56,575 nucleotides of DNA from Methanobacteriota archaeon (GCA_002687355.1 NYZZ01000036.1:1-56575); one strand, 5' to 3'; positions 1-56,575 are shown, counted from the first letter of the stretch. The notes: generated by a model from the sequence alone, not told the origin. Numbers and translations: made by a program.

Positions 1-1284
<1,284 letters not shown>

Positions 1285-1356
1285 CTATCTGTTGGGACGG
1301 CAGACGAATGAGGTTAAAAGCATGTCCCTAATTTTATATATCTGTCGTCAGTAAAA

Positions 1357-3042
1357 TTAGCGATGCAGGAACAGCGCTTGACTTCGCTCCAGTCTGACAA
1401 AGCCAATCCGCTCGAATTGCACCACTTCGCCCATCATTTCGGCAGCCGCTGGCTCTGCAATGCCCTCAACCTTTGAGCCGTTCGGTCTCAGCAGCTGTAG
1501 CGGCTCACCGGCCACACACCATTGAAGGATTGGTACGCCTTTAATCGGGGCATCGCTAACATGCTCCAACTGGCCATTGCGTAGTCGGCAATTACACAAG
1601 TTCTTGAGCCGAAGCAAATCGCCCTCTGCCAGCTGTGCCATGTCGGCCGCCGGCAACAAAATAGTCACACCTGGCATGACTGTTTCACGCCTCTCACCCA
1701 TCTCGGCATGCTCGGGATGAAATGGTGCGTGCTTCTCCAACGGCTGTGATGCTTCAAGGATTAGCTCAACTGGTTCTGGTACCCAGAAGAGACGTTTCGC
1801 CTCTGGCTCAACAAGCACGCGATTGGCTGCCTCCAAATTCTGCCACGATAGCGTGATATCTGCCTCCTTGACGCCGGCAGCTATCCAGTAATCCATGATA
1901 GCCTGCGGCTGGTAGCCGCGCCGTCGTAGCGCCGCAAGTGTCGCGAGCTGTGGGTCATCCCAGCCACAATAATCTCCATCAGCGATACCTTCGGAAATAG
2001 TAGTGGTCTTGAGCAACGCGTCGGGAATCGAGACCAGCCCATAGTGAATGAACTGCGGCTCGCCCCAATCTAGGTGACGGTAGACCCATTGCTGACACAG
2101 TGTATTATTCAGATGGTCCTTGCCGCGCAGTACGTGCGTCACACCGAGTCGATAATCGTCAACTGCAACGGCAAAATTATAGGTCGGCCAGAGTCGCCAC
2201 GTACTGCCCTGTCGTGGGTGTGAAGTTTCAACAACTCGTAGAGCGACGAAATCACGCAGTGCAGGATTATTGCTTTCGAGGTCAGTCTTTACGACCACTA
2301 TTCCATCGCCCCCGGAAAACAGCGCTTCAAACGCCGCTAGATGCGATGCTGATTTGTCGTCGCGGCAAGGGCAAGCTGTGCTGTGGCGCTTCAGCTCGCG
2401 CCACTTTTCGGCGTCGCAGTGGCAAACGTAGGCTGCATCACGTGACAGCAGCTCACGGGCATCTTCGTAGTAAATTTCGAGGCGATCCGACTGTACCACT
2501 ATCTCGTTAGGCTTTGCACCGAGCCATTCCATATCTAAAGTAATTAGGTCATATGCGGCCGGGTCGACTACCGTCGGGTTGGTATCCTCCAGCCTCAGGA
2601 TAAGCTTGCCATTGTGTATTCCACGGAAGGCATGATTCAGCGCCACCGCTCGCGAGTGACCCAAATGTAGTGGACCGCTCGGTCCCGGTGCAAAGCGCAG
2701 CACCACCGGACCATCGACCTCGAGTGGTGTGAGCCCACTATGACCACTACCAGTCGCCTTGCGAGGTTTGGGTGCGGGTGCCTGCGCCGCCACTTCTGCA
2801 GGCGAAAGCGCGTTCACCTCAGTAACGATACGCGCCGCAATGGTACCCAGTTCGCGCGCTTGCGACCGTAAACCCGCGTGTGCGCCGAGCACCTTCCCTA
2901 AGACTGATTTCGGCTGCGCCGAACCGTGTCGGACCGCCTCCTGCAGCGCAGCTGCGCGCAATGCCTCCTCCGCTTCCACAGCGGCAAGGGCGATAACGGG
3001 GTTATCAATCTGCCGCCCACACCTGACAATTGACGGAAACAA
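1357..3042 (-). CDS. gltX: Glutamyl-tRNA synthetase, archaeal type
   Basis: 561-aa ORF with the class I HIGH motif in VLRFAPGPSGPLHLGHSRA. It has a roughly 110-aa N-terminal helical extension (..LQEAVRHGSAQPKSVLGKVLG..NALSPAE..) like methanogen GluRS. The longest ORF starts with TTG at 3042, and GTG at 2979 is an alternative start. Confidence 0.9.
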   Translation of the reverse strand: MFPSIVRCGRQIDNPVIALAAVEAEEALRAAALQEAVRHGSAQPKSVLGKVLGAHAGLRSQARELGTIAARIVTEVNALSPAEVAAQAPAPKPRKATGSGHSGLTPLEVDGPVVLRFAPGPSGPLHLGHSRAVALNHAFRGIHNGKLILRLEDTNPTVVDPAAYDLITLDMEWLGAKPNEIVVQSDRLEIYYEDARELLSRDAAYVCHCDAEKWRELKRHSTACPCRDDKSASHLAAFEALFSGGDGIVVVKTDLESNNPALRDFVALRVVETSHPRQGSTWRLWPTYNFAVAVDDYRLGVTHVLRGKDHLNNTLCQQWVYRHLDWGEPQFIHYGLVSIPDALLKTTTISEGIADGDYCGWDDPQLATLAALRRRGYQPQAIMDYWIAAGVKEADITLSWQNLEAANRVLVEPEAKRLFWVPEPVELILEASQPLEKHAPFHPEHAEMGERRETVMPGVTILLPAADMAQLAEGDLLRLKNLCNCRLRNGQLEHVSDAPIKGVPILQWCVAGEPLQLLRPNGSKVEGIAEPAAAEMMGEVVQFERIGFVRLERSQALFLHR

Positions 3043-3117
3043 CTGCTAGATGGGAGTTAATCAAGCTGTGCAGTCAGCAACGTCAATCTTTAATTCCAGA
3101 ACCGTACAGGGCACCCC

Positions 3118-3732
3118 ATGAAGTGGATGCTGACGGTGGCATTGCTACTTGCCACCACGGGCTGCATCGATGTACCTGCCATGAACGGGCTAATGGACCG
3201 ACTGGTACCAGAACCTGAGATGATTTATCAAGAGGTGGAACTGGCCCATTTTGAGGGACAGTTCGCGCCAGACCCAGACCAGGACCAAGGTGCGGTGCTG
3301 GACGCTGCTGAGAAGATTCTCAGCGACCCGGCCCAAATTGGGGCAGTAGCGCAGAACCTCTCCTGGGTCGAGTATACCCACCACTTCCTGCTGCCTCCCG
3401 GCGCTACTTGGCTGCGGATTGAGATTACTGTAGACTACACTCTTATCGGTGGCGGACAGCCGGAAGAGGGGCCTGCGGGAACGCTTGACTTGACCTTTCG
3501 CACTCCTGATGGGGAACGAAGATGCCGTGATGAGCGGAGCCCGCCCTGCTTCGAAATAGTCTATTTTGGTGATGGAGAGAAAGAAATCGATGGCTATTCA
3601 CCACCACTGCCACCGGTCCCGGGAGAGTGGATTGTCACTATTTCCGGCTCCGGGATGGAAGGCCTGCTTGGAGAGATAATCTACTCAGGCAACTACAAGA
3701 TGATAGTCGTGACCGAGCTGCCGGGCAGCTAG
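3118..3732 (+). CDS. Hypothetical lipoprotein
   Basis: 204 aa with a signal peptide and lipobox (MKWMLTVALLLATTGC). No catalytic motif recognised. An A/T box lies about 25-30 nt upstream of the ATG. Confidence 0.6.
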   Translation: MKWMLTVALLLATTGCIDVPAMNGLMDRLVPEPEMIYQEVELAHFEGQFAPDPDQDQGAVLDAAEKILSDPAQIGAVAQNLSWVEYTHHFLLPPGATWLRIEITVDYTLIGGGQPEEGPAGTLDLTFRTPDGERRCRDERSPPCFEIVYFGDGEKEIDGYSPPLPPVPGEWIVTISGSGMEGLLGEIIYSGNYKMIVVTELPGS

Positions 3733-3816
3733 AATGTCCCGCCGGTTTGAGCCTGTAGTCAAACAAGGTCTACTGCATCCGCATCACCGGTATTCAACAG
3801 CTCTCCATCTCTACTG

Positions 3817-4635
3817 CTAAAGCACCAATAGCATTAGCCCGACCACACCACAATAAGGTGCGAACCAGTGGAAGCGGCGCTGCTCAACAAGCATCAGCAG
3901 CCAGCGTAATGCCAAGAATCCCGTGATAGCGGCAGCGGCCACGCCCAGCAGAAATTCAATTGGCTCGATACCTGCAAGTGCTCCTTCGCGATCCTGCAAC
4001 AATTCGAGGCCAGTTGCGCCGAGGATAGCGGGCATCGACATCAGAAACGAGAGTCGGGCCGCCGCGACAGGGCGCATGCCAGCTGCCATCCCGGCCGCAA
4101 TTGTCAACCCCGAGCGTGAAATTCCTGGCAGCACCGCCAGTCCCTGTACCAGCCCCATCCAAGCACCGACTGTGAGTGGGACAGTCGCAGCATCGTGTGT
4201 GCCGCCACGCCCATGCGAGAACCAGAGCACGCCGGCAGTCATGAGTAATCCCACTCCCGTGATTGGAAGAGAGTCAAGCCAGTCTGTAGCTAACGTGTCA
4301 AAGCTGTAGCCAATAATCGCAGTTGGGATACTCGCCAGCAGCACCAGCAGTACGGTGCGCTCATCTGGATCGGATGTGCCCTCGCGAAACGTACGCAGGG
4401 CTCTTGGTGTAGCACGTAGCGCCCGCAGGATATCCTTGCGCAGCAGCCAACCTGCGGCGAGTAGTGTACCGAGGTGCAACGCGATGTTGAAAAAAAGTGG
4501 TGGACGCACGCCGCTAAGGTGCTCAAAAATCACCAGATGGCCACTGCTGCTGACCGGTAGCCACTCTGTTAGTCCCTGCACTATACCAAGCAGCACTGCG
4601 GTCGGCAAATCCATCCCCGAGCCGGACAGTCCCAC
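3817..4635 (-). CDS. uppP: Undecaprenyl-diphosphate phosphatase (UppP/BacA family)
   Basis: Polytopic membrane ORF carrying the signatures GIVQGLTEWLPVSSSGHL and LPGISRSG. Start is GTG at 4635 or ATG at 4614. Confidence 0.9.
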   Translation of the reverse strand: MGLSGSGMDLPTAVLLGIVQGLTEWLPVSSSGHLVIFEHLSGVRPPLFFNIALHLGTLLAAGWLLRKDILRALRATPRALRTFREGTSDPDERTVLLVLLASIPTAIIGYSFDTLATDWLDSLPITGVGLLMTAGVLWFSHGRGGTHDAATVPLTVGAWMGLVQGLAVLPGISRSGLTIAAGMAAGMRPVAAARLSFLMSMPAILGATGLELLQDREGALAGIEPIEFLLGVAAAAITGFLALRWLLMLVEQRRFHWFAPYCGVVGLMLLVL

Positions 4636-4684
4636 GGCGGGGCGAGTCGCTACGTTTATTTAACGCGGGTGCAGGTGCACAGCG

Positions 4685-5761
4685 ATGGTGTCACAGCAGT
4701 TGGAGTGCCCAGTCTGCTTCATACGCTTCGATACTGAACGGCAGGCAGGACAGTCGGTCACCTGCCCCAGCTGCGACCATAGTTTCAACACACCTGATGA
4801 GGAAAAATTTCCACCGGAAGCTGCCCCGACAGCACAGGTCGATGATGTTGAAGAAGAAACCACGTACGAAGCGACCGAAGAAGAAGCCCCGGACAATGAT
4901 AAAGAACCGGAGAGCGACGAGGCGGAGGAGGAAGCTCCACAAAATGACGAGATACTTGATAGGGAACCGGAGGATGCGACCAACGACGAAGAAGTGGATG
5001 CTGAGGAAGCACCGGAAACGGGTGAGCCAGATGATGACGAGCCGTCTGCCCCGCCAGATGCGACATCGCCTGGCGCACTGGTATTGTTGGGTGAGCTTTC
5101 GACTGCCTACCATACCAAACGACTGCAATCTGTCATCGATGGTCCACGCAGCCGGGCACAGCTAGCGGGGCTATTGCTGCTCGCAGTCGCAGTGCTGGGG
5201 TTACTGGCAGCGACCGCTACTGCAGTCAAGTGGAACGGCTACGATTCTCCTTGGGATGACGAGGTTACGGCCAGCCTTTACGGCTCAGTAATTGACGTTG
5301 ACGGAAACCAGCTTGAGGGTGTGCGCGTCGCCGCGGGTGGCCAGCAAACTTTTACTGACGGTGAGGGACGCTACTTCCTACATAACCTGACATCCGGTGA
5401 GCTGAAAGTGACCTTCTTCAGCCCCGGCTATCGCACTCACTCAATCTGGATTGATCTGCGACCGGCCGGCACCAACGACCTGCTCGTACAGCTTGAGATG
5501 GGTGATGGTCAAGATGTCGATGACCAACGCAGCCACGTTCTGCGACCATGGCCCCCCACCCAGGCGCTGGCTGCAGTCATGGGGGTAATGGCACTGCTGG
5601 CATTGTTCGGAAGCGCAGCGGCGCTGCTCGAACGCCATTTCCGACTGGCACTCTTCGGTGCGGTAGCGGGCATCCTAAGCTGGGGGTTCCTGCTCGGCAG
5701 CTTGTTCTCACTGGCGGCGCTGCTGCTGCTTTTGGGAGACCGTGAGCGGTTCGATGCGTGA
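4685..5761 (+). CDS. Zinc-ribbon membrane protein with acidic linker and carboxypeptidase-regulatory-like beta-sandwich
   Basis: 358 aa. It has an N-terminal CPVC..CPSC zinc ribbon, a roughly 90-aa Asp/Glu-rich stretch with EEAP repeats, and a TM helix. These are followed by GSVIDVDGNQLEGVRV..TDGEGRYFLHNL (CarboxypepD_reg-like) and C-terminal TM helices. Confidence 0.6.
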   Translation: MVSQQLECPVCFIRFDTERQAGQSVTCPSCDHSFNTPDEEKFPPEAAPTAQVDDVEEETTYEATEEEAPDNDKEPESDEAEEEAPQNDEILDREPEDATNDEEVDAEEAPETGEPDDDEPSAPPDATSPGALVLLGELSTAYHTKRLQSVIDGPRSRAQLAGLLLLAVAVLGLLAATATAVKWNGYDSPWDDEVTASLYGSVIDVDGNQLEGVRVAAGGQQTFTDGEGRYFLHNLTSGELKVTFFSPGYRTHSIWIDLRPAGTNDLLVQLEMGDGQDVDDQRSHVLRPWPPTQALAAVMGVMALLALFGSAAALLERHFRLALFGAVAGILSWGFLLGSLFSLAALLLLLGDRERFDA

Positions 5762-6282
5762 GCAACTGGCAGGTTGTACGGTTTATCACAGTACTCTCGC
5801 GCCGCGAGCAAGTAGCGCTAGCCCTGCTCTGGAGCTGGCTACTACTTGTTGCCGGAGGGCCATTACTACTGGAACCGGGAACGACCGGGGACTTGTCAGG
5901 ATACACCTTAGGTGTCGACAATGTGGAGATGCTTAACGAGATTAATCCTCTTGCGCGAGCGGTCTACTGGGTGGGGGATGTCAACTGCCACCAGAAGGCA
6001 ACACGTTCCTACGCATACGCAGACAACCAAATGCCGTTCTGCGCACGCGATCTAGGCATCTTCGCCGGTCTTGCTCTAGGCTTCACTGTTGCTTTACGAC
6101 GCCGTCCGGAGCTGTCACTGCCACTGGTACTGCTAGCACTAGTACCAATCGGCCTCGATGGAACCATTCAGCTGCTGACCGACTATGAATCGACCAATCC
6201 GCGACGGCTGGTCACGGGACTTATTGCAGGTGGCGTAACAGGATGGGCACTGATGATTATTTTGGAGCCGCGGCGAAATTAG
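5758..6282 (+). CDS. DUF2085-family membrane protein
   Basis: 174 aa with the motifs CHQKATRSY..FCARDLGIFAG and DGTIQLLTDYESTNPRRLVTG. The GTG start overlaps the upstream stop (GTGA). Confidence 0.7.
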   Translation: MSNWQVVRFITVLSRREQVALALLWSWLLLVAGGPLLLEPGTTGDLSGYTLGVDNVEMLNEINPLARAVYWVGDVNCHQKATRSYAYADNQMPFCARDLGIFAGLALGFTVALRRRPELSLPLVLLALVPIGLDGTIQLLTDYESTNPRRLVTGLIAGGVTGWALMIILEPRRN

Positions 6283-6296
6283 CTGGTATGCTCTTA

Positions 6297-6458
6297 CTAG
6301 TCCACAGACTCGTTGCACCACGGACAATCTCTCGCGTCCGGTGGTAGCACGCGGTAGCACTTTGCGCAGAGTTGGCCAGGGTTGTAGAACTTCTGCCACA
6401 GAAAAACGGAGGCGATGATGCCGAACAGCAGCAGCATGGCAGCAATGGTGAAAATCAT
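6297..6458 (-). CDS. Small membrane protein with C-terminal zinc ribbon
   Basis: This is the distal 53 codons of the 115-aa track ORF, from ATG at 6458. It reads MIFTIAAMLLLFGIIASVFLWQKF (TM) followed by CAKCYRVLPPDARDCPWC. The upstream part of the track ORF overlaps the peroxiredoxin gene and was discarded. Confidence 0.4.
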   Translation of the reverse strand: MIFTIAAMLLLFGIIASVFLWQKFYNPGQLCAKCYRVLPPDARDCPWCNESVD

Positions 6459-6498
6459 CGCTGTATCAACATGGATATGTGCGTGAAACCAATTGCTA

Positions 6499-7062
6499 TC
6501 ATAGGGTCTTACGGCCGGGGCGCCAACTAGCAGGGCAGGCCTTACCGGTCTGGAGTGCCTGCAATAATCGCACGATTTCGTCAATGCTGCGGCCGGTCCC
6601 GGCGGGGTAGACTGAGTAGGCGCGCACGATGCCCTCGTCATCAATTATGAAAGTGCCGCGGAGTGCCATCCCGGCGCGCTCGTCGAGGATGCCGTAGGCA
6701 CGGCTAATACGCAGTGAGGGGTCTTCCAGCAGCGGGTAGCCTAGCTTGTCGATGCCGCCGCGCGTGCGTGGACGCTCCATCCAAGCTTGGTGACTCTGCT
6801 TGGAATCGGTCGAGCAGCCAATAACTTGCGCGCCCGCCTGTTCAAAATCAGGCAGTCGACGGTTGAAGGCATGGATCTCGGTGGGACAGAGTCCGGAAAA
6901 ATCACGAGGATAGAAGAATAGCACGGTCCAGAGACTGCGCTTGCGGTTCTGTGCCAAGTCTACTGTTGGGTACTCGAAGTCTTTCTTGCGAGGGTTCCAG
7001 CGTACTGCCTTTCCCTCGAAATCAGGCGCTGGTTGTCCTATCTCGGCCCTCGCTTCACTCAC
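6499..7062 (-). CDS. Peroxiredoxin (typical 2-Cys Prx/AhpC family)
   Basis: 187 aa with the peroxidatic Cys motif FFYPRDFSGLCPTEI and a C-terminal KACPASW resolving-Cys context. Confidence 0.9.
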   Translation of the reverse strand: MSEARAEIGQPAPDFEGKAVRWNPRKKDFEYPTVDLAQNRKRSLWTVLFFYPRDFSGLCPTEIHAFNRRLPDFEQAGAQVIGCSTDSKQSHQAWMERPRTRGGIDKLGYPLLEDPSLRISRAYGILDERAGMALRGTFIIDDEGIVRAYSVYPAGTGRSIDEIVRLLQALQTGKACPASWRPGRKTL

Positions 7063-7100
7063 CCTATGAACCTCGTGGAAGCGGTGAGTCGAGGCCCGGT

Positions 7101-8168
7101 TTAAGCGATTCGCGCGAAGTCCTGTATCGCCTCAATAACTGTACTGATGTCACCCTCGGAAAGACCAGGGTGTATCGGCAAACTTAACACGCGGGAGGGG
7201 AATGTGGCGGCTCTGGGTGTCGTTGCAGTGAACTCCACCAGCGGCCGCGCCTCGTAGAGCAACGAGGGATAGTAAACACCACTACCGATGTCGTGTGCGG
7301 CAAGATGCTCCCGCAGAGCATCGCGCGTATCGGATTGAATGGTGTACTGGTGAAATACATGTCCGCGCCGCGCCTCGGGAACCTGCACGCAGTCGGCCAG
7401 CTCCGCGCTGTAGCGCTGCGCATTAGCACGGCGGGCAGAGTTATAGCCGTCCAGCTTGCGCAGCTGGACACGGCCAATAGCGGCGGCGATATCAGTCATA
7501 CGATAATTAAATCCCAACTGCAAATGCTCGTACCGCTCGCCCTGGCCATGCGCGCGTAGCTGTGCTACCGTATCGGCCACCGCATCGTTATTGGTTGTCA
7601 CCATGCCTCCCTCGCCAGTAGTCATATTTTTTGTGGGATAGAAGCTGAAGCAGCCTGCAAGCCCAAGTGCCCCCGCACGACCGTTCCCGGCGTCAGCACC
7701 ATGTGCTTGGCAAGCATCCTCAATAATCGGTACTTGCGCTGCGTCGCACACTTCGCAGAGTGCGGTCATGTTGCACAGCTCGCCGTAGAGGTGGACCGGT
7801 AACACTGCCTTCGTGCGCGGTGTGATGGCCGTCGCGACCGCAGCAGGATCAAGGGTGTAGCTATCCGGCTCCAAGTCGACGAAAACTGGTGTCGCACCTA
7901 CCATGCGAATGCTGGATGCGCTCGCAAAAAACGAGAAGGGTGTCGTGATAACCTCATCGCCTGGGCCGACACCGGCTGCAAGCAGAGCTAGATGCAGTGC
8001 AGTGGTACCGTTGGTCGTTGCGAGAGCGTGCCGCGTGCCGCAGAAAGCGGCGAACTCGCGCTCAAAAACCTCAACCTCGGGGCCTTGCGCCAGCAAGCCT
8101 GAAGAAAGGACGCGCGCGACCTCGCGCTGCTCCTCGTCGCCTACCAGTGGTTTCGCAATTGGAATCAT
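7101..8168 (-). CDS. DegT/DnrJ/EryC1/StrS-family PLP-dependent sugar aminotransferase
   Basis: 355 aa. The N-terminus MIPIAKPLVGDEE and the FSFYPTKNMTTGEGG PLP-lysine region are typical of the family. Confidence 0.88.
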   Translation of the reverse strand: MIPIAKPLVGDEEQREVARVLSSGLLAQGPEVEVFEREFAAFCGTRHALATTNGTTALHLALLAAGVGPGDEVITTPFSFFASASSIRMVGATPVFVDLEPDSYTLDPAAVATAITPRTKAVLPVHLYGELCNMTALCEVCDAAQVPIIEDACQAHGADAGNGRAGALGLAGCFSFYPTKNMTTGEGGMVTTNNDAVADTVAQLRAHGQGERYEHLQLGFNYRMTDIAAAIGRVQLRKLDGYNSARRANAQRYSAELADCVQVPEARRGHVFHQYTIQSDTRDALREHLAAHDIGSGVYYPSLLYEARPLVEFTATTPRAATFPSRVLSLPIHPGLSEGDISTVIEAIQDFARIA

Positions 8169-8266
8169 CGTGAGCGCACGCAGAATGAGCCATTTAACAA
8201 CGCTGGCACCTGTGTTGCAATAATCTCGAGAACTCCAGAAAGGTGGGACCCAACGCCAGATTTACC

Positions 8267-8295
8267 TATAAATTATTAACCCAATTATTAAATAG
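8267..8295 (+). promoter_or_regulatory. A/T-rich TATA-like boxes upstream of the MIP channel gene
   Basis: tataaattattaa and aattattaaata lie about 30-55 nt upstream of ATG 8327, in an otherwise GC-rich context. Confidence 0.4.
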
Positions 8296-8326
8296 TGGCT
8301 TCTACAGGCTATTTTTGGTGTCCACT

Positions 8327-8935
8327 ATGTTTGAAGACACGAACACAAAAGCCGTCAGTGCCGAAGCCATGGGAACCTTCTTTCTGGTTTTCATAGGCCT
8401 CAGTGCTTTCGTCACGCTTGGTGGGGGTTTCGGCGGGGCATTCGCCTTCGGTGTAACTCTCATGGTCCTGATGCACGTCATGGGACCCATATCCGGATGT
8501 CACCTCAACCCTGCGGTGTCCATCGGGAATTTTATGTCGAACAAAATGTCGCAGGATGATGCTATTGCATATGTCCTAGCACAGATTGGCGGCGCGTTCA
8601 TCGCTGCAGCAGCTATAGGGGGGACATTTGACTTCCTGTCAGGTGACATGGCTATCCTCGGTCAAGCAGTGGTCGGCACGACCTTCTTCGTGATGGTTCT
8701 GCTCACGACCTCAGATCCCTGGGCTGTTGGAGGCACATTGTTCGTGATGACTGCAATGGCGAGCGGCTTTGGTGACGTCAACCCCGGCGTACTCGCTGGT
8801 GGAGCAATAGAGGCAAACCTGCTGGCCGACACCGCGCCTACAGCTGAGGCGGCGTCTGCAACCATGTACGCTATGGTTGGTGGAGTCATAGGCGCCATAG
8901 CTGGCTGGGCCATCAAAGACAACGTTCTGGATTGA
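8327..8935 (+). CDS. MIP/aquaporin-family channel, short and divergent
   Basis: 202 aa from ATG 8327 (the track ORF begins at GTG 8243). Six predicted TM segments. Loop B is SGCHLNPAVSIG and loop E is GDVNPGVLAGG. Confidence 0.75.
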   Translation: MFEDTNTKAVSAEAMGTFFLVFIGLSAFVTLGGGFGGAFAFGVTLMVLMHVMGPISGCHLNPAVSIGNFMSNKMSQDDAIAYVLAQIGGAFIAAAAIGGTFDFLSGDMAILGQAVVGTTFFVMVLLTTSDPWAVGGTLFVMTAMASGFGDVNPGVLAGGAIEANLLADTAPTAEAASATMYAMVGGVIGAIAGWAIKDNVLD

Positions 8936-8975
8936 AACACACACACCTTAGGGGCTTGCGTCCCCATTGAAAACC

Positions 8976-9009
8976 GTGTCCCGTCTACGGGCGGGACACA
9001 CCCTTTTTT
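8976..9009. terminator. Hairpin plus T-tract between convergent genes
   Basis: gtgtcccg (8976-8983) pairs with cgggacac (8992-8999) around an 8-nt loop. A tttttt tract follows at 9004-9009. It lies between the MIP gene (+) and the VIT1 gene (-). Confidence 0.5.
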
Positions 9010-9027
9010 CAGGTTGACTGCACGTGT

Positions 9028-9933
9028 TCATACTGAGATATTGAACCACCCACGCAGAAGGATTCCTACACCATACGAAAGTAGCGCTACGCCGCCCGAA
9101 ATAGCACACATCTCGATAAAGCGGCGGCGAAACGGCTGATCTTGTGCAACCGCGACATAGTAGTTGAACGCGGCGACGATGAAAACACCTATGATGAGCG
9201 TCGCGCCGAGCGCCTGGTGCAGCACCGATAGCCCCCATACTGGAGCCGCGTCTGGCTGCAACGCTAGGTAAGGAAACACCAGCAGGAATACCGTCACCAG
9301 ATACGCGATACCAGTGTAGAAGGCAGCGCGCAGTGGATTGCGGTTGTCAGCTTCAGTGCGCGTTGCTAGGAATTCGGAAGCGGCCATCGACATCGCCGCC
9401 GCAATGCCAGTGACGAGTCCCGCCAGCGCGACCAAGCGCAGGTTCTGGAACGCGAAAGTCAATCCGGCCAGCGCACCCGTAAGCTCGACTAGTGCATCGT
9501 TGAGGCCGAGCACCATCGATCCAGTATACTGCAGCCGCTCCTCATCAAGCATCGCCAGCAGGTGCTGCTCGTGAGCTTCCTCCTCCTCCATAATTGGCCG
9601 TGCGGCAGGGATTACATCGAGGATGTTGCGATACTCGGTAGCGATGTTCACCTCATCACGCTCAAGCAAGTTGACACAGAAAGTGATGCCCAGCAGTCGC
9701 GCCAGCAGCGAAAACCATGCTACACGTAGGCGTGAGGGTGCTACCTCCTGACCAGAATATTCCTTCCAGAACTCATAGTGTCGTACCTCGTCATCAGCTA
9801 TCTGCTGGAGTACCTTGCGATTCTGCGCATTCTTCTCTCGTTTAGCCAACTTCTCATAGATGAGCGCCTCGGTCAACTCCAGATACTGGAAGCGCAGTAC
9901 CTGCTTCAGGGTCGCTGCGTCAATCTCCATCAA
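9028..9933 (-). CDS. Ferritin-like domain fused to a VIT1/CCC1-family iron/manganese transporter
   Basis: 301 aa. The N-terminal four-helix region (LTEALIYEKLA..DEVRHYEFW..EEEEAHEQHL) is followed by about 5 TM helices typical of VIT1. Confidence 0.85.
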   Translation of the reverse strand: MMEIDAATLKQVLRFQYLELTEALIYEKLAKREKNAQNRKVLQQIADDEVRHYEFWKEYSGQEVAPSRLRVAWFSLLARLLGITFCVNLLERDEVNIATEYRNILDVIPAARPIMEEEEAHEQHLLAMLDEERLQYTGSMVLGLNDALVELTGALAGLTFAFQNLRLVALAGLVTGIAAAMSMAASEFLATRTEADNRNPLRAAFYTGIAYLVTVFLLVFPYLALQPDAAPVWGLSVLHQALGATLIIGVFIVAAFNYYVAVAQDQPFRRRFIEMCAISGGVALLSYGVGILLRGWFNISV

Positions 9934-9954
9934 TGGCCCAGCGCGGGGCAGTTT

Positions 9955-10425
9955 TCACCCCTTGCCCCTAACTGGCAACAAAGCGCAGCGTGTCAAGACT
10001 AGCTTTGGCCAGCGTTCGGCCGGGTTGGCATCGAGCGCTCCTTGCGGCAGTCCGAAGGCTTGGTAGTCAAAATCGTCAATTGAGAGCACACCTTCATCCT
10101 CCGTGACCTGATCTGCCAACCCTGTAGGCGGTTCCCCGAAAGCAACCCACGCTACAGCCTCCGTTACAGGCGTCAATCCGGCGTGAACTATAGCGCGCGA
10201 GACCTGCCGCTGACCGGTCAGATATAGCAGCACCTCACTAGCTCGGCTATGCGAGAGCGCGTAGCCACCGGTATGTGCGCGTTGTGCCAACTCAGCCGCC
10301 TGCCGAAGATGCAACACGCCGCATACTGCCTTGGCATCGACTAGTGCCAGCTCCGGTCCCAGCAGAGCCTTTAGCGCTTCGTCACTTCCCGGCTGGCAGC
10401 GGCCACTACCGACAGTGAACTCCAT
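9955..10425 (-). CDS. cgi121: KEOPS complex subunit Cgi121 (probable)
   Basis: 156 aa. ..LVDAKAVCGVLHLRQAAELA..ASEVLLYLTGQRQVSRAI.. matches my recollection of archaeal Cgi121 (..EILVRASGQRQIHEAI..). Confidence 0.55.
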   Translation of the reverse strand: MEFTVGSGRCQPGSDEALKALLGPELALVDAKAVCGVLHLRQAAELAQRAHTGGYALSHSRASEVLLYLTGQRQVSRAIVHAGLTPVTEAVAWVAFGEPPTGLADQVTEDEGVLSIDDFDYQAFGLPQGALDANPAERWPKLVLTRCALLPVRGKG

Positions 10426-10441
10426 GCTGGCGAAGGCAGGG

Positions 10442-10455
10442 CATATTATATATCT
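10442..10455. promoter_or_regulatory. Central TATA-like box shared by divergent genes
   Basis: catattatatatct sits in the 52-nt spacer between the cgi121 start (10425, -) and ATG 10478 (+). It is about 23 and 29 nt from the two starts. Confidence 0.45.
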
Positions 10456-10477
10456 GGCAGCACCCTCGCGTCATCCT

Positions 10478-11179
10478 ATGGCTGACGGCAATGAACAGTC
10501 TGCCCAGCTTGAGAGCGCGCTCACACACGAACAGCAGCGTCTCGAAAAGCTGTGGGACGCCTACGAACAACAGGAGCAGGACCTGAACGCGTCACTCGAC
10601 CGTATCAACCGACTTGAGTCCGACCTGGAAACCAAGCAGGCAATGGTCCAGTCGCTGGAGGAACTGCTCAGCGAGCGCGACGGCCGAGTGCGCGAGCTGG
10701 AAATCGATCGGCAACGGCAAGCCAAAGTCGAAGCCGAGTATGGGCCGCGCGTGGAAACGCTCGAGGAAAGAGTTGCTGACCAGACTGAGAAGTACGATCG
10801 GCTGCTCTCGATTACCCAAGAAATGGAGGAGGAACTCGAGTTCGCCAAGCAAGCGGTACGAGCGCGTGATGCTTGGTTCAACCTGAACGTCAGCAGTCTC
10901 GAAGCGATTGCAGAGGTCAGCAAGGAATGGCGCTCAATTCAGTCGGGCAACTTCCCTGCTCCGGCTAGCGGTGGCGGACCAGGAGGCTCAAAGGCTGATT
11001 TCATCACTGAAGTGTCCAAACTCAAGGGGCTCGGCAAGGTGAAGGCAGAACAGCTCTACGATAGCGGCTTTCATTCAATCGGGGAACTCAAAGCAGCTTC
11101 ACTCGACGATATCTCTGGTGTCAGTGGCTTCACCAAGCTGACCGCACAGAAGATCGTTGACGGGGCCAAGTCGCTCTAG
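10478..11179 (+). CDS. Coiled-coil protein with C-terminal helix-hairpin-helix domain
   Basis: 233 aa from ATG 10478. The heptad-rich region runs from EQQRLEKLWDAYEQQEQDL to ELEFAKQAV. The C-terminal HhH pair is LKGLGKVKAEQLYDSGFHSIGEL..ISGVSGFTKLTAQKI. The 5' part of the track ORF overlaps cgi121. Confidence 0.6.
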   Translation: MADGNEQSAQLESALTHEQQRLEKLWDAYEQQEQDLNASLDRINRLESDLETKQAMVQSLEELLSERDGRVRELEIDRQRQAKVEAEYGPRVETLEERVADQTEKYDRLLSITQEMEEELEFAKQAVRARDAWFNLNVSSLEAIAEVSKEWRSIQSGNFPAPASGGGPGGSKADFITEVSKLKGLGKVKAEQLYDSGFHSIGELKAASLDDISGVSGFTKLTAQKIVDGAKSL

Positions 11180-11715
11180 AGCGCGAGGAAGTTTCGCACC
11201 ACCTGCTCATTCCTCACTTCAGGATGGAATAGCACGCCATAGTGTGGTAATTCGTGGTGACGAATCGCTTGCACACAACTTTTTGATTGTGCCAGTACCT
11301 CAAACTGCGGACCGGGGTCGATTGCACGGTGGTGGAGCGCAAAAGCTTCAAAATTGCCGGAACAAAGTGGATTCTCCGCAATCGTCTTGACTTGAACCAT
11401 ACCGATTTCACGCTGAATGATGATTTCGCCGCCACAAACGGCTACAAGCAATTGCATCCCGGAGCAAATTGCCAACAACGGTACATCAGCATCCAGTAAT
11501 GGTTTAATATCAGGATTTTCTTTTAAATATATGTCGTCTTGAAGTGCAGTTCCCCCCAGCAAGATATGAGAAACTCCTACAGGAACGCTGTCAAGATTGT
11601 TTAGATGACTACTTTCGACGGTCTTACCTGCATCGCGTATGACGCGTGCTAGCGGTACGATGAACTCAGCCTCACTCAGCGGCTCAACGCAGGTTGAGAC
11701 GATGAGCACAGTCAC
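11176..11715 (-). CDS. Class I glutamine amidotransferase
   Basis: 179 aa with the nucleophile elbow LLAICSGMQLL and the FHPE His-Glu pair. The GTG start overlaps the upstream stop (GTGA). Confidence 0.8.
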   Translation of the reverse strand: MTVLIVSTCVEPLSEAEFIVPLARVIRDAGKTVESSHLNNLDSVPVGVSHILLGGTALQDDIYLKENPDIKPLLDADVPLLAICSGMQLLVAVCGGEIIIQREIGMVQVKTIAENPLCSGNFEAFALHHRAIDPGPQFEVLAQSKSCVQAIRHHELPHYGVLFHPEVRNEQVVRNFLAL

Positions 11716-12389
11716 ACGAGCACCGCCTCGGTAATGTGTAATCGACCGGCGCCGGCGTGGAACTTAGATGTGGTCTCAATCAATCGCAGCCGTTTCTGGA
11801 ATAACGGCGCGCCGAGCACCAGTGTCTCTAGTTCGCCGCCCTCACCGGCTGGGTTCAGCCTGTGCCGGTCCGCCTGCACCAGCAGCCTGTCTACCGCTGC
11901 TCGGTCCAGGCTGCGGCCGAGCCACTCTGCGCCGAGTCCGTCGGCTGCGACAGCAGTCACGACCACCTCGTACCCATCGGTCAGTAATACATCTAGCAGT
12001 TTTAGCTGCGGTAGCTGCCAGAGCGGGTTGAAACACCAGAGTCCAAGATTGGCGCAGACGCGCTGGACGCGCGTTGCCTGGTAGACTGACGCCAGTGCAC
12101 CAGTGACTACGCCCGTAATCCTGTATTTGCGCTGCGCGCGCACCAGCAGCGCCTCCATATCGGCCAGTTCATCCTCAGGCTCACCCGGCGTAGCCGCAGT
12201 GAGTTGTGCGATATCCAAGGCTTTCGCCTGTAGTGCAGTCCACTCCAGCGCCGGCGTGTGGAACATCCAGCTGTCGTCGCGTTCGGGAAATAGTGTCAAC
12301 AGGCAAACAATCTCGTGGCCGGCGGCGACGGCGCGGTGCAACGCGAGGCAAGAGTCCTTACCGCCCGAGAAGAGCACACCGAGCTTCAT
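11712..12389 (-). CDS. dph6: Diphthine-ammonia ligase (Dph6 / DUF71 PP-loop ATPase)
   Basis: 225 aa. It carries the PP-loop MKLGVLFSGGKDSCLAL, then ..GVVTGALASVYQ.. and AGEGGELETLVL, as in archaeal MJ0570/PF0828-type proteins (from memory). Confidence 0.8.
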   Translation of the reverse strand: MKLGVLFSGGKDSCLALHRAVAAGHEIVCLLTLFPERDDSWMFHTPALEWTALQAKALDIAQLTAATPGEPEDELADMEALLVRAQRKYRITGVVTGALASVYQATRVQRVCANLGLWCFNPLWQLPQLKLLDVLLTDGYEVVVTAVAADGLGAEWLGRSLDRAAVDRLLVQADRHRLNPAGEGGELETLVLGAPLFQKRLRLIETTSKFHAGAGRLHITEAVLV

Positions 12390-12970
12390 TTACGCTTCCG
12401 CTTGCTGATTAGGTAAACTTCGCTCGACGCTTTACGGGACGCTTCGGGTGAGAGCGTGCGCACCGAGCCGAACTCAGCCTGGACCGCGGCACGATACTGC
12501 TGGAAATCCTCGCCTTCGAACACCTTGACTGCGAAGCTGCGGGCGCGGTGTTCACTAGCGATGGCGAGGGCTAACTCTGCCAGCTCGATGGAGCGGGCCT
12601 GGTCGACCGAGTAGTTACCGCTCAAGTCAGGGCTCATGTCAGAGATTACTACTGTAGCGCGCACAAGATTGGCGATACGCTGCTGCAAACTCGGGTCACG
12701 CAAATCACCACGCAGGAACTCAACACCCTCCAAAGGAGCTATGTACGCCAGATCTACACCCATGATCCTGCCATCGGGACCGACCATCTCTAAAGCAACC
12801 TGGCTCCAGCCACCCGGAGCGGCACCCAAGTCAAGGACAGTGTCACCTTTGCGAAAGAGCTTGGAGCGACGCTGGATTTCCTGTAGTTTATAGGCCGAGC
12901 GTGCGCGGTAACCCTCCTTTCGTGCACGACGCTGGAAACCATCGCGGCCACGGCGGCCCTTGCCCGGCAT
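12386..12970 (-). CDS. rlmE: 23S rRNA (uridine-2'-O)-methyltransferase RlmE/FtsJ
   Basis: 194 aa with RSAYKLQEIQRRSKLFRKGDTVLDLGAAPGGWSQV and DMSPDLSG motifs. Confidence 0.88.
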   Translation of the reverse strand: MPGKGRRGRDGFQRRARKEGYRARSAYKLQEIQRRSKLFRKGDTVLDLGAAPGGWSQVALEMVGPDGRIMGVDLAYIAPLEGVEFLRGDLRDPSLQQRIANLVRATVVISDMSPDLSGNYSVDQARSIELAELALAIASEHRARSFAVKVFEGEDFQQYRAAVQAEFGSVRTLSPEASRKASSEVYLISKRKRK

Positions 12971-14026
12971 TCAGCTGCCGCCCGCCTTGCGGAGCGCCCA
13001 CTTGGCAGCCTGGCAGATTTTCAAGTCGGCACCAGTCGTAGTGCGGTTACGAATCAGTTTCAGGTGTGGCTTGACAAGCGCCGGTTTGTTGGCACCAATA
13101 TAGCCCAGCGCCTTCAGAATTTCAATATGAATGTACCAGTCCTCATTCTTCAAGGCACGCGCCAAATGCGGTACCGCCTGCATCACCACCAGAGCATCCT
13201 TGTTCCCGATTCTGCCGAGTGCAGTTGCACAAGCCTTGCGCAGCTCCGATGAATTGGAACGTAAACCCTTGACAAGCACAGGAACAGCTCCCGCGACCGC
13301 CTGTGGACTGTGCCGGCCCAAGACACCGACGCACTCAGCTGCACGTTCCTGTACCCGGTCGCTCGATTTAAGCGCGACAACCACGGCGGGTGCCAGCTTG
13401 ATGGCGGCTTGCGGTTGTTTGCCGGCGAGGGTGGTCAGTAGCACAATGGCATGGTAACGCACGCGCCAGTCACGGTGCTTGAGCGCGTCGCGCAACTTGG
13501 GAAGTGCCTGCGCCGGCGCTTTGTGGAGCACGCGCCCAAGTGCCTCCTGTGTTGCGTAGCGCACGTCTTTGTCATCGTCGTCGAGCAACTCGAACAGGTC
13601 GGGAATGGTTTCGTCGCGTCGTCGTTCAGAGCTTATTGAAAGGCTAGTCCACAATTTGACGACACGCAAACGCACCTCACGGTGCGGGCTGTCAAGCGTC
13701 TCCTGGATTGCAGAAAAGAAATCGTCCTGCCGCTCTGGCAGTAGCTCACGCAGTTCAAGCAGCGCCTCGATTATCGCTAGTTGTGCCTGTGCCGGCTGTT
13801 CGGACAGCGTTCCGAGCAGTGCCTTGACTATAGGCTCGCGCCAGCGTTCGGCCGCCTGCACCTGTACTAACAGCGCCTTGACCGCGGCGGCACGCTCCTG
13901 CTCACTGCCCGATTTGAGCGTAGTCAGGTGTTTCTCGACTTGGCTATCGAAGCCGCGGTCGGCCGAGCCATCCCGCCATTCGTCGACAGAATCCTTGAGT
14001 TCACTGAAACGGTCGCGCCACGACAC
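12971..14026 (-). CDS. HEAT-repeat (PBS-lyase-like) protein
   Basis: Repeated units such as ..DKDVRYATQEALGRV.., ..DWRVRYHAIVLL.. and ..SELRKACATALGRIG.. The longest ORF reaches 14185 but would overlap gatD. The in-frame GTG at 14026 (VSWRDRF..) has an A/T box about 25 nt upstream and is preferred. Start is uncertain. Confidence 0.65.
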   Translation of the reverse strand: MSWRDRFSELKDSVDEWRDGSADRGFDSQVEKHLTTLKSGSEQERAAAVKALLVQVQAAERWREPIVKALLGTLSEQPAQAQLAIIEALLELRELLPERQDDFFSAIQETLDSPHREVRLRVVKLWTSLSISSERRRDETIPDLFELLDDDDKDVRYATQEALGRVLHKAPAQALPKLRDALKHRDWRVRYHAIVLLTTLAGKQPQAAIKLAPAVVVALKSSDRVQERAAECVGVLGRHSPQAVAGAVPVLVKGLRSNSSELRKACATALGRIGNKDALVVMQAVPHLARALKNEDWYIHIEILKALGYIGANKPALVKPHLKLIRNRTTTGADLKICQAAKWALRKAGGS

Positions 14027-14047
14027 GAGCCTCGCGAAGGGATGAAG

Positions 14048-14055
14048 GTAATAAG
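14048..14055. promoter_or_regulatory. Central A/T box between divergent HEAT-repeat gene and gatD
   Basis: gtaataag sits in the middle of a 48-nt spacer (14027-14074). It is about 23-25 nt from each proposed start. Confidence 0.35.
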
Positions 14056-14074
14056 GCTCGCGCGATGGGACGCC

Positions 14075-15343
14075 ATGCCGACCGCGGCGGAGCAATTCCT
14101 GAAGGGACACGACGCCCGGCTGCACGACCACGTGCGCATCAGCTCGGGTGGCCACAGCTACGAAGGACGCATTATGCCGGCACACCGCTTCTCAGGTGAG
14201 CACGTCATAGTCCTCAAGCTCGCCAACGGCTACAATATAGGCGTCTCGTGCGAAGACGCCGAACTTGAACTACTCGAGCGCGCTGCACCCTCACCAGATG
14301 TGACCGTAACGGCCGCGTCCCCGCCAAACGACCTGCCGCCACTGACAGTACTCGGGACGGGGGGCACCATTGCGTCCTACGTGGACTACCAGACAGGGGC
14401 AGTCCACCCGGCGAAAAGCGCTGAGGAACTGGTGGCTGCTGTCAAGGATCTCGCCAATATCGCCAGCATCCGCGCTGATGCACTGCTCTCACTGGCGTCG
14501 GAGGACATGCAACCTGATGACTGGGTGAAAATCGCTACGCGTGTCAGCGAGCTGCACGCGAAGGATGGAAACGGAGTCGTAATCGGCCACGGCACTGACA
14601 CTATGACGTATACGGCTGCGGCGCTGGCATTCCAGCTGCCGTCACTGCAGGCACCAGTGGTGCTGACTGGTGCACAGCGTAGCAGCGATCGGCCCTCGAC
14701 CGATGCCCACCTGAATCTCGCTGGCGCTGCCAGAACGGCACTTACTGACTTGGGTGAAGTGGCTGTCGCAATGCACGCCTCACCGAGTGACGACTTTGTG
14801 GCTATCTGGCGCGGGACGCGGGTTCGCAAGGCACACTCGTCGCGGCGTGACGCATTCACGGCACCGAACGGCGGTCAACTTGGAAGCGTCGGCAACACTG
14901 TCGAGTTTGACGCTGAATACCGTCCCGTCGCCAATGAGACGCGACTTGAAGCAGGCTTCGACCCAGACGTGGCGCTGGTCTGGAGCCACCCTGCTCTTAC
15001 GGCAAGCGACTGGGAGGCTGTGACCGCTGGCAAGAAGGGCGTCGTCATCGCCGGCACTGGACTTGGCCACGTCGGGTCACACCTGCATGATGCCATACGG
15101 ACGACTGCGCGCGACGGTGTCGTGGCGATGACGACACAGTGCTTGGCAGGGAGCACTAACTTGAACATCTACCGCAACGGCCGAGAGTTGGGTGAAGCGG
15201 GGGTTGTCGAGGCGGGCGATACACTGCCAGAAACAGCATTGGTGAAACTGATGTGGCTACTCAAGCATCGCCCTGACTCGATTGCTGCAGATATTGAGGA
15301 AAATCTAGCGGGCGAACTCGGAACGCGCCGGTTTTTAGATTAA
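14075..15343 (+). CDS. gatD: Glutamyl-tRNA(Gln) amidotransferase subunit D
   Basis: From ATG 14075 the protein reads MPTAAEQFLKGHD..VRISSGGHSYEGRIMP..VLKLANGYNIGV, followed by an asparaginase-like domain (VLGTGGTIAS, GHGTDTM). The N-terminus aligns with archaeal GatD only from this Met. Confidence 0.88.
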   Translation: MPTAAEQFLKGHDARLHDHVRISSGGHSYEGRIMPAHRFSGEHVIVLKLANGYNIGVSCEDAELELLERAAPSPDVTVTAASPPNDLPPLTVLGTGGTIASYVDYQTGAVHPAKSAEELVAAVKDLANIASIRADALLSLASEDMQPDDWVKIATRVSELHAKDGNGVVIGHGTDTMTYTAAALAFQLPSLQAPVVLTGAQRSSDRPSTDAHLNLAGAARTALTDLGEVAVAMHASPSDDFVAIWRGTRVRKAHSSRRDAFTAPNGGQLGSVGNTVEFDAEYRPVANETRLEAGFDPDVALVWSHPALTASDWEAVTAGKKGVVIAGTGLGHVGSHLHDAIRTTARDGVVAMTTQCLAGSTNLNIYRNGRELGEAGVVEAGDTLPETALVKLMWLLKHRPDSIAADIEENLAGELGTRRFLD

Positions 15344-15373
15344 GCTTTTACTAACCTACTGCTGACCTCGTCC

Positions 15374-16489
15374 ATGACAGACCCGCGCTACGCCAAGTTA
15401 GCTTCCAACCTGATTAACCATTCCATCCGCCTGCAAAAGGGCGAAAAGGTGCTCATCGAAGCGTTTGACTTGCCAGAGACTATGATTATTGCGCTGGCGC
15501 GCGCTGCGCGCAAGGCAGGTGGCGTGCCGCTAGTGACACTGAAGAACAACCGCGTCCTGCGCGAGCTCTATCGCGAGGCGACTGAGGAGCAAATGCAACT
15601 CTGCGGCAAAGTTGAGCTGGCGCGGATGAAAGAGATGGACGCCTATATTGCCATGCGTGGCAGCAGTAATATTGCAGAGTTTTCAGACGTACCCTCAGAC
15701 CGTATGCAGCTCTACCAAACGCACTGGCTACAGCCGGTTCATTTCCAAGAACGCGTACCCAACACTCGCTGGGTAGTGCTGCGCTGGCCGTCAGCGTCGA
15801 TGGCACAGCAGGCTGAAATGTCGACTGAGGAATTCGAGGACTTCTACTTTGAGGTCTGCTGCCTAGATTACGCGAAGATGGGGAAAGCAATTGCACCACT
15901 AAAAGAGTTAATGGAGCGTACAGACCAAGTGCACATCACCGGCCCTAATACCGATCTTCGCTTCTCTATTAAGGATATTCCAGCAATCGCCTGCTGTGGC
16001 GACCGCAATATCCCTGACGGTGAGTGCTTTACCGCTCCCGTTAAGAATTCTGTCGAGGGACACATCCACTTCAACGCGCGTACACTGTACAACGGCACCA
16101 TATTCAGTGACGTACGACTCGAGTTCAAGAACGGAAAGGTAGTTGGCGCGACCGGCAGCGATGACGCGAGACTGAACGAAATCCTGGATAGCGACGAAGG
16201 TGCGCGCTATGTCGGCGAATTCGCACTCGCATTCAACCCCTTCATCCAGGAACCGATGCTCGACATCCTGTTCGATGAGAAAATTGCCGGCAGCTTCCAT
16301 TTTACCCCCGGTAACGCTTACGACGAGGCAGACAACGGCAACCGCTCAGATGTACACTGGGACATGGTGATGATCCAGCGGCCAGAGCATGGCGGCGGCG
16401 AAATTCACTTTGACGACGTACTCATCCGTAAAGACGGTCTGTTTGTACTGCCTGAGCTGGAAGGACTCAACCCGGAGAACCTCCGGTAG
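15374..16489 (+). CDS. M29-family aminopeptidase (AmpS/PepS-like)
   Basis: 371 aa. [32 protein letters not shown].. and ..[14 protein letters not shown].. are typical of thermophilic metalloprotease M29. Confidence 0.85.
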
Positions 16490-16497
16490 CAAGGACC

Positions 16498-17625
16498 ATG
16501 CGAGCCCGGCTCATGGACGATCCAATCGCCTCGGCTGAGCTGGCAGGACTGGCCTATGTCAGTGATTCTGAACCTGGGTTCTCAAGGCAGCAAAGAGGCG
16601 ATGATATAGTACACGTAAGCGCGAAGGGTAGAATTCTAAAAAATAGTAAAAAAATCGAGCGCATAGAGGGACTGAAAATCCCACCCGCCTGGACAAAAGT
16701 ATGGATTTGTGAGAACCGCAAAGGTCACCTGCAAGTGACTGGTGTTGACAAGAAAGGGCGCAAGCAATACATTTACCACCCTCTTTGGACCAAGCTGCGC
16801 AGCGAGGCCAAGTTTGACAAGATGGTAGAATTTGGCCATACACTGCCCACTATCCGTAGACAGTATGGCCTTGATCTACAGGTTGAAGGTAATCCAAAGC
16901 AAATGATGATGCCAAAAGAGCGTATGCTGGCGGCACTGGTTAGGCTGCTCGATACAACCTTCATCCGAATCGGCAATGAGACCTACCGTAAGGAAAACCA
17001 GCACTTCGGACTTACAACCCTGCTGGACGACCATTGCACGTTCGAGTATGATGATGATGTGCTACCAGAAGAGGAAAAATGGTACGATGGACAGCTCGTA
17101 GGCTGGTTCACGTTCGTAGGCAAGAGTGGAAAGGACCACACCGTAATGGTGCACGATGAGGACTATCCGGATCTAGTGGCTTTGATGATCGAAAGCTACA
17201 ACCTCAAGGCTGAAGGGACGAATGACCTCTTCGTCTACGTCGACGAGGGCGGCACACCTCGAGATATCAAGTCCAGGATGGTCAACGACTATTTGCAGAA
17301 GACTGCCGGGTCAAGTTATAGCGCTAAAGATTTCAGGACATGGCGTGGGACGGAAATGGCTGCTAGTGGACTGGCAAATACGCCGAAGCGGCTCAACAAG
17401 AAAGAACGCAAGAAAAGAGTGACAAAAGTGGTGAAGGAAGTCGCAACCAGATTAGGAAATACACCAGCCGTCTGCCGCAGCTCCTACATCCATCCGCTCT
17501 TCCTAAACGACTATATGTCTGGAAGTTTCCACAGGAAGTGGAAACAAGCCCACTCTGAGGAAGAAAACGAGATGCTTTCACCCGATGAAATTGCGGTCCT
17601 CAACTACCTGAGGAAAAGCGCATAA
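16498..17625 (+). CDS. DNA topoisomerase IB, poxvirus/bacterial short type
   Basis: 375 aa with IPPAWTKVWICENRKGHLQVTGVDKKGRKQYIYHPLW. The catalytic pentad contexts are IRIGNETYRKEN (Arg), FVGKSGKDH (Lys), SAKDFRTWRGT (Arg) and LGNTPAVCRSSYIHP (Asn and Tyr). Confidence 0.85.
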   Translation: MRARLMDDPIASAELAGLAYVSDSEPGFSRQQRGDDIVHVSAKGRILKNSKKIERIEGLKIPPAWTKVWICENRKGHLQVTGVDKKGRKQYIYHPLWTKLRSEAKFDKMVEFGHTLPTIRRQYGLDLQVEGNPKQMMMPKERMLAALVRLLDTTFIRIGNETYRKENQHFGLTTLLDDHCTFEYDDDVLPEEEKWYDGQLVGWFTFVGKSGKDHTVMVHDEDYPDLVALMIESYNLKAEGTNDLFVYVDEGGTPRDIKSRMVNDYLQKTAGSSYSAKDFRTWRGTEMAASGLANTPKRLNKKERKKRVTKVVKEVATRLGNTPAVCRSSYIHPLFLNDYMSGSFHRKWKQAHSEEENEMLSPDEIAVLNYLRKSA

Positions 17626-17641
17626 AAGAAGGGGATTTTTC

Positions 17642-17938
17642 TCAACCGCTAACTAGAATTTCAATGCTCTCGGTAAGGGCAATGTCCTTGTTGGTGATTC
17701 CGTTAGCATCGTGCGTGGTTGTAGTGATTTTTACATTGGAATAGTCAAATATCAGTATATCTGGATGATGATTCATTTCCTCCGCAATTTCGGCGATACG
17801 ATTTACGAAAGTTACAGCCGAGCCAAAGGTATCGAAACTGAAATCCTTGAAAAGACGATGATAGACGTCATCATGACTCCAACCATCCATGCCTTTCAAT
17901 GCCTTCTCAATTCCATCGTCGCTCAATAAATCGGACAT
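17642..17938 (-). CDS. Pterin-4-alpha-carbinolamine dehydratase (PCD/DCoH)
   Basis: 98 aa with ..FVNRIAEIAEEMNHHPDILIFDYSNVKITTTTH.., the PCD signature. Confidence 0.88.
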   Translation of the reverse strand: MSDLLSDDGIEKALKGMDGWSHDDVYHRLFKDFSFDTFGSAVTFVNRIAEIAEEMNHHPDILIFDYSNVKITTTTHDANGITNKDIALTESIEILVSG

Positions 17939-18036
17939 TAAAACCGCACCTTTGTGGAGGTATTTAGTCCTTTGTGACCTTAATGTTTTATATGCCCTTA
18001 TTTAACCGAACGCGTTTGACACTATTCAAGGACATA

Positions 18037-19194
18037 ATGCCAAAAAGCATGTCGAAGGGGCAAGAGCGCTACCTGAAGGCGCTTGTGCTTGTTTTCTTGT
18101 TACTTCTATTGGTCCTCACAATTGCACACACCGAAGATAACCCAGACTGGTATTTCGTTGTTCCGGGCCTGATAATACACCTCTCAGCCGAATCTTTTCT
18201 AATCCTAATTACGTCAGCTTTCGTGGCTGCTGCTACCAGGCATTTCATTATACCCATAATACTGTATGTGAGAGGTAGAAGCCAGTGGGAATGGGACCCC
18301 AGGCCTCTTGCCTTCTGGTTAGTCATTACTAAGGGCATTGCCCTGTACTTTATCGAACTTTCAGCAACAAATAGTAATCTTTCGTCGTACCTGAATGTCA
18401 CGTGTACGTTTTTCAATAGTATATTCGTGATTTTTCTAACAGTATTCCTGCTCAGGATATATCTACATTATTTTGTGCCTTTCCTATCCAAAGTGCTCTT
18501 GGCTATAGAAACCGACACACAATACGGACCAATTCTTGAAATTATAGGCTCAATAATGATTCTTATTTTTGGTTTAGCCGAATTTCTTAATCAATTCGAT
18601 GTCGATATTGGAGTCCTGCTCGCCGGAATCGGAGTGGCAGGTCTTGTCATTGCGCTGGCTGCACAGGATACCCTCAGTAATTTTTTCTCAGGCATCCTGC
18701 TATTGCTTGATCAGGGTTTCAAAACCGGTGACATGGTGTATTTCGATGGCGATTACTGTATTATCCGAGATTTTGGTTTGCGTTCCACCAAACTCTACAA
18801 CATAATTGAGCATGTTGTCGTCATTATTCCGAACAATGCCTTTGCATCGCAGAATATTGTAAATGTGACAAAGCCCGATCGCTATGTCAGGCATAGAATC
18901 AACGTGGGTGTATCGTACGACTCCGATCCTAGCAAGGTAGAAGAAGTTCTGCTGAAGGTCGCCGCCGGAAACGCGGACGTGGAGACAGATGACCCTACTC
19001 GGAAACCTATTGTCCGGTTTCAGTCTTTTGGAGAGTCCAGTCTTGAATTCGTTCTGGTACTGTGGATTAAGAATGTAATCAAGATTCGTCAAGTCAATTC
19101 AGATTTGCACCATGAAATATTCACGAATCTAAGAAAGGCGAAGGTAGTGATTGCCTATCCACAGAGAGACGTTCATTTGCATGAAGTATCTTAA
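18037..19194 (+). CDS. MscS-family mechanosensitive channel
   Basis: TM-rich N-terminus followed by the MscS core LAGIGVAGLVIALAAQDTLSNFFSGILLLLDQGFKTGDMV. A TATA-like box at about 17982-17995 lies inside the longest ORF (17974), so ATG 18037 is preferred. Confidence 0.8.
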   Translation: MPKSMSKGQERYLKALVLVFLLLLLVLTIAHTEDNPDWYFVVPGLIIHLSAESFLILITSAFVAAATRHFIIPIILYVRGRSQWEWDPRPLAFWLVITKGIALYFIELSATNSNLSSYLNVTCTFFNSIFVIFLTVFLLRIYLHYFVPFLSKVLLAIETDTQYGPILEIIGSIMILIFGLAEFLNQFDVDIGVLLAGIGVAGLVIALAAQDTLSNFFSGILLLLDQGFKTGDMVYFDGDYCIIRDFGLRSTKLYNIIEHVVVIIPNNAFASQNIVNVTKPDRYVRHRINVGVSYDSDPSKVEEVLLKVAAGNADVETDDPTRKPIVRFQSFGESSLEFVLVLWIKNVIKIRQVNSDLHHEIFTNLRKAKVVIAYPQRDVHLHEVS

Positions 19195-19262
19195 ACTGGT
19201 TGTAGGCCTTGGATGTGAGCTGGCGCCGCCAGCCCCTTAAGCCCCCTGCAATTTGGGCCGTA

Positions 19263-19481
19263 ATGGCGTACAGCGACCTCTCACCGGCGGACCTGAAGGT
19301 GTACGACTACTTACGCGGGAACGACTTCGTCGCTAAGCCCTGGTCGACCGCAAAGGCGGCGAAGACGCTGAAGCTAAAGCCGGAACAAGTGTACGAAGCC
19401 TTGAGCAACATCGCGCATTACATGCGCAGCAACATTCACATCCACTACCGTGACGGAGCGCTGCGCATCGCAGCTGAATGA
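19263..19481 (+). CDS. Small hypothetical protein, possibly winged-helix DNA-binding
   Basis: 72 aa from ATG 19263: MAYSDLSPADLKVYDYLRGN..STAKAAKTLKLKPEQVYEALSNI.. The fold assignment is weak. The stop overlaps the next start (ATGA). Confidence 0.35.
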   Translation: MAYSDLSPADLKVYDYLRGNDFVAKPWSTAKAAKTLKLKPEQVYEALSNIAHYMRSNIHIHYRDGALRIAAE

Positions 19482-19675
19482 GCGACGCCTCCTGGCGAGG
19501 ACTCGGCGCGCTGGGTGTACTGTTTTTCGGTTACCTGTTCTGGACGTTAGAGCCGGTACTATGGCAGCAGGTGCTACTGGCACTGCTGGCGCTTGATTCG
19601 CTGCTGCTAGCGCTACTCGGCTGGCGCTACATCAGCTGGTTCCTAGGGTTGTTCAGCGAAGGGGCAGGAGATTAA
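19478..19675 (+). CDS. Small two-TM membrane protein
   Basis: 65 aa with two hydrophobic helices (GALGVLFFGYLFW; VLLALLALDSLLLALLGW). It is translationally coupled to the preceding ORF. Confidence 0.4.
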   Translation: MSDASWRGLGALGVLFFGYLFWTLEPVLWQQVLLALLALDSLLLALLGWRYISWFLGLFSEGAGD

Positions 19676-19681
19676 TCCTAG

Positions 19682-20503
19682 ATGACTCAATGGGACATTG
19701 AGGACATCACCCCTGCGTTGCGCGACTCACCCCCAGATAGGCGCAATCAAGTCTGGAGGAATTGGTACGATCGTCTGGTTAGCCAACTGGACGATAGCGA
19801 CTACCGATTCATGAATTACGGATATCTGGGGCTTGAGAGTCCCAAATTAGAACCATCAGATGAAGCGAACCGTATTTTCATTGAGCTCTACCAAGTAACT
19901 CTCGGTGACACCAGCCTGACGGACAAAGACGTGCTTGATATCAGTTCAGGACTGGGAGGAGGGGCCTATTGGATTTCTCGGGTATGCCAACCATCCTCCT
20001 TGGTTGGAATGGATTTCTCACCTGAGGTCGTCAGACTATGCAACAAGTGGTATGGTGGCCAGCATAACCTGCGTTTTGTTGTAGGCGATGCCGAAGCACT
20101 GCCCTTCCCGGACAATTCATTTGATGTTATTTACAACGTAGAGGCTTCGCATTGCTACGCTAATTACGATGTTTTCCTCAGAGAGGTATTCCGTGTGCTG
20201 AAGGCTGGTGGTGCATTCTGCTGGTCGGACTTCCAGAGCCGTACCTCAATGGGAAAAATCGAGACGGATTTTGAGAATTGCGGTTTTGAGATTGTTTCCT
20301 TGGATGATATTACGGATGGCGTGTTGCGTTCACTTGATTCAGTTCACAAAGCCATTTCCGAAGGCAAACTCGACGGTAAGCAGATAATATGGGGTAATGA
20401 CACAGAAAGCTTACAGGATGTCATCCAGGAATTTGCCGGTGGTGGGCGTTCATACCATTGTTGTAATCTATCCAAAAAGAATTCTATTGGCTCCAGAATT
20501 TAG
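19682..20503 (+). CDS. Class I SAM-dependent methyltransferase, Rv2952 / lipid O-methyltransferase-like
   Basis: 273 aa with motif I VLDISSGLGGGAYW and GDAEALPFPDNSFDVIYNVEASHCY. WRNWY.., FMNYGY.. and SDEANRIFIELY recall the mycobacterial phthiotriol / fatty-acid O-methyltransferase family (from memory). Confidence 0.8.
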   Translation: MTQWDIEDITPALRDSPPDRRNQVWRNWYDRLVSQLDDSDYRFMNYGYLGLESPKLEPSDEANRIFIELYQVTLGDTSLTDKDVLDISSGLGGGAYWISRVCQPSSLVGMDFSPEVVRLCNKWYGGQHNLRFVVGDAEALPFPDNSFDVIYNVEASHCYANYDVFLREVFRVLKAGGAFCWSDFQSRTSMGKIETDFENCGFEIVSLDDITDGVLRSLDSVHKAISEGKLDGKQIIWGNDTESLQDVIQEFAGGGRSYHCCNLSKKNSIGSRI

Positions 20504-20540
20504 CGGGAAGCATTTTATCCACGTATACTCTTCAATTAAC

Positions 20541-21530
20541 ATGGTCAAGAGCTACAACTCCAGTAAAAGCAATACCTCGGCCGTCAAGGATGGCGACGGG
20601 GGCGGACCAGATGATATCGACATTGAGGACCCTGCCAAGACCTACAATACCAGCAAGAGCAATACCTCGAGCGAGGCACATGGAGGCGGTGGAGGCGGGC
20701 CGGACGAGACTCAAGGAACGGACTACCATACCACTAGGGACACCAAGAGCGTCAGTGACGGCGACCTTGTTGGCGATGGTGGCGGTCCCGGCGAGCCAGC
20801 GATGACCAAGAATTACAACTCGTCAAAGAGCAACACCTCAAGCATTAGCGTCGAAGACGACCTTGTTGGCGATGGCGGCGGTCCCGGCGAGCCAGCGATG
20901 ACCAAGAATTACAACTCGTCAAAGAGCAACACTTCCAGTGTTAGTCATAGTAGTGGAGATTCAGGAGCGGTTGATCATAACTCAATCCGCTCAAACAAGG
21001 GTATTTCCGGCGGTGGTGGAAGTGGAGGCGGAACTGGCGTAATCGGTTCAACCTTGGGGGTTGCGAAGACTGTCATCATGGTGGCGGTCCTGCTGACGGC
21101 CGCAGGTGTCGGATTCGACCTTTACCAAACCTACAATGATGCTATTGACCTTAATCTGGAAGACCATGTCACAGACGCCGATTTCGCTCTGAACAATGAC
21201 AAGACAGAAATTAACGGCGATATCAGCTTCAATATTCCAGAGATGGGGATGTTCGAGAAGAAAATCCTGGCCAAAGTGCACGTAACGGTGCTGGAATCAA
21301 ATCCCACAACCGATGGTGACTACTCATTCGAATACACCTTAGGGAGCGGCGAACATACCTACAGATTCTCCTTAACCGACCTTGACCCGGTCACCGTAGA
21401 GAAAATTGATGCTGGAGAAGATCTTGAACTGGAATACACTACCAGTATTACGGTAATTTACCTCGGCGTAGAACTAGCGCCTGCGACCACCGACATGCCT
21501 GCCAAGACTGTTACCGTCGAGACTGCCTGA
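20541..21530 (+). CDS. Repeat-containing single-pass membrane protein (YNSSKSNTS / GGGP repeats)
   Basis: 329 aa from ATG 20541. There are five copies of [YH]N[ST][SI][KR]SN[TK], each next to Gly-rich GGGP[DG][DE] stretches. These are followed by a TM helix (VIMVAVLLTAAGVGF) and a roughly 125-aa beta-rich C-terminal domain. Confidence 0.6.
   Translation: MVKSYNSSKSNTSAVKDGDGGGPDDIDIEDPAKTYNTSKSNTSSEAHGGGGGGPDETQGTDYHTTRDTKSVSDGDLVGDGGGPGEPAMTKNYNSSKSNTSSISVEDDLVGDGGGPGEPAMTKNYNSSKSNTSSVSHSSGDSGAVDHNSIRSNKGISGGGGSGGGTGVIGSTLGVAKTVIMVAVLLTAAGVGFDLYQTYNDAIDLNLEDHVTDADFALNNDKTEINGDISFNIPEMGMFEKKILAKVHVTVLESNPTTDGDYSFEYTLGSGEHTYRFSLTDLDPVTVEKIDAGEDLELEYTTSITVIYLGVELAPATTDMPAKTVTVETA
20763..20938 (+). 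repeat. 96-nt (32-codon) tandem direct repeat, two copies
   Basis: Copy 1 is 20763-20858 and copy 2 starts at 20859. The first 76 nt of each differ at one position (ggtggc vs ggcggc), after which they diverge. Each encodes DLVGDGGGPGEPAMTKNYNSSKSNTSS. Confidence 0.85.
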
Positions 21531-21536
21531 CCCTGT

Positions 21537-21830
21537 TCAGTCCTGCGTGAAGAGTTTCCAATCACCCTTACCATCGAGCAAACCGAGGCGCACGCCGGCG
21601 TCTAGCCAGCCGTGCGCGTAGTTCACGGCGGCGAAAGCATCATCACCCCGGCCAGCGGTAAGGAAGTGCTGCGCATCGGAGTGGTAGGCGCGTGCCATCC
21701 CGAGCATATCTTCGGCCTGCGCACGCGCATCGCTGCCGGCTACGGTTGGAATTTCAACCTTCTCCAACGCTTCCGCAGTCAGCGCCAGATAGCGCTCGAT
21801 GCGCTCACGTGAGATGCTGAACTCACCCAC
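21537..21830 (-). CDS. DUF357-family protein (probable)
   Basis: 97 aa. ..AEDMLGMARAYHSDAQHFLTAGRGDDAFAAVNYAHGWLDAGVRLGLL.. matches my recollection of the archaeal DUF357 pattern. Start is GTG. Confidence 0.55.
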   Translation of the reverse strand: MGEFSISRERIERYLALTAEALEKVEIPTVAGSDARAQAEDMLGMARAYHSDAQHFLTAGRGDDAFAAVNYAHGWLDAGVRLGLLDGKGDWKLFTQD

Positions 21831-21850
21831 ATCCTGTCAGCGGCCGACCG

Positions 21851-21863
21851 CTTAACCTTATCA
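21851..21863. promoter_or_regulatory. Central A/T box between divergent DUF357 gene and xseA
   Basis: cttaaccttatca sits in the middle of a 53-nt spacer (21831-21883). It is about 27 nt from each start. Confidence 0.3.
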
Positions 21864-21883
21864 CCCAGTGCTGTTCGGGTGGA

Positions 21884-23074
21884 GTGTTCGCGCCGGTGTG
21901 GACGCTGCAGCAGCTGAGTCAACGGGTCAAGCAGGCGGTCGAAGGTGTCGCCGAGTTTCGTGACATCCGCATCGATGGTGAGGTTATCAAGCCCTTTCAG
22001 GCGGCGTCGGGGCATCTCTATTTCACGCTGACAGACGGACAGAACAGCCTTGCATGCGTCGCATGGGCCAGCAACCAGGCCGGCTTCACTGCGCAACCAC
22101 AGGAAGGGGATCAAGTAATCGCTCGCGGGTCTCTCTCAACTTATGGCGCGAGGTCACAATACCAACTTGATGTGCGAGGTCTACGTCCTTCTGGTGCGGG
22201 TGACCGCGCTGCTGCTATTGAGGCGCTGAAACGAAAGCTGCGCGGTGAGGGCCTTTTCGACGACCTACATAAAAAAGAATTACCTCCATTCCCGCTGCAT
22301 ATTGCTCTGGTAACTGGCGCCGGCTCGGCGGCACTCAACGACGTGCTGAAAGTGGCACGCCAACGCTGGCCGCTGGCGCGTGTCAGTGTCGTTCCGGCGC
22401 TGGTACAAGGTGCTGGCGCGCCCACCGCACTGGTTACGGCACTCAGGCATGCTGATGCCCTTGGCGCAGAGCTGCTGATACTGGCACGTGGCGGTGGCTC
22501 ACCAGAAGACCTGGATGGTTTCAATGCCGAGCCAGTCGTGCGCGCAGTCTTCGGCTGTGCGACGCCAGTTGTGACAGGAGTTGGCCACGAAATAGATACG
22601 ACAGTCGTCGACTTCGTTGCAGACCTGCGCGCGGCAACGCCCAGCAACGCCGCCGAACTAGCGCTACCCGACTGGCGTGAGGTGGACGCACGTTTCGCTG
22701 GCGCACTACAGCAGCTGGCAGCGCTTGCGGGACGGCGAGTCGAGCGCGAGGGGGCAGCGATTGGCGCGCTACAGCACCGACTAATGCTGGCGCATCCGCG
22801 CAAGCGGCTGCGCGAGGGGGTACAGCGGCTCGATACAGCTACGGCGCAACTACAACGCAGTGTCCGCACGCTGCTTGGGGGACAGACTGAACGGCTGTCG
22901 AAAGCCCAAGCACTGCTGGTAGGGCTCGACCCAACGGCTGTGCTGGGACGCGGCTACGCCATCGTGCAGCACAGTGGAGGCGTACTGCGGACGCCTGTAC
23001 CGATTGGCAGCGAAATTGATATTACTCTCAGTAAAGGAGGCATGGAATGTCAAGTAACAAAGACGAGGAACTGA
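21884..23074 (+). CDS. xseA: Exodeoxyribonuclease VII large subunit
   Basis: 396 aa with an OB-fold N-terminus ..FRDIRIDGEVIKPFQAASGHLYFTLTDGQ.., then ..ALVTGAGSAALNDV.. and ..ILARGGGSPEDL.. and a coiled-coil tail. Confidence 0.88.
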   Translation: MFAPVWTLQQLSQRVKQAVEGVAEFRDIRIDGEVIKPFQAASGHLYFTLTDGQNSLACVAWASNQAGFTAQPQEGDQVIARGSLSTYGARSQYQLDVRGLRPSGAGDRAAAIEALKRKLRGEGLFDDLHKKELPPFPLHIALVTGAGSAALNDVLKVARQRWPLARVSVVPALVQGAGAPTALVTALRHADALGAELLILARGGGSPEDLDGFNAEPVVRAVFGCATPVVTGVGHEIDTTVVDFVADLRAATPSNAAELALPDWREVDARFAGALQQLAALAGRRVEREGAAIGALQHRLMLAHPRKRLREGVQRLDTATAQLQRSVRTLLGGQTERLSKAQALLVGLDPTAVLGRGYAIVQHSGGVLRTPVPIGSEIDITLSKGGMECQVTKTRN

Positions 23075-23262
23075 ACTTCTCGCAAGCACTGCAGCAACTC
23101 GAAACGCTGCTTGCGCAGCTAGAATCAGGCGAGATTGAGCTGGAAGAGGCAATGGAACTATTCGAGCAGGGCAGTGTCCTCGCCGAGCGCTGCCGCGAAA
23201 TGCTCGCCAACGCAGAGCAACGACTAGAGGAGCTAGCACCGGCGGAACCGGAAGGCGAGTGA
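23047..23262 (+). CDS. xseB: Exodeoxyribonuclease VII small subunit
   Basis: 71 aa with LNFSQALQQLETLLAQLESGEIELEEAMELFEQG. It overlaps the xseA 3' end. Confidence 0.85.
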   Translation: MSSNKDEELNFSQALQQLETLLAQLESGEIELEEAMELFEQGSVLAERCREMLANAEQRLEELAPAEPEGE

Positions 23263-23302
23263 AGGCGAAAGTTTAATCCGGCTGCAGGCTGAGTTGGCTG
23301 CA

Positions 23303-24373
23303 ATGAGGCATGCTAGCTGGCTGTTCACGCTCTGCGCACTGGTGGTGTTCACTGCCGGGACGCAAGGTGAGTTGCAGGGGAGTACACAGCCACTGCACCT
23401 GAACCTGAAAGAAGGTCCGGCGTTTTCTCCCGAGACCGTGGCTAACGTCGAGCAGGAAGCGATCGAGGAGCGGTACTACTCACACACGCAGAACACGCCA
23501 GATCCAATTTCGACCCGCAATAAAGGCGACTGGAAGTCGATGGGGACTTGGGAGAGTGATGCCTCCCTGTACGATGTGACAATCAGCGATGTGGTATTCA
23601 ACCTCTGGTGGGTCGAGGATCCGAATGACGAGAACTACGAAGCCAACCTTGAGCTCAGATGGACCATCTTCCTAGATGGACAGCAAATATTCCAGTACGA
23701 GGACAACGAAGATGACAACAATGGTGACGATTACGAAGACGGGACAGGACCCTGCCCGCAGACACGCGACGATCCTTGTGAATACGCGGAACCACCGACA
23801 GGAACATTTCCCAACACACTTGTTGAGAGAGGTCTAACAATCTCTCTCGAGGTGGAAATGAAATCATTCAGAGCTATCTACATCTACTACGATAACGCCA
23901 GCCGTGACTCAGGAATGAAGGTCGCGGCCGATGCGGTCTTTTTCGGCCGTGGCACGCAGAATAGCGGTGAAGTCGGCTTCGAATACATCGAGGCATGGAA
24001 AACTGATGTCAACGAAATCCTAGAGGGCAATTTCCTAACGCTAACCGTCGATGGGGCAACGCTGGACAACAACGCGCAACCATCGGGCTATCCCCGAGTT
24101 GTGGATGGTGCGGAATACCAACTGAACAACGCTACTGTCAAGGCTGTGATGGTGTTCTGGAAGCTAGAGCAGTACGCCCGTGGCGATGACCCCACGGTCG
24201 GTTTCGCCTACACATCCCGCGCAGACTACGCCCCTGCAATTATGGTAGAGGTCGGAAGCCTCGACCCGATTTCCACAGATGAGGAGTCGAATGAGGGATT
24301 TTTAGGGATACCAGGCTTTGAACTGGTAGTGGCGACACTGGCAATCGCATTGGTGGCACGGCGCAAGCGTTGA
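23303..24373 (+). CDS. Secreted PGF-CTERM protein, unknown family (paralogue 1)
   Basis: Signal peptide MRHASWLFTLCALVVFTAG. The C-terminal tripartite signal is GFLGIPGFELVVATLAIALVARRKR. Shared blocks with the next ORF include LNLKEGP, NLWWVEDPNDENYEA, IYYDNASRDSG and EYIEAWKTDV. Confidence 0.7.
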   Translation: MRHASWLFTLCALVVFTAGTQGELQGSTQPLHLNLKEGPAFSPETVANVEQEAIEERYYSHTQNTPDPISTRNKGDWKSMGTWESDASLYDVTISDVVFNLWWVEDPNDENYEANLELRWTIFLDGQQIFQYEDNEDDNNGDDYEDGTGPCPQTRDDPCEYAEPPTGTFPNTLVERGLTISLEVEMKSFRAIYIYYDNASRDSGMKVAADAVFFGRGTQNSGEVGFEYIEAWKTDVNEILEGNFLTLTVDGATLDNNAQPSGYPRVVDGAEYQLNNATVKAVMVFWKLEQYARGDDPTVGFAYTSRADYAPAIMVEVGSLDPISTDEESNEGFLGIPGFELVVATLAIALVARRKR

Positions 24374-24410
24374 AGCAACCTTAATAACGCGAACCGACTG
24401 GAGCCGCTCC

Positions 24411-25436
24411 TTGCGCTATTTCGTTGTTCCAGTCATGATGTTCGTTGCTGCCCTCCTGCTGGCGCTCCCTGCGAGCGCGGCGGAAATGGAACCCTTCGAG
24501 CCTGAAATAGCACTCACGTTTAACTTGAAGGAAGACGGTGCTACCCTCTCACCCCAGAACAAGCTGCCCGATGAAATGGAGGCCCATTCTACTGGACGAG
24601 CTGAATACAGTCAGCTCCCTGGTTTCCGATACGATCGTGAAGCGACCCAGGTCGGCGAATGGGCAACTGAGGGGGTAGTTTACGATCAATCAATTTCTAT
24701 AGACCAAGCAAATATATGGTGGGAAGGGAAAGACCCGGATTACGAAGCTGATTGTGAATGGACTTTCTACTTCAAGGTGAATGACCAGTCAGTCGAGGAT
24801 ACCGTCGTTGGGTGTCAGAGCAATGGCGATGAACTGGTTGAGGAAACCTATGGGCTTGGCTTTGTCTATGACCTCGTGGCAGGCGACGTTTTCAGTTTCG
24901 AAATATGGTACGAAGGGTGGGAAGATGTCGACATCTACCACGACAATATTACCTATGACACGGGGTTCTTCGTAACCTCATCTCCTCTCGCTTTTTACGA
25001 TGCTAGAGCTAGCGGGAGTGTTGTCGCTATAGAGTTCACCGAGGCGTGGCCGGTTGACTGGAAAGACAATCTGAGGGGCGGCTATGTGATGCTAATGGGT
25101 GCCGACATGTGGATGGCGAATAACGACTATGCCTCAGTCTCGGAAGGCTCCGAGCACGAGACGGCAAATGGCACCATCGTCACCGGCACAGTCATCACAT
25201 GGGAGCAGGTTACCGGAAAAGAGCTGAACGTAATGCTACACTACACCCAATTTGACCATACGGGAATGGGAGGTGGAGGCAACGGTACCAACGGCTCCGC
25301 AAATGATCCGCTAATAACGCTCACAATTGTCTCAGCATCTATTCTTGGCGGCGACGACGACGGTTTACTTGGTCTTCCTGGCTTCCCACTATTTCTGGCT
25401 GTTCCGGCGCTTGCCTGGGCGGCGCGACGCCGCTAA
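24411..25436 (+). CDS. Secreted PGF-CTERM protein, unknown family (paralogue 2)
   Basis: Signal peptide ..MMFVAALLLALPASA. The C-terminal signal is GLLGLPGFPLFLAVPALAWAARRR. Blocks FNLKEDG, NIWWEGKDPDYEA, IYHDNITYDTG and EFTEAWPVDW parallel the preceding ORF. Confidence 0.7.
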   Translation: MRYFVVPVMMFVAALLLALPASAAEMEPFEPEIALTFNLKEDGATLSPQNKLPDEMEAHSTGRAEYSQLPGFRYDREATQVGEWATEGVVYDQSISIDQANIWWEGKDPDYEADCEWTFYFKVNDQSVEDTVVGCQSNGDELVEETYGLGFVYDLVAGDVFSFEIWYEGWEDVDIYHDNITYDTGFFVTSSPLAFYDARASGSVVAIEFTEAWPVDWKDNLRGGYVMLMGADMWMANNDYASVSEGSEHETANGTIVTGTVITWEQVTGKELNVMLHYTQFDHTGMGGGGNGTNGSANDPLITLTIVSASILGGDDDGLLGLPGFPLFLAVPALAWAARRR

Positions 25437-25442
25437 TCTCTT

Positions 25443-26540
25443 TCAGGAAGCCGCACTCAGTTCCATCATGCGCTGAATTGGTGCTGCAGCAGCCTCGATT
25501 ACCTTGGGCGGCAAATCGACCTCCCACTGCTGCAAATCGTCGCCGGCATCGATGGCTTCCAGTATAGGCAGGATTTTCTCGAGCGTGATGCGCGCCATGT
25601 GACTACAACGCACCGAACAAGCGGTCCAGAACTGTACTGTCGGGAATTCTTCCATCAGGTTCGAGGTCAACTCGCACTCGGAGGCGATGAATGCCCGCTC
25701 TAGACTGCCGGCAGCGACGTGCTGCGCGATGTCGTTGCTTATCTGGGTCGTGCTGCCGTAGAAGTCCGCCTCGCGTAATACCTCTGGCCGGCATTCCCAG
25801 TGGACGTATAGACGCCGAGTCGGATGACCCGGCGGGATATCAAAGCCATTGCGAACTGCCCGGATGTCATCGAGCGTAAACTGCTCGTGCACCTCGCAGA
25901 CAGCGCCGTGTCCACCGTTGCCCTGTCCTGGGTAGATAACGCGCTTGTGCCCCTGTAACTCCTCTTCAAGATTCTGCGCAAAAAACAGGTCAGGGACAAA
26001 AATCAGCTCGTCGCCCGGCAGTGCCATAGCAATGTGTGCAGCGTTGGCCGATGTGCAGCAAACATCGCACTCCGCCTTCGCCTCAGCGTAGGAATTGACG
26101 TATATCATAACAGGAACGCCAGGGTGGGCGGCGCGTATTTGCCGCACCTCAGTGGCGCCGAAATTATCAGCAAGCGAGCAGCCCGCCTCCCGGTCGGCAA
26201 TTAGAACCCGCTTTTCAGGGCTGAGAATCTTGGCGGTTTCGGCCATGAAGCGGACTCCGTTGAAGATAATGAACTCCGCTTCGGTTTCTGCGGCGGAGCG
26301 GCTCAGGCCAAGCGAGTCACCCTGCTCAATTTTTTCCGAAAGGCCGTAAACCAGCGGTTCCATGTAGTTATGACCCAGGATAACAACCCCGTGCTGCTGT
26401 TTCAGCTCTAGGATGCGATGCACCGTCGTCGCGTGCAGCTCTACCTCCGCCATAGTAAGCGTGGGATTCTCGCGCGCCACGATAGCGTCCCGGACTTCAT
26501 CGAGCGTCAGTGTCATGGATTCAAATAGCGAACGAGTCAC
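25443..26540 (-). CDS. nadA: Quinolinate synthase
   Basis: 365 aa with ..HGVVILGHNYM.. and the NadA three-domain layout. The start is at 26540 (overlapping the upstream stop) or at ATG 26516. Confidence 0.9.
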   Translation of the reverse strand: MTRSLFESMTLTLDEVRDAIVARENPTLTMAEVELHATTVHRILELKQQHGVVILGHNYMEPLVYGLSEKIEQGDSLGLSRSAAETEAEFIIFNGVRFMAETAKILSPEKRVLIADREAGCSLADNFGATEVRQIRAAHPGVPVMIYVNSYAEAKAECDVCCTSANAAHIAMALPGDELIFVPDLFFAQNLEEELQGHKRVIYPGQGNGGHGAVCEVHEQFTLDDIRAVRNGFDIPPGHPTRRLYVHWECRPEVLREADFYGSTTQISNDIAQHVAAGSLERAFIASECELTSNLMEEFPTVQFWTACSVRCSHMARITLEKILPILEAIDAGDDLQQWEVDLPPKVIEAAAAPIQRMMELSAAS

Positions 26541-26847
26541 CGCAGCCGCAAGTTGCTTCCGCCTTGGGGTTATGCAGCATCAGACCTGAGCGGGTCAATC
26601 CGCCTGTAAGTGGGTCGATATAGTCGAGCGTCGCCTCTGCCAGCAACGGCTCCGAGCGGGGATCAACGCTTACTGTCACGCCGTGCACTTGGACTTCGGC
26701 ATCACCCTCAACTGGCTCTGCAGCCAGCTGCAAGTCGTACTGCATACCAGAGCAACCACCGCCGATAACGCGAACACGCAGCCGTGGTGCAGCACCATCG
26801 GCCAGCCGCTGGATATGAGCTGCAGCCTGCTCGGTGACTGTAAGCAT
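26521..26847 (-). CDS. A-type iron-sulfur cluster carrier (HesB/IscA/ErpA family)
   Basis: 108 aa with GGCSGMQYDL and the C-terminal CGCGDSFAI cysteine triad. Confidence 0.88.
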   Translation of the reverse strand: MLTVTEQAAAHIQRLADGAAPRLRVRVIGGGCSGMQYDLQLAAEPVEGDAEVQVHGVTVSVDPRSEPLLAEATLDYIDPLTGGLTRSGLMLHNPKAEATCGCGDSFAI

Positions 26848-26904
26848 CTAGGCCTCTGTATTCAGGTGTAATATAAGCGTGCCGTCACGACCATTAATAA
26901 CAGA

Positions 26905-26918
26905 AATTTTATATAGGA
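26905..26918 (+). promoter_or_regulatory. TATA-like box upstream of the Rrf2-suf operon
   Basis: aaattttatatagg lies in the 109-nt divergent intergenic region, about 40 nt upstream of GTG 26957. Confidence 0.4.
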
Positions 26919-26956
26919 CTGATTTAGTGCAAATTAACTTCTGTAGGGAGTGCCGT

Positions 26957-27399
26957 GTGATACGAATCAACAAATTGACAGACTACGGTATCGTTATCGC
27001 TGCACGCATCGCCAAAGACGAGCCGGAGCGGCTCCACACTGCGCGCGAAATTGCTGAAGATACACATGTCCCGCAACCGACAGTGACGCGACTGCTGAAG
27101 CAGCTGGCGCGCAGTGGCATCCTTACTTCAACGCGAGGTGCCGCTGGCGGCTACTGCTTGACACAGCCTGCCGAGACCATCTCAGTGGCGCGACTGGTCG
27201 AGGCGCTGGAGGGACCGATTGCGCTGACAGAGTGCTCCAATACTGTCTGCAGCTGCGCCCTAGAAGATGACTGCGCCGTCGAGGCGCCGTGGCAGACCAT
27301 CTCACTCGCCGTGCGGAACGCACTCGAAACGGCAACGCTGGCCGACATGGCGCAGCCGTCGCTCGCGCCGCCACTAGTTCCACTGAAAGGTGTCCAGGC

Positions 27400-27403
<4 letters not shown>
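26957..27403 (+). CDS. Rrf2-family transcriptional regulator (IscR / SUF-regulator-like)
   Basis: 148 aa from GTG 26957: [58 protein letters not shown].. A Cys cluster [15 protein letters not shown] could ligate an Fe-S cluster. Confidence 0.8.
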
Positions 27404-28847
<1,444 letters not shown>

Positions 28848-28848
<1 letters not shown>

Positions 28849-29597
28849 TGCTCGAAATCCGCAACCTGAAAGCTGGCATCGATGGTAAAACTATCCTGAA
28901 AGGGATTGACCTGACCGTCAACGCGGGCGAGGTGCACGCCATTATGGGGCCTAACGGTAGTGGTAAGAGCACGCTGGCACAGATTATTGCGGGACGCGAG
29001 CAATTCGAAGTCAGCAGTGGGTCAGTCAAGTATGACGAGAAAGACCTGCTCGAACTCGCCCCGGAGGAACGCGCCTGCGCCGGCATCTTCATGGCTTTCC
29101 AGTATCCAGTCGAAATTCCTGGCGTTAGCAATAGCTACTTCCTGCGCTCTGCCCTTAATTCGCAACGCCGTGCACGTGGTGAACAGGAGCTAGACGCCTT
29201 CGAATTCCTGACCTTCATCCAAGAACGGATGGCACTGCTCAACCTGCATGAGGAGCTATTGAACCGACCGGTCAATGAGGGCTTCTCGGGCGGTGAGAAA
29301 AAGCGTAATGAAATCTTCCAGATGGCTGTGCTGGAGCCACAACTTGCCGTGCTGGACGAGACCGATTCTGGTCTGGATATCGACGCGCTGCGCGTTGTTG
29401 CCAGCGGCATAAATTCACTACGGAGAGAAGACAATGCCACAATTGTGGTAACGCATTACCAGCGACTGCTCAACTACGTCGTACCCGACTTCGTGCATGT
29501 GCTCGTGGATGGGCGCATCGTGCGCTCAGGCGACCAGCAGCTGGCGCTAGACCTTGAAGAGCATGGCTACGACCATATTATTGCACAGGCGGCATAG
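28848..29597 (+). CDS. sufC: Fe-S cluster assembly ATPase SufC
   Basis: Walker A GPNGSGKST, ABC signature FSGGEKKR and Walker B LAVLDETDSGLD. The start shares 1 nt with the sufB stop (TGATG). Confidence 0.93.
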
Positions 29598-30752
29598 ATG
29601 GACTGGAAAGCACTGCTCGCATCTGCCGATGGTCCACCAGAGCTAGCGGCACTGCGCACTGCCGCCAGCGCACATTTCCTGGATCGAGGGTTGCCGTCAA
29701 CGCGCGACGAGCGCTGGCGATACACCGACACCAATTTCCTGACGCAGCAGGAACTGGAACTGCTGCGACCAGTAATCAAAGCCGATGCACCGGCTGGTGT
29801 GCGCGTACGGCCGCTGGAAGAAGCGGCCGACGCAGCAGTACCATTACTCGCTGCCGAGGCGGATATGACACATCCATTTCGGTTGCTCAATACGGCACTG
29901 CTACGCGACGGGCTGCTGGTCGAAGTCGAGGACAACGCAAAGCCTGAGAGGGAATTGCTGCTGACAATTACAACAACCTCTGGTCTAGCGGTGCCACGAC
30001 TGCTAGTTGTTGTTGGCGAAAACACGCAGCTGACGCTGGTCGAGCGCTACCGCACCGATGGCGGGACCTGCCTACCAGTAACGCAGTTTTCGGTCGGAAG
30101 CGGCAGTCGCGTAGAGCACCTGCGCATCCACCATGGTTCCAACGATGTCCACATCGGCTGCGTTGAGGTACGGCAGCAGCGCGACTCGCTCGTCACAAAT
30201 CACCTGCTTACCTTTGGTGGGCGACTGGTGCGCAACGATCTCCAGTTTCACTTGCTTGGTAGCGGCGCCGAGGCGCGACTAAACGGACTCTACCTGGCCG
30301 ACGGTGAGCAGCACGTCGATAACCACACTACCATCGAGCATGCAGTGCCACACTGCGATAGCCGCGAAACCTACCGTGGTATCCTCGGCGGCAAGGCGAG
30401 TGCGGTGTTCAACGGTCGCGTGCATGTGCATCCTGACGCGCAGCGCACCGACGCACAGCAATCAAACCAGAACCTGTTACTGACCGATGACGCGATTATC
30501 CATACCAAACCTGAGTTGGAAATCTATGCCGACGACGTCAAGTGCACTCACGGCGCGACCGTTGGCCAGCTTGACCGTGAAGCGCTATTCTACCTGCGGT
30601 CACGCGGCCTCGCTTATGATGAGGCACGACGGATGCTAGTTGACTCGTTTGCCGCCGAAATCGTACGGCGTATCACCGATGAATCTCTGCGCGACGAACT
30701 GGCGGAAACGGTCATTGCGCGACTACCAGGGATGTTGGCGGAGGCTGCGTGA
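29598..30752 (+). CDS. sufD: Fe-S cluster assembly protein SufD
   Basis: 384 aa with the beta-helix core ..VDNHTTIEHAVPHCDSRETYRGIL..VFNGRVHVHPDAQRTDAQQSNQNLLL.. shared with SufB/SufD. Confidence 0.85.
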   Translation: MDWKALLASADGPPELAALRTAASAHFLDRGLPSTRDERWRYTDTNFLTQQELELLRPVIKADAPAGVRVRPLEEAADAAVPLLAAEADMTHPFRLLNTALLRDGLLVEVEDNAKPERELLLTITTTSGLAVPRLLVVVGENTQLTLVERYRTDGGTCLPVTQFSVGSGSRVEHLRIHHGSNDVHIGCVEVRQQRDSLVTNHLLTFGGRLVRNDLQFHLLGSGAEARLNGLYLADGEQHVDNHTTIEHAVPHCDSRETYRGILGGKASAVFNGRVHVHPDAQRTDAQQSNQNLLLTDDAIIHTKPELEIYADDVKCTHGATVGQLDREALFYLRSRGLAYDEARRMLVDSFAAEIVRRITDESLRDELAETVIARLPGMLAEAA

Positions 30753-31960
30753 ACGTTGCGGAACTGCGTGCCGACTTCCCGGCGCTGCAGCAGAAAGTAC
30801 ACGGTCGGCCGCTCGTCTATCTTGACAACGCCGCGACGACGCACAAGCCCAAGGTTGTACTTGATGCGCTCGACAAGTTCTACCGCGAGGATAATTCCAA
30901 TGTCCACCGTGGTGTCCACACTCTGAGCCAGCGCGCGACCGAGTCCTATGAAGGAGCGCGCGCGAAGATTGCACAATTCCTGGGCGCTGAGGCAAACGAA
31001 ATAGTCTTCGTGCGTGGCGCGACCGAGGGCATCAATCTCGTTGCGAACGCATTCTTGCGGCCACAGCTGCACAAGGGCGATGAAGTACTAATTACGGCGA
31101 TGGAACACCACGCCAACATCGTCCCGTGGCAACTTGCATGTGAAGCCACTGGTGCAAAATTGCGCGTCGCACCAATGTCACAGACGGGTGAACTACTGCT
31201 CGATGAGCTAGAGACGCTGCTAACGCCGCGGACAAAACTACTAGCGCTGACACACGTCTCAAATGCCTTGGGCACCGTCAATCCAATCGCGCAAATCACA
31301 GAGATGGCGCACGCGCGCGGAATCCCGGTGCTGGTCGATGGTGCGCAGGCGGTCCAGCACCTGTCAGTCAACGTGTGTGAACTGGGGGTTGATTTCTACG
31401 CGCTCTCGGGTCACAAACTCTACGGACCCACAGGAATCGGTGTGCTCTGGGGTCGTTCAGCCCATCTAGAGGGAATGGCCCCCTGGCAAGGAGGTGGTGA
31501 CATGATTCGATCCGTCACTTTTGAGAAGACCGAGTTCGCGCCGCCACCACTACGGTTCGAGGCGGGGACGCCGAACATCGCCGGCGCAATTGGGCTCGGA
31601 GCAGCGGTTGAATACCTAGCGGGAATCGGGCTCGATGCAATCGTCGCGCACGAGCGAGAGCTGCTGACAGCCGCAACTGACGCGGTAGCGGCAATCGAGG
31701 GCGTGCGACTCATCGGTACCGCGGACGCCAAGGCAAGCGTGCTCTCGTTCGTAGTCGAAGGAGTCCACCCGCACGACATCGGTACGGTACTGGACCGGTA
31801 CGGTGTCGCGGTTCGCACCGGTCACCACTGCGCGCAGCCGGTAATGGCGTTCTATGGCGTGCCAGCGACTGTACGCGCTTCTTTTGGTTTATATAATTAT
31901 CATGCAGAAATTGTTCCGCTCTGCAAAGCACTACGCGAGGCTCAGGAGCTCTTTGCATGA
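30749..31960 (+). CDS. sufS: Cysteine desulfurase SufS (group II)
   Basis: 403 aa with PLVYLDNAATT, HHANIVPW, ALSGHKLYGPTGIGVL (PLP Lys) and RTGHHCAQP (active-site Cys loop). Confidence 0.92.
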   Translation: MNVAELRADFPALQQKVHGRPLVYLDNAATTHKPKVVLDALDKFYREDNSNVHRGVHTLSQRATESYEGARAKIAQFLGAEANEIVFVRGATEGINLVANAFLRPQLHKGDEVLITAMEHHANIVPWQLACEATGAKLRVAPMSQTGELLLDELETLLTPRTKLLALTHVSNALGTVNPIAQITEMAHARGIPVLVDGAQAVQHLSVNVCELGVDFYALSGHKLYGPTGIGVLWGRSAHLEGMAPWQGGGDMIRSVTFEKTEFAPPPLRFEAGTPNIAGAIGLGAAVEYLAGIGLDAIVAHERELLTAATDAVAAIEGVRLIGTADAKASVLSFVVEGVHPHDIGTVLDRYGVAVRTGHHCAQPVMAFYGVPATVRASFGLYNYHAEIVPLCKALREAQELFA

Positions 31961-32391
31961 GCCTGTCAGAGCTCTACCAGCAGCTCATCTTGGACCATAA
32001 TCGCAGCCCGCGCAACCGTGGTGCGCTGGAAGCGCCGACGCACTCTGCGGTAGGACACAATCCACTCTGCGGCGACCAACTACAGCTGCAGTTGCAGCTC
32101 ATGGATGGCAGGGTGGCAGAGGTCGCCTTCGAAGGCAGCGGCTGCGCTATCTCAACTGCGTCAGCAAGCCTGATGACTGACGCCGTGAAAGGTCTTGATA
32201 AAGATGAGTTGGATGAGTTATTCGCAAAGTTTCACGCGCTCGCAACCGGAGATGAATCATCGGACAAGCTCGGCAAGCTCGGAGCCTTTGGTGGAATCCG
32301 TGACTACCCAACGCGAGTGAAGTGTGCCACACTGGCGTGGCACACCTTGCGAGCAGCGCTTCACGGTGAGCTGGGGGCAACGACCGAATGA
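31957..32391 (+). CDS. sufU: SufU/NifU-type sulfur acceptor
   Basis: 144 aa with NPLCGD, GSGCAIS and VKCATLAW cysteine motifs. ATGA overlaps on both sides. Confidence 0.85.
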   Translation: MSLSELYQQLILDHNRSPRNRGALEAPTHSAVGHNPLCGDQLQLQLQLMDGRVAEVAFEGSGCAISTASASLMTDAVKGLDKDELDELFAKFHALATGDESSDKLGKLGAFGGIRDYPTRVKCATLAWHTLRAALHGELGATTE

Positions 32392-32801
32392 ATGGCGCAA
32401 GCTCTAATACTGCCATGACAGGTCAGGCACCCAACATGGCCACCAGCTCTGAGACCGCACTCGAATCTGACAAAGTACTAGTTACGGTGACCGAAGCGGC
32501 TGCCACCGAACTGCAGCGCGCAATGGAAGCTCAAGACAAACAGGATATGGCACTACGTATCGCGGTCTTCCCAGGTGGTTGCGCCGGCATGCAATATGGC
32601 TTAAGCCTTGATTCTGAGGGGCAGCCTGGTGATGAGGAATTCGTGTCGAGTGGCATTCGGCTGGTCGTCGGGCGGCAGGATTTGCCAATGGTGGCAGGGA
32701 TGCAGGTTGACTACGTCCAGTCAGTGAGTGGATCTGGCTTCAAGGTCGAGAACCCGAACGCTAACGAAAGTTGTGGCTGTGGTTCGAGCTTCTCCTGCTA
32801 A
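32388..32801 (+). CDS. A-type Fe-S carrier (SufA/IscA-like) with N-terminal extension
   Basis: 137 aa with GGCAGMQYGL and the C-terminal CGCGSSFSC. About 35 extra N-terminal residues precede the HesB core. Confidence 0.85.
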   Translation: MNGASSNTAMTGQAPNMATSSETALESDKVLVTVTEAAATELQRAMEAQDKQDMALRIAVFPGGCAGMQYGLSLDSEGQPGDEEFVSSGIRLVVGRQDLPMVAGMQVDYVQSVSGSGFKVENPNANESCGCGSSFSC

Positions 32802-32831
32802 TGACTTGGTGGAGGCGGTAACCTGAAGGAG

Positions 32832-33038
32832 GTGGACGTGAGGGGATTGCAATGCACGCAAGCCGTGATGGCGATGTTGCGTGCGCTGATGCCACTACCA
32901 GCCGGTGAGGAACTCCAGGTGTGCTGGGAGGCAGAAGACTCGAAACGAGACATCCTGACTGTCATAAGGCGACGTAACTACACACTGATTTCCGACTCGG
33001 AAGAGGACGGGCGTAAACTGCTCGTCGTGAGCAAATAA
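32832..33038 (+). CDS. TusA/SirA-like small sulfur-carrier protein (divergent)
   Basis: 68 aa. VDVRGLQCTQAVMAMLRAL resembles the TusA D-x-R-G-x-x-CP-x-P motif but lacks both prolines. An AGGAGG lies about 8 nt before an alternative GTG at 32838. Confidence 0.55.
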   Translation: MDVRGLQCTQAVMAMLRALMPLPAGEELQVCWEAEDSKRDILTVIRRRNYTLISDSEEDGRKLLVVSK

Positions 33039-33065
33039 TAAAACTGACCGCTGGGTGACGCGCCA

Positions 33066-33662
33066 ATGGCGGAACCGTGCGAGGACGATGCACTGGCGGC
33101 GGCGCGACTTCCGACCCGCTTCGGAGAGTTTCGCATCATTGCCTTCCCTGGTGAGACTGCGAACCGCGAGCATATTGCGCTGGTGCTGGGCGACATGGAG
33201 GGCGAAGTCCTAGTGCGCATTCACTCGGAATGTCTTACGGGCGACGTATTCCATTCCGACCGCTGTGACTGCGGTGAACAGCTCGACCTGGCGATGGAGC
33301 GAATCGCCGAGATGGGGCATGGTGTCATCATATACCTAAGGCAGGAAGGACGTGGTATTGGACTAGTGAACAAGCTTCACGCCTACAACCTGCAGGACGA
33401 TGGCCTCGACACAGTCGAGGCCAATGAAAAGCTGGGCTTCAGCGGTGAAATGCGGCAGTATGGAGACGCGGTCACCATCCTAAGGTCCCTCGGTGTGGGC
33501 AAGGCGGCGCTGCTGACCAATAATCCTGCCAAGATTGAAGCGCTGCGCGAGGCGGGCCTCACGGTACGGCGGGAGCCGCATATCATAACACCGAAAGCAG
33601 AGAACCGCGACTACCTAAGCACAAAGTCGAACAAAATGGGGCATCTCATCCCACCTGGCTAG
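33066..33662 (+). CDS. ribA: GTP cyclohydrolase II
   Basis: 198 aa with RIHSECLTGDVFHSDRCDCGEQL (zinc site) and RQEGRGIGL. Confidence 0.88.
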   Translation: MAEPCEDDALAAARLPTRFGEFRIIAFPGETANREHIALVLGDMEGEVLVRIHSECLTGDVFHSDRCDCGEQLDLAMERIAEMGHGVIIYLRQEGRGIGLVNKLHAYNLQDDGLDTVEANEKLGFSGEMRQYGDAVTILRSLGVGKAALLTNNPAKIEALREAGLTVRREPHIITPKAENRDYLSTKSNKMGHLIPPG

Positions 33663-34465
33663 ACGGAATTGGCACGGCTGCGGTTCTCAGAGCGACCGCC
33701 GATAGTGAGCACCCACAGCACGAAGAGCGCCATAATGAGCGCGTACTGACCAGTCTGCCACCAGAAATAGTGAACCTTGTCCCAAGTTGCGAAACCGTAC
33801 TTCATGATGAGAGGGTAGGCGGTGATGATACGCAGGGCGTTCTCAAAGAAGATAAATACGGCTGCATACGCGGCCCAGCGTACGCGCACCAGCGGCTTCA
33901 CACCGCGAAAGCAAAGGATTAGCAGCCCCAGGAACAAGGTTTCGTGTAGACCGGTACAAGTACTGACAATTTCTAGGTCAATTATCTCCTCGTACCGCAG
34001 TAGAGTCCCGTTACTACCACCGATGCTAACCTCGATACCGAATGCGCTCTCGATTACCCAAACGAACCAAGTCAGGAACTTCTGGTAAAGCAGCAGTGAG
34101 TTCTCGCCGCGCGTTATGTGCTGGAACAACAGATCTGCCGGTAGCACCACCGCCATCACCAGCATGAAATTGAACGCAACGCCAACAATGGTGCGATCGC
34201 CTTTCTTCTCGGCACCTACCTGTGCGCATAGCCAGCTCTCAGCGCGATCCAGCTTGTGGGCCACTACGTTACTTACACGCTCGAGCAGTGCCTGCGGGGT
34301 GGTCGCCGTACTGGGGTTGCCGAACGCCAGCCAGAAGGAACCTGCCGCGGAGATTAGTGCGACCGTCGCCGCACTGCCACCGTAGAAGAGCGCAAAGCCG
34401 ACCAGCAACAGCCCAATGGCAGCAAGTAGGGCCTGCATCTGCTCGCGGCGCTTTAACGGCTGCAT
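33659..34465 (-). CDS. artA: Archaeosortase (ArtA-like, exosortase superfamily)
   Basis: 268 aa with about 7 TM helices. EIVSTCTGLHE is the candidate catalytic Cys and FFENALRIITAYP carries the conserved Arg motif. Three PGF-CTERM proteins are encoded in the same window. Confidence 0.7.
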   Translation of the reverse strand: MQPLKRREQMQALLAAIGLLLVGFALFYGGSAATVALISAAGSFWLAFGNPSTATTPQALLERVSNVVAHKLDRAESWLCAQVGAEKKGDRTIVGVAFNFMLVMAVVLPADLLFQHITRGENSLLLYQKFLTWFVWVIESAFGIEVSIGGSNGTLLRYEEIIDLEIVSTCTGLHETLFLGLLILCFRGVKPLVRVRWAAYAAVFIFFENALRIITAYPLIMKYGFATWDKVHYFWWQTGQYALIMALFVLWVLTIGGRSENRSRANSV

Positions 34466-34490
34466 GTACCCCCTGCGTCAGCTAGAGACA

Positions 34491-34913
34491 TTAAAGCTGC
34501 CGATGTAGGAATTCATGCGCTGCAATAAGTGCTTCAGACGTTGTATCATGGGTGGCGCGCACGAATGCTGCGTCCCATTTCAGCCAGTCGAAAGCCGTGT
34601 GCTCGTCGCTCAGTTGCACCTCACCTGACGGAGATTTCGCAAGGAAGAAGAGAACACGTTTTGGGATTTCAACACTGCCACGTCGTTTGATGTAGCTGAT
34701 TTCGTGGCGAAAGCCCTCGACAACCGCTATGTCGTGCAGTCCGGTCTCCTCCTGCAATTCGCGCAGGGCCGCTTCCAGTTCAGCCTCGTCGGGCTCAACA
34801 CGGCCCTTCGGCGGTGCCCAGTGCCCCTCAGTATGGCGCAGCAGCAGCGTGCGGTCGCCACGGAACAGGACCACGCCACAGGCAAACTCGGACGTCTTGG
34901 AATAGTCACCCAT
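34491..34913 (-). CDS. NUDIX hydrolase
   Basis: 140 aa with the Nudix box GRVEPDEAELEAALRELQEETGL. Confidence 0.85.
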   Translation of the reverse strand: MGDYSKTSEFACGVVLFRGDRTLLLRHTEGHWAPPKGRVEPDEAELEAALRELQEETGLHDIAVVEGFRHEISYIKRRGSVEIPKRVLFFLAKSPSGEVQLSDEHTAFDWLKWDAAFVRATHDTTSEALIAAHEFLHRQL

Positions 34914-34939
34914 TATAGTCGGGTCTGTCGCTAAGACTA

Positions 34940-35821
34940 TTACTCGTTGTCGCGTTTCATCCGAGCCAGTGCAGTTGCGACTATGGCAAGCGCCAGCATT
35001 GAGAAGCTAGACTCGAAACCGGGAACAAAGACCCCACGCACCCATAAGTTTGACGTAATTGAGCGTGCCTCGGTCTCGCCCGCCAGTGTGGTCGATGCCT
35101 TCACGATAATGGTGTGGTACTCATTAAACCAGCCAAGGGCCGTGCCGCGCGGAGTGCGTACATTGAGGGGGACCTGCAGCTCTCCCTGACTGTCAATCTC
35201 GATTTGCGGCTGCGAAAGTGCGATGATGAAGCCAGCCTCCTCAAGCTTCTCCTGGTTGACCACCTCGACTAGAATGGTATCAACGTGGTTGCCATAGTTC
35301 AGGACAGTGAAAGTAAGAGGGAATTCCTTACCGGGGCCGACCCTCTGGAAGGGCTGGTCAGCGCGGATAGAGAGTCGTGCATACTGCTCAATCTGAGCGG
35401 TAAAGCCAGCAAACTTGGTTTGCGGGTTGAGATGAGTGGTTGTCTCCGACCCCTGTCCGGTTGCCTGCACATCTACATTTTTGTAAGCGGCTCGGACGGT
35501 GGCAATGGCACATACCGGCACGGTGATACTGGCGCCAGCGGCGAGAGTCACTGAAATAGCAGAGGGGGAAATGGTCACGCCACCGCCAGATATCTGGACG
35601 TCGACGTCAATGTTGGCGGCGCCCTCATTACTGACCTGCAGCGAGGTGCAGCCGACACCCGAGGCGCCGGGACGCACGTCTAGTTTTACCGAGGCGTCCG
35701 AAAAAGTCATGGAAAACGCAACCGGTGTCGTCTGAGCTTCGGCCTGCGGACTAAAGATAAAGAGCGAACTGCCCAGTACCAGGGCGGCTAGCAACAGGGC
35801 GCGGGTCGGGGTTGACATCAT
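34940..35821 (-). CDS. Secreted PGF-CTERM protein with two Ig-like (CARDB/NEW3-like) domains
   Basis: From ATGATG at 35821 the signal peptide is MMSTPTRALLLAALVLGSSLFIFSPQAEA. The C-terminal signal is VPGFESSFSMLALAIVATALARMKRDNE. A TATA-like gctatatatctc lies about 30 nt upstream on the minus strand. Confidence 0.65.
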   Translation of the reverse strand: MMSTPTRALLLAALVLGSSLFIFSPQAEAQTTPVAFSMTFSDASVKLDVRPGASGVGCTSLQVSNEGAANIDVDVQISGGGVTISPSAISVTLAAGASITVPVCAIATVRAAYKNVDVQATGQGSETTTHLNPQTKFAGFTAQIEQYARLSIRADQPFQRVGPGKEFPLTFTVLNYGNHVDTILVEVVNQEKLEEAGFIIALSQPQIEIDSQGELQVPLNVRTPRGTALGWFNEYHTIIVKASTTLAGETEARSITSNLWVRGVFVPGFESSFSMLALAIVATALARMKRDNE

Positions 35822-35969
35822 TTGCCTCAGTCGGGACTGTGCTATCGAGATATATAGCATTTGCCCGCCGGCACACGAAGATTGCGCCATAAAAAGGCTA
35901 TCGTTTTTTTCACTCGATTTTCAGCAGACGCGCGTCAGCAATGAAGCTGGGTGAGCTTCAGCTTACGCT

Positions 35970-36206
35970 CTAGGGAGCCAACTTCGCAGCCAATTGTTCG
36001 TTGGTCGGCTCGACCAGCACGCTGCCGTCGTCGAACTCCAGCACTGGCACACGCTGGAAACCGTTATTGAGTGAAACGGCGCGGTCGCGAAGTGCATCGT
36101 CGCTCTCGATATCGAGGTACTCATACGAAATATTCTCTCCATCCAGCCATGCCCTGGCGCGATGGCAGTCGCCGCACCAAGCGGCACCGTACATGCGCAG
36201 AGTCAT
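35970..36206 (-). CDS. Glutaredoxin/NrdH-like thioredoxin-fold protein
   Basis: 78 aa with the WCGDC redox motif and ..VPVLEFDDGSVLVEP.. Confidence 0.75.
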   Translation of the reverse strand: MTLRMYGAAWCGDCHRARAWLDGENISYEYLDIESDDALRDRAVSLNNGFQRVPVLEFDDGSVLVEPTNEQLAAKLAP

Positions 36207-36227
36207 AGTGCGTTAGCCGGGACGCAG

Positions 36228-39041
36228 CTAAACCTCTTCCGCCCAGTCATCAGGACAACTGCACGAGAGGTTGCGGTCACCCCACGCCTGATCGATACGA
36301 CCGACCGGTGGCCAGTACTTGTGATCGTGCAGCCACTTCGCCGGGAAGGCTCCCTGTTCGCGCGAATAGGTGCGATTCCATACATCGGCTGTTACAGTAG
36401 CGGCTGTGTGCGGCGCGTTGCACAGTGAGCTATCGCTAGAGGTGAGACTGCCGTCAGTGACTGCCACGATTTCAGCGTGAATCGCGAGCATTGCGTCGCA
36501 GAAGCGGTCCAGCTCAGCACGACTCTCGGACTCGGTCGGCTCGACCATCAGTGTCCCTGGCACTGGGAAGCTCATCGTCGGTGCATGGTAGCCGTAATCT
36601 ATGAGCCGCTTGGCGACATCATCAACCGTTAGCCCTGCATTGGCTAGCATCTCTCGCGTGTCAAGAATACACTCGTGTGCGACATGGCCGCCAGCGCCGG
36701 TGTAGAGGACAGGATATGCGTCGCCCAGACGCTGCGCGACGTAGTTGGCGTTGAGGATAGCGACCTGCGTCGCTTCGCGCAGCCCTGCGGCACCCATCAT
36801 AGCGATGTAGGCCCAAGTGATGGGGAGAATGAGCGGACTGCCGTAGCGGGCGGCCGAAACGGCACCGTCTTCACCAGTAAGTGGGTCGCCCGGTAAATGC
36901 GGGACCAGATGCTTCCTAACGCCGATGGGCCCCATGCCGGGACCGCCGCCACCATGCGGAATGCAGAAGGTCTTGTGCAGGTTTAGGTGGCAGACGTCAG
37001 CTCCGAATTCGGCCGGTCGGCAGAACCCGACCATCGCGTTTAGGTTGGCGCCGTCCAAATAGACCTGACCACCGGAAGCGTGGACAATGTCACACACCTC
37101 ACGGATATGAGTCTCAAACACCCCATGTGTCGAGGGGTAGGTTACCATCAATGCCGCCAAAGCATCGCCGCACTCGGTCGCCTTCATGCGCAAATCGGCG
37201 AGGTCGATATTGCCGTCATCATCGCATGCGACTGGGACAACGCGCATACCAGCCATCACTGCCGAGGCAGGATTGGTACCATGCGCACTGACTGGAATAA
37301 GGCAGGCGTCGCGGCCATCTTCGTCGCGCGTAGAATGGTAGCTCCGAATGGCAAGCATCCCTGCCAGTTCGCCCTGCGAGCCGGCGTTGGGTTGAAGTGA
37401 AATGGCGGCGAAGCCGGTCATCTCGCAGAGCCATGCTTCGAGGTCGGCAATCAGCTGGTGGTAGCCGGTCGCCTGCTCGACTGGTGCAAAGGGATGCAGG
37501 TCGGCAAAGCCAGGCCACGTTATGGGTTCCATCTCGGCTGCCGCGTTGAGCTTCATGGTGCACGAACCGAGCGGAATCATGCTAGTGTTCAGCGCCAGGT
37601 CCTTCGTCTCGAGCCGGTGCAGGTAGCGCATGAACTCGGTCTCGCTGTGGTAGCGGTTGAAGACCGGATGCTCGAGGAATGACGATTCGCGCTCCAGCGC
37701 AGCCGGCAGAACCTTGCCTTGCGGAGTCTCCCATTCCACGTCGAAAACAGCCAGCAGCTCCGCGAGTTCTCCATCGCCGACGGTCTCATCGAGCGCGATT
37801 CCGACGTCGCCATCGCCTAGGTCGCGCAGGTTGATGCCACTCTCGGCGGCATGCTCGAGCGTGCCGGGTGCGGTAACACGCAGCGTGTCGAAATAGGAAT
37901 CGTGCGCGACCGCGAAGCCCGCCTTGCATAGTGAGGCGGCGAGCGTCCCCGTCAATCGATGTACCCGCTCCGCTATCGCTCGCAATTTGTTGGGACCGTG
38001 GTAGACTGCGTACATCGCCGCGGTAACTGCAAGCAGAACCTGCGCAGTACATATGTTGCTCGTCGCGCGATCGCGTCGGATGTGCTGCTCGCGTGTCTGT
38101 AGAGCTAAACGCAGCGCGGGCGCGCCGTGCACATCCTTTGAAACACCTACTAGTCGGCCGGGCAGCCGCCGCTTCAACGTGTCGCGCGTCGCGATGAACG
38201 CAGCGTGCGGACCACCGTAACCCAGTGGCACACCAAAACGCTGCGATGAGCCGACAACTATGTCGGCACCCCATTCACCCGGTGGCTTGAGCAAACAGAG
38301 CGCCAGCAGGTCAGTTGCAACAACGGCCAGTGCACCGACGTCATGTGCCGCAGTGATTATGTCGCCATAGTCGCAGACCGCGCCATCAGTGGCAGGGTAC
38401 TGGAGCAGCACGCCGAAGGTATCCTCGTCAAATTCTATCTCCGCGGAAGGTACAACGACTATACGCAGGCCGAGCGGCGCCGCGCGCGTTCGCACGACAG
38501 CAGCGGTCTGCGGATGGCAGTCAGCGGCGATGACGAAAGTAGTGCGATTACCGTGTGCAGCGTTGCACGCCATCGCCATGGCTTCAGCCGCAGCGGTCGC
38601 CTCATCGAGTAGCGACGCGTTGGCGATTTCCATTGCCGTCAGGTCACACACCATGGTCTGGAAATTCAGCAGTGCCTCGAGCCGGCCCTGCGCAATTTCC
38701 GGCTGGTAGGGTGTATATGCAGTATACCAGCCCGGATTCTCGAGCAGGTTACGCCGCAGCGCGGGCGGTGTTATGGTACCATAGTAACCCATCCCGAGAT
38801 AGCTGCGCGCCACCACGTTGCGTCCCGCGAGGTCTTGCAGACGATGTAGAGCTGCTGCTTCCGTGAGCGGAGATGGTAGGTCCAGCTCGCCTGCGAAGCG
38901 AATGTCGGCCGGAACGACTGCGTCGGTCAACTCGTCCAAAGTCGTACAGTCGAGCTTCGCCAGCATCTCCGGGATGTCGGCTGGTGCTGGCCCGATATGC
39001 CGCCGAGCGAAAGTGTCCGGGTGGTCGAATGAAACGTCCAT
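36228..39041 (-). CDS. gcvP: Glycine dehydrogenase (decarboxylating), single-chain P-protein
   Basis: 937 aa with N-terminal ..FARRHIGP.. and the PLP-lysine region [25 protein letters not shown]. Both halves lie in one ORF. Confidence 0.93.
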
Positions 39042-39124
39042 GCAGAAACAACGGCGGCACGCTAGCCGGAGTTATGAGTGTTTGCCGGACTCAATCCGGC
39101 ATATACTCTAAATCACCCCTCGGG

Positions 39125-39562
39125 ATGGGGGCCTCCGTGCAGTCAAACACTGTGCGGCTTTTTACCCCGCGCGAGGCGAACGCAATGCTGCCAGCGCTGA
39201 GGCCTTTACTGATGGAGCTGGCGGACCGGCACGCTGAGCGGGAGCAGCTGGAGGAGCTGCTGATTGAGGTGGAACAGGACGCCAAAAGCAGAGAGTCGAT
39301 GCGAGACCGCATCGAACTAGAGGTGCGACTCGACGAAAATCTGGCGGAGTTGAAGCAGCTCTTCGAAGCACTGGCACGGCATGGAGTCGAGGTGAAAGAC
39401 CCTGCTATTGGGCTCATTGATTTTCACGCGCAGCGCGGCGCCGAGCTGGTGTACCTGTGCTACAAGCTGGGAGAGCCCAAAGTGACGCACTGGCACCCAC
39501 TCGACGATGGCTACAGCGGGCGTAAGACGCTCGAAAGCGAGCCGGAAATGTTGAAGATCTAA
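39125..39562 (+). CDS. DUF2203-family protein (probable)
   Basis: 145 aa from ATG 39125 with ..RLFTPREANAMLPALRPLLMEL.., a coiled middle and ..GLIDFHAQRGAELVYLCYKLGEPKVTHWHPLDDGYSGR.. The 5' extension in the track ORF overlaps gcvP. Confidence 0.5.
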   Translation: MGASVQSNTVRLFTPREANAMLPALRPLLMELADRHAEREQLEELLIEVEQDAKSRESMRDRIELEVRLDENLAELKQLFEALARHGVEVKDPAIGLIDFHAQRGAELVYLCYKLGEPKVTHWHPLDDGYSGRKTLESEPEMLKI

Positions 39563-40119
39563 CCGCCTTCCCAGCGCGCGAATAAATCTGCGTCGAGACC
39601 CAGCAAGTCTAAGACACGACCGGCAATGAAATTTACATTGTCGTCAAGGCTCTGTGGACGGTTGTAGAATGCCGGCGCGGCTGGGGCGATAATGGTACCT
39701 GCAGTAGAGAGCCGCAGCATATTCTCGATGTGGATGTGGCTAAAGGGCGTCTCGCGTGGCGCCAGTATCAGTGGTCGCCGCTCCTTGAGCATTACTGCAC
39801 CGGCGCGCGTCAGCAAGTTGTCATTGACCCCTGCTGCCAATTTGCCAAGCGTGTCCATCGAGCAGGGGATGATGACCATCGCCCGCGCGCGGAACGAGCC
39901 GGAAGCAATCGAAGCGGCGATATCGGCATTACCGTGCACTACATCGGCCAGGGCTTCAACTTCAGCCCAGTCGCCATCGCACTCGTGCTGGTGTACCAGT
40001 CGCGCCGAGTCGGTCGCGACGAAGTGGGTCTCGACCGGTTGCTCCTTCAGCGCCTCGAGCAGACGTACCCCGTACGGGATGCCGGAGGCGCCGCTCATGC
40101 CGACCACGATGCGGTCCAT
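39559..40119 (-). CDS. ubiX: Flavin prenyltransferase UbiX
   Basis: 186 aa with IVVGMSGASGIPYGVRLLEAL and ..VIIPCSMDTLGKLAAG.. Confidence 0.9.
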   Translation of the reverse strand: MDRIVVGMSGASGIPYGVRLLEALKEQPVETHFVATDSARLVHQHECDGDWAEVEALADVVHGNADIAASIASGSFRARAMVIIPCSMDTLGKLAAGVNDNLLTRAGAVMLKERRPLILAPRETPFSHIHIENMLRLSTAGTIIAPAAPAFYNRPQSLDDNVNFIAGRVLDLLGLDADLFARWEGG

Positions 40120-40203
40120 GCTGACAGGGAAACACTCGCGGGCTTAAGGCTTCAGGCTGGCATCCCGCCGCCAGCCGTAAATCCAGTAACCGCTGCCACC
40201 CCA

Positions 40204-41133
40204 ATGGAGTTCACCGCGCCGGGCAAGGTCATCCTGTTCGGAGAGCACGCCGTGGTCTATGGACATCCGGCCATCGCTGTACCGCTCTCAGGACTGCGCG
40301 CCCGCGCCTGGACCGAGCCGACACGTGATGGCGCCGGGCTGGTGATTCACGCGCGTGACCTAGGACAACGACTGACACTGGATGGCGACCCTGAGCACCA
40401 ATTCTCGGTTGCAGCGCAAGCAGTGCTGGCGCGTGTTGGCGCCCCGGAGCCGAACGCAACTGTCAATCTCGAATCGGCCATTCCGTCGGCAGCTGGCATG
40501 GGCAGCAGCGCTGCCACCTCCACCGCAGTCTGCCGCGCACTCGCGGCGCACCTTGGCACCAAGATGTCAGCAACTGATGTTTCGAATATCGTATTCCAAG
40601 CCGAGCGGGTGGTGCACGGTACCCCGAGTGGCATCGACAACACCGTTGTCGCGCATGAGGAGCCGGTCTGGTTCACCAGCGGGGAACCACCGAGGCCATT
40701 CCGGTCTCCGGACCGCTGTTTCCTAGTACTGGGCGATACCGGTATCACCGCCTCGACAGGCGAACTTGTCGCTGGCGTGCGTAAGCGGCGGAACGCCGAA
40801 CCACGACTCTATGACGGATATTTTGCGGAAATTGGCGCACGGGTCAGCGACGCACGCAAAGCGCTCGAGGCTGGCGAGCTGAAACGGGTGGGGAAACTGA
40901 TGGACACCAACCACGAACTGCTCAACAATATCGGCGTTGGTCATCCCAAACTGGACGAGCTGGCCGCTATCGTCCGCGATGCTGGAGCGCTGGGTGCAAA
41001 GCTTACCGGCAAGGGTGGTGGTGGCAACATAGTCGCGCTCGCCGCAGGAGTAGATTCGCAAACTGCTGTAACACAGGCACTAACCGAAGCCGGTTATACG
41101 GCATACGAGACTGCCTTCGGAGGAGGGACATGA
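40204..41133 (+). CDS. mvk: Mevalonate kinase (GHMP kinase)
   Basis: 309 aa from ATG 40204 with APGKVILFGEHAVVYG, PSAAGMGSSAATSTAV and KLTGKGGGGNIVAL. The 5' part of the track ORF is antisense to ubiX. Confidence 0.8.
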   Translation: MEFTAPGKVILFGEHAVVYGHPAIAVPLSGLRARAWTEPTRDGAGLVIHARDLGQRLTLDGDPEHQFSVAAQAVLARVGAPEPNATVNLESAIPSAAGMGSSAATSTAVCRALAAHLGTKMSATDVSNIVFQAERVVHGTPSGIDNTVVAHEEPVWFTSGEPPRPFRSPDRCFLVLGDTGITASTGELVAGVRKRRNAEPRLYDGYFAEIGARVSDARKALEAGELKRVGKLMDTNHELLNNIGVGHPKLDELAAIVRDAGALGAKLTGKGGGGNIVALAAGVDSQTAVTQALTEAGYTAYETAFGGGT

Positions 41134-42404
41134 ACCTACGTGAATTCGTTGACCTGCTCGCTGACAAGGGGCGACTACGAACTATCTCCCGTGAAGTCAG
41201 TCCCAAATACGAGGTGGCGGCGCTAATGGCGCAAGCGGGTGACACCCCGCTGCTCTTCACTAATGTTGACGGCAGCCAAATGCCAGTTGTCACCAACATC
41301 TGTGCTTCGCGTGAACTGGTCGCGCTCGGCCTTGGGTGCGACGAATCAGAAATCATGGAGCGCATCGCCGCTACAGGCGACTCGCAGGCGGAAGTGCCGC
41401 GCGCTGAGGCGACGGGATACCGCGAGGTCAAGCCGACGCTGGAAGGCTTACCAATCCTGACGCACCAGAAATTCGACGGCGGCCCCTACATTGCGTCGGC
41501 AATCGCTGCAGCCTTCGATAATGATCACGGTCTCAACCTGAGTTACCACCGCGGGATGAAGCTGGACGACCAACGCATGGTGCTACGCATCCTGCCGCGC
41601 AACCTTGACGCCTACCGCGAGCGCGGCCTGACGGAGTTCGCATTCTGCAACGGCGTCTCGGTACCTGTATTGCTCGGTGCTGCGACCTCGTTCGGCATCG
41701 ACGTTAGCGAGATGATGATTGCCAATGCACTCGGTACGTCGCCGCTGGTAGAAGTAGGCGGACACACGGTGCCACAGTCAGAGCTGGTGATGATATGCGA
41801 ATTCACCGGCGAAATGGCTGACGAGGGGCCGTTCCTCGATCTCACGGAAACCCCGGATATCGTCCGTAGTCAGCCTGTGGTCAAGCTAAAGCGACTGTTT
41901 CTGCGCGACGACTCAATTTTCCATGCATTGCTACCGGGCGGCCCGGAGCACAAGTTGCTAATGGGGATGCCACGCGAACCGACTATCTTCCACGCCATCT
42001 CGCAGATTACGGACTGCGTCGACGTCCACATCACACCTGGCGGCAGTTCTTGGTTGCATGCTATTGTCGCCATCCGCCCGCGAGATAATGGCGATGGCCG
42101 CAAGGCGATTGAGGCGGCGTTCGCCGGTCACTCCTCGCTAAAACATGTCTGGGTAGTCAACGACGACATTGATATCCGTGATCGTGACATGGTCGAGTGG
42201 GCGTTCGCGACTCGCTTCCAGGGCGATTGCGACACTGTTACGTTCCTGTCGAAGGGGTCGTCACTCGACCCATCGGCCCAGGCTGAGACGCGCGAGACCT
42301 GCAAGCTAGGGTTCGACTGCACTATCCCCAGTGACCGTGAGGCTGCTAATTTCGTACGCACCCCACCGGCAATGAACCTGAAGCTCGAAGATTACCTGGA
42401 CTAA
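41130..42404 (+). CDS. UbiD-family decarboxylase, candidate trans-anhydromevalonate-5-phosphate decarboxylase
   Basis: 424-aa UbiD-like ORF (..LSYHRGMKL.., ..DEGPFLDLTE.., ..HVWVVNDDIDIRD..). It overlaps mvk by ATGA and is followed by an AcnX homologue. The specific function is inferred from context. Confidence 0.8.
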   Translation: MNLREFVDLLADKGRLRTISREVSPKYEVAALMAQAGDTPLLFTNVDGSQMPVVTNICASRELVALGLGCDESEIMERIAATGDSQAEVPRAEATGYREVKPTLEGLPILTHQKFDGGPYIASAIAAAFDNDHGLNLSYHRGMKLDDQRMVLRILPRNLDAYRERGLTEFAFCNGVSVPVLLGAATSFGIDVSEMMIANALGTSPLVEVGGHTVPQSELVMICEFTGEMADEGPFLDLTETPDIVRSQPVVKLKRLFLRDDSIFHALLPGGPEHKLLMGMPREPTIFHAISQITDCVDVHITPGGSSWLHAIVAIRPRDNGDGRKAIEAAFAGHSSLKHVWVVNDDIDIRDRDMVEWAFATRFQGDCDTVTFLSKGSSLDPSAQAETRETCKLGFDCTIPSDREAANFVRTPPAMNLKLEDYLD

Positions 42405-42444
42405 CGGTCGCCAATCCCTTTATCACCATCCAGCCTGCGCGAGC

Positions 42445-44148
42445 GTGGAACTGACCGTAAAGCAGCAGGCAATGCTCGCCGGCAATCACGGTGCGGCGAA
42501 GCAAATGGCGATGCGACTGTTGGTCGACCTGGGAACCGCAGCTGATGCTCCACAAATGGTGCCAGTAGCGGCTGCGCATGTCTCAGGAGTCTCGCCCCTT
42601 ACCGGTGGGCATGGACTGACTACTTTCCTAGAGAAGCTAGGTGATGACGCGCAGGTCGAGGTCGAGACAACACTCAACTCGGCCGGCTGTGACAGCCGCT
42701 GCTGGCGCGAGATGGGTGCGACTACAGACTATGTTGAGCGGCAGCAACGTATCCTTGACGCGTATGCAGCACTTGGTGTGCGACTGACGCTCTCGTGTAC
42801 ACCTTACGAAGCTGTTCAGACATCGCTGCCCGACGGGGTCGGCGCATGGGCTGAGTCGAATGCTGTCTGCTATGCCAATTCGTATACCGAGCTGCGGACC
42901 AACCGCGACTCGGGGTTGTCAGCGCTGGCTGCAGCTATCTGTGGCTGCACGCCAGACTACGGACTGCTGCGCGATGAAAATCGCACCGCCAACCTGCTGG
43001 TCGAGGTCGAATGCGACCTAGTAGAGTCCGTTGATTTCTCTGTGCTAGGTGACTGGGTTGGTAAGCAGCTGCCAACTGGACTGGCTCTGCCGTGGGGACC
43101 AGTGCCGCACTTTCGCGGTGTCGGTGAAGCGAACCACGAAGCGCGCAAAGCGCTCTCGGCAGCAGCGGCCAACTACGGCTGCGCGCTACTCTACCTTGAC
43201 GAACCACCCGCGGCAGAATATCAAGCGACATTGTGCTTCACGACTGCCGACCTTGAGGCGCGCTACGCGGAACTGGCGCCGCGCCACGCCGTAGATTTGG
43301 TCGTTATCGGCTGTCCCCAGGCGTCGCCCGCAGAGGTGCGTGCAACAGCGGAGCTAGTGCGCAACCGCAGTCTGCCAGAGGGGCGACTCTGGGTCTTCAC
43401 CGCCTCGCGCCACTGGGACTCACTGCACGAAGAGGTAGCTGCTATCGAGGCGGCGGGAGGGATGGTACTGCGCGACACCTGCCCCGAGGTAGTGCATTAT
43501 GACCGTGCGTCCGTCAACCACATCCTGACCAACTCGCTGAAGGCGGAGCATTACCTACAATCAGGACTGAACAGCATGCCGACTTCGGTTGCACGCCTCG
43601 CTGACTGCATCGCCCACGCTGCCGACCCAGAAATGGCGGACGGAGTGGCCCACAAAGGCAGGAGGCCGTCAGCGGTAGCGCATCACTCGACAAAGGTGCC
43701 GCAAGCAGGCGCGCTCTCGCTCGCCGGTAGTGGGCTTGAGTCACAAGACACCTGGATGGTAGAAGGTGAAGCGCTCGTCACTGACGTGCCGCTAACCTTC
43801 CTTGGCTTTGTAAATCGCAGAACTGGTGTCGTCGAGGAGCCGGGCCATCCACTCAATGGGGAGTCTATAGCTGGAAAGGTACTAGTCTTCCCGCGCGGTA
43901 GCGGCTCGTCGGTCGCACCCTATGTGCTGCTCGGCCTACTCTACCGCAATCACGGCCCATTAGCTATTGTAAACACTGAAATCGACCAGCAAACACTCCC
44001 TGCCTGCTCGCTACTCGGTGTGCCGTATGCACACTCATTTGGTCGCGATCCGTGCTTGGAGCTAAACAGCGGCGACCAAGTAAAGCTGGAGCTGCGCGAC
44101 AGCATCGTGACCTTGGAATTACTAGAGCGAGCGCCGGTGTCCAGTTGA
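42445..44148 (+). CDS. Aconitase X, fused catalytic (DUF521) and swivel (DUF126) domains; candidate phosphomevalonate dehydratase
   Basis: 567 aa. The N-terminus MELTVKQQAMLAGNHGAAKQMAMRLLVDLG.. is DUF521-like. The C-terminus ..EGEALVTDVPLTFLGFVNRRTGVVEEPGHPLNGESIAGKVLVFPRGSGSSVAPYVL.. is DUF126-like. Confidence 0.8.
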   Translation: MELTVKQQAMLAGNHGAAKQMAMRLLVDLGTAADAPQMVPVAAAHVSGVSPLTGGHGLTTFLEKLGDDAQVEVETTLNSAGCDSRCWREMGATTDYVERQQRILDAYAALGVRLTLSCTPYEAVQTSLPDGVGAWAESNAVCYANSYTELRTNRDSGLSALAAAICGCTPDYGLLRDENRTANLLVEVECDLVESVDFSVLGDWVGKQLPTGLALPWGPVPHFRGVGEANHEARKALSAAAANYGCALLYLDEPPAAEYQATLCFTTADLEARYAELAPRHAVDLVVIGCPQASPAEVRATAELVRNRSLPEGRLWVFTASRHWDSLHEEVAAIEAAGGMVLRDTCPEVVHYDRASVNHILTNSLKAEHYLQSGLNSMPTSVARLADCIAHAADPEMADGVAHKGRRPSAVAHHSTKVPQAGALSLAGSGLESQDTWMVEGEALVTDVPLTFLGFVNRRTGVVEEPGHPLNGESIAGKVLVFPRGSGSSVAPYVLLGLLYRNHGPLAIVNTEIDQQTLPACSLLGVPYAHSFGRDPCLELNSGDQVKLELRDSIVTLELLERAPVSS

Positions 44149-44182
44149 TGGTGGAAAATACGTCTAGGGTGCCGCGGGTAGG

Positions 44183-44929
44183 GTGATGAGTAAACTTGAA
44201 CAACGGTTTGCAGTTGCCGCTGAGACTGCGCGCAAGCTCCCCCCACCTGGTCGTGCAAAACTACTGGAGCTTTACAGCCTCTACAAGCAGTCCCACGAGG
44301 GCGACGCACTACAGCAACGACCAGGGCTCACGAACTTGCGTGGGCGAACTAAACATGACGCCTGGGCTGCGTTGCAAGGTATGGCGCGCGAAACTGCAAT
44401 GCAACGCTACATCGCGCTGGTAGCTGAGCTGCAGGCAGCGCCAGTCGATTCAGATTTTGCCGATCGACATTCTACAGCGCGGGAGCTCCTCGAGCGACCG
44501 CTCAACTCCACTGAGTATGAAGTCATTCGCAAGCTCTGGAAGGCGCACTCACTGGCGGAGGACGACCGCGACATTGATGGACTGCTGGCGACGCTGACGC
44601 CTGACTGCCGCTATGAACTACCACAGCTTGACCGAACCTTCGAAGGCCATGCGGGCGCGACTGAGTTCTACGAGCGGCTGCTAGGAGCGTTCCCTGACAT
44701 CGATTTCCGTCTGACGAGCATCGTCATCGGCCCACAGGGTGTGGTCGAGGAAGCACGTGTCACTGGCACGCATGAACAGGACTGGCTGGGTTTTCAAGCC
44801 ACCAATGAGGAAGTCGAGTTCCAAGTTGTGATATTCTTTCCGTGGGACCCGGAAGAACAACTGTTCTGTGGCGAACGAGTCTGGTTAAGCTTTGGACGTG
44901 AGTATTACGACGGATATGGAATAGTTTAG
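44183..44929 (+). CDS. Acyl-CoA-binding (ACBP) domain fused to a SnoaL/NTF2-like domain
   Basis: The N-terminus ..LLELYSLYKQSHEGD..RPGLTNLRGRTKHDAWAAL.. fits the ACBP consensus LYxLYKQ..GD and K.DAW. The C-terminus ..IRKLWKAHSLAEDDRDIDGLLATLTPDCRYE..FEGHAGATEFYERLLGAFPDIDF.. is SnoaL-like. Confidence 0.7.
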   Translation: MMSKLEQRFAVAAETARKLPPPGRAKLLELYSLYKQSHEGDALQQRPGLTNLRGRTKHDAWAALQGMARETAMQRYIALVAELQAAPVDSDFADRHSTARELLERPLNSTEYEVIRKLWKAHSLAEDDRDIDGLLATLTPDCRYELPQLDRTFEGHAGATEFYERLLGAFPDIDFRLTSIVIGPQGVVEEARVTGTHEQDWLGFQATNEEVEFQVVIFFPWDPEEQLFCGERVWLSFGREYYDGYGIV

Positions 44930-44960
44930 CGGCAAAACCAGAAAAAGCGTCTGGAAAATT

Positions 44961-45626
44961 CTATGATTTCTGTATCAGAATCGTAGTTTGCTCCTTCTCG
45001 TACTTGCCGTTGCCGAATAACTCCAATTCCAAATGCTCCTCGAAATCTATTTGGTCACCATAACGGGATTTTAGTTGCTCGTAAAAGTTCCTAGGTACCG
45101 GGTAGGTCTGGTATTTGTATTTCGCATCGTCGTAGAGGTTGGCACCTATCCACAGGTAACCGCCCGATCTCAATATGGGAATTATGCGCCGGATAATCTC
45201 TCTCTGCTTCTCGACAGTAAAGCTGGCAGAAACCCCGTACATAATTACTAGATCAAACTGCTCCGGAGGTGAGTCAGCGAGATATTTCATGATATCCATC
45301 CTGTGAAAGTTACCGAGTCCCATTTTCTTGCGGCACTCTCGGATATTGAGTCTGCTGATATCCACACCATGCGGTACTGCCAGTTCTTTTTCTGCAAGAT
45401 ATGCCAGCATGGTCCCGGAACCGCAACCGAGGTCCAGAACGTTCTTTCCTGACAATTCCAGGGATGTGGTCTCCACCGTCTTGGCCACCATCTTTTCGAG
45501 ATCAGCGTTATCGAGATAACGCCAGATAGCTCCGTTCCCAGTGAACCAGTTCCGAATGATGTAGGAGCGCATCAGAACGTGCAGGTGTAGGAAGTTCTTG
45601 ACGCGTGCGTACATGGGTACTAGCAA
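44961..45626 (-). CDS. Class I SAM-dependent methyltransferase
   Basis: 221 aa with motif I VLDLGCGSGTMLAYL and ..FDLVIMYGV.. Start is TTG at 45626 or ATG at 45614. GC content is visibly lower than in flanking genes. Confidence 0.75.
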   Translation of the reverse strand: MLVPMYARVKNFLHLHVLMRSYIIRNWFTGNGAIWRYLDNADLEKMVAKTVETTSLELSGKNVLDLGCGSGTMLAYLAEKELAVPHGVDISRLNIRECRKKMGLGNFHRMDIMKYLADSPPEQFDLVIMYGVSASFTVEKQREIIRRIIPILRSGGYLWIGANLYDDAKYKYQTYPVPRNFYEQLKSRYGDQIDFEEHLELELFGNGKYEKEQTTILIQKS

Positions 45627-45669
45627 AACGGTATGGCTACCAGTGCTACAGAGTGTATTCGCGTGTAGC

Positions 45670-46395
45670 TCATTCCACGTACCGTCCGTATTCCCCGCGC
45701 TCTAACTTCGCAATTGCTGCCTTCTCGACTTCTGCATCGTAGCGAAAAGTGGGCCACTCGGATTCACCCTGCGGAGAGCGTAACTCGTCGAGCCTACCCT
45801 CCGCGAATGCATCTACGGCCTCAACCATCAGTTTCGCAGCTTCAACGAGGGTTGCATGGCAAATGTCGTGGTAAGTCGCACCGCGCTGCACAGGGATTTC
45901 ACGGCGACCGGCAAGATCACCAGCGTCGATGGCTACCGAACAGAAATGGCAGCTAGCACCAATGGGAATATCGTGGTAGACGGACCACGCCGGTGATGCA
46001 GAACCACGGCACTCCGGCAGCAGCCCAGGATGCGCGTTAAGCACGCCGCCGCGCGCGTCTCCATATTCCAGAATAGCACCGCGGATAATGCGGGTACCAC
46101 CAAAGACTATCAACTCTGGTTTGGCCTCCTCGATAAAGCTCATGCAATGCTCGTCGTTGTGTATAGGGACTGTCACAATCGGGATACCGTGCTCGAGCGC
46201 CTGATCTGCCATCGGCGGGCCAACCGAATGGGAGCCGATACGATACTCAAATTTCTCGCGCTCGACTTCACCTACGTCAGAATCTTCCTCGATAATCAGT
46301 GCCGGCGTAAACCCAGCTTCCAGCAGTCGCGCCAGCATCTCCCTGCCCCAGGGATGTTCGCGGATAGCCATGTAGACATAGCACGGCTGGCTCAC
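45670..46395 (-). CDS. Formyltransferase-family protein (Formyl_trans_N fold)
   Basis: 241 aa. PELIVFGGTRII..GVLNAHPGLLPECRGSASPAW..AIDAGDL carries the Asn-His..Asp catalytic triad context of 10-formyl-THF-dependent formyltransferases. The GTG start overlaps the RidA stop. Confidence 0.75.
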   Translation of the reverse strand: MSQPCYVYMAIREHPWGREMLARLLEAGFTPALIIEEDSDVGEVEREKFEYRIGSHSVGPPMADQALEHGIPIVTVPIHNDEHCMSFIEEAKPELIVFGGTRIIRGAILEYGDARGGVLNAHPGLLPECRGSASPAWSVYHDIPIGASCHFCSVAIDAGDLAGRREIPVQRGATYHDICHATLVEAAKLMVEAVDAFAEGRLDELRSPQGESEWPTFRYDAEVEKAAIAKLERGEYGRYVE

Positions 46396-46796
46396 GCGCG
46401 CGCCACGACCTTGAACTCGACCGCAATTGGGGTCGGTAGCGCGCCCACTTCAACCGTGGTGCGTGCTACACCAAGATCTTCGAAATGGCGAGCCCAAGTA
46501 GCGTTGAAATCTGGAAAGTCGCGTCGCATATTTGTCAGGAACACAGTGACATCGACTACGCGGTCGAGCGAACTGCCAGCCGCCTCCAAAATGGCACGCA
46601 CGTTGGCGATTACCTGCTCGGTTTGTGCAACGACATCATACTCCTGCGGGTTGCCATCAGCATCCTCAGTAGCGCCGCCTGCAATTCCACTGCCATCAGG
46701 TAACCGCGACCCAACGCCAGACAGGAACAGCATGTCGCCTTCCCGACGGCAATGGACGTAGGCGCCGACCGGTTGCGGTGCTGCGTCAGTCTTCAT
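46392..46796 (-). CDS. RidA/YjgF/L-PSP-family deaminase (candidate 2-aminomuconate deaminase)
   Basis: 134 aa with PQPVGAYVHCRREGDMLFLSGVG.. and ..VARTTVEVGALP.. The specific role is inferred from adjacency to the LigB dioxygenase and ALDH genes. Confidence 0.8.
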   Translation of the reverse strand: MKTDAAPQPVGAYVHCRREGDMLFLSGVGSRLPDGSGIAGGATEDADGNPQEYDVVAQTEQVIANVRAILEAAGSSLDRVVDVTVFLTNMRRDFPDFNATWARHFEDLGVARTTVEVGALPTPIAVEFKVVARA

Positions 46797-47805
46797 TGCC
46801 CCCCGGCAGCGAACCCATTGAAGGTGCGTCGTGCAAATCGAGAACCTCGCGGTCGCCGGAGTAGAACTCGGGGTCGTCCTCGTCGTACTCTAAGTCGCCA
46901 GTGCTTTCTCCTGCCGGCTCGAGGCTGACGACCGCACTGCCGGTGCCCCAGATTGGCTCATAGGCGTGAACCGTGCCTGAGTAAAGATTGGCCTGTCCCA
47001 TGAACGCAGCCCACCACCAGAACGGCTTGAACGCGACCACTTTAGGGACACGTGCCTCATCGTGGAACTGGCGCGAAAGCTGTGATAAATCCTCAAGGCG
47101 GCCTTTCTCAAGATATTCTAGGAACTTGCGGTTCCACTCATCATCCTTGAGCGAGTGGATATGGTCGTCCGCTGGCTCCATTGGCTCCGTCACGAGCCGA
47201 TTGGAGAGTGTCGAAACAACGACCGCAGCGACGGTACGCCCCTGCTCCTCGACCGCGTCGCGCAGCGCTTTCCCGAGTACGGTAGTTTCGGTGCGATTGG
47301 CGTAGATATTGCTACTGACGATAGTCGCTGGTAATTCGTTATCGGGATTGAGCAGTTTCAGTGCCACCACCGTACCGGTGTCGATAGGGAAACCATGGTA
47401 GGCAACTGTGCGCGCATGCAGTCCACGAGCCTTGGCCTTCGTGACTGCCAGCTCAGCGAATTTGGCATCGATACGAAACTTATAGGGTATACTGCCAAGA
47501 TAGTGGAAATCATCATCGACGTGCGTCCACTCCGGCGTCGGGTTTGCCTGAAACTGGTGTCCTAAAATTGATGGCCACATCGTCGAATAGACAACGAGAA
47601 GATCGGCGCCACTAGCGGCAATCTGCTCACGTGCTGTTGCGAATCCATCGCGGACGCGCTGCCACCCTTCATTCTTCTCAGGACAGAGCAATGGATGCGG
47701 CAATCCGGGAACCAGTATACCGAGCGTGACAGAGTTGGCAGCTGTTGGTTCGTCAGCGACAGCCTCACCCAACGAAGCCTCTTTGCCAGCAACTGCAGCG
47801 TTCAT
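46786..47805 (-). CDS. LigB-family extradiol dioxygenase, AmnA-like (non-catalytic alpha) subunit with terminal extensions
   Basis: 339 aa with GILVPGLPHPLLCPEKNEGWQRVRDGF..DLLVVYSTMWPS.. It is paralogous to the next ORF but lacks its HPPH / HTPHW histidines. The C-terminal tail is acidic. Confidence 0.7.
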   Translation of the reverse strand: MNAAVAGKEASLGEAVADEPTAANSVTLGILVPGLPHPLLCPEKNEGWQRVRDGFATAREQIAASGADLLVVYSTMWPSILGHQFQANPTPEWTHVDDDFHYLGSIPYKFRIDAKFAELAVTKAKARGLHARTVAYHGFPIDTGTVVALKLLNPDNELPATIVSSNIYANRTETTVLGKALRDAVEEQGRTVAAVVVSTLSNRLVTEPMEPADDHIHSLKDDEWNRKFLEYLEKGRLEDLSQLSRQFHDEARVPKVVAFKPFWWWAAFMGQANLYSGTVHAYEPIWGTGSAVVSLEPAGESTGDLEYDEDDPEFYSGDREVLDLHDAPSMGSLPGGNED

Positions 47806-48689
47806 GCTGAAGCGGGGTCCCAGCCAATGATGGCGTTGCCAGTGCCGATTACCGTCCCGTAAGCATGTATTTCACCCTGGTATTCAGGGAAATCCAGCGC
47901 AGACATCAGCCAAGTCAGGCTGCCTGCATCGGTCTCGGCGACAGTCTGTTCAGTGAAATCGGGCATGATGTCAATCATTTCGCGCGTTTTCCCGGAGCAC
48001 ATCAACTCAATCATCTTCATGTCCCAGAGATACTGGTGGTGGTTAGTGATGTGTTCCTGCGACATGTCCTCAGGCACCTCGGGTTCCTCAGTAAAGTGGC
48101 GATGCGAAAGCGAATTGCTCGAGAGCAGCAGCGCTCGCTTGCCAGATGCTTCGATGGCCTCGCGCGTCGCTTGGCCCAACTTGACCATATTCGCCTGCAT
48201 CACCTCCACTGAGAAGTAGTTGCGTGACCGGTTAGAGGATATGCAGACTATCGGGAGGTCCCAGTCCGGTCGCACCAGATGACAGCTGGTGATGGTGCCA
48301 TAGTCAATGCGGAAATCAGGGTTCTCCATCATCTGCACATGTAGCCCCGTCTTCGCGGCGTGATCGTGGATAGAACGCGACAGCTCGACATCTACAGTGA
48401 GGTCGTAGTTGTAGCGGAAGAGGTTCGGAAAAATTGGATCTACCGAGAGGTTCTTGAAATGTGGAACACCAAGGAAGTGGGTGCCAACGTAGGTCTGCCA
48501 GTGCGGAGTGTGGATGATGATTACATCGAATTCCTTGTCAGCCAGCGACTTACGCAACCGTTCGTATCCCCAGCGTAACTCCTCCCAGCCCCCCTCCGAA
48601 ACCGGCTCGTTTTGCGACGGGTTCTCAGCATAGACCAAGTGCGGCGGGTGCGGCGCTAGCGCGCCCATCACGATTTCACCCTTGGCCAT
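47802..48689 (-). CDS. LigB-family extradiol dioxygenase catalytic subunit, 2-aminophenol 1,6-dioxygenase beta (AmnB)-like
   Basis: 295 aa. GALAPHPPHLVYAENPSQNEPVSEGGWEELRWGYERL..DVIIIHTPHW..VDPIFPNLFRYNYDL..YGTVIGTGNAIIGWD closely parallels my recollection of Pseudomonas AmnB. Confidence 0.8.
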   Translation of the reverse strand: MAKGEIVMGALAPHPPHLVYAENPSQNEPVSEGGWEELRWGYERLRKSLADKEFDVIIIHTPHWQTYVGTHFLGVPHFKNLSVDPIFPNLFRYNYDLTVDVELSRSIHDHAAKTGLHVQMMENPDFRIDYGTITSCHLVRPDWDLPIVCISSNRSRNYFSVEVMQANMVKLGQATREAIEASGKRALLLSSNSLSHRHFTEEPEVPEDMSQEHITNHHQYLWDMKMIELMCSGKTREMIDIMPDFTEQTVAETDAGSLTWLMSALDFPEYQGEIHAYGTVIGTGNAIIGWDPASA

Positions 48690-48793
48690 GGAGTGGCAGG
48701 TCGACCGGATTAATAAATCTCAGCGTCCGACTGTACCTCGTCACTATGCCCTTCGTGTGGTGGCGCATCCAGCAGGCGGAATAGTAGCCCTAA

Positions 48794-50230
48794 TCAGGCT
48801 TCCATCAAGCAAATGTTTGTCGGCTCTGAAAAGAATTCCAGCGAGTAGCGACCGCCCTCGCGACCAACGCCACTGTTCTTTATGCCTCCAAAAGGAACAC
48901 GCAGGTCACGGTGCAACCAGCAATTGACCCAAACCATTCCCGTGTCAATACCCTCAGCGATGCGCCGACCACGCTCCAGGTCGCGTGTCCAGACACTCCC
49001 TGCCAAGCCATATTCGGTGTTGTTGGCTATAGCAAGCGCCTCGTCGTCATTCTCGAATGGATGTAGAGTCACCACTGGGCCAAATATCTCCTCGGTTGCG
49101 GATCGGGAATCAGGTGCTAAACCCTCGATTACAGCTGGCTCCAGGAACGCCCCAGAATCGAATGGGGGCTCCAGTGTCGGACGTTCTCCACCGCATAGGA
49201 CTGTGCCACCCTCCTCCTGCGCAAGGACAACATAACTCTCAACCTTCTTACGATGTTCCTGTGAAACCAAAGCTCCTAGGTCGCACGACGCTGGATCTCC
49301 AATACTCATAGCCTTGACATAAGCGACAAAACGTGGTACGAACTCATCCCAGATTGAGCGTTCGACGAGCAAGCGGCTGCCGCAGAGACAGACTTGCCCT
49401 TGATTCATGAAAGCCGCACGCGCCGCTCCGGGAATCGTCTTTTCAAGGTCAGCATCGCCGCATACGATCGTGGCGTTCTTGCCTCCTAATTCGAGTGAGA
49501 GTTTCTTGAACAACGGTGCGGCACCAGCGGCGACGCTACGTCCTGTCGACGTCCCACCTGTGAACGAAATCGCACCAACTGCAGGATGTTCCACCAATGC
49601 CTGCCCGCACTTAGATCCACTTCCATGAACTATGTTTACAACTCCTGGCGGTAGCCCGGCCTCAGTAACCACTTCAGCGAGCAGGTTGGCAGTCAGTGGC
49701 GTCAGACGCGAAGGCTTGCAAACAACGCAGTTACCCATCAAAATTGCAGGTGCCACCTTCCAAGACAGCAGGTAGAGTGGAAGATTCCAGGGCGTTATCA
49801 ATCCTGCAACGCCAACTGGTTTCCGTACTACCACATTCAGTGCATCTTTCATTTTATACAGCTCATCGGGAAGCTCACGTACCAATTCGGCGAAGAAACG
49901 AAAGTTCAGGGCACTGCGTGCAGCGTCCACTGCGCGCGCCAGAGCGACTGGCTTACCGGTATCTCTAGACTCCAGTTCAGCGATTTCGTCGCTGCGTGCT
50001 TCTAGGGCGCTAGCGATGCTATCAAGCCAAACCGCGCGCTCCTCCACAGGGAGTGCACCCCACTCTGGCTGCGCCATCTGAGCTCCGGCAACAGCCGTCT
50101 TGATATCGGCTGCGGTCGAAGAAGGAATCTCGGCAATTTTCTCGCCGGTGGCGGGGTTATGGTCGTCGAAATATTTTCCATCTTGTGGAGCAGTCCATTT
50201 GCCGGCGATGAGATTAGCAATCCTTCTCAT
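48794..50230 (-). CDS. NAD-dependent 2-amino/2-hydroxymuconate semialdehyde dehydrogenase-like ALDH
   Basis: 478 aa with ELGGKNA, the catalytic Cys in GQVCLCGSR, and ALNFRFFAE, which is typical of the XylG/DmpC/AmnC subgroup. Confidence 0.88.
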   Translation of the reverse strand: MRRIANLIAGKWTAPQDGKYFDDHNPATGEKIAEIPSSTAADIKTAVAGAQMAQPEWGALPVEERAVWLDSIASALEARSDEIAELESRDTGKPVALARAVDAARSALNFRFFAELVRELPDELYKMKDALNVVVRKPVGVAGLITPWNLPLYLLSWKVAPAILMGNCVVCKPSRLTPLTANLLAEVVTEAGLPPGVVNIVHGSGSKCGQALVEHPAVGAISFTGGTSTGRSVAAGAAPLFKKLSLELGGKNATIVCGDADLEKTIPGAARAAFMNQGQVCLCGSRLLVERSIWDEFVPRFVAYVKAMSIGDPASCDLGALVSQEHRKKVESYVVLAQEEGGTVLCGGERPTLEPPFDSGAFLEPAVIEGLAPDSRSATEEIFGPVVTLHPFENDDEALAIANNTEYGLAGSVWTRDLERGRRIAEGIDTGMVWVNCWLHRDLRVPFGGIKNSGVGREGGRYSLEFFSEPTNICLMEA

Positions 50231-51327
50231 CAGTCACCTCGATAGTCGGCGGGGTCGAAGTACCAGCGGTCCTGGTCAGGGTCCCAGTCATCCCAGGTTG
50301 GAATCGCCTCGAGCGCTTTCAGGTAGCGCTCCGGAACGACACCAGGAACCAAAAACGCCTTCTGGCGTCTCAGAGGATAGGGATTGCGCAGCTCTATTCC
50401 CAGCACACCCAGAATACCACGCGCGACGTACCAAGCAGCCTGTGGATTCCAGCCGTGGGCTATCTTGACAACTATTCCGAGACCCTCAGAATAGTCATCA
50501 TGGTCAATAGCCAGCCCAAGAAGTCCGTCGGCACCCTCCTTGGCAATTACGCGACCGTGGCCCGACTTGATGACTGTCGTATCGAGCCGGTTGAAACCGC
50601 CGACCAAGTCGGGGTGGCGCACCATTGCCTCCCATATCCAGTCCTCTTTGCGGTCGCGTACCAGCCCGGAATAGCACATAGCTAACTCGTTGACTGTGTT
50701 TGAGAGCGTCGGCAGTCCATCGCCATCTCGAGCTATGCGCTGTGGCTCCCATTTTGCGCCAAGGTAACGACGCACTTGCTCTAAGAATGCAAAAAAGAAA
50801 GGATGGCTCGGCAACGTGTAACCTGCACGGTTCCATCCCTTAGCACGGCAACCACGCAAAATGGCCGCATGTTGACCTGACGAATTGGAATACCAGCGGC
50901 GAGAACGGCGCACCTGTCGGCCAAACTGTACCAGCGGTGTGTCAAGAGGAGTCTGCATCAGACCCCAGTCGGAACGCGGCAGCAACGACTGTGCTGCGCG
51001 CACGTGCTCGGAAGTGCCGTTGTGGCTCGCGACGGTGATTGCCCTTTGCTCCCACTCCAGCTCCGCCAATTCATCAGTGAATACCTTCAGCATTAGCGGT
51101 TTCATCATCGAGCGACCGTAGCAGAGAACATTACCTCCGAAACTGTGAATGACCTCGTCGCCGTGGGACCAGGCTACCGCACCGTGAATAGTGGTTTCCG
51201 AGACTCCATTGCGCCGATAATCCACAAGCGGTTCCCACTCAACATCACGGCCAGTCGGAACATCACCCTCCAGTTCACCCAGTGGACTCTCTGGGTAGAG
51301 TTGAACCTTGTCAACAGGGTGACTCAC
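50230..51327 (-). CDS. Asparaginase-II-family (Rhizobium etli type) SxxK amidohydrolase homologue
   Basis: 365 aa with ..IHGAVAW.., YGRSMMKPLM (S-x-x-K), ASHNGTSEHV, NSSGQHAA and AKEGADGLLG, which follow the family's motif order. The substrate is unknown. Confidence 0.65.
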   Translation of the reverse strand: MSHPVDKVQLYPESPLGELEGDVPTGRDVEWEPLVDYRRNGVSETTIHGAVAWSHGDEVIHSFGGNVLCYGRSMMKPLMLKVFTDELAELEWEQRAITVASHNGTSEHVRAAQSLLPRSDWGLMQTPLDTPLVQFGRQVRRSRRWYSNSSGQHAAILRGCRAKGWNRAGYTLPSHPFFFAFLEQVRRYLGAKWEPQRIARDGDGLPTLSNTVNELAMCYSGLVRDRKEDWIWEAMVRHPDLVGGFNRLDTTVIKSGHGRVIAKEGADGLLGLAIDHDDYSEGLGIVVKIAHGWNPQAAWYVARGILGVLGIELRNPYPLRRQKAFLVPGVVPERYLKALEAIPTWDDWDPDQDRWYFDPADYRGD

Positions 51328-52562
51328 TGTAACGCCTCCACCTGTGGCACGACCTTGCTCATGAACACTTCCATATTATGCACAACTCGCGGAGAATCGT
51401 GGTTGAAGAAATCGAACCAGGCCATCACGCAATCTTCAGAATCAAACCGTTCCGCCAGCTGACCAGCGACTTCCTCAGCATTACCGATTACCGCATTATC
51501 GGCAGCGTTAGCTACCTTCATTGGATCTATCGTCCCCTCAAGCGCAGCCCAATAACTGCCAAGTGCCTGTTGTGCTTCCTCGCGAGCGGCAGACGAGCGT
51601 TCAGTCGCAGTCAATCCTGGCTCTTCATTCAAGAACACCATCACTGTGCGCGGCATGTAGTGGCGTTGCCATGGTCCACCGTCGGAGTGGTAGCATTCAC
51701 GCATGCGCGTATGCGTGGCCTCAATCACTTCCGGCAGTGTAATTGAAAGGTTGAATGTCTTGACTGGGCGCCACTGATTACATGCTACCTGCAATTCAGG
51801 ATCATGGCTGCCGAGGACTAGATCCAGCAACTCCTGCCGCCATTCCTGCGGGATTGTCTTGATTTCCTCGAACTCATAACGCCGTGGGATGGGGATTGCA
51901 TCTAGTGCTGCAGCAAGTGAATCGCGCTCAACTACTGCATCTTGTACTGCCTTCCAGTCATCATCAGAACGGAAATTATCGCGCGTTAGAACAGTTTCAC
52001 GCACCATCTCACTGCTCAACACCTCGCCATTGAGTAGTCGCAGGAAGATTTCGCACGCCTCGGCAAAAATTTGTCCACGTAGTGCCGGCCACGCCACTTC
52101 TTCCACGGCATCGTGCGGCACAATTCCGTAGGGACGTGCCATGAATTCGAAGCGGCCGGCAGAGAAACCAATGCGTAACCGCCGTTCCTCGGTGGGGTCC
52201 AGCCCGTGCAGCGCCAGGAACGCGCCGGTGCGTTCTGCTACACTGACTGGGCCACCGTGTGTCAGTAAACTCATGACGGCACTGCCGACCTCAATACGCT
52301 GTGTACGGGCGAAACAGAGCTGCGCCAACTGGAAAAAGTCAGTGCAAAGCCCCACTTCGCCTTCCCAGTGCGGCACCACCGGCTGCCGGTTGCGCTTCTG
52401 CACTTCGGTAGAGAGGTGCGCTTGGGCGACCCACGCCGTGCCGAATCCAAGCGCATCGGCAGCCTCCAGCTGCGTAAAGAAATTCTGATACATCTCCGCC
52501 TCGCTCGGTAATTGCCCCGCAACCGGTGTATGGCAGATAGAGAGGAATATGTCGAACAGCAT
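51324..52562 (-). CDS. Luciferase-like (LLM) flavin-dependent monooxygenase/oxidoreductase
   Basis: 412 aa from ATG 52562: MLFDIFLSICH..QLEAADALGFGTAWVAQAHLS.., a TIM-barrel LLM pattern. The upstream part of the track ORF overlaps the SDR gene. Confidence 0.75.
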   Translation of the reverse strand: MLFDIFLSICHTPVAGQLPSEAEMYQNFFTQLEAADALGFGTAWVAQAHLSTEVQKRNRQPVVPHWEGEVGLCTDFFQLAQLCFARTQRIEVGSAVMSLLTHGGPVSVAERTGAFLALHGLDPTEERRLRIGFSAGRFEFMARPYGIVPHDAVEEVAWPALRGQIFAEACEIFLRLLNGEVLSSEMVRETVLTRDNFRSDDDWKAVQDAVVERDSLAAALDAIPIPRRYEFEEIKTIPQEWRQELLDLVLGSHDPELQVACNQWRPVKTFNLSITLPEVIEATHTRMRECYHSDGGPWQRHYMPRTVMVFLNEEPGLTATERSSAAREEAQQALGSYWAALEGTIDPMKVANAADNAVIGNAEEVAGQLAERFDSEDCVMAWFDFFNHDSPRVVHNMEVFMSKVVPQVEALQ

Positions 52563-52564
52563 GC

Positions 52565-53302
52565 TCAGATGGACGACAGCCGCCCACCATCGACTGGGAG
52601 CACGACACCGCGTACGAAGCCCGCCTCCGGCGACGCGAGGAACGCAATCACCGCCCCTAGTTCCGAGGGCTGTGCTAATCGACCTTCCGGGACAGTAGCA
52701 AGCCACGCTTTTTCGACAGCGTCAGGTGTAACTCCGCGCTGCTTTGCCAACGACTGCTTCAGCTCATCCAGCCGCTGTGTCGCAGTATAGCCCGGCAGGA
52801 TGGAGTTGATGGTGACACTGGGCGGTAGTTCTTTGGATAGTGTCTTGGCCCACGCGGCCATCGCACCTCGCACCGTATTGCTGACTCCCAGTCCTGGAAT
52901 CGGCTCCTTGACCGATGTCGAGATTATGTTAATAATACGGCCGTAGCCCGCCTCGCGCATCCCCGGCAGCAGTAGCTTCACTAACGTATGCGACGCGAAG
53001 AGGTGGCGCCGTAGCGCTTTCTCGAAATCGGCTGGCGCTGCTTCAAGCAATGGTCCCGCGGGAGGACCTGCTGAGTTGTTGACCAGCACCTCGAACGCGC
53101 CATTAGCGTCTAGCTCTGCTTTTATAGTGGTCGTCAGTGTTGTAATGTCTTCCAGATCGCACGCCAATGTATTGGTACCAGTGGCGGAACGCGCCAGGAT
53201 TGTGACTGTAGCACCGCGCTCGCGTAGCGCCTCTGCAGATGCTGCACCAATGCCGTGCGTGCCGCCGCAAACCAACGCACGTTTCCCGGAGAGGTTACCC
53301 AT
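52565..53302 (-). CDS. Short-chain dehydrogenase/reductase
   Basis: From ATG 53302 the Rossmann motif is KRALVCGGTHGIGAA, followed by NNSAG. Classical SDR length. It overlaps the TDO 3' end by 8 nt. Confidence 0.85.
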   Translation of the reverse strand: MGNLSGKRALVCGGTHGIGAASAEALRERGATVTILARSATGTNTLACDLEDITTLTTTIKAELDANGAFEVLVNNSAGPPAGPLLEAAPADFEKALRRHLFASHTLVKLLLPGMREAGYGRIINIISTSVKEPIPGLGVSNTVRGAMAAWAKTLSKELPPSVTINSILPGYTATQRLDELKQSLAKQRGVTPDAVEKAWLATVPEGRLAQPSELGAVIAFLASPEAGFVRGVVLPVDGGRLSSI

Positions 53303-54287
53303 TTTCTCCTCCTGCAAAGCCATAGAATTCTGCGTTTTCCAGCTGTGGAAGTGCATTCTTCCGAATCAGAAGTGTGCGCACCGCCCAGAGGTCGCCAAAC
53401 ACACGCCACTGCGTCGTTGAGTCGAGGTAGTCTACTCCGCTCGAGCCGCCAGTCCCGGTACGTCGACCGATAATGCGCTCGACCATACGAGCGTGAGACG
53501 AGCGCCAAAGCACCATCTGCTCCTCCAGTTCAACTAGCGTGTCGACCAGTCGTCGCGGCCATGCCAGCAATGGCAACTCGCGGTAGGACTCAATGAAGAG
53601 CAAACCCGCGCGGGCGCGGTCCACTCCCCCATCGGGCGCGAGGAACTCGCGTGCGCCCTCAGCCTCGGCGGTAAAGCGCGCCTTGATTTCAGGCGTGCCA
53701 CCGTACTCCTCCGCCGTCTCGACGCCGAGCGTGGCGTGAGCTGCGAGGTAGTCATCGATGAAGCGGGTGACTATCGTATCGTCGCCTGCGTCGTCCGGTG
53801 CGGAACCCATAATGGGTGTGCGCGCCAGCCAGTCACTCACGACGGCGACCAACGGTCGTTTTTCGGCTGGACCTGGCAAGTCACGCTGCTCCCCGTCACG
53901 CAGCTGCGGTCCTAACAGCATCTCCATTTCGCGCATCTGGAATGACTGGAAGCCGGAGGCGGTACCGAGCTTGTCGCGGAAGTTCAGAAACTCCTGTGGC
54001 GTAAGTGTCTCCATTACCTTCCACTGCTGCGCCATCAGTCGGAAGGTTTCGATAACCCGGCGCAGGTGGTGCACCGCACGCGGGATGCGCTCTTCGGCAA
54101 CGTAGTCGCGGTCTAGGATGTCACGCGCCGCGCGCAGCTCCGAAATCACCAGCTTGAACCACAATTCAAAATTCTGATGGACCAGAATAAAATGAAGCTC
54201 ATCGGACGATGGTTTACCGTCTGTACCTTCCTGTAGCGCTAGCAATTCATCCAGCTGCAGGTACTCGGAGTAGCTCGGGGGCATCAT
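53295..54287 (-). CDS. kynA: Tryptophan 2,3-dioxygenase
   Basis: 330 aa. YSEYLQLDELLALQ..DELHFILVHQNFELWFKL carries the distal His motif. LWRSSHARMVERIIGRRTGTGGSSGVDYL carries the proximal His and the GTGGSSG motif. Confidence 0.88.
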   Translation of the reverse strand: MMPPSYSEYLQLDELLALQEGTDGKPSSDELHFILVHQNFELWFKLVISELRAARDILDRDYVAEERIPRAVHHLRRVIETFRLMAQQWKVMETLTPQEFLNFRDKLGTASGFQSFQMREMEMLLGPQLRDGEQRDLPGPAEKRPLVAVVSDWLARTPIMGSAPDDAGDDTIVTRFIDDYLAAHATLGVETAEEYGGTPEIKARFTAEAEGAREFLAPDGGVDRARAGLLFIESYRELPLLAWPRRLVDTLVELEEQMVLWRSSHARMVERIIGRRTGTGGSSGVDYLDSTTQWRVFGDLWAVRTLLIRKNALPQLENAEFYGFAGGENG

Positions 54288-54307
54288 CTGCCGAGCGGCG
54301 AGCGGTT

Positions 54308-56569
54308 TTAGTCGCTTCGGCGTCTTTTCAGCGCGATTATGGACATAGCGACCAAAGTAATGAGTAAGGATGTCGCAGGCAGTCTGGTATCGTCGTCTGT
54401 ATCGTATGTCTGCTCAGTGGTATCGTTAGCGGGAGGATTGCTAGTCTCGTCGACGGGAGGGTCGCCAGTGTTGTTAACGGGAGAGTCACCTGTCCCATTC
54501 CCACTAGCCGCTTGATATTCGACAACGATTACTTGCTGGTCTGCGAGAAGGGTCAAGTCCCAGCTATCGTATGCCACACCATCCACTTTCATAGTCAATG
54601 TGTGGTTGGCATCAGCAACCATATGCATGACTTGTTCTGCCGAGAAAGGCTGTCCCCAGATGTTGAAGAATGTACCTAAGTAAACTGGAGTCGACTCAGG
54701 TGTTTCGATGTGCAGTTTCCCACTAGCGTCGTGCGTGTGGATGGCATGCATGCCATTCGGGCAGGCATCGGTATCGATACCTGTGTTAGCCGGTATCGTT
54801 AGTGAGGTACCGTTGTCGAGAATTACCAGCATGATGTGGATGTGTTGTGCAAGGCCAGAATGATCGTCGAGGCAAACCTCCTCAAGTGGAGTTGACACTG
54901 TACCGCCGTTCTGGGTAAAGGTACAGCCATTACGATACACAGGTTCCCCGTAAGGTGATTCTGCGCACTCATCATCCGGGTCGACGATGCCATCACCATC
55001 AGCGTCGGGCGGCGCAGGCGGGTTGTTACCGCTGTAGGCGTCCAGAACCGGTTCCTGACCAGCAGCGTCGTACTGTGCCTGCGTACAACCACGCGGGAAT
55101 ATCGGCTCCCCGTCAGGCCACACCGTAGTGGGCGTGTCGGCACAGTTGTCCCAGCCGTTGCTGACACCGTCTTCATCGTCATCGGGCAGGCCACCGCCGG
55201 GTGGTTCACCTCCACCGCCGTTGTTGGTATTCGAGAGGTCTGGTACACCGCGATAACAGTAGATGAAATACGGGAATGCGTTGTTGGTGGAGATGGTACC
55301 GTCACCATCTGCGACGGGAGGTGTCGAGTAGTAGTGGTATATTCCATCCGGAAATTCGGGAGTCGCACCGAAACGGCCATTGCACGCATCAAGATCTCCA
55401 GAGCCTGCCTCGAAATGGTAATCCTGAATACCATTCTCACCCGCGGCTCCGTCATTCAGAAGGTAGGCCGAGCGAATCAGCTTCACACTACCATCACCTT
55501 CCCACCCGTAAGAGCCGTAAATTGGGTAGCCATCGAACGAGAAACCTATAATCGGTGAATGCTCGGTTTCATCTACTTGGCTGAAGTCATAATCAGTCCA
55601 GACGATATCATCATCCTCTTCGACAACGGATACCGACCCCTCCATTCCTCCGTGAAAATTGCAGCCATAATCATACGTTCCAGTCTCTGTGAATGTATAT
55701 GACCAAGTCGCTCCCTCTCCTATAGTTCCAGAGTGAAAATAATCGTCTTCCGCTGTTACGGTGTGGGAGCTGTCATCATCGTTAGTCCAGGTTACAGTGT
55801 CACCGACGTTGATTGTCAGGTCCTCAGGCAGGAAATCCTTGTCATCTGTTATTGTTACTTGATGGGTTTCTCCCTCATTTCCAGGGTGCCAGTGGACACA
55901 ATTGGAATCGAAATGATAGTGGTAGGTGCCACCGGGCCCGGAGTGGCCGCCGCAGACGCCGAGCCAGATATTCTGTTCCGTCTCCTCGTACTGTCCAATC
56001 TGTGTCGCCACAGCATCACCCCCGGGACCGTCCTCCGGCCCGTAGATGGGAGCGCCATTCAGTGCCACTGCAACAGGACCCAGTTCAGGCGCCAGCTCGC
56101 AGCCGTCCGCCGATGCTACAGGATTGCAGTCGGTGTCGTTGGTGGGTGAGAGAGGGAACCGCCACTCGTAATCCTGGGGTTCGACGCCATTCGTGCCTTG
56201 CCCTCCCGGGCCGGAATAGTGGTCGTGGTGCGGGACGCCACTCGTAGCGACAACCAGCTCGTCAGCGGTGAACGCCAGTTCGACTTCGCACTCGAGCGCC
56301 TTGGAATAATTCAGGTCCTGCACTGTCACCGCTTCCTGGCAGAGCCAGAGCGATCGTAGAAGCGCTTCCAAATCGTCGCCTTCCGGATTGTCGGCAGCCA
56401 CCGGGACTATTGCAAGAGGTGATAGTACCATCAAAAGAGCAATCGCAACGGCTATTGGACGCGTCAGGGTAGTGAGGCTGGGGCGCAGAAGGATAGTGCC
56501 AAAGAGTGCACAGAGCGAAATGTTGAAGGATGTGAACCACAGCAACAGGTCTATCTCGATGCCTTGCAT
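54308..56569 (-). CDS. Secreted multidomain protein: YHYH modules, cupredoxin insert, Ca-binding TSP3-like repeats and C-terminal membrane anchor
   Basis: 753 aa with a signal peptide. The YHYH-type motifs are GVCGGHSGPGGTYHYHF and DACNGRFGATPEFPDGIYHYY. The type-1 Cu ligand pattern is SSHTV..YGCNFHGGMEG. Asp-rich repeats are DDDEDGVSNGWDNC and DADGDGIVDPDDEC. A His-rich domain (HIHIML..MHAIHTHDASGKLHIE) is followed by the tail LPATSLLITLVAMSIIALKRRRSD. Confidence 0.7.
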   Translation of the reverse strand: MQGIEIDLLLWFTSFNISLCALFGTILLRPSLTTLTRPIAVAIALLMVLSPLAIVPVAADNPEGDDLEALLRSLWLCQEAVTVQDLNYSKALECEVELAFTADELVVATSGVPHHDHYSGPGGQGTNGVEPQDYEWRFPLSPTNDTDCNPVASADGCELAPELGPVAVALNGAPIYGPEDGPGGDAVATQIGQYEETEQNIWLGVCGGHSGPGGTYHYHFDSNCVHWHPGNEGETHQVTITDDKDFLPEDLTINVGDTVTWTNDDDSSHTVTAEDDYFHSGTIGEGATWSYTFTETGTYDYGCNFHGGMEGSVSVVEEDDDIVWTDYDFSQVDETEHSPIIGFSFDGYPIYGSYGWEGDGSVKLIRSAYLLNDGAAGENGIQDYHFEAGSGDLDACNGRFGATPEFPDGIYHYYSTPPVADGDGTISTNNAFPYFIYCYRGVPDLSNTNNGGGGEPPGGGLPDDDEDGVSNGWDNCADTPTTVWPDGEPIFPRGCTQAQYDAAGQEPVLDAYSGNNPPAPPDADGDGIVDPDDECAESPYGEPVYRNGCTFTQNGGTVSTPLEEVCLDDHSGLAQHIHIMLVILDNGTSLTIPANTGIDTDACPNGMHAIHTHDASGKLHIETPESTPVYLGTFFNIWGQPFSAEQVMHMVADANHTLTMKVDGVAYDSWDLTLLADQQVIVVEYQAASGNGTGDSPVNNTGDPPVDETSNPPANDTTEQTYDTDDDTRLPATSLLITLVAMSIIALKRRRSD

Positions 56570-56575
56570 GAATCC

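What the first reader, a model, noticed from the sequence alone, without database searches (positions are those of the whole stretch)
44961..54287. Ten overlapped genes link tryptophan 2,3-dioxygenase to an Amn-like 2-aminophenol ring-cleavage module: candidate non-canonical kynurenine-type pathway in an archaeon
Seen in sequence, all on the minus strand. TDO (54287-53295) overlaps an SDR by 8 nt. The SDR and a luciferase-like monooxygenase are 2 nt apart. The LLM and the asparaginase-II-like gene overlap (GTGA). The asparaginase-like gene and the ALDH share 1 nt (TGATG). After a 104-nt gap, LigB-beta and LigB-alpha overlap (ATGA), LigB-alpha and RidA overlap by 11 nt, and RidA and the formyltransferase overlap (GTGA). 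A methyltransferase follows after 43 nt. Established knowledge: TDO opens the kynurenine pathway. AmnB/AmnA (LigB family), AmnC (semialdehyde dehydrogenase) and AmnD (YjgF/RidA-type 2-aminomuconate deaminase) form the upper 2-aminophenol meta-cleavage pathway. The described bacterial Trp-to-2-aminomuconate clusters use a cupin 3-hydroxyanthranilate dioxygenase instead. Inference: recognisable kynurenine formamidase, kynurenine 3-monooxygenase, kynureninase and ACMS decarboxylase are absent from the operon. An SxxK amidohydrolase, a flavin LLM enzyme, an SDR, a formyltransferase and a methyltransferase occupy the operon instead. It may therefore encode a rewired route, for example the amidase acting as formamidase, the LLM as ring hydroxylase, and the LigB enzyme cleaving 3-hydroxykynurenine or 3-hydroxyanthranilate (both o-aminophenols). 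Alternatively it could make a Trp-derived small molecule. I know of no described archaeal pathway with this composition.
Basis: partly seen in the sequence, partly recalled or inferred. Interest (0 to 1): 0.8.

Follow-up and report, generated by a model that had tools for sequence, protein, structure and literature searches.

The report
Alternative tryptophan breakdown operon via aminophenol
A marine planktonic archaeon carries a nine-gene operon, shared with many uncultured bacteria, that probably breaks down tryptophan by a route not found described in the searched literature. It appears to join the first kynurenine-pathway steps to a 2-aminophenol ring-opening module through three unstudied enzymes.

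Summary
Nine of the ten genes form a conserved unit: TDO, an atypical SDR, a divergent luciferase-like monooxygenase (LLM), an asparaginase-II-like serine hydrolase (ASN), an AMSDH-type ALDH, AmnB, AmnA, an AmnE-like RidA and a formyltransferase-like protein (FT). The methyltransferase occurs in 0 of 163 related loci and is not part of it.

The same set recurs in MGIII archaea and in bacterial MAGs (named ones: Myxococcota, Alphaproteobacteria, Planctomycetota). In bacteria a KynB-type arylformamidase sits just after RidA, where FT sits in archaea. The two never co-occur. FT therefore probably handles the N-formyl group. ASN is not the formamidase, because bacterial clusters carry both ASN and KynB.

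AmnB, AmnA, ALDH and RidA each have their best solved-structure match to the 2-aminophenol pathway enzymes, with catalytic and substrate residues intact. No KMO, kynureninase, HAAO or ACMSD was found in the window. NadA is present, so the operon is catabolic rather than NAD-forming.

My inferred mechanism is: the LLM performs a Baeyer-Villiger/Dakin-type oxygenation of kynurenine, ASN releases aspartate and 2-aminophenol, and the Amn-type enzymes open the ring. Ring cleavage of 3-hydroxykynurenine remains a rival. I found no published description. I rate it a new variant of a known kind, interest 0.72.

The parts
53295..54287 (-). Tryptophan 2,3-dioxygenase (330 aa, long eukaryote-like form). 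Proposed step 1: Trp to N-formylkynurenine.
   Evidence: Pfam PF03301, E 1.9e-59. Best solved-structure matches are insect and human TDO, E 4e-43. The distal His, the Arg of the FRxxLxxASGFQS motif, the proximal His and the GTGGSSG motif are all aligned and conserved.
52565..53302 (-). Atypical SDR (245 aa), always immediately upstream of the LLM. Role unknown. Candidates are a flavin reductase partner for the LLM or a 2-oxohex-3-enedioate reductase.
   Evidence: Pfam adh_short_C2, E 9e-33. The canonical YxxxK motif is replaced by an invariant SNT(V/I/L)R in 133 cluster SDRs. The closest structures are uncharacterised structural-genomics SDRs with an SNGAR sequence at the aligned position.
51324..52562 (-). 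Divergent luciferase-like monooxygenase (412 aa). Proposed oxygenase acting on kynurenine (Baeyer-Villiger/Dakin type).
   Evidence: Weak, partial Pfam PF00296 match, E 5e-10. No solved-structure sequence match better than E 0.01. Only 305 of 1.84 billion representative proteins match at E <= 1e-3. A low-confidence AF2 model (pLDDT 63) hits luciferase and LLM folds, including a type II BVMO.
50230..51327 (-). Asparaginase-II (class 3)-like serine amidohydrolase (365 aa). Proposed to release L-aspartate and 2-aminophenol from the oxygenated kynurenine.
   Evidence: Pfam PF06089, E 7e-44. Solved-structure matches are ReAIV/ReAV, E 1.7e-13. Both Ser-Lys tandems are invariant in 129 sequences. The Zn ligands Cys/Lys/Cys are Ser/Gln/Asp here and Cys/Glu/Cys in most relatives.
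48794..50230 (-). 2-aminomuconate-6-semialdehyde dehydrogenase-type ALDH (478 aa).
   Evidence: The top seven solved-structure matches are all AMSDH (4u3w, E 1e-139). The equivalents of R120, R464, N169, E268 and C302 are invariant in 109 cluster ALDHs.
48690..48793 (-). 104-nt spacer with a TATA-like TTTATTAA motif about 26-33 nt upstream of the AmnB ATG. Possible internal promoter, and a recurrent break or insertion point of the cluster.
   Evidence: Sequence read. At this junction other MGIII loci carry an alpha/beta hydrolase and bacterial loci carry a UvrD-like helicase on the opposite strand. MGIIb clusters end here. The promoter function is inference only.
47802..48689 (-). AmnB: catalytic beta subunit of a 2-aminophenol 1,6-dioxygenase-type LigB enzyme (295 aa).
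   Evidence: Solved-structure matches 8ihg_A (E 1.3e-112) and 3vsg_B (E 1.4e-111). 55% identity over 292 ungapped positions. H14, H63, E252 and H196 are identical at the aligned positions.
46786..47805 (-). AmnA: non-catalytic alpha subunit (339 aa).
   Evidence: Solved-structure match 3vsg_A, E 6.5e-46. It is 27% identical to the beta subunit, with the metal and catalytic positions replaced: H14 to G, H63 to M, E252 to K, H196 to N.
46392..46796 (-). RidA-family 2-aminomuconate deaminase-like protein (134 aa).
   Evidence: The best solved-structure match is the 2-aminomuconate deaminase 6izh, E 1e-24, above generic RidA proteins. It is fused to AmnA (L005, L007, L089) or to the KynB-type cyclase (L170) in bacteria.
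45670..46395 (-). Formyl_trans_N protein (241 aa). Proposed N-formylkynurenine deformylase or formyl-to-folate transferase.
   Evidence: Pfam PF00551. The N-x-H...D triad and the HPGLLP motif are aligned with GAR transformylase and Fmt. It follows RidA in 18 loci, where the KynB-type arylformamidase follows RidA in 7 bacterial loci. FT occurs in 95 loci, CYC in 10, both together in 0.
44961..45626 (-). SAM methyltransferase (221 aa). Adjacent but not supported as a member of the unit.
   Evidence: Generic methyltransferase Pfam matches only. No homologue in any of 163 related loci. Close relatives L003/L004 carry a weak-match DUF3054 gene in this position.

Best explanation
This is a nine-gene catabolic operon for L-tryptophan. 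It bypasses the canonical middle of the kynurenine pathway.

Supported by sequence evidence:
- TDO converts Trp to N-formylkynurenine.
- The end of the pathway is an Amn-type meta-cleavage. AmnBA opens an o-aminophenol ring. The AMSDH-type ALDH oxidises the muconic semialdehyde. The AmnE-like RidA deaminates 2-aminomuconate to 2-oxohex-3-enedioate.

Inferred from gene displacement:
- The formyltransferase-like protein removes the formyl group. It does so either by hydrolysis or by passing it to tetrahydrofolate. This replaces the KynB arylformamidase of the bacterial versions.

Inferred from chemistry and family mechanism:
- The divergent LLM uses a flavin peroxide to carry out a Baeyer-Villiger (Dakin-type) oxygenation of the o-aminoaryl ketone of kynurenine.
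- The product is the beta-(2-aminophenyl) ester of aspartate. This ester can rearrange to N4-(2-hydroxyphenyl)-asparagine.
- The asparaginase-like serine hydrolase splits it into L-aspartate and 2-aminophenol, the substrate of AmnBA.
- The atypical SDR is either the flavin reductase of the LLM or the reductase that converts 2-oxohex-3-enedioate to 2-oxoadipate.

This scheme gives every conserved gene a role. It also explains why KMO, kynureninase, HAAO and ACMSD are not needed.
For: Conservation:
- The nine-gene order recurs in MGIII archaea, and the same families cluster in bacterial contigs and MAGs.
- L130 carries TDO-SDR-LLM-ASN-ALDH-AmnB-AmnA-RidA-KynB on one strand.

Entry steps:
- TDO keeps its heme and Trp-binding residues.
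- Bacterial clusters use either the long or the short TDO form. One of the short forms passes the TDO equivalog cut-off. Their cyclase genes match arylformamidase TIGR03035 at 179-199 bits, below the 223-bit cut-off on 5'-truncated fragments.
- FT and the cyclase are mutually exclusive and occupy the same position after RidA.
- A RidA::cyclase fusion exists in L170.

Exit steps:
- AmnB matches solved AmnB at E 1e-112, 55% identity without gaps, with the metal ligands kept.
- AmnA lacks those ligands, as aligned to AmnB.
- The ALDH matches AMSDH at E 1e-139, and both carboxylate-binding arginines are invariant in 109 sequences.
- The RidA's best match is 2-aminomuconate deaminase.

Middle steps:
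- ASN keeps both catalytic Ser-Lys tandems. Most family members keep the two Cys of the metal site. In ReAV that site anchors the alpha-amino and alpha-carboxy groups of L-Asn (PMC12951835). This fits a beta-aspartyl substrate.
- ASN co-occurs with KynB, so it is not the formamidase.
- The LLM fold family includes luciferase and type II BVMOs.

Catabolic role:
- NadA lies in the same window, and no canonical mid-pathway genes are present.

Established knowledge (mine, not tested here):
- o- and p-amino aryl ketones undergo Dakin oxidation.
- The hap pathway of Pseudomonas fluorescens ACB uses the same logic: a BVMO, an esterase, a two-subunit dioxygenase, a semialdehyde dehydrogenase and a reductase.
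Against: - No biochemical data exist for the LLM, ASN, SDR or FT of this family.
- The LLM model is of low confidence (pLDDT 63), so its substrate and chemistry are not constrained by structure.
- The window's own ASN has lost the Cys/Lys/Cys metal site, which reads Ser/Gln/Asp. The L-Asn-like anchoring is therefore not shown for this protein.
- In MGIIb archaea and in a Planctomycetota contig, the module ending in LLM-ASN-ALDH occurs without AmnBA within 10 kb. In split arrangements the ALDH always stays with the LLM rather than with AmnBA. This is unexpected if the ALDH acts directly after AmnBA, unless the dioxygenase genes lie elsewhere. I could not check that.
- No recognisable flavin reductase is present unless the SDR fills that role.
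- No formyl transfer or hydrolysis from an aryl formamide by a Formyl_trans_N enzyme is known to me.
- No downstream genes for 2-oxohex-3-enedioate are present in the cluster.
Confidence: 0.45

Rival explanations
1. The operon and its end steps are the same, but the LLM is a kynurenine 3-hydroxylase that replaces KMO. AmnBA then cleaves 3-hydroxykynurenine directly. The asparaginase-like serine hydrolase removes the beta-aspartyl acyl group from the ring-opened product by C-C hydrolysis. This yields aspartate and 2-aminomuconate semialdehyde for the ALDH.
For: - It uses the same gene set and the same conserved residues.
- 3-hydroxykynurenine is an o-aminophenol (established chemistry).
- The recurrent AmnB-AmnA-ASN trio in bacteria fits a hydrolase acting immediately after ring cleavage.
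- Serine hydrolases that cleave C-C bonds of meta-cleavage products are known (BphD type, my knowledge).
Against: - Aromatic hydroxylation is unusual for LLM-type (group C) flavoenzymes (my knowledge).
- AmnB is 55% identical, without any gap, to enzymes that act on small aminophenols, whereas 3-hydroxykynurenine is much bulkier.
- C-C hydrolysis is unprecedented for the asparaginase-II fold, to my knowledge.
- The ring-opened product would tend to cyclise to a pyridine.
Confidence: 0.15
2. SDR-LLM-ASN-ALDH (with FT) is a self-contained module for the oxidative opening of some other substrate. That substrate could be an N-heterocycle or a ketone. The analogues would be the pyridine pathway (PyrA LLM, PyrB SDR, PyrC amidohydrolase, PyrD ALDH) or the Rut pathway (RutA LLM, RutB amidohydrolase, RutC RidA). 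On this view its association with TDO and AmnBA is secondary or reflects a merged operon.
For: - MGIIb archaea carry only FT-SDR-LLM-ASN-ALDH: 39 loci with at least 8 kb of flank on each side lack TDO, AmnBA and RidA.
- Several bacterial loci are SDR-LLM-ALDH only.
- The family composition parallels the Pyr and Rut pathways (my knowledge).
- The SDR is always directly upstream of the LLM.
Against: - The ALDH of every module type keeps the two arginines that bind the distal carboxylate of muconic semialdehydes, and it is closest to AMSDH.
- TDO directly precedes SDR-LLM in archaeal loci, in bacterial-type loci such as L130 and in a Planctomycetota contig.
- KynB-type arylformamidase and TDO of two different forms have been recruited to the cluster.
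- A RidA::KynB-type fusion lies next to SDR-LLM-ALDH.
Confidence: 0.15
3. The cluster is biosynthetic rather than catabolic. It would make NAD via quinolinate, picolinate, or another tryptophan-derived small molecule.
For: - 2-aminomuconate semialdehyde cyclises spontaneously to picolinate (established).
- No lower-pathway genes for 2-oxohex-3-enedioate are present in the cluster.
- A methyltransferase lies next to the cluster in the window.
Against: - NadA (quinolinate synthase) is in the same window, so NAD comes from aspartate.
- The dedicated AMSDH-type ALDH and the 2-aminomuconate deaminase-like RidA pull flux away from picolinate.
- The methyltransferase is not conserved.
- No NRPS, PKS, ligase or export genes accompany the cluster in any locus examined.
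Confidence: 0.05

Closest known systems
2-aminophenol meta-cleavage pathway (amn, nba and cnb clusters of Pseudomonas sp. AP-3, P. pseudoalcaligenes JS45, Comamonas CNB-1, Burkholderia xenovorans LB400)
   Same: - A two-subunit LigB-type dioxygenase with a catalytic beta and an inactive alpha subunit (AmnB E 1e-112, AmnA E 6.5e-46).
- An AMSDH-type ALDH (E 1e-139).
- A RidA-type 2-aminomuconate deaminase (E 1e-24).
- Source.
   Different: - There are no lower-pathway genes (4-oxalocrotonate decarboxylase, hydratase, aldolase, acetaldehyde dehydrogenase).
- The source of the aminophenol is encoded in the operon (TDO, a formyl-handling enzyme, LLM, ASN) rather than being nitrobenzene or xenobiotic chemistry.
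- The hosts are marine archaea and uncultured bacteria, and the neighbouring genes are housekeeping ones.
Bacterial kynurenine pathway to 2-aminomuconate (Burkholderia cenocepacia J2315 and Cupriavidus type; TDO, KynB, KMO, KynU, HAAO, ACMSD, AMSDH, AMD)
   Same: - The entry enzyme TDO (plus KynB in the bacterial versions of this cluster).
- The exit enzymes AMSDH and the RidA-type 2-aminomuconate deaminase.
   Different: - KMO, kynureninase, the cupin HAAO and ACMSD are all absent.
- They are replaced by an LLM, a class-3 asparaginase-like hydrolase, an atypical SDR and a LigB-type dioxygenase.
- In archaea KynB is replaced by a Formyl_trans_N protein.
4-hydroxyacetophenone (hap) pathway of Pseudomonas fluorescens ACB (recalled from memory, not tested here)
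   Same: The proposed logic is the same: an aryl ketone is oxygenated by a Baeyer-Villiger monooxygenase. The resulting aryl ester is hydrolysed. A two-subunit Fe(II) dioxygenase opens the resulting phenol. A semialdehyde dehydrogenase and a reductase follow.
   Different: - The enzyme families differ: a type I FAD BVMO versus an LLM, an esterase versus the asparaginase-II fold, and hydroquinone dioxygenase versus the AmnBA type.
- The substrate is an amino acid.
- The released acid would be aspartate.
Class 3 L-asparaginases ReAIV and ReAV of Rhizobium etli
   Same: The fold family (PF06089) and both catalytic Ser-Lys tandems.
   Different: - The similarity is only distant (E 1.7e-13).
- The Cys-Lys-Cys zinc site is Ser-Gln-Asp in the window and Cys-Glu-Cys in most cluster relatives.
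- The protein is embedded in an aromatic catabolic operon, so free asparagine is unlikely to be its substrate.
LLM-based ring- or bond-cleaving pathways: Rut (RutA/B/C) and the pyridine pathway PyrA-D of Arthrobacter sp. 68b (recalled from memory)
   Same: An LLM is combined with an amidohydrolase, a RidA or SDR, and an ALDH.
   Different: - There is no detectable orthology. The LLM here is an isolated clade.
- The amidohydrolase belongs to a different fold.
- The cluster is tied to TDO, KynB and AmnBA.

Membership tests
Amn-type 2-aminophenol 1,6-dioxygenase (AmnBA/CnbC) | The beta subunit carries the 2-His-1-carboxylate Fe(II) ligands and the catalytic His. | tested here: met
   H14, H63, E252 and H196 are identical to the aligned positions of solved AmnB 8ihg_A. 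The match is 55% identical over 292 ungapped positions. The assignment of these residues as ligands rests on my memory of the CnbC structure paper.
Amn-type 2-aminophenol 1,6-dioxygenase (AmnBA/CnbC) | A paralogous alpha subunit lacking the metal ligands, encoded next to the beta subunit. | tested here: met
   AmnA matches 3vsg_A at E 6.5e-46. The ligand positions are G, M, K and N. The two genes overlap by 4 nt.
Amn-type 2-aminophenol 1,6-dioxygenase (AmnBA/CnbC) | Activity on 2-aminophenol, as opposed to 3-hydroxykynurenine or 3-hydroxyanthranilate. | not testable with these tools
   This requires an enzyme assay. Sequence similarity alone cannot fix the substrate.
Complete amn catabolic operon (amnBACDEFGH) | Lower-pathway genes: 4-oxalocrotonate decarboxylase, 2-oxopent-4-enoate hydratase, aldolase and acetaldehyde dehydrogenase. 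| tested here: not met
   No such gene was found among the window ORFs examined or in the flanks of the related loci examined.
2-aminomuconate-6-semialdehyde dehydrogenase (AmnC/NbaE) | The catalytic Cys, Glu and Asn, plus the two arginines that bind the substrate carboxylate (R120 and R464 of the P. fluorescens enzyme). | tested here: met
   All five positions are invariant in the window protein and in 108 cluster homologues. The NCBIfam 2-hydroxymuconic semialdehyde dehydrogenase model scores 556 bits, below its 693-bit cut-off.
Canonical kynurenine pathway | Tryptophan 2,3-dioxygenase with heme and Trp-binding residues. | tested here: met
   PF03301, E 2e-59. The distal His, the Arg, the proximal His and GTGGSSG are conserved. 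The bacterial-type equivalog TIGR03036 scores below its cut-off, because this is the long eukaryote-like form.
Canonical kynurenine pathway | Kynurenine formamidase (KynB cyclase type or alpha/beta-hydrolase type). | tested here: not met
   None is present in the window. Bacterial versions of the cluster carry a KynB-type gene (TIGR03035, 179-199 bits). Some MGIII versions have an alpha/beta hydrolase of unknown role.
Canonical kynurenine pathway | KMO, kynureninase, cupin 3-hydroxyanthranilate dioxygenase and ACMSD. | tested here: not met
   There is no matching Pfam family among the window ORFs of at least 150 aa. The only Aminotran_5 protein sits directly after the SufBCD-type genes and is most likely SufS, by adjacency. 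The rest of the genome could not be searched.
Class 3 L-asparaginase (ReAV type) | Two Ser-Lys catalytic tandems. | tested here: met
   The S73/K76 and S101/K263 equivalents are invariant in 129 sequences.
Class 3 L-asparaginase (ReAV type) | The Cys-Lys-Cys zinc site that anchors the alpha-amino and alpha-carboxy groups of L-Asn. | tested here: not met
   The site reads Ser/Gln/Asp in the window and in MGIII, and Cys/Glu/Cys in MGIIb and most bacterial members. The role of the site comes from PMC12951835.
Luciferase-like (group C) flavin monooxygenase | The TIM-barrel LLM fold. | tested here: met
   PF00296, E 5e-10 over residues 9-182. Foldseek's top matches are luciferase and LLM monooxygenases, probability 1.0, but the model's pLDDT is only 63.
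Luciferase-like (group C) flavin monooxygenase | Cofactor (FMN versus F420) and a partner flavin reductase. | not tested
   No recognisable flavin reductase is in the cluster. The atypical SDR is a candidate by adjacency only.
Folate-dependent formyltransferase/hydrolase (Formyl_trans_N) | The Asn-His-Asp catalytic triad and the HxSLLP-type folate loop. | tested here: met
   LNAHPGLLP and IDAGD align to the corresponding motifs of GAR transformylase and Fmt. All equivalog models score far below their cut-offs.
Classical SDR | The catalytic Ser-Tyr-Lys with a YxxxK motif. | tested here: not met
   YxxxK is replaced by an invariant SNTxR in 133 sequences.

The most novel reading that the evidence does not exclude
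Kynurenine has a previously unrecognised enzymatic fate. A flavin-dependent Baeyer-Villiger/Dakin oxygenation by a new LLM clade is followed by an asparaginase-like hydrolase. Together they split kynurenine into L-aspartate and 2-aminophenol. This would make tryptophan a natural source of 2-aminophenol for the widespread Amn-type pathways. In archaea the formyl group of N-formylkynurenine would additionally be handed to tetrahydrofolate by a formyltransferase instead of being hydrolysed, which would salvage a C1 unit.
Probability: 0.35. Interest if true: 0.85.

Novelty: new variant of a known kind. Interest (0 to 1): 0.72.

Why it matters
- Marine Group II/III archaea are among the most abundant heterotrophs in the ocean, and none has been cultured. 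A defined route for aromatic amino-acid catabolism would add to what is known of how they use protein-derived organic matter.
- Across archaea and the bacterial phyla named among the MAGs (Myxococcota, Alphaproteobacteria, Planctomycetota), the cluster would be a new way to degrade tryptophan without KMO, kynureninase, HAAO or ACMSD.
- It assigns candidate functions to four unstudied enzyme clades: the LLM, the class-3 asparaginase-like hydrolase, the SNTxR SDR and the small formyltransferase.
- It offers a testable answer to an open question. The natural precursor of 2-aminophenol for Amn-type pathways is stated to be unknown in the ARO microcompartment study (PMC10470539).

Tried and rejected
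- **Riboflavin link.** The AmnB-AmnA-ASN trio lies next to ribE/ribBA/ribH in Acanthopleuribacter and near ribF in another contig. I considered a flavin-related role. I dropped it because most loci have no such neighbours and the flanks are generic housekeeping genes.
- **LLM structure.** The AF2 model of the LLM was poor (pLDDT 63), even with bacterial sequences in the alignment. The fold search confirmed only the LLM fold.
- **MGIIb genomes.** The AmnB homologue list shows no tier between about 81% (other MGIII) and about 73% identity. All six of the ~70-73% homologues whose contigs I inspected had bacterial contexts. This weakly suggests that MGIIb lack AmnB.
- **Literature.** Searches linking kynurenine to Baeyer-Villiger chemistry, LLMs, 2-aminophenol or MGII archaea found nothing relevant.
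- **AmnAB substrate range.** The Lendenmann and Spain paper on AmnAB substrate range was not held. The statement that classical AmnAB does not use 3-hydroxyanthranilate therefore rests on memory and is not used as evidence.
- **ASN as a deaminase.** I considered ASN as a 2-aminomuconate or semialdehyde deaminase, by analogy with the amidase-type CnbZ. I kept this only as a minor possibility, because most full clusters carry both ASN and RidA.
- **A 1501-aa fusion.** One representative protein (P0245) combines LLM, GATase and ApbE domains. I judged it a probable gene-call fusion and did not use it.

Full report
**1. Observation**

These are the 8-nt overlap, 2-nt gap, 4-nt overlap, 1-nt overlap, 104-nt spacer, 4-nt, 11-nt and 4-nt overlaps, and the 43-nt gap. 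Pfam and NCBIfam confirm the families: TDO, an SDR, a luciferase-like monooxygenase (LLM), an Asparaginase_II-like protein (ASN), an aldehyde dehydrogenase, two LigB-family proteins, a RidA, a Formyl_trans_N protein (FT) and a SAM methyltransferase. Independent gene calls on related contigs give matching or near-matching lengths, which supports the chosen start codons for SDR (245 aa) and LLM (412 aa). Source names attached to near-identical proteins place the window in Candidatus Poseidoniia, the Marine Group II/III archaea.

**2. Conservation and the true extent of the unit**

I scanned species-representative genomes and JGI metagenomes with LLM alignments. I then mapped the ten window proteins, plus a bacterial TDO and a cyclase, onto all fetched loci by tblastn. 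Of 163 loci with an LLM homologue, none has the methyltransferase. Three arrangements recur.

- **MGIII and the window's lineage.** The order is TDO-SDR-LLM-ASN-ALDH-AmnB-AmnA-RidA-FT. Some loci have an alpha/beta hydrolase inserted between ALDH and AmnB.
- **MGIIb (Thalassarchaeaceae).** Only FT-SDR-LLM-ASN-ALDH is present. This holds for 39 loci with at least 8 kb of flank on each side and no TDO, AmnBA or RidA. In L086 the neighbours are an Asp/Asn-tRNA synthetase and a FabH-like gene. Homologues of both neighbours recur in most of the other type-2 loci.
- **Bacterial contigs.** The same families occur. L130 is the clearest case: TDO-SDR-LLM-ASN-ALDH-AmnB-AmnA-RidA-cyclase on one strand.

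Named bacterial hosts are all MAGs of Myxococcota, Alphaproteobacteria, Planctomycetota and 'Deltaproteobacteria'. Split versions also exist:

- SDR-LLM-ALDH beside a RidA::cyclase fusion (L170).
- TDO-SDR-LLM followed at a distance by ASN-ALDH (L171).
- AmnB-AmnA-ASN trios.
- AmnB with an AmnA::RidA fusion.

The conserved unit in the window therefore has nine genes. The 104-nt spacer between ALDH and AmnB coincides with the recurrent break and insertion point. It carries a TATA-like TTTATTAA about 30 nt upstream of the AmnB start. A function as an internal promoter is inference only.

**3. The two ends of the pathway are well supported**

*Entry.*
- The TDO aligns to insect and human TDO (E 4e-43). 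The distal His, the Arg of the FRxxLxxASGFQS motif, the proximal His and GTGGSSG are all conserved.
- Bacterial clusters have recruited either this long form or the short bacterial form. The short form of L130 passes the NCBIfam TDO equivalog cut-off.
- Their cyclase genes match arylformamidase TIGR03035 (KynB) at 179-199 bits, measured on fragments missing about 14 N-terminal residues.

*Exit.*
- AmnB matches solved 2-aminophenol 1,6-dioxygenase beta subunits at E 1e-112. It is 55% identical over 292 ungapped positions, and H14, H63, E252 and H196 are retained.
- Homoprotocatechuate and DOPA dioxygenases match far more weakly (E 2e-12 and 5e-3). Protocatechuate and gallate dioxygenases do not appear.
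- AmnA matches the alpha subunits at E 6.5e-46 and has lost all four of those positions.
- The top seven solved-structure matches of the ALDH are 2-aminomuconate-6-semialdehyde dehydrogenases (E 1e-139 to 1e-133). The next functional class, betaine aldehyde dehydrogenases, matches at 1e-105.
- The two arginines that hold the substrate carboxylate and the catalytic Cys, Glu and Asn are invariant in 109 cluster ALDHs of every arrangement, including MGIIb.
- The best solved-structure match of the RidA is the 2-aminomuconate deaminase AmnE (E 1e-24).

*Catabolic role.* NadA lies in the same window at 25443-26540. No KMO, kynureninase, HAAO or ACMSD family was found among the window ORFs. The operon is therefore catabolic and not a route to NAD.

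**4. The formyl step**

- FT is found in 95 loci and the KynB-type cyclase in 10. The two never occur together.
- The gene immediately after RidA is FT in 18 loci and the cyclase in 7.
- This looks like a non-orthologous displacement at a fixed position.
- FT keeps the Asn-His-Asp triad and the folate-loop motif of formyltransferases.
- I infer that FT takes the formyl group off N-formylkynurenine, or off a later formanilide. It may do so hydrolytically or by transfer to tetrahydrofolate. No activity of this kind is known to me for this family, so this step is inferred.
ASN in the bacterial loci is 66-75% identical to the window's protein, and the complete bacterial clusters also encode a KynB-type arylformamidase.

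**5. The middle of the pathway**

Kynurenine has to be turned into an o-aminophenol using only the SDR, the LLM and ASN.

*The LLM.*
- It is the only oxygenase available.
- It forms an isolated clade. Only 305 of 1.84 billion representative proteins match at E <= 1e-3.
- No solved-structure sequence match is better than E 0.01.
- The AF2 model is weak (pLDDT 63). It does recover the luciferase/LLM fold, a family that includes the type II Baeyer-Villiger monooxygenases.

*ASN.*
- It keeps both Ser-Lys tandems of class 3 asparaginases in all 129 sequences.
- The zinc site is Cys/Glu/Cys in most members and Ser/Gln/Asp in the window's clade.
- In ReAV that site anchors the alpha-amino and alpha-carboxy groups of L-Asn (PMC12951835).

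*Preferred model.*
- The LLM peroxyflavin attacks the aryl ketone of kynurenine.
- The electron-rich 2-aminophenyl group migrates (Dakin/Baeyer-Villiger chemistry, established knowledge).
- The product is the beta-aspartyl 2-aminophenyl ester, which can rearrange to N4-(2-hydroxyphenyl)-asparagine.
- ASN then releases L-aspartate and 2-aminophenol.

This model supplies the exact substrate of classical AmnBA. It removes the need for kynureninase and ACMSD. It gives an asparaginase-family enzyme a beta-aspartyl substrate. It also mirrors the hap pathway for 4-hydroxyacetophenone, which I recall from memory.

*The SDR.*
- It lacks the YxxxK motif. An invariant SNTxR takes its place.
- Its nearest structures are uncharacterised structural-genomics SDRs.
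- Because it always directly precedes the LLM, it may be the flavin reductase.
- Alternatively it may reduce 2-oxohex-3-enedioate to 2-oxoadipate. The first compound is the product of 2-aminomuconate deaminase (bioRxiv 10.64898/2026.06.05.730449).

**6. Weaknesses and rivals**

- *3-hydroxykynurenine route.* LLM as hydroxylase, AmnBA cleaving 3-hydroxykynurenine and ASN removing the aspartyl group by C-C hydrolysis uses the same genes. I cannot exclude it computationally.
- *AmnBA-less arrangements.* The MGIIb and Planctomycetota loci lack AmnBA nearby. The ALDH always stays with the LLM when the cluster is split. Both points are awkward for a strictly linear pathway. They leave room for SDR-LLM-ASN-ALDH being a module with its own substrate, by analogy with the Pyr and Rut pathways.
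- *Against the independent-module rival.* The ALDH keeps AMSDH-type substrate residues in every arrangement. TDO directly abuts SDR-LLM in the archaeal loci, in bacterial-type loci such as L130, and in the Planctomycetota contig. A RidA::KynB-type fusion lies beside SDR-LLM-ALDH.
- *Unresolved.* I could not determine whether MGIIb genomes encode TDO and AmnBA elsewhere.
- *Biosynthetic reading.* This is unlikely, given NadA, the dedicated ALDH and deaminase, and the absence of any tailoring or export genes.

**7. Comparison with what is known, and novelty**

- The exit module meets the membership tests for AmnB, AmnA, AmnC and the RidA-type deaminase. The cluster is not a complete amn operon, because the lower pathway is missing. 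It is not the canonical kynurenine pathway either, because four defining enzymes are missing.
- ASN fails the zinc-site test for class 3 asparaginases.
- The SDR fails the classical-SDR test.
- The LLM and FT match no equivalog model.
- Full-text searches found no paper connecting kynurenine with an LLM, a Baeyer-Villiger step or 2-aminophenol. None connects MGII/III archaea with kynurenine metabolism.
- The ARO microcompartment study states that the natural precursor of 2-aminophenol for Amn-type pathways is unknown (PMC10470539). This cluster offers tryptophan as a candidate.
- I rate it a new variant of a known kind, an aerobic tryptophan and aromatic meta-cleavage operon. About 0.85 of my confidence lies in 'tryptophan-to-aminophenol meta-cleavage catabolic operon'. 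About 0.45 lies in the specific Baeyer-Villiger mechanism.

Noticed in passing
window 39559-44148: This looks like a gene set for the archaeal-type mevalonate pathway. It comprises a UbiX-like flavoprotein (39559-40119, minus strand), a GHMP kinase (39730-41133), a UbiD-family decarboxylase (41130-42404) and a fused AcnX large-plus-swivel protein (42445-44148). The pathway assignment is from my memory of the anhydromevalonate route. Only the Pfam families were tested.
   Followed up: partly
window 25443-26540 (minus strand): A NadA quinolinate synthase is present. The archaeon therefore probably makes NAD from aspartate and does not need tryptophan for quinolinate.
   Followed up: partly
L029-L087 and L131-L167 (for example L086:8433-13952): MGIIb (Thalassarchaeaceae) genomes carry a conserved five-gene version, FT-SDR-LLM-ASN-ALDH, without TDO, AmnBA or RidA within 10 kb. 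It lies between an Asp/Asn-tRNA synthetase and a FabH-like gene. Whether the missing genes lie elsewhere is unknown.
   Followed up: partly
L170:13268-14338; L005:10990-12948; L007:10906-12294; L089:10945-12459: Several gene fusions occur: RidA fused to a KynB-type cyclase in an Alphaproteobacteria MAG, and AmnA fused to RidA in several bacterial contigs. They link the first and last steps of the proposed pathway physically.
   Followed up: partly
L001:7261-15566; L088:5852-10970: In Acanthopleuribacter pedis the AmnB-AmnA-ASN trio sits among the riboflavin genes (ribE, ribBA, ribH). In another contig it lies near ribF. This may be coincidence or a flavin connection; it is unexplained.
   Followed up: partly
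L021:13783-14751 (also L019, L023, L025, L027): A subset of MGIII clusters has an alpha/beta-hydrolase gene (PRK10985-like) inserted between ALDH and AmnB. It sits at the position of the window's 104-nt spacer. Its role is unknown.
   Followed up: partly
window 52565-53302 and 132 homologues: The cluster SDR belongs to an atypical group in which the catalytic YxxxK is replaced by an invariant SNT(V/I/L)R. The nearest solved structures are unannotated structural-genomics entries with SNGAR at the aligned position.
   Followed up: yes
window 54308-56569 (minus strand): A 753-aa protein with YHYH and cupredoxin/plastocyanin-like domains ends only 20 nt upstream of the TDO start codon. It is syntenic in the closest relatives only (L003, L004, L009). 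Co-transcription with TDO is possible.
   Followed up: partly
window 44183-44929 (plus strand): An acyl-CoA-binding protein is fused to a SnoaL-like domain. It is convergent with the methyltransferase at the end of the cluster.
   Followed up: no
window 16001-20000: GC content drops to 0.48-0.49, against 0.55-0.61 elsewhere. The region contains a type IB topoisomerase (16498-17625), an MscS-like channel and a methyltransferase. It may be an acquired segment.
   Followed up: no
protein P0245: A 1501-aa representative protein has an N-terminal half of this LLM clade followed by GATase-like and ApbE (flavin transferase) domains. It is probably a gene-call fusion, but it could be a real flavin-related fusion.
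   Followed up: partly
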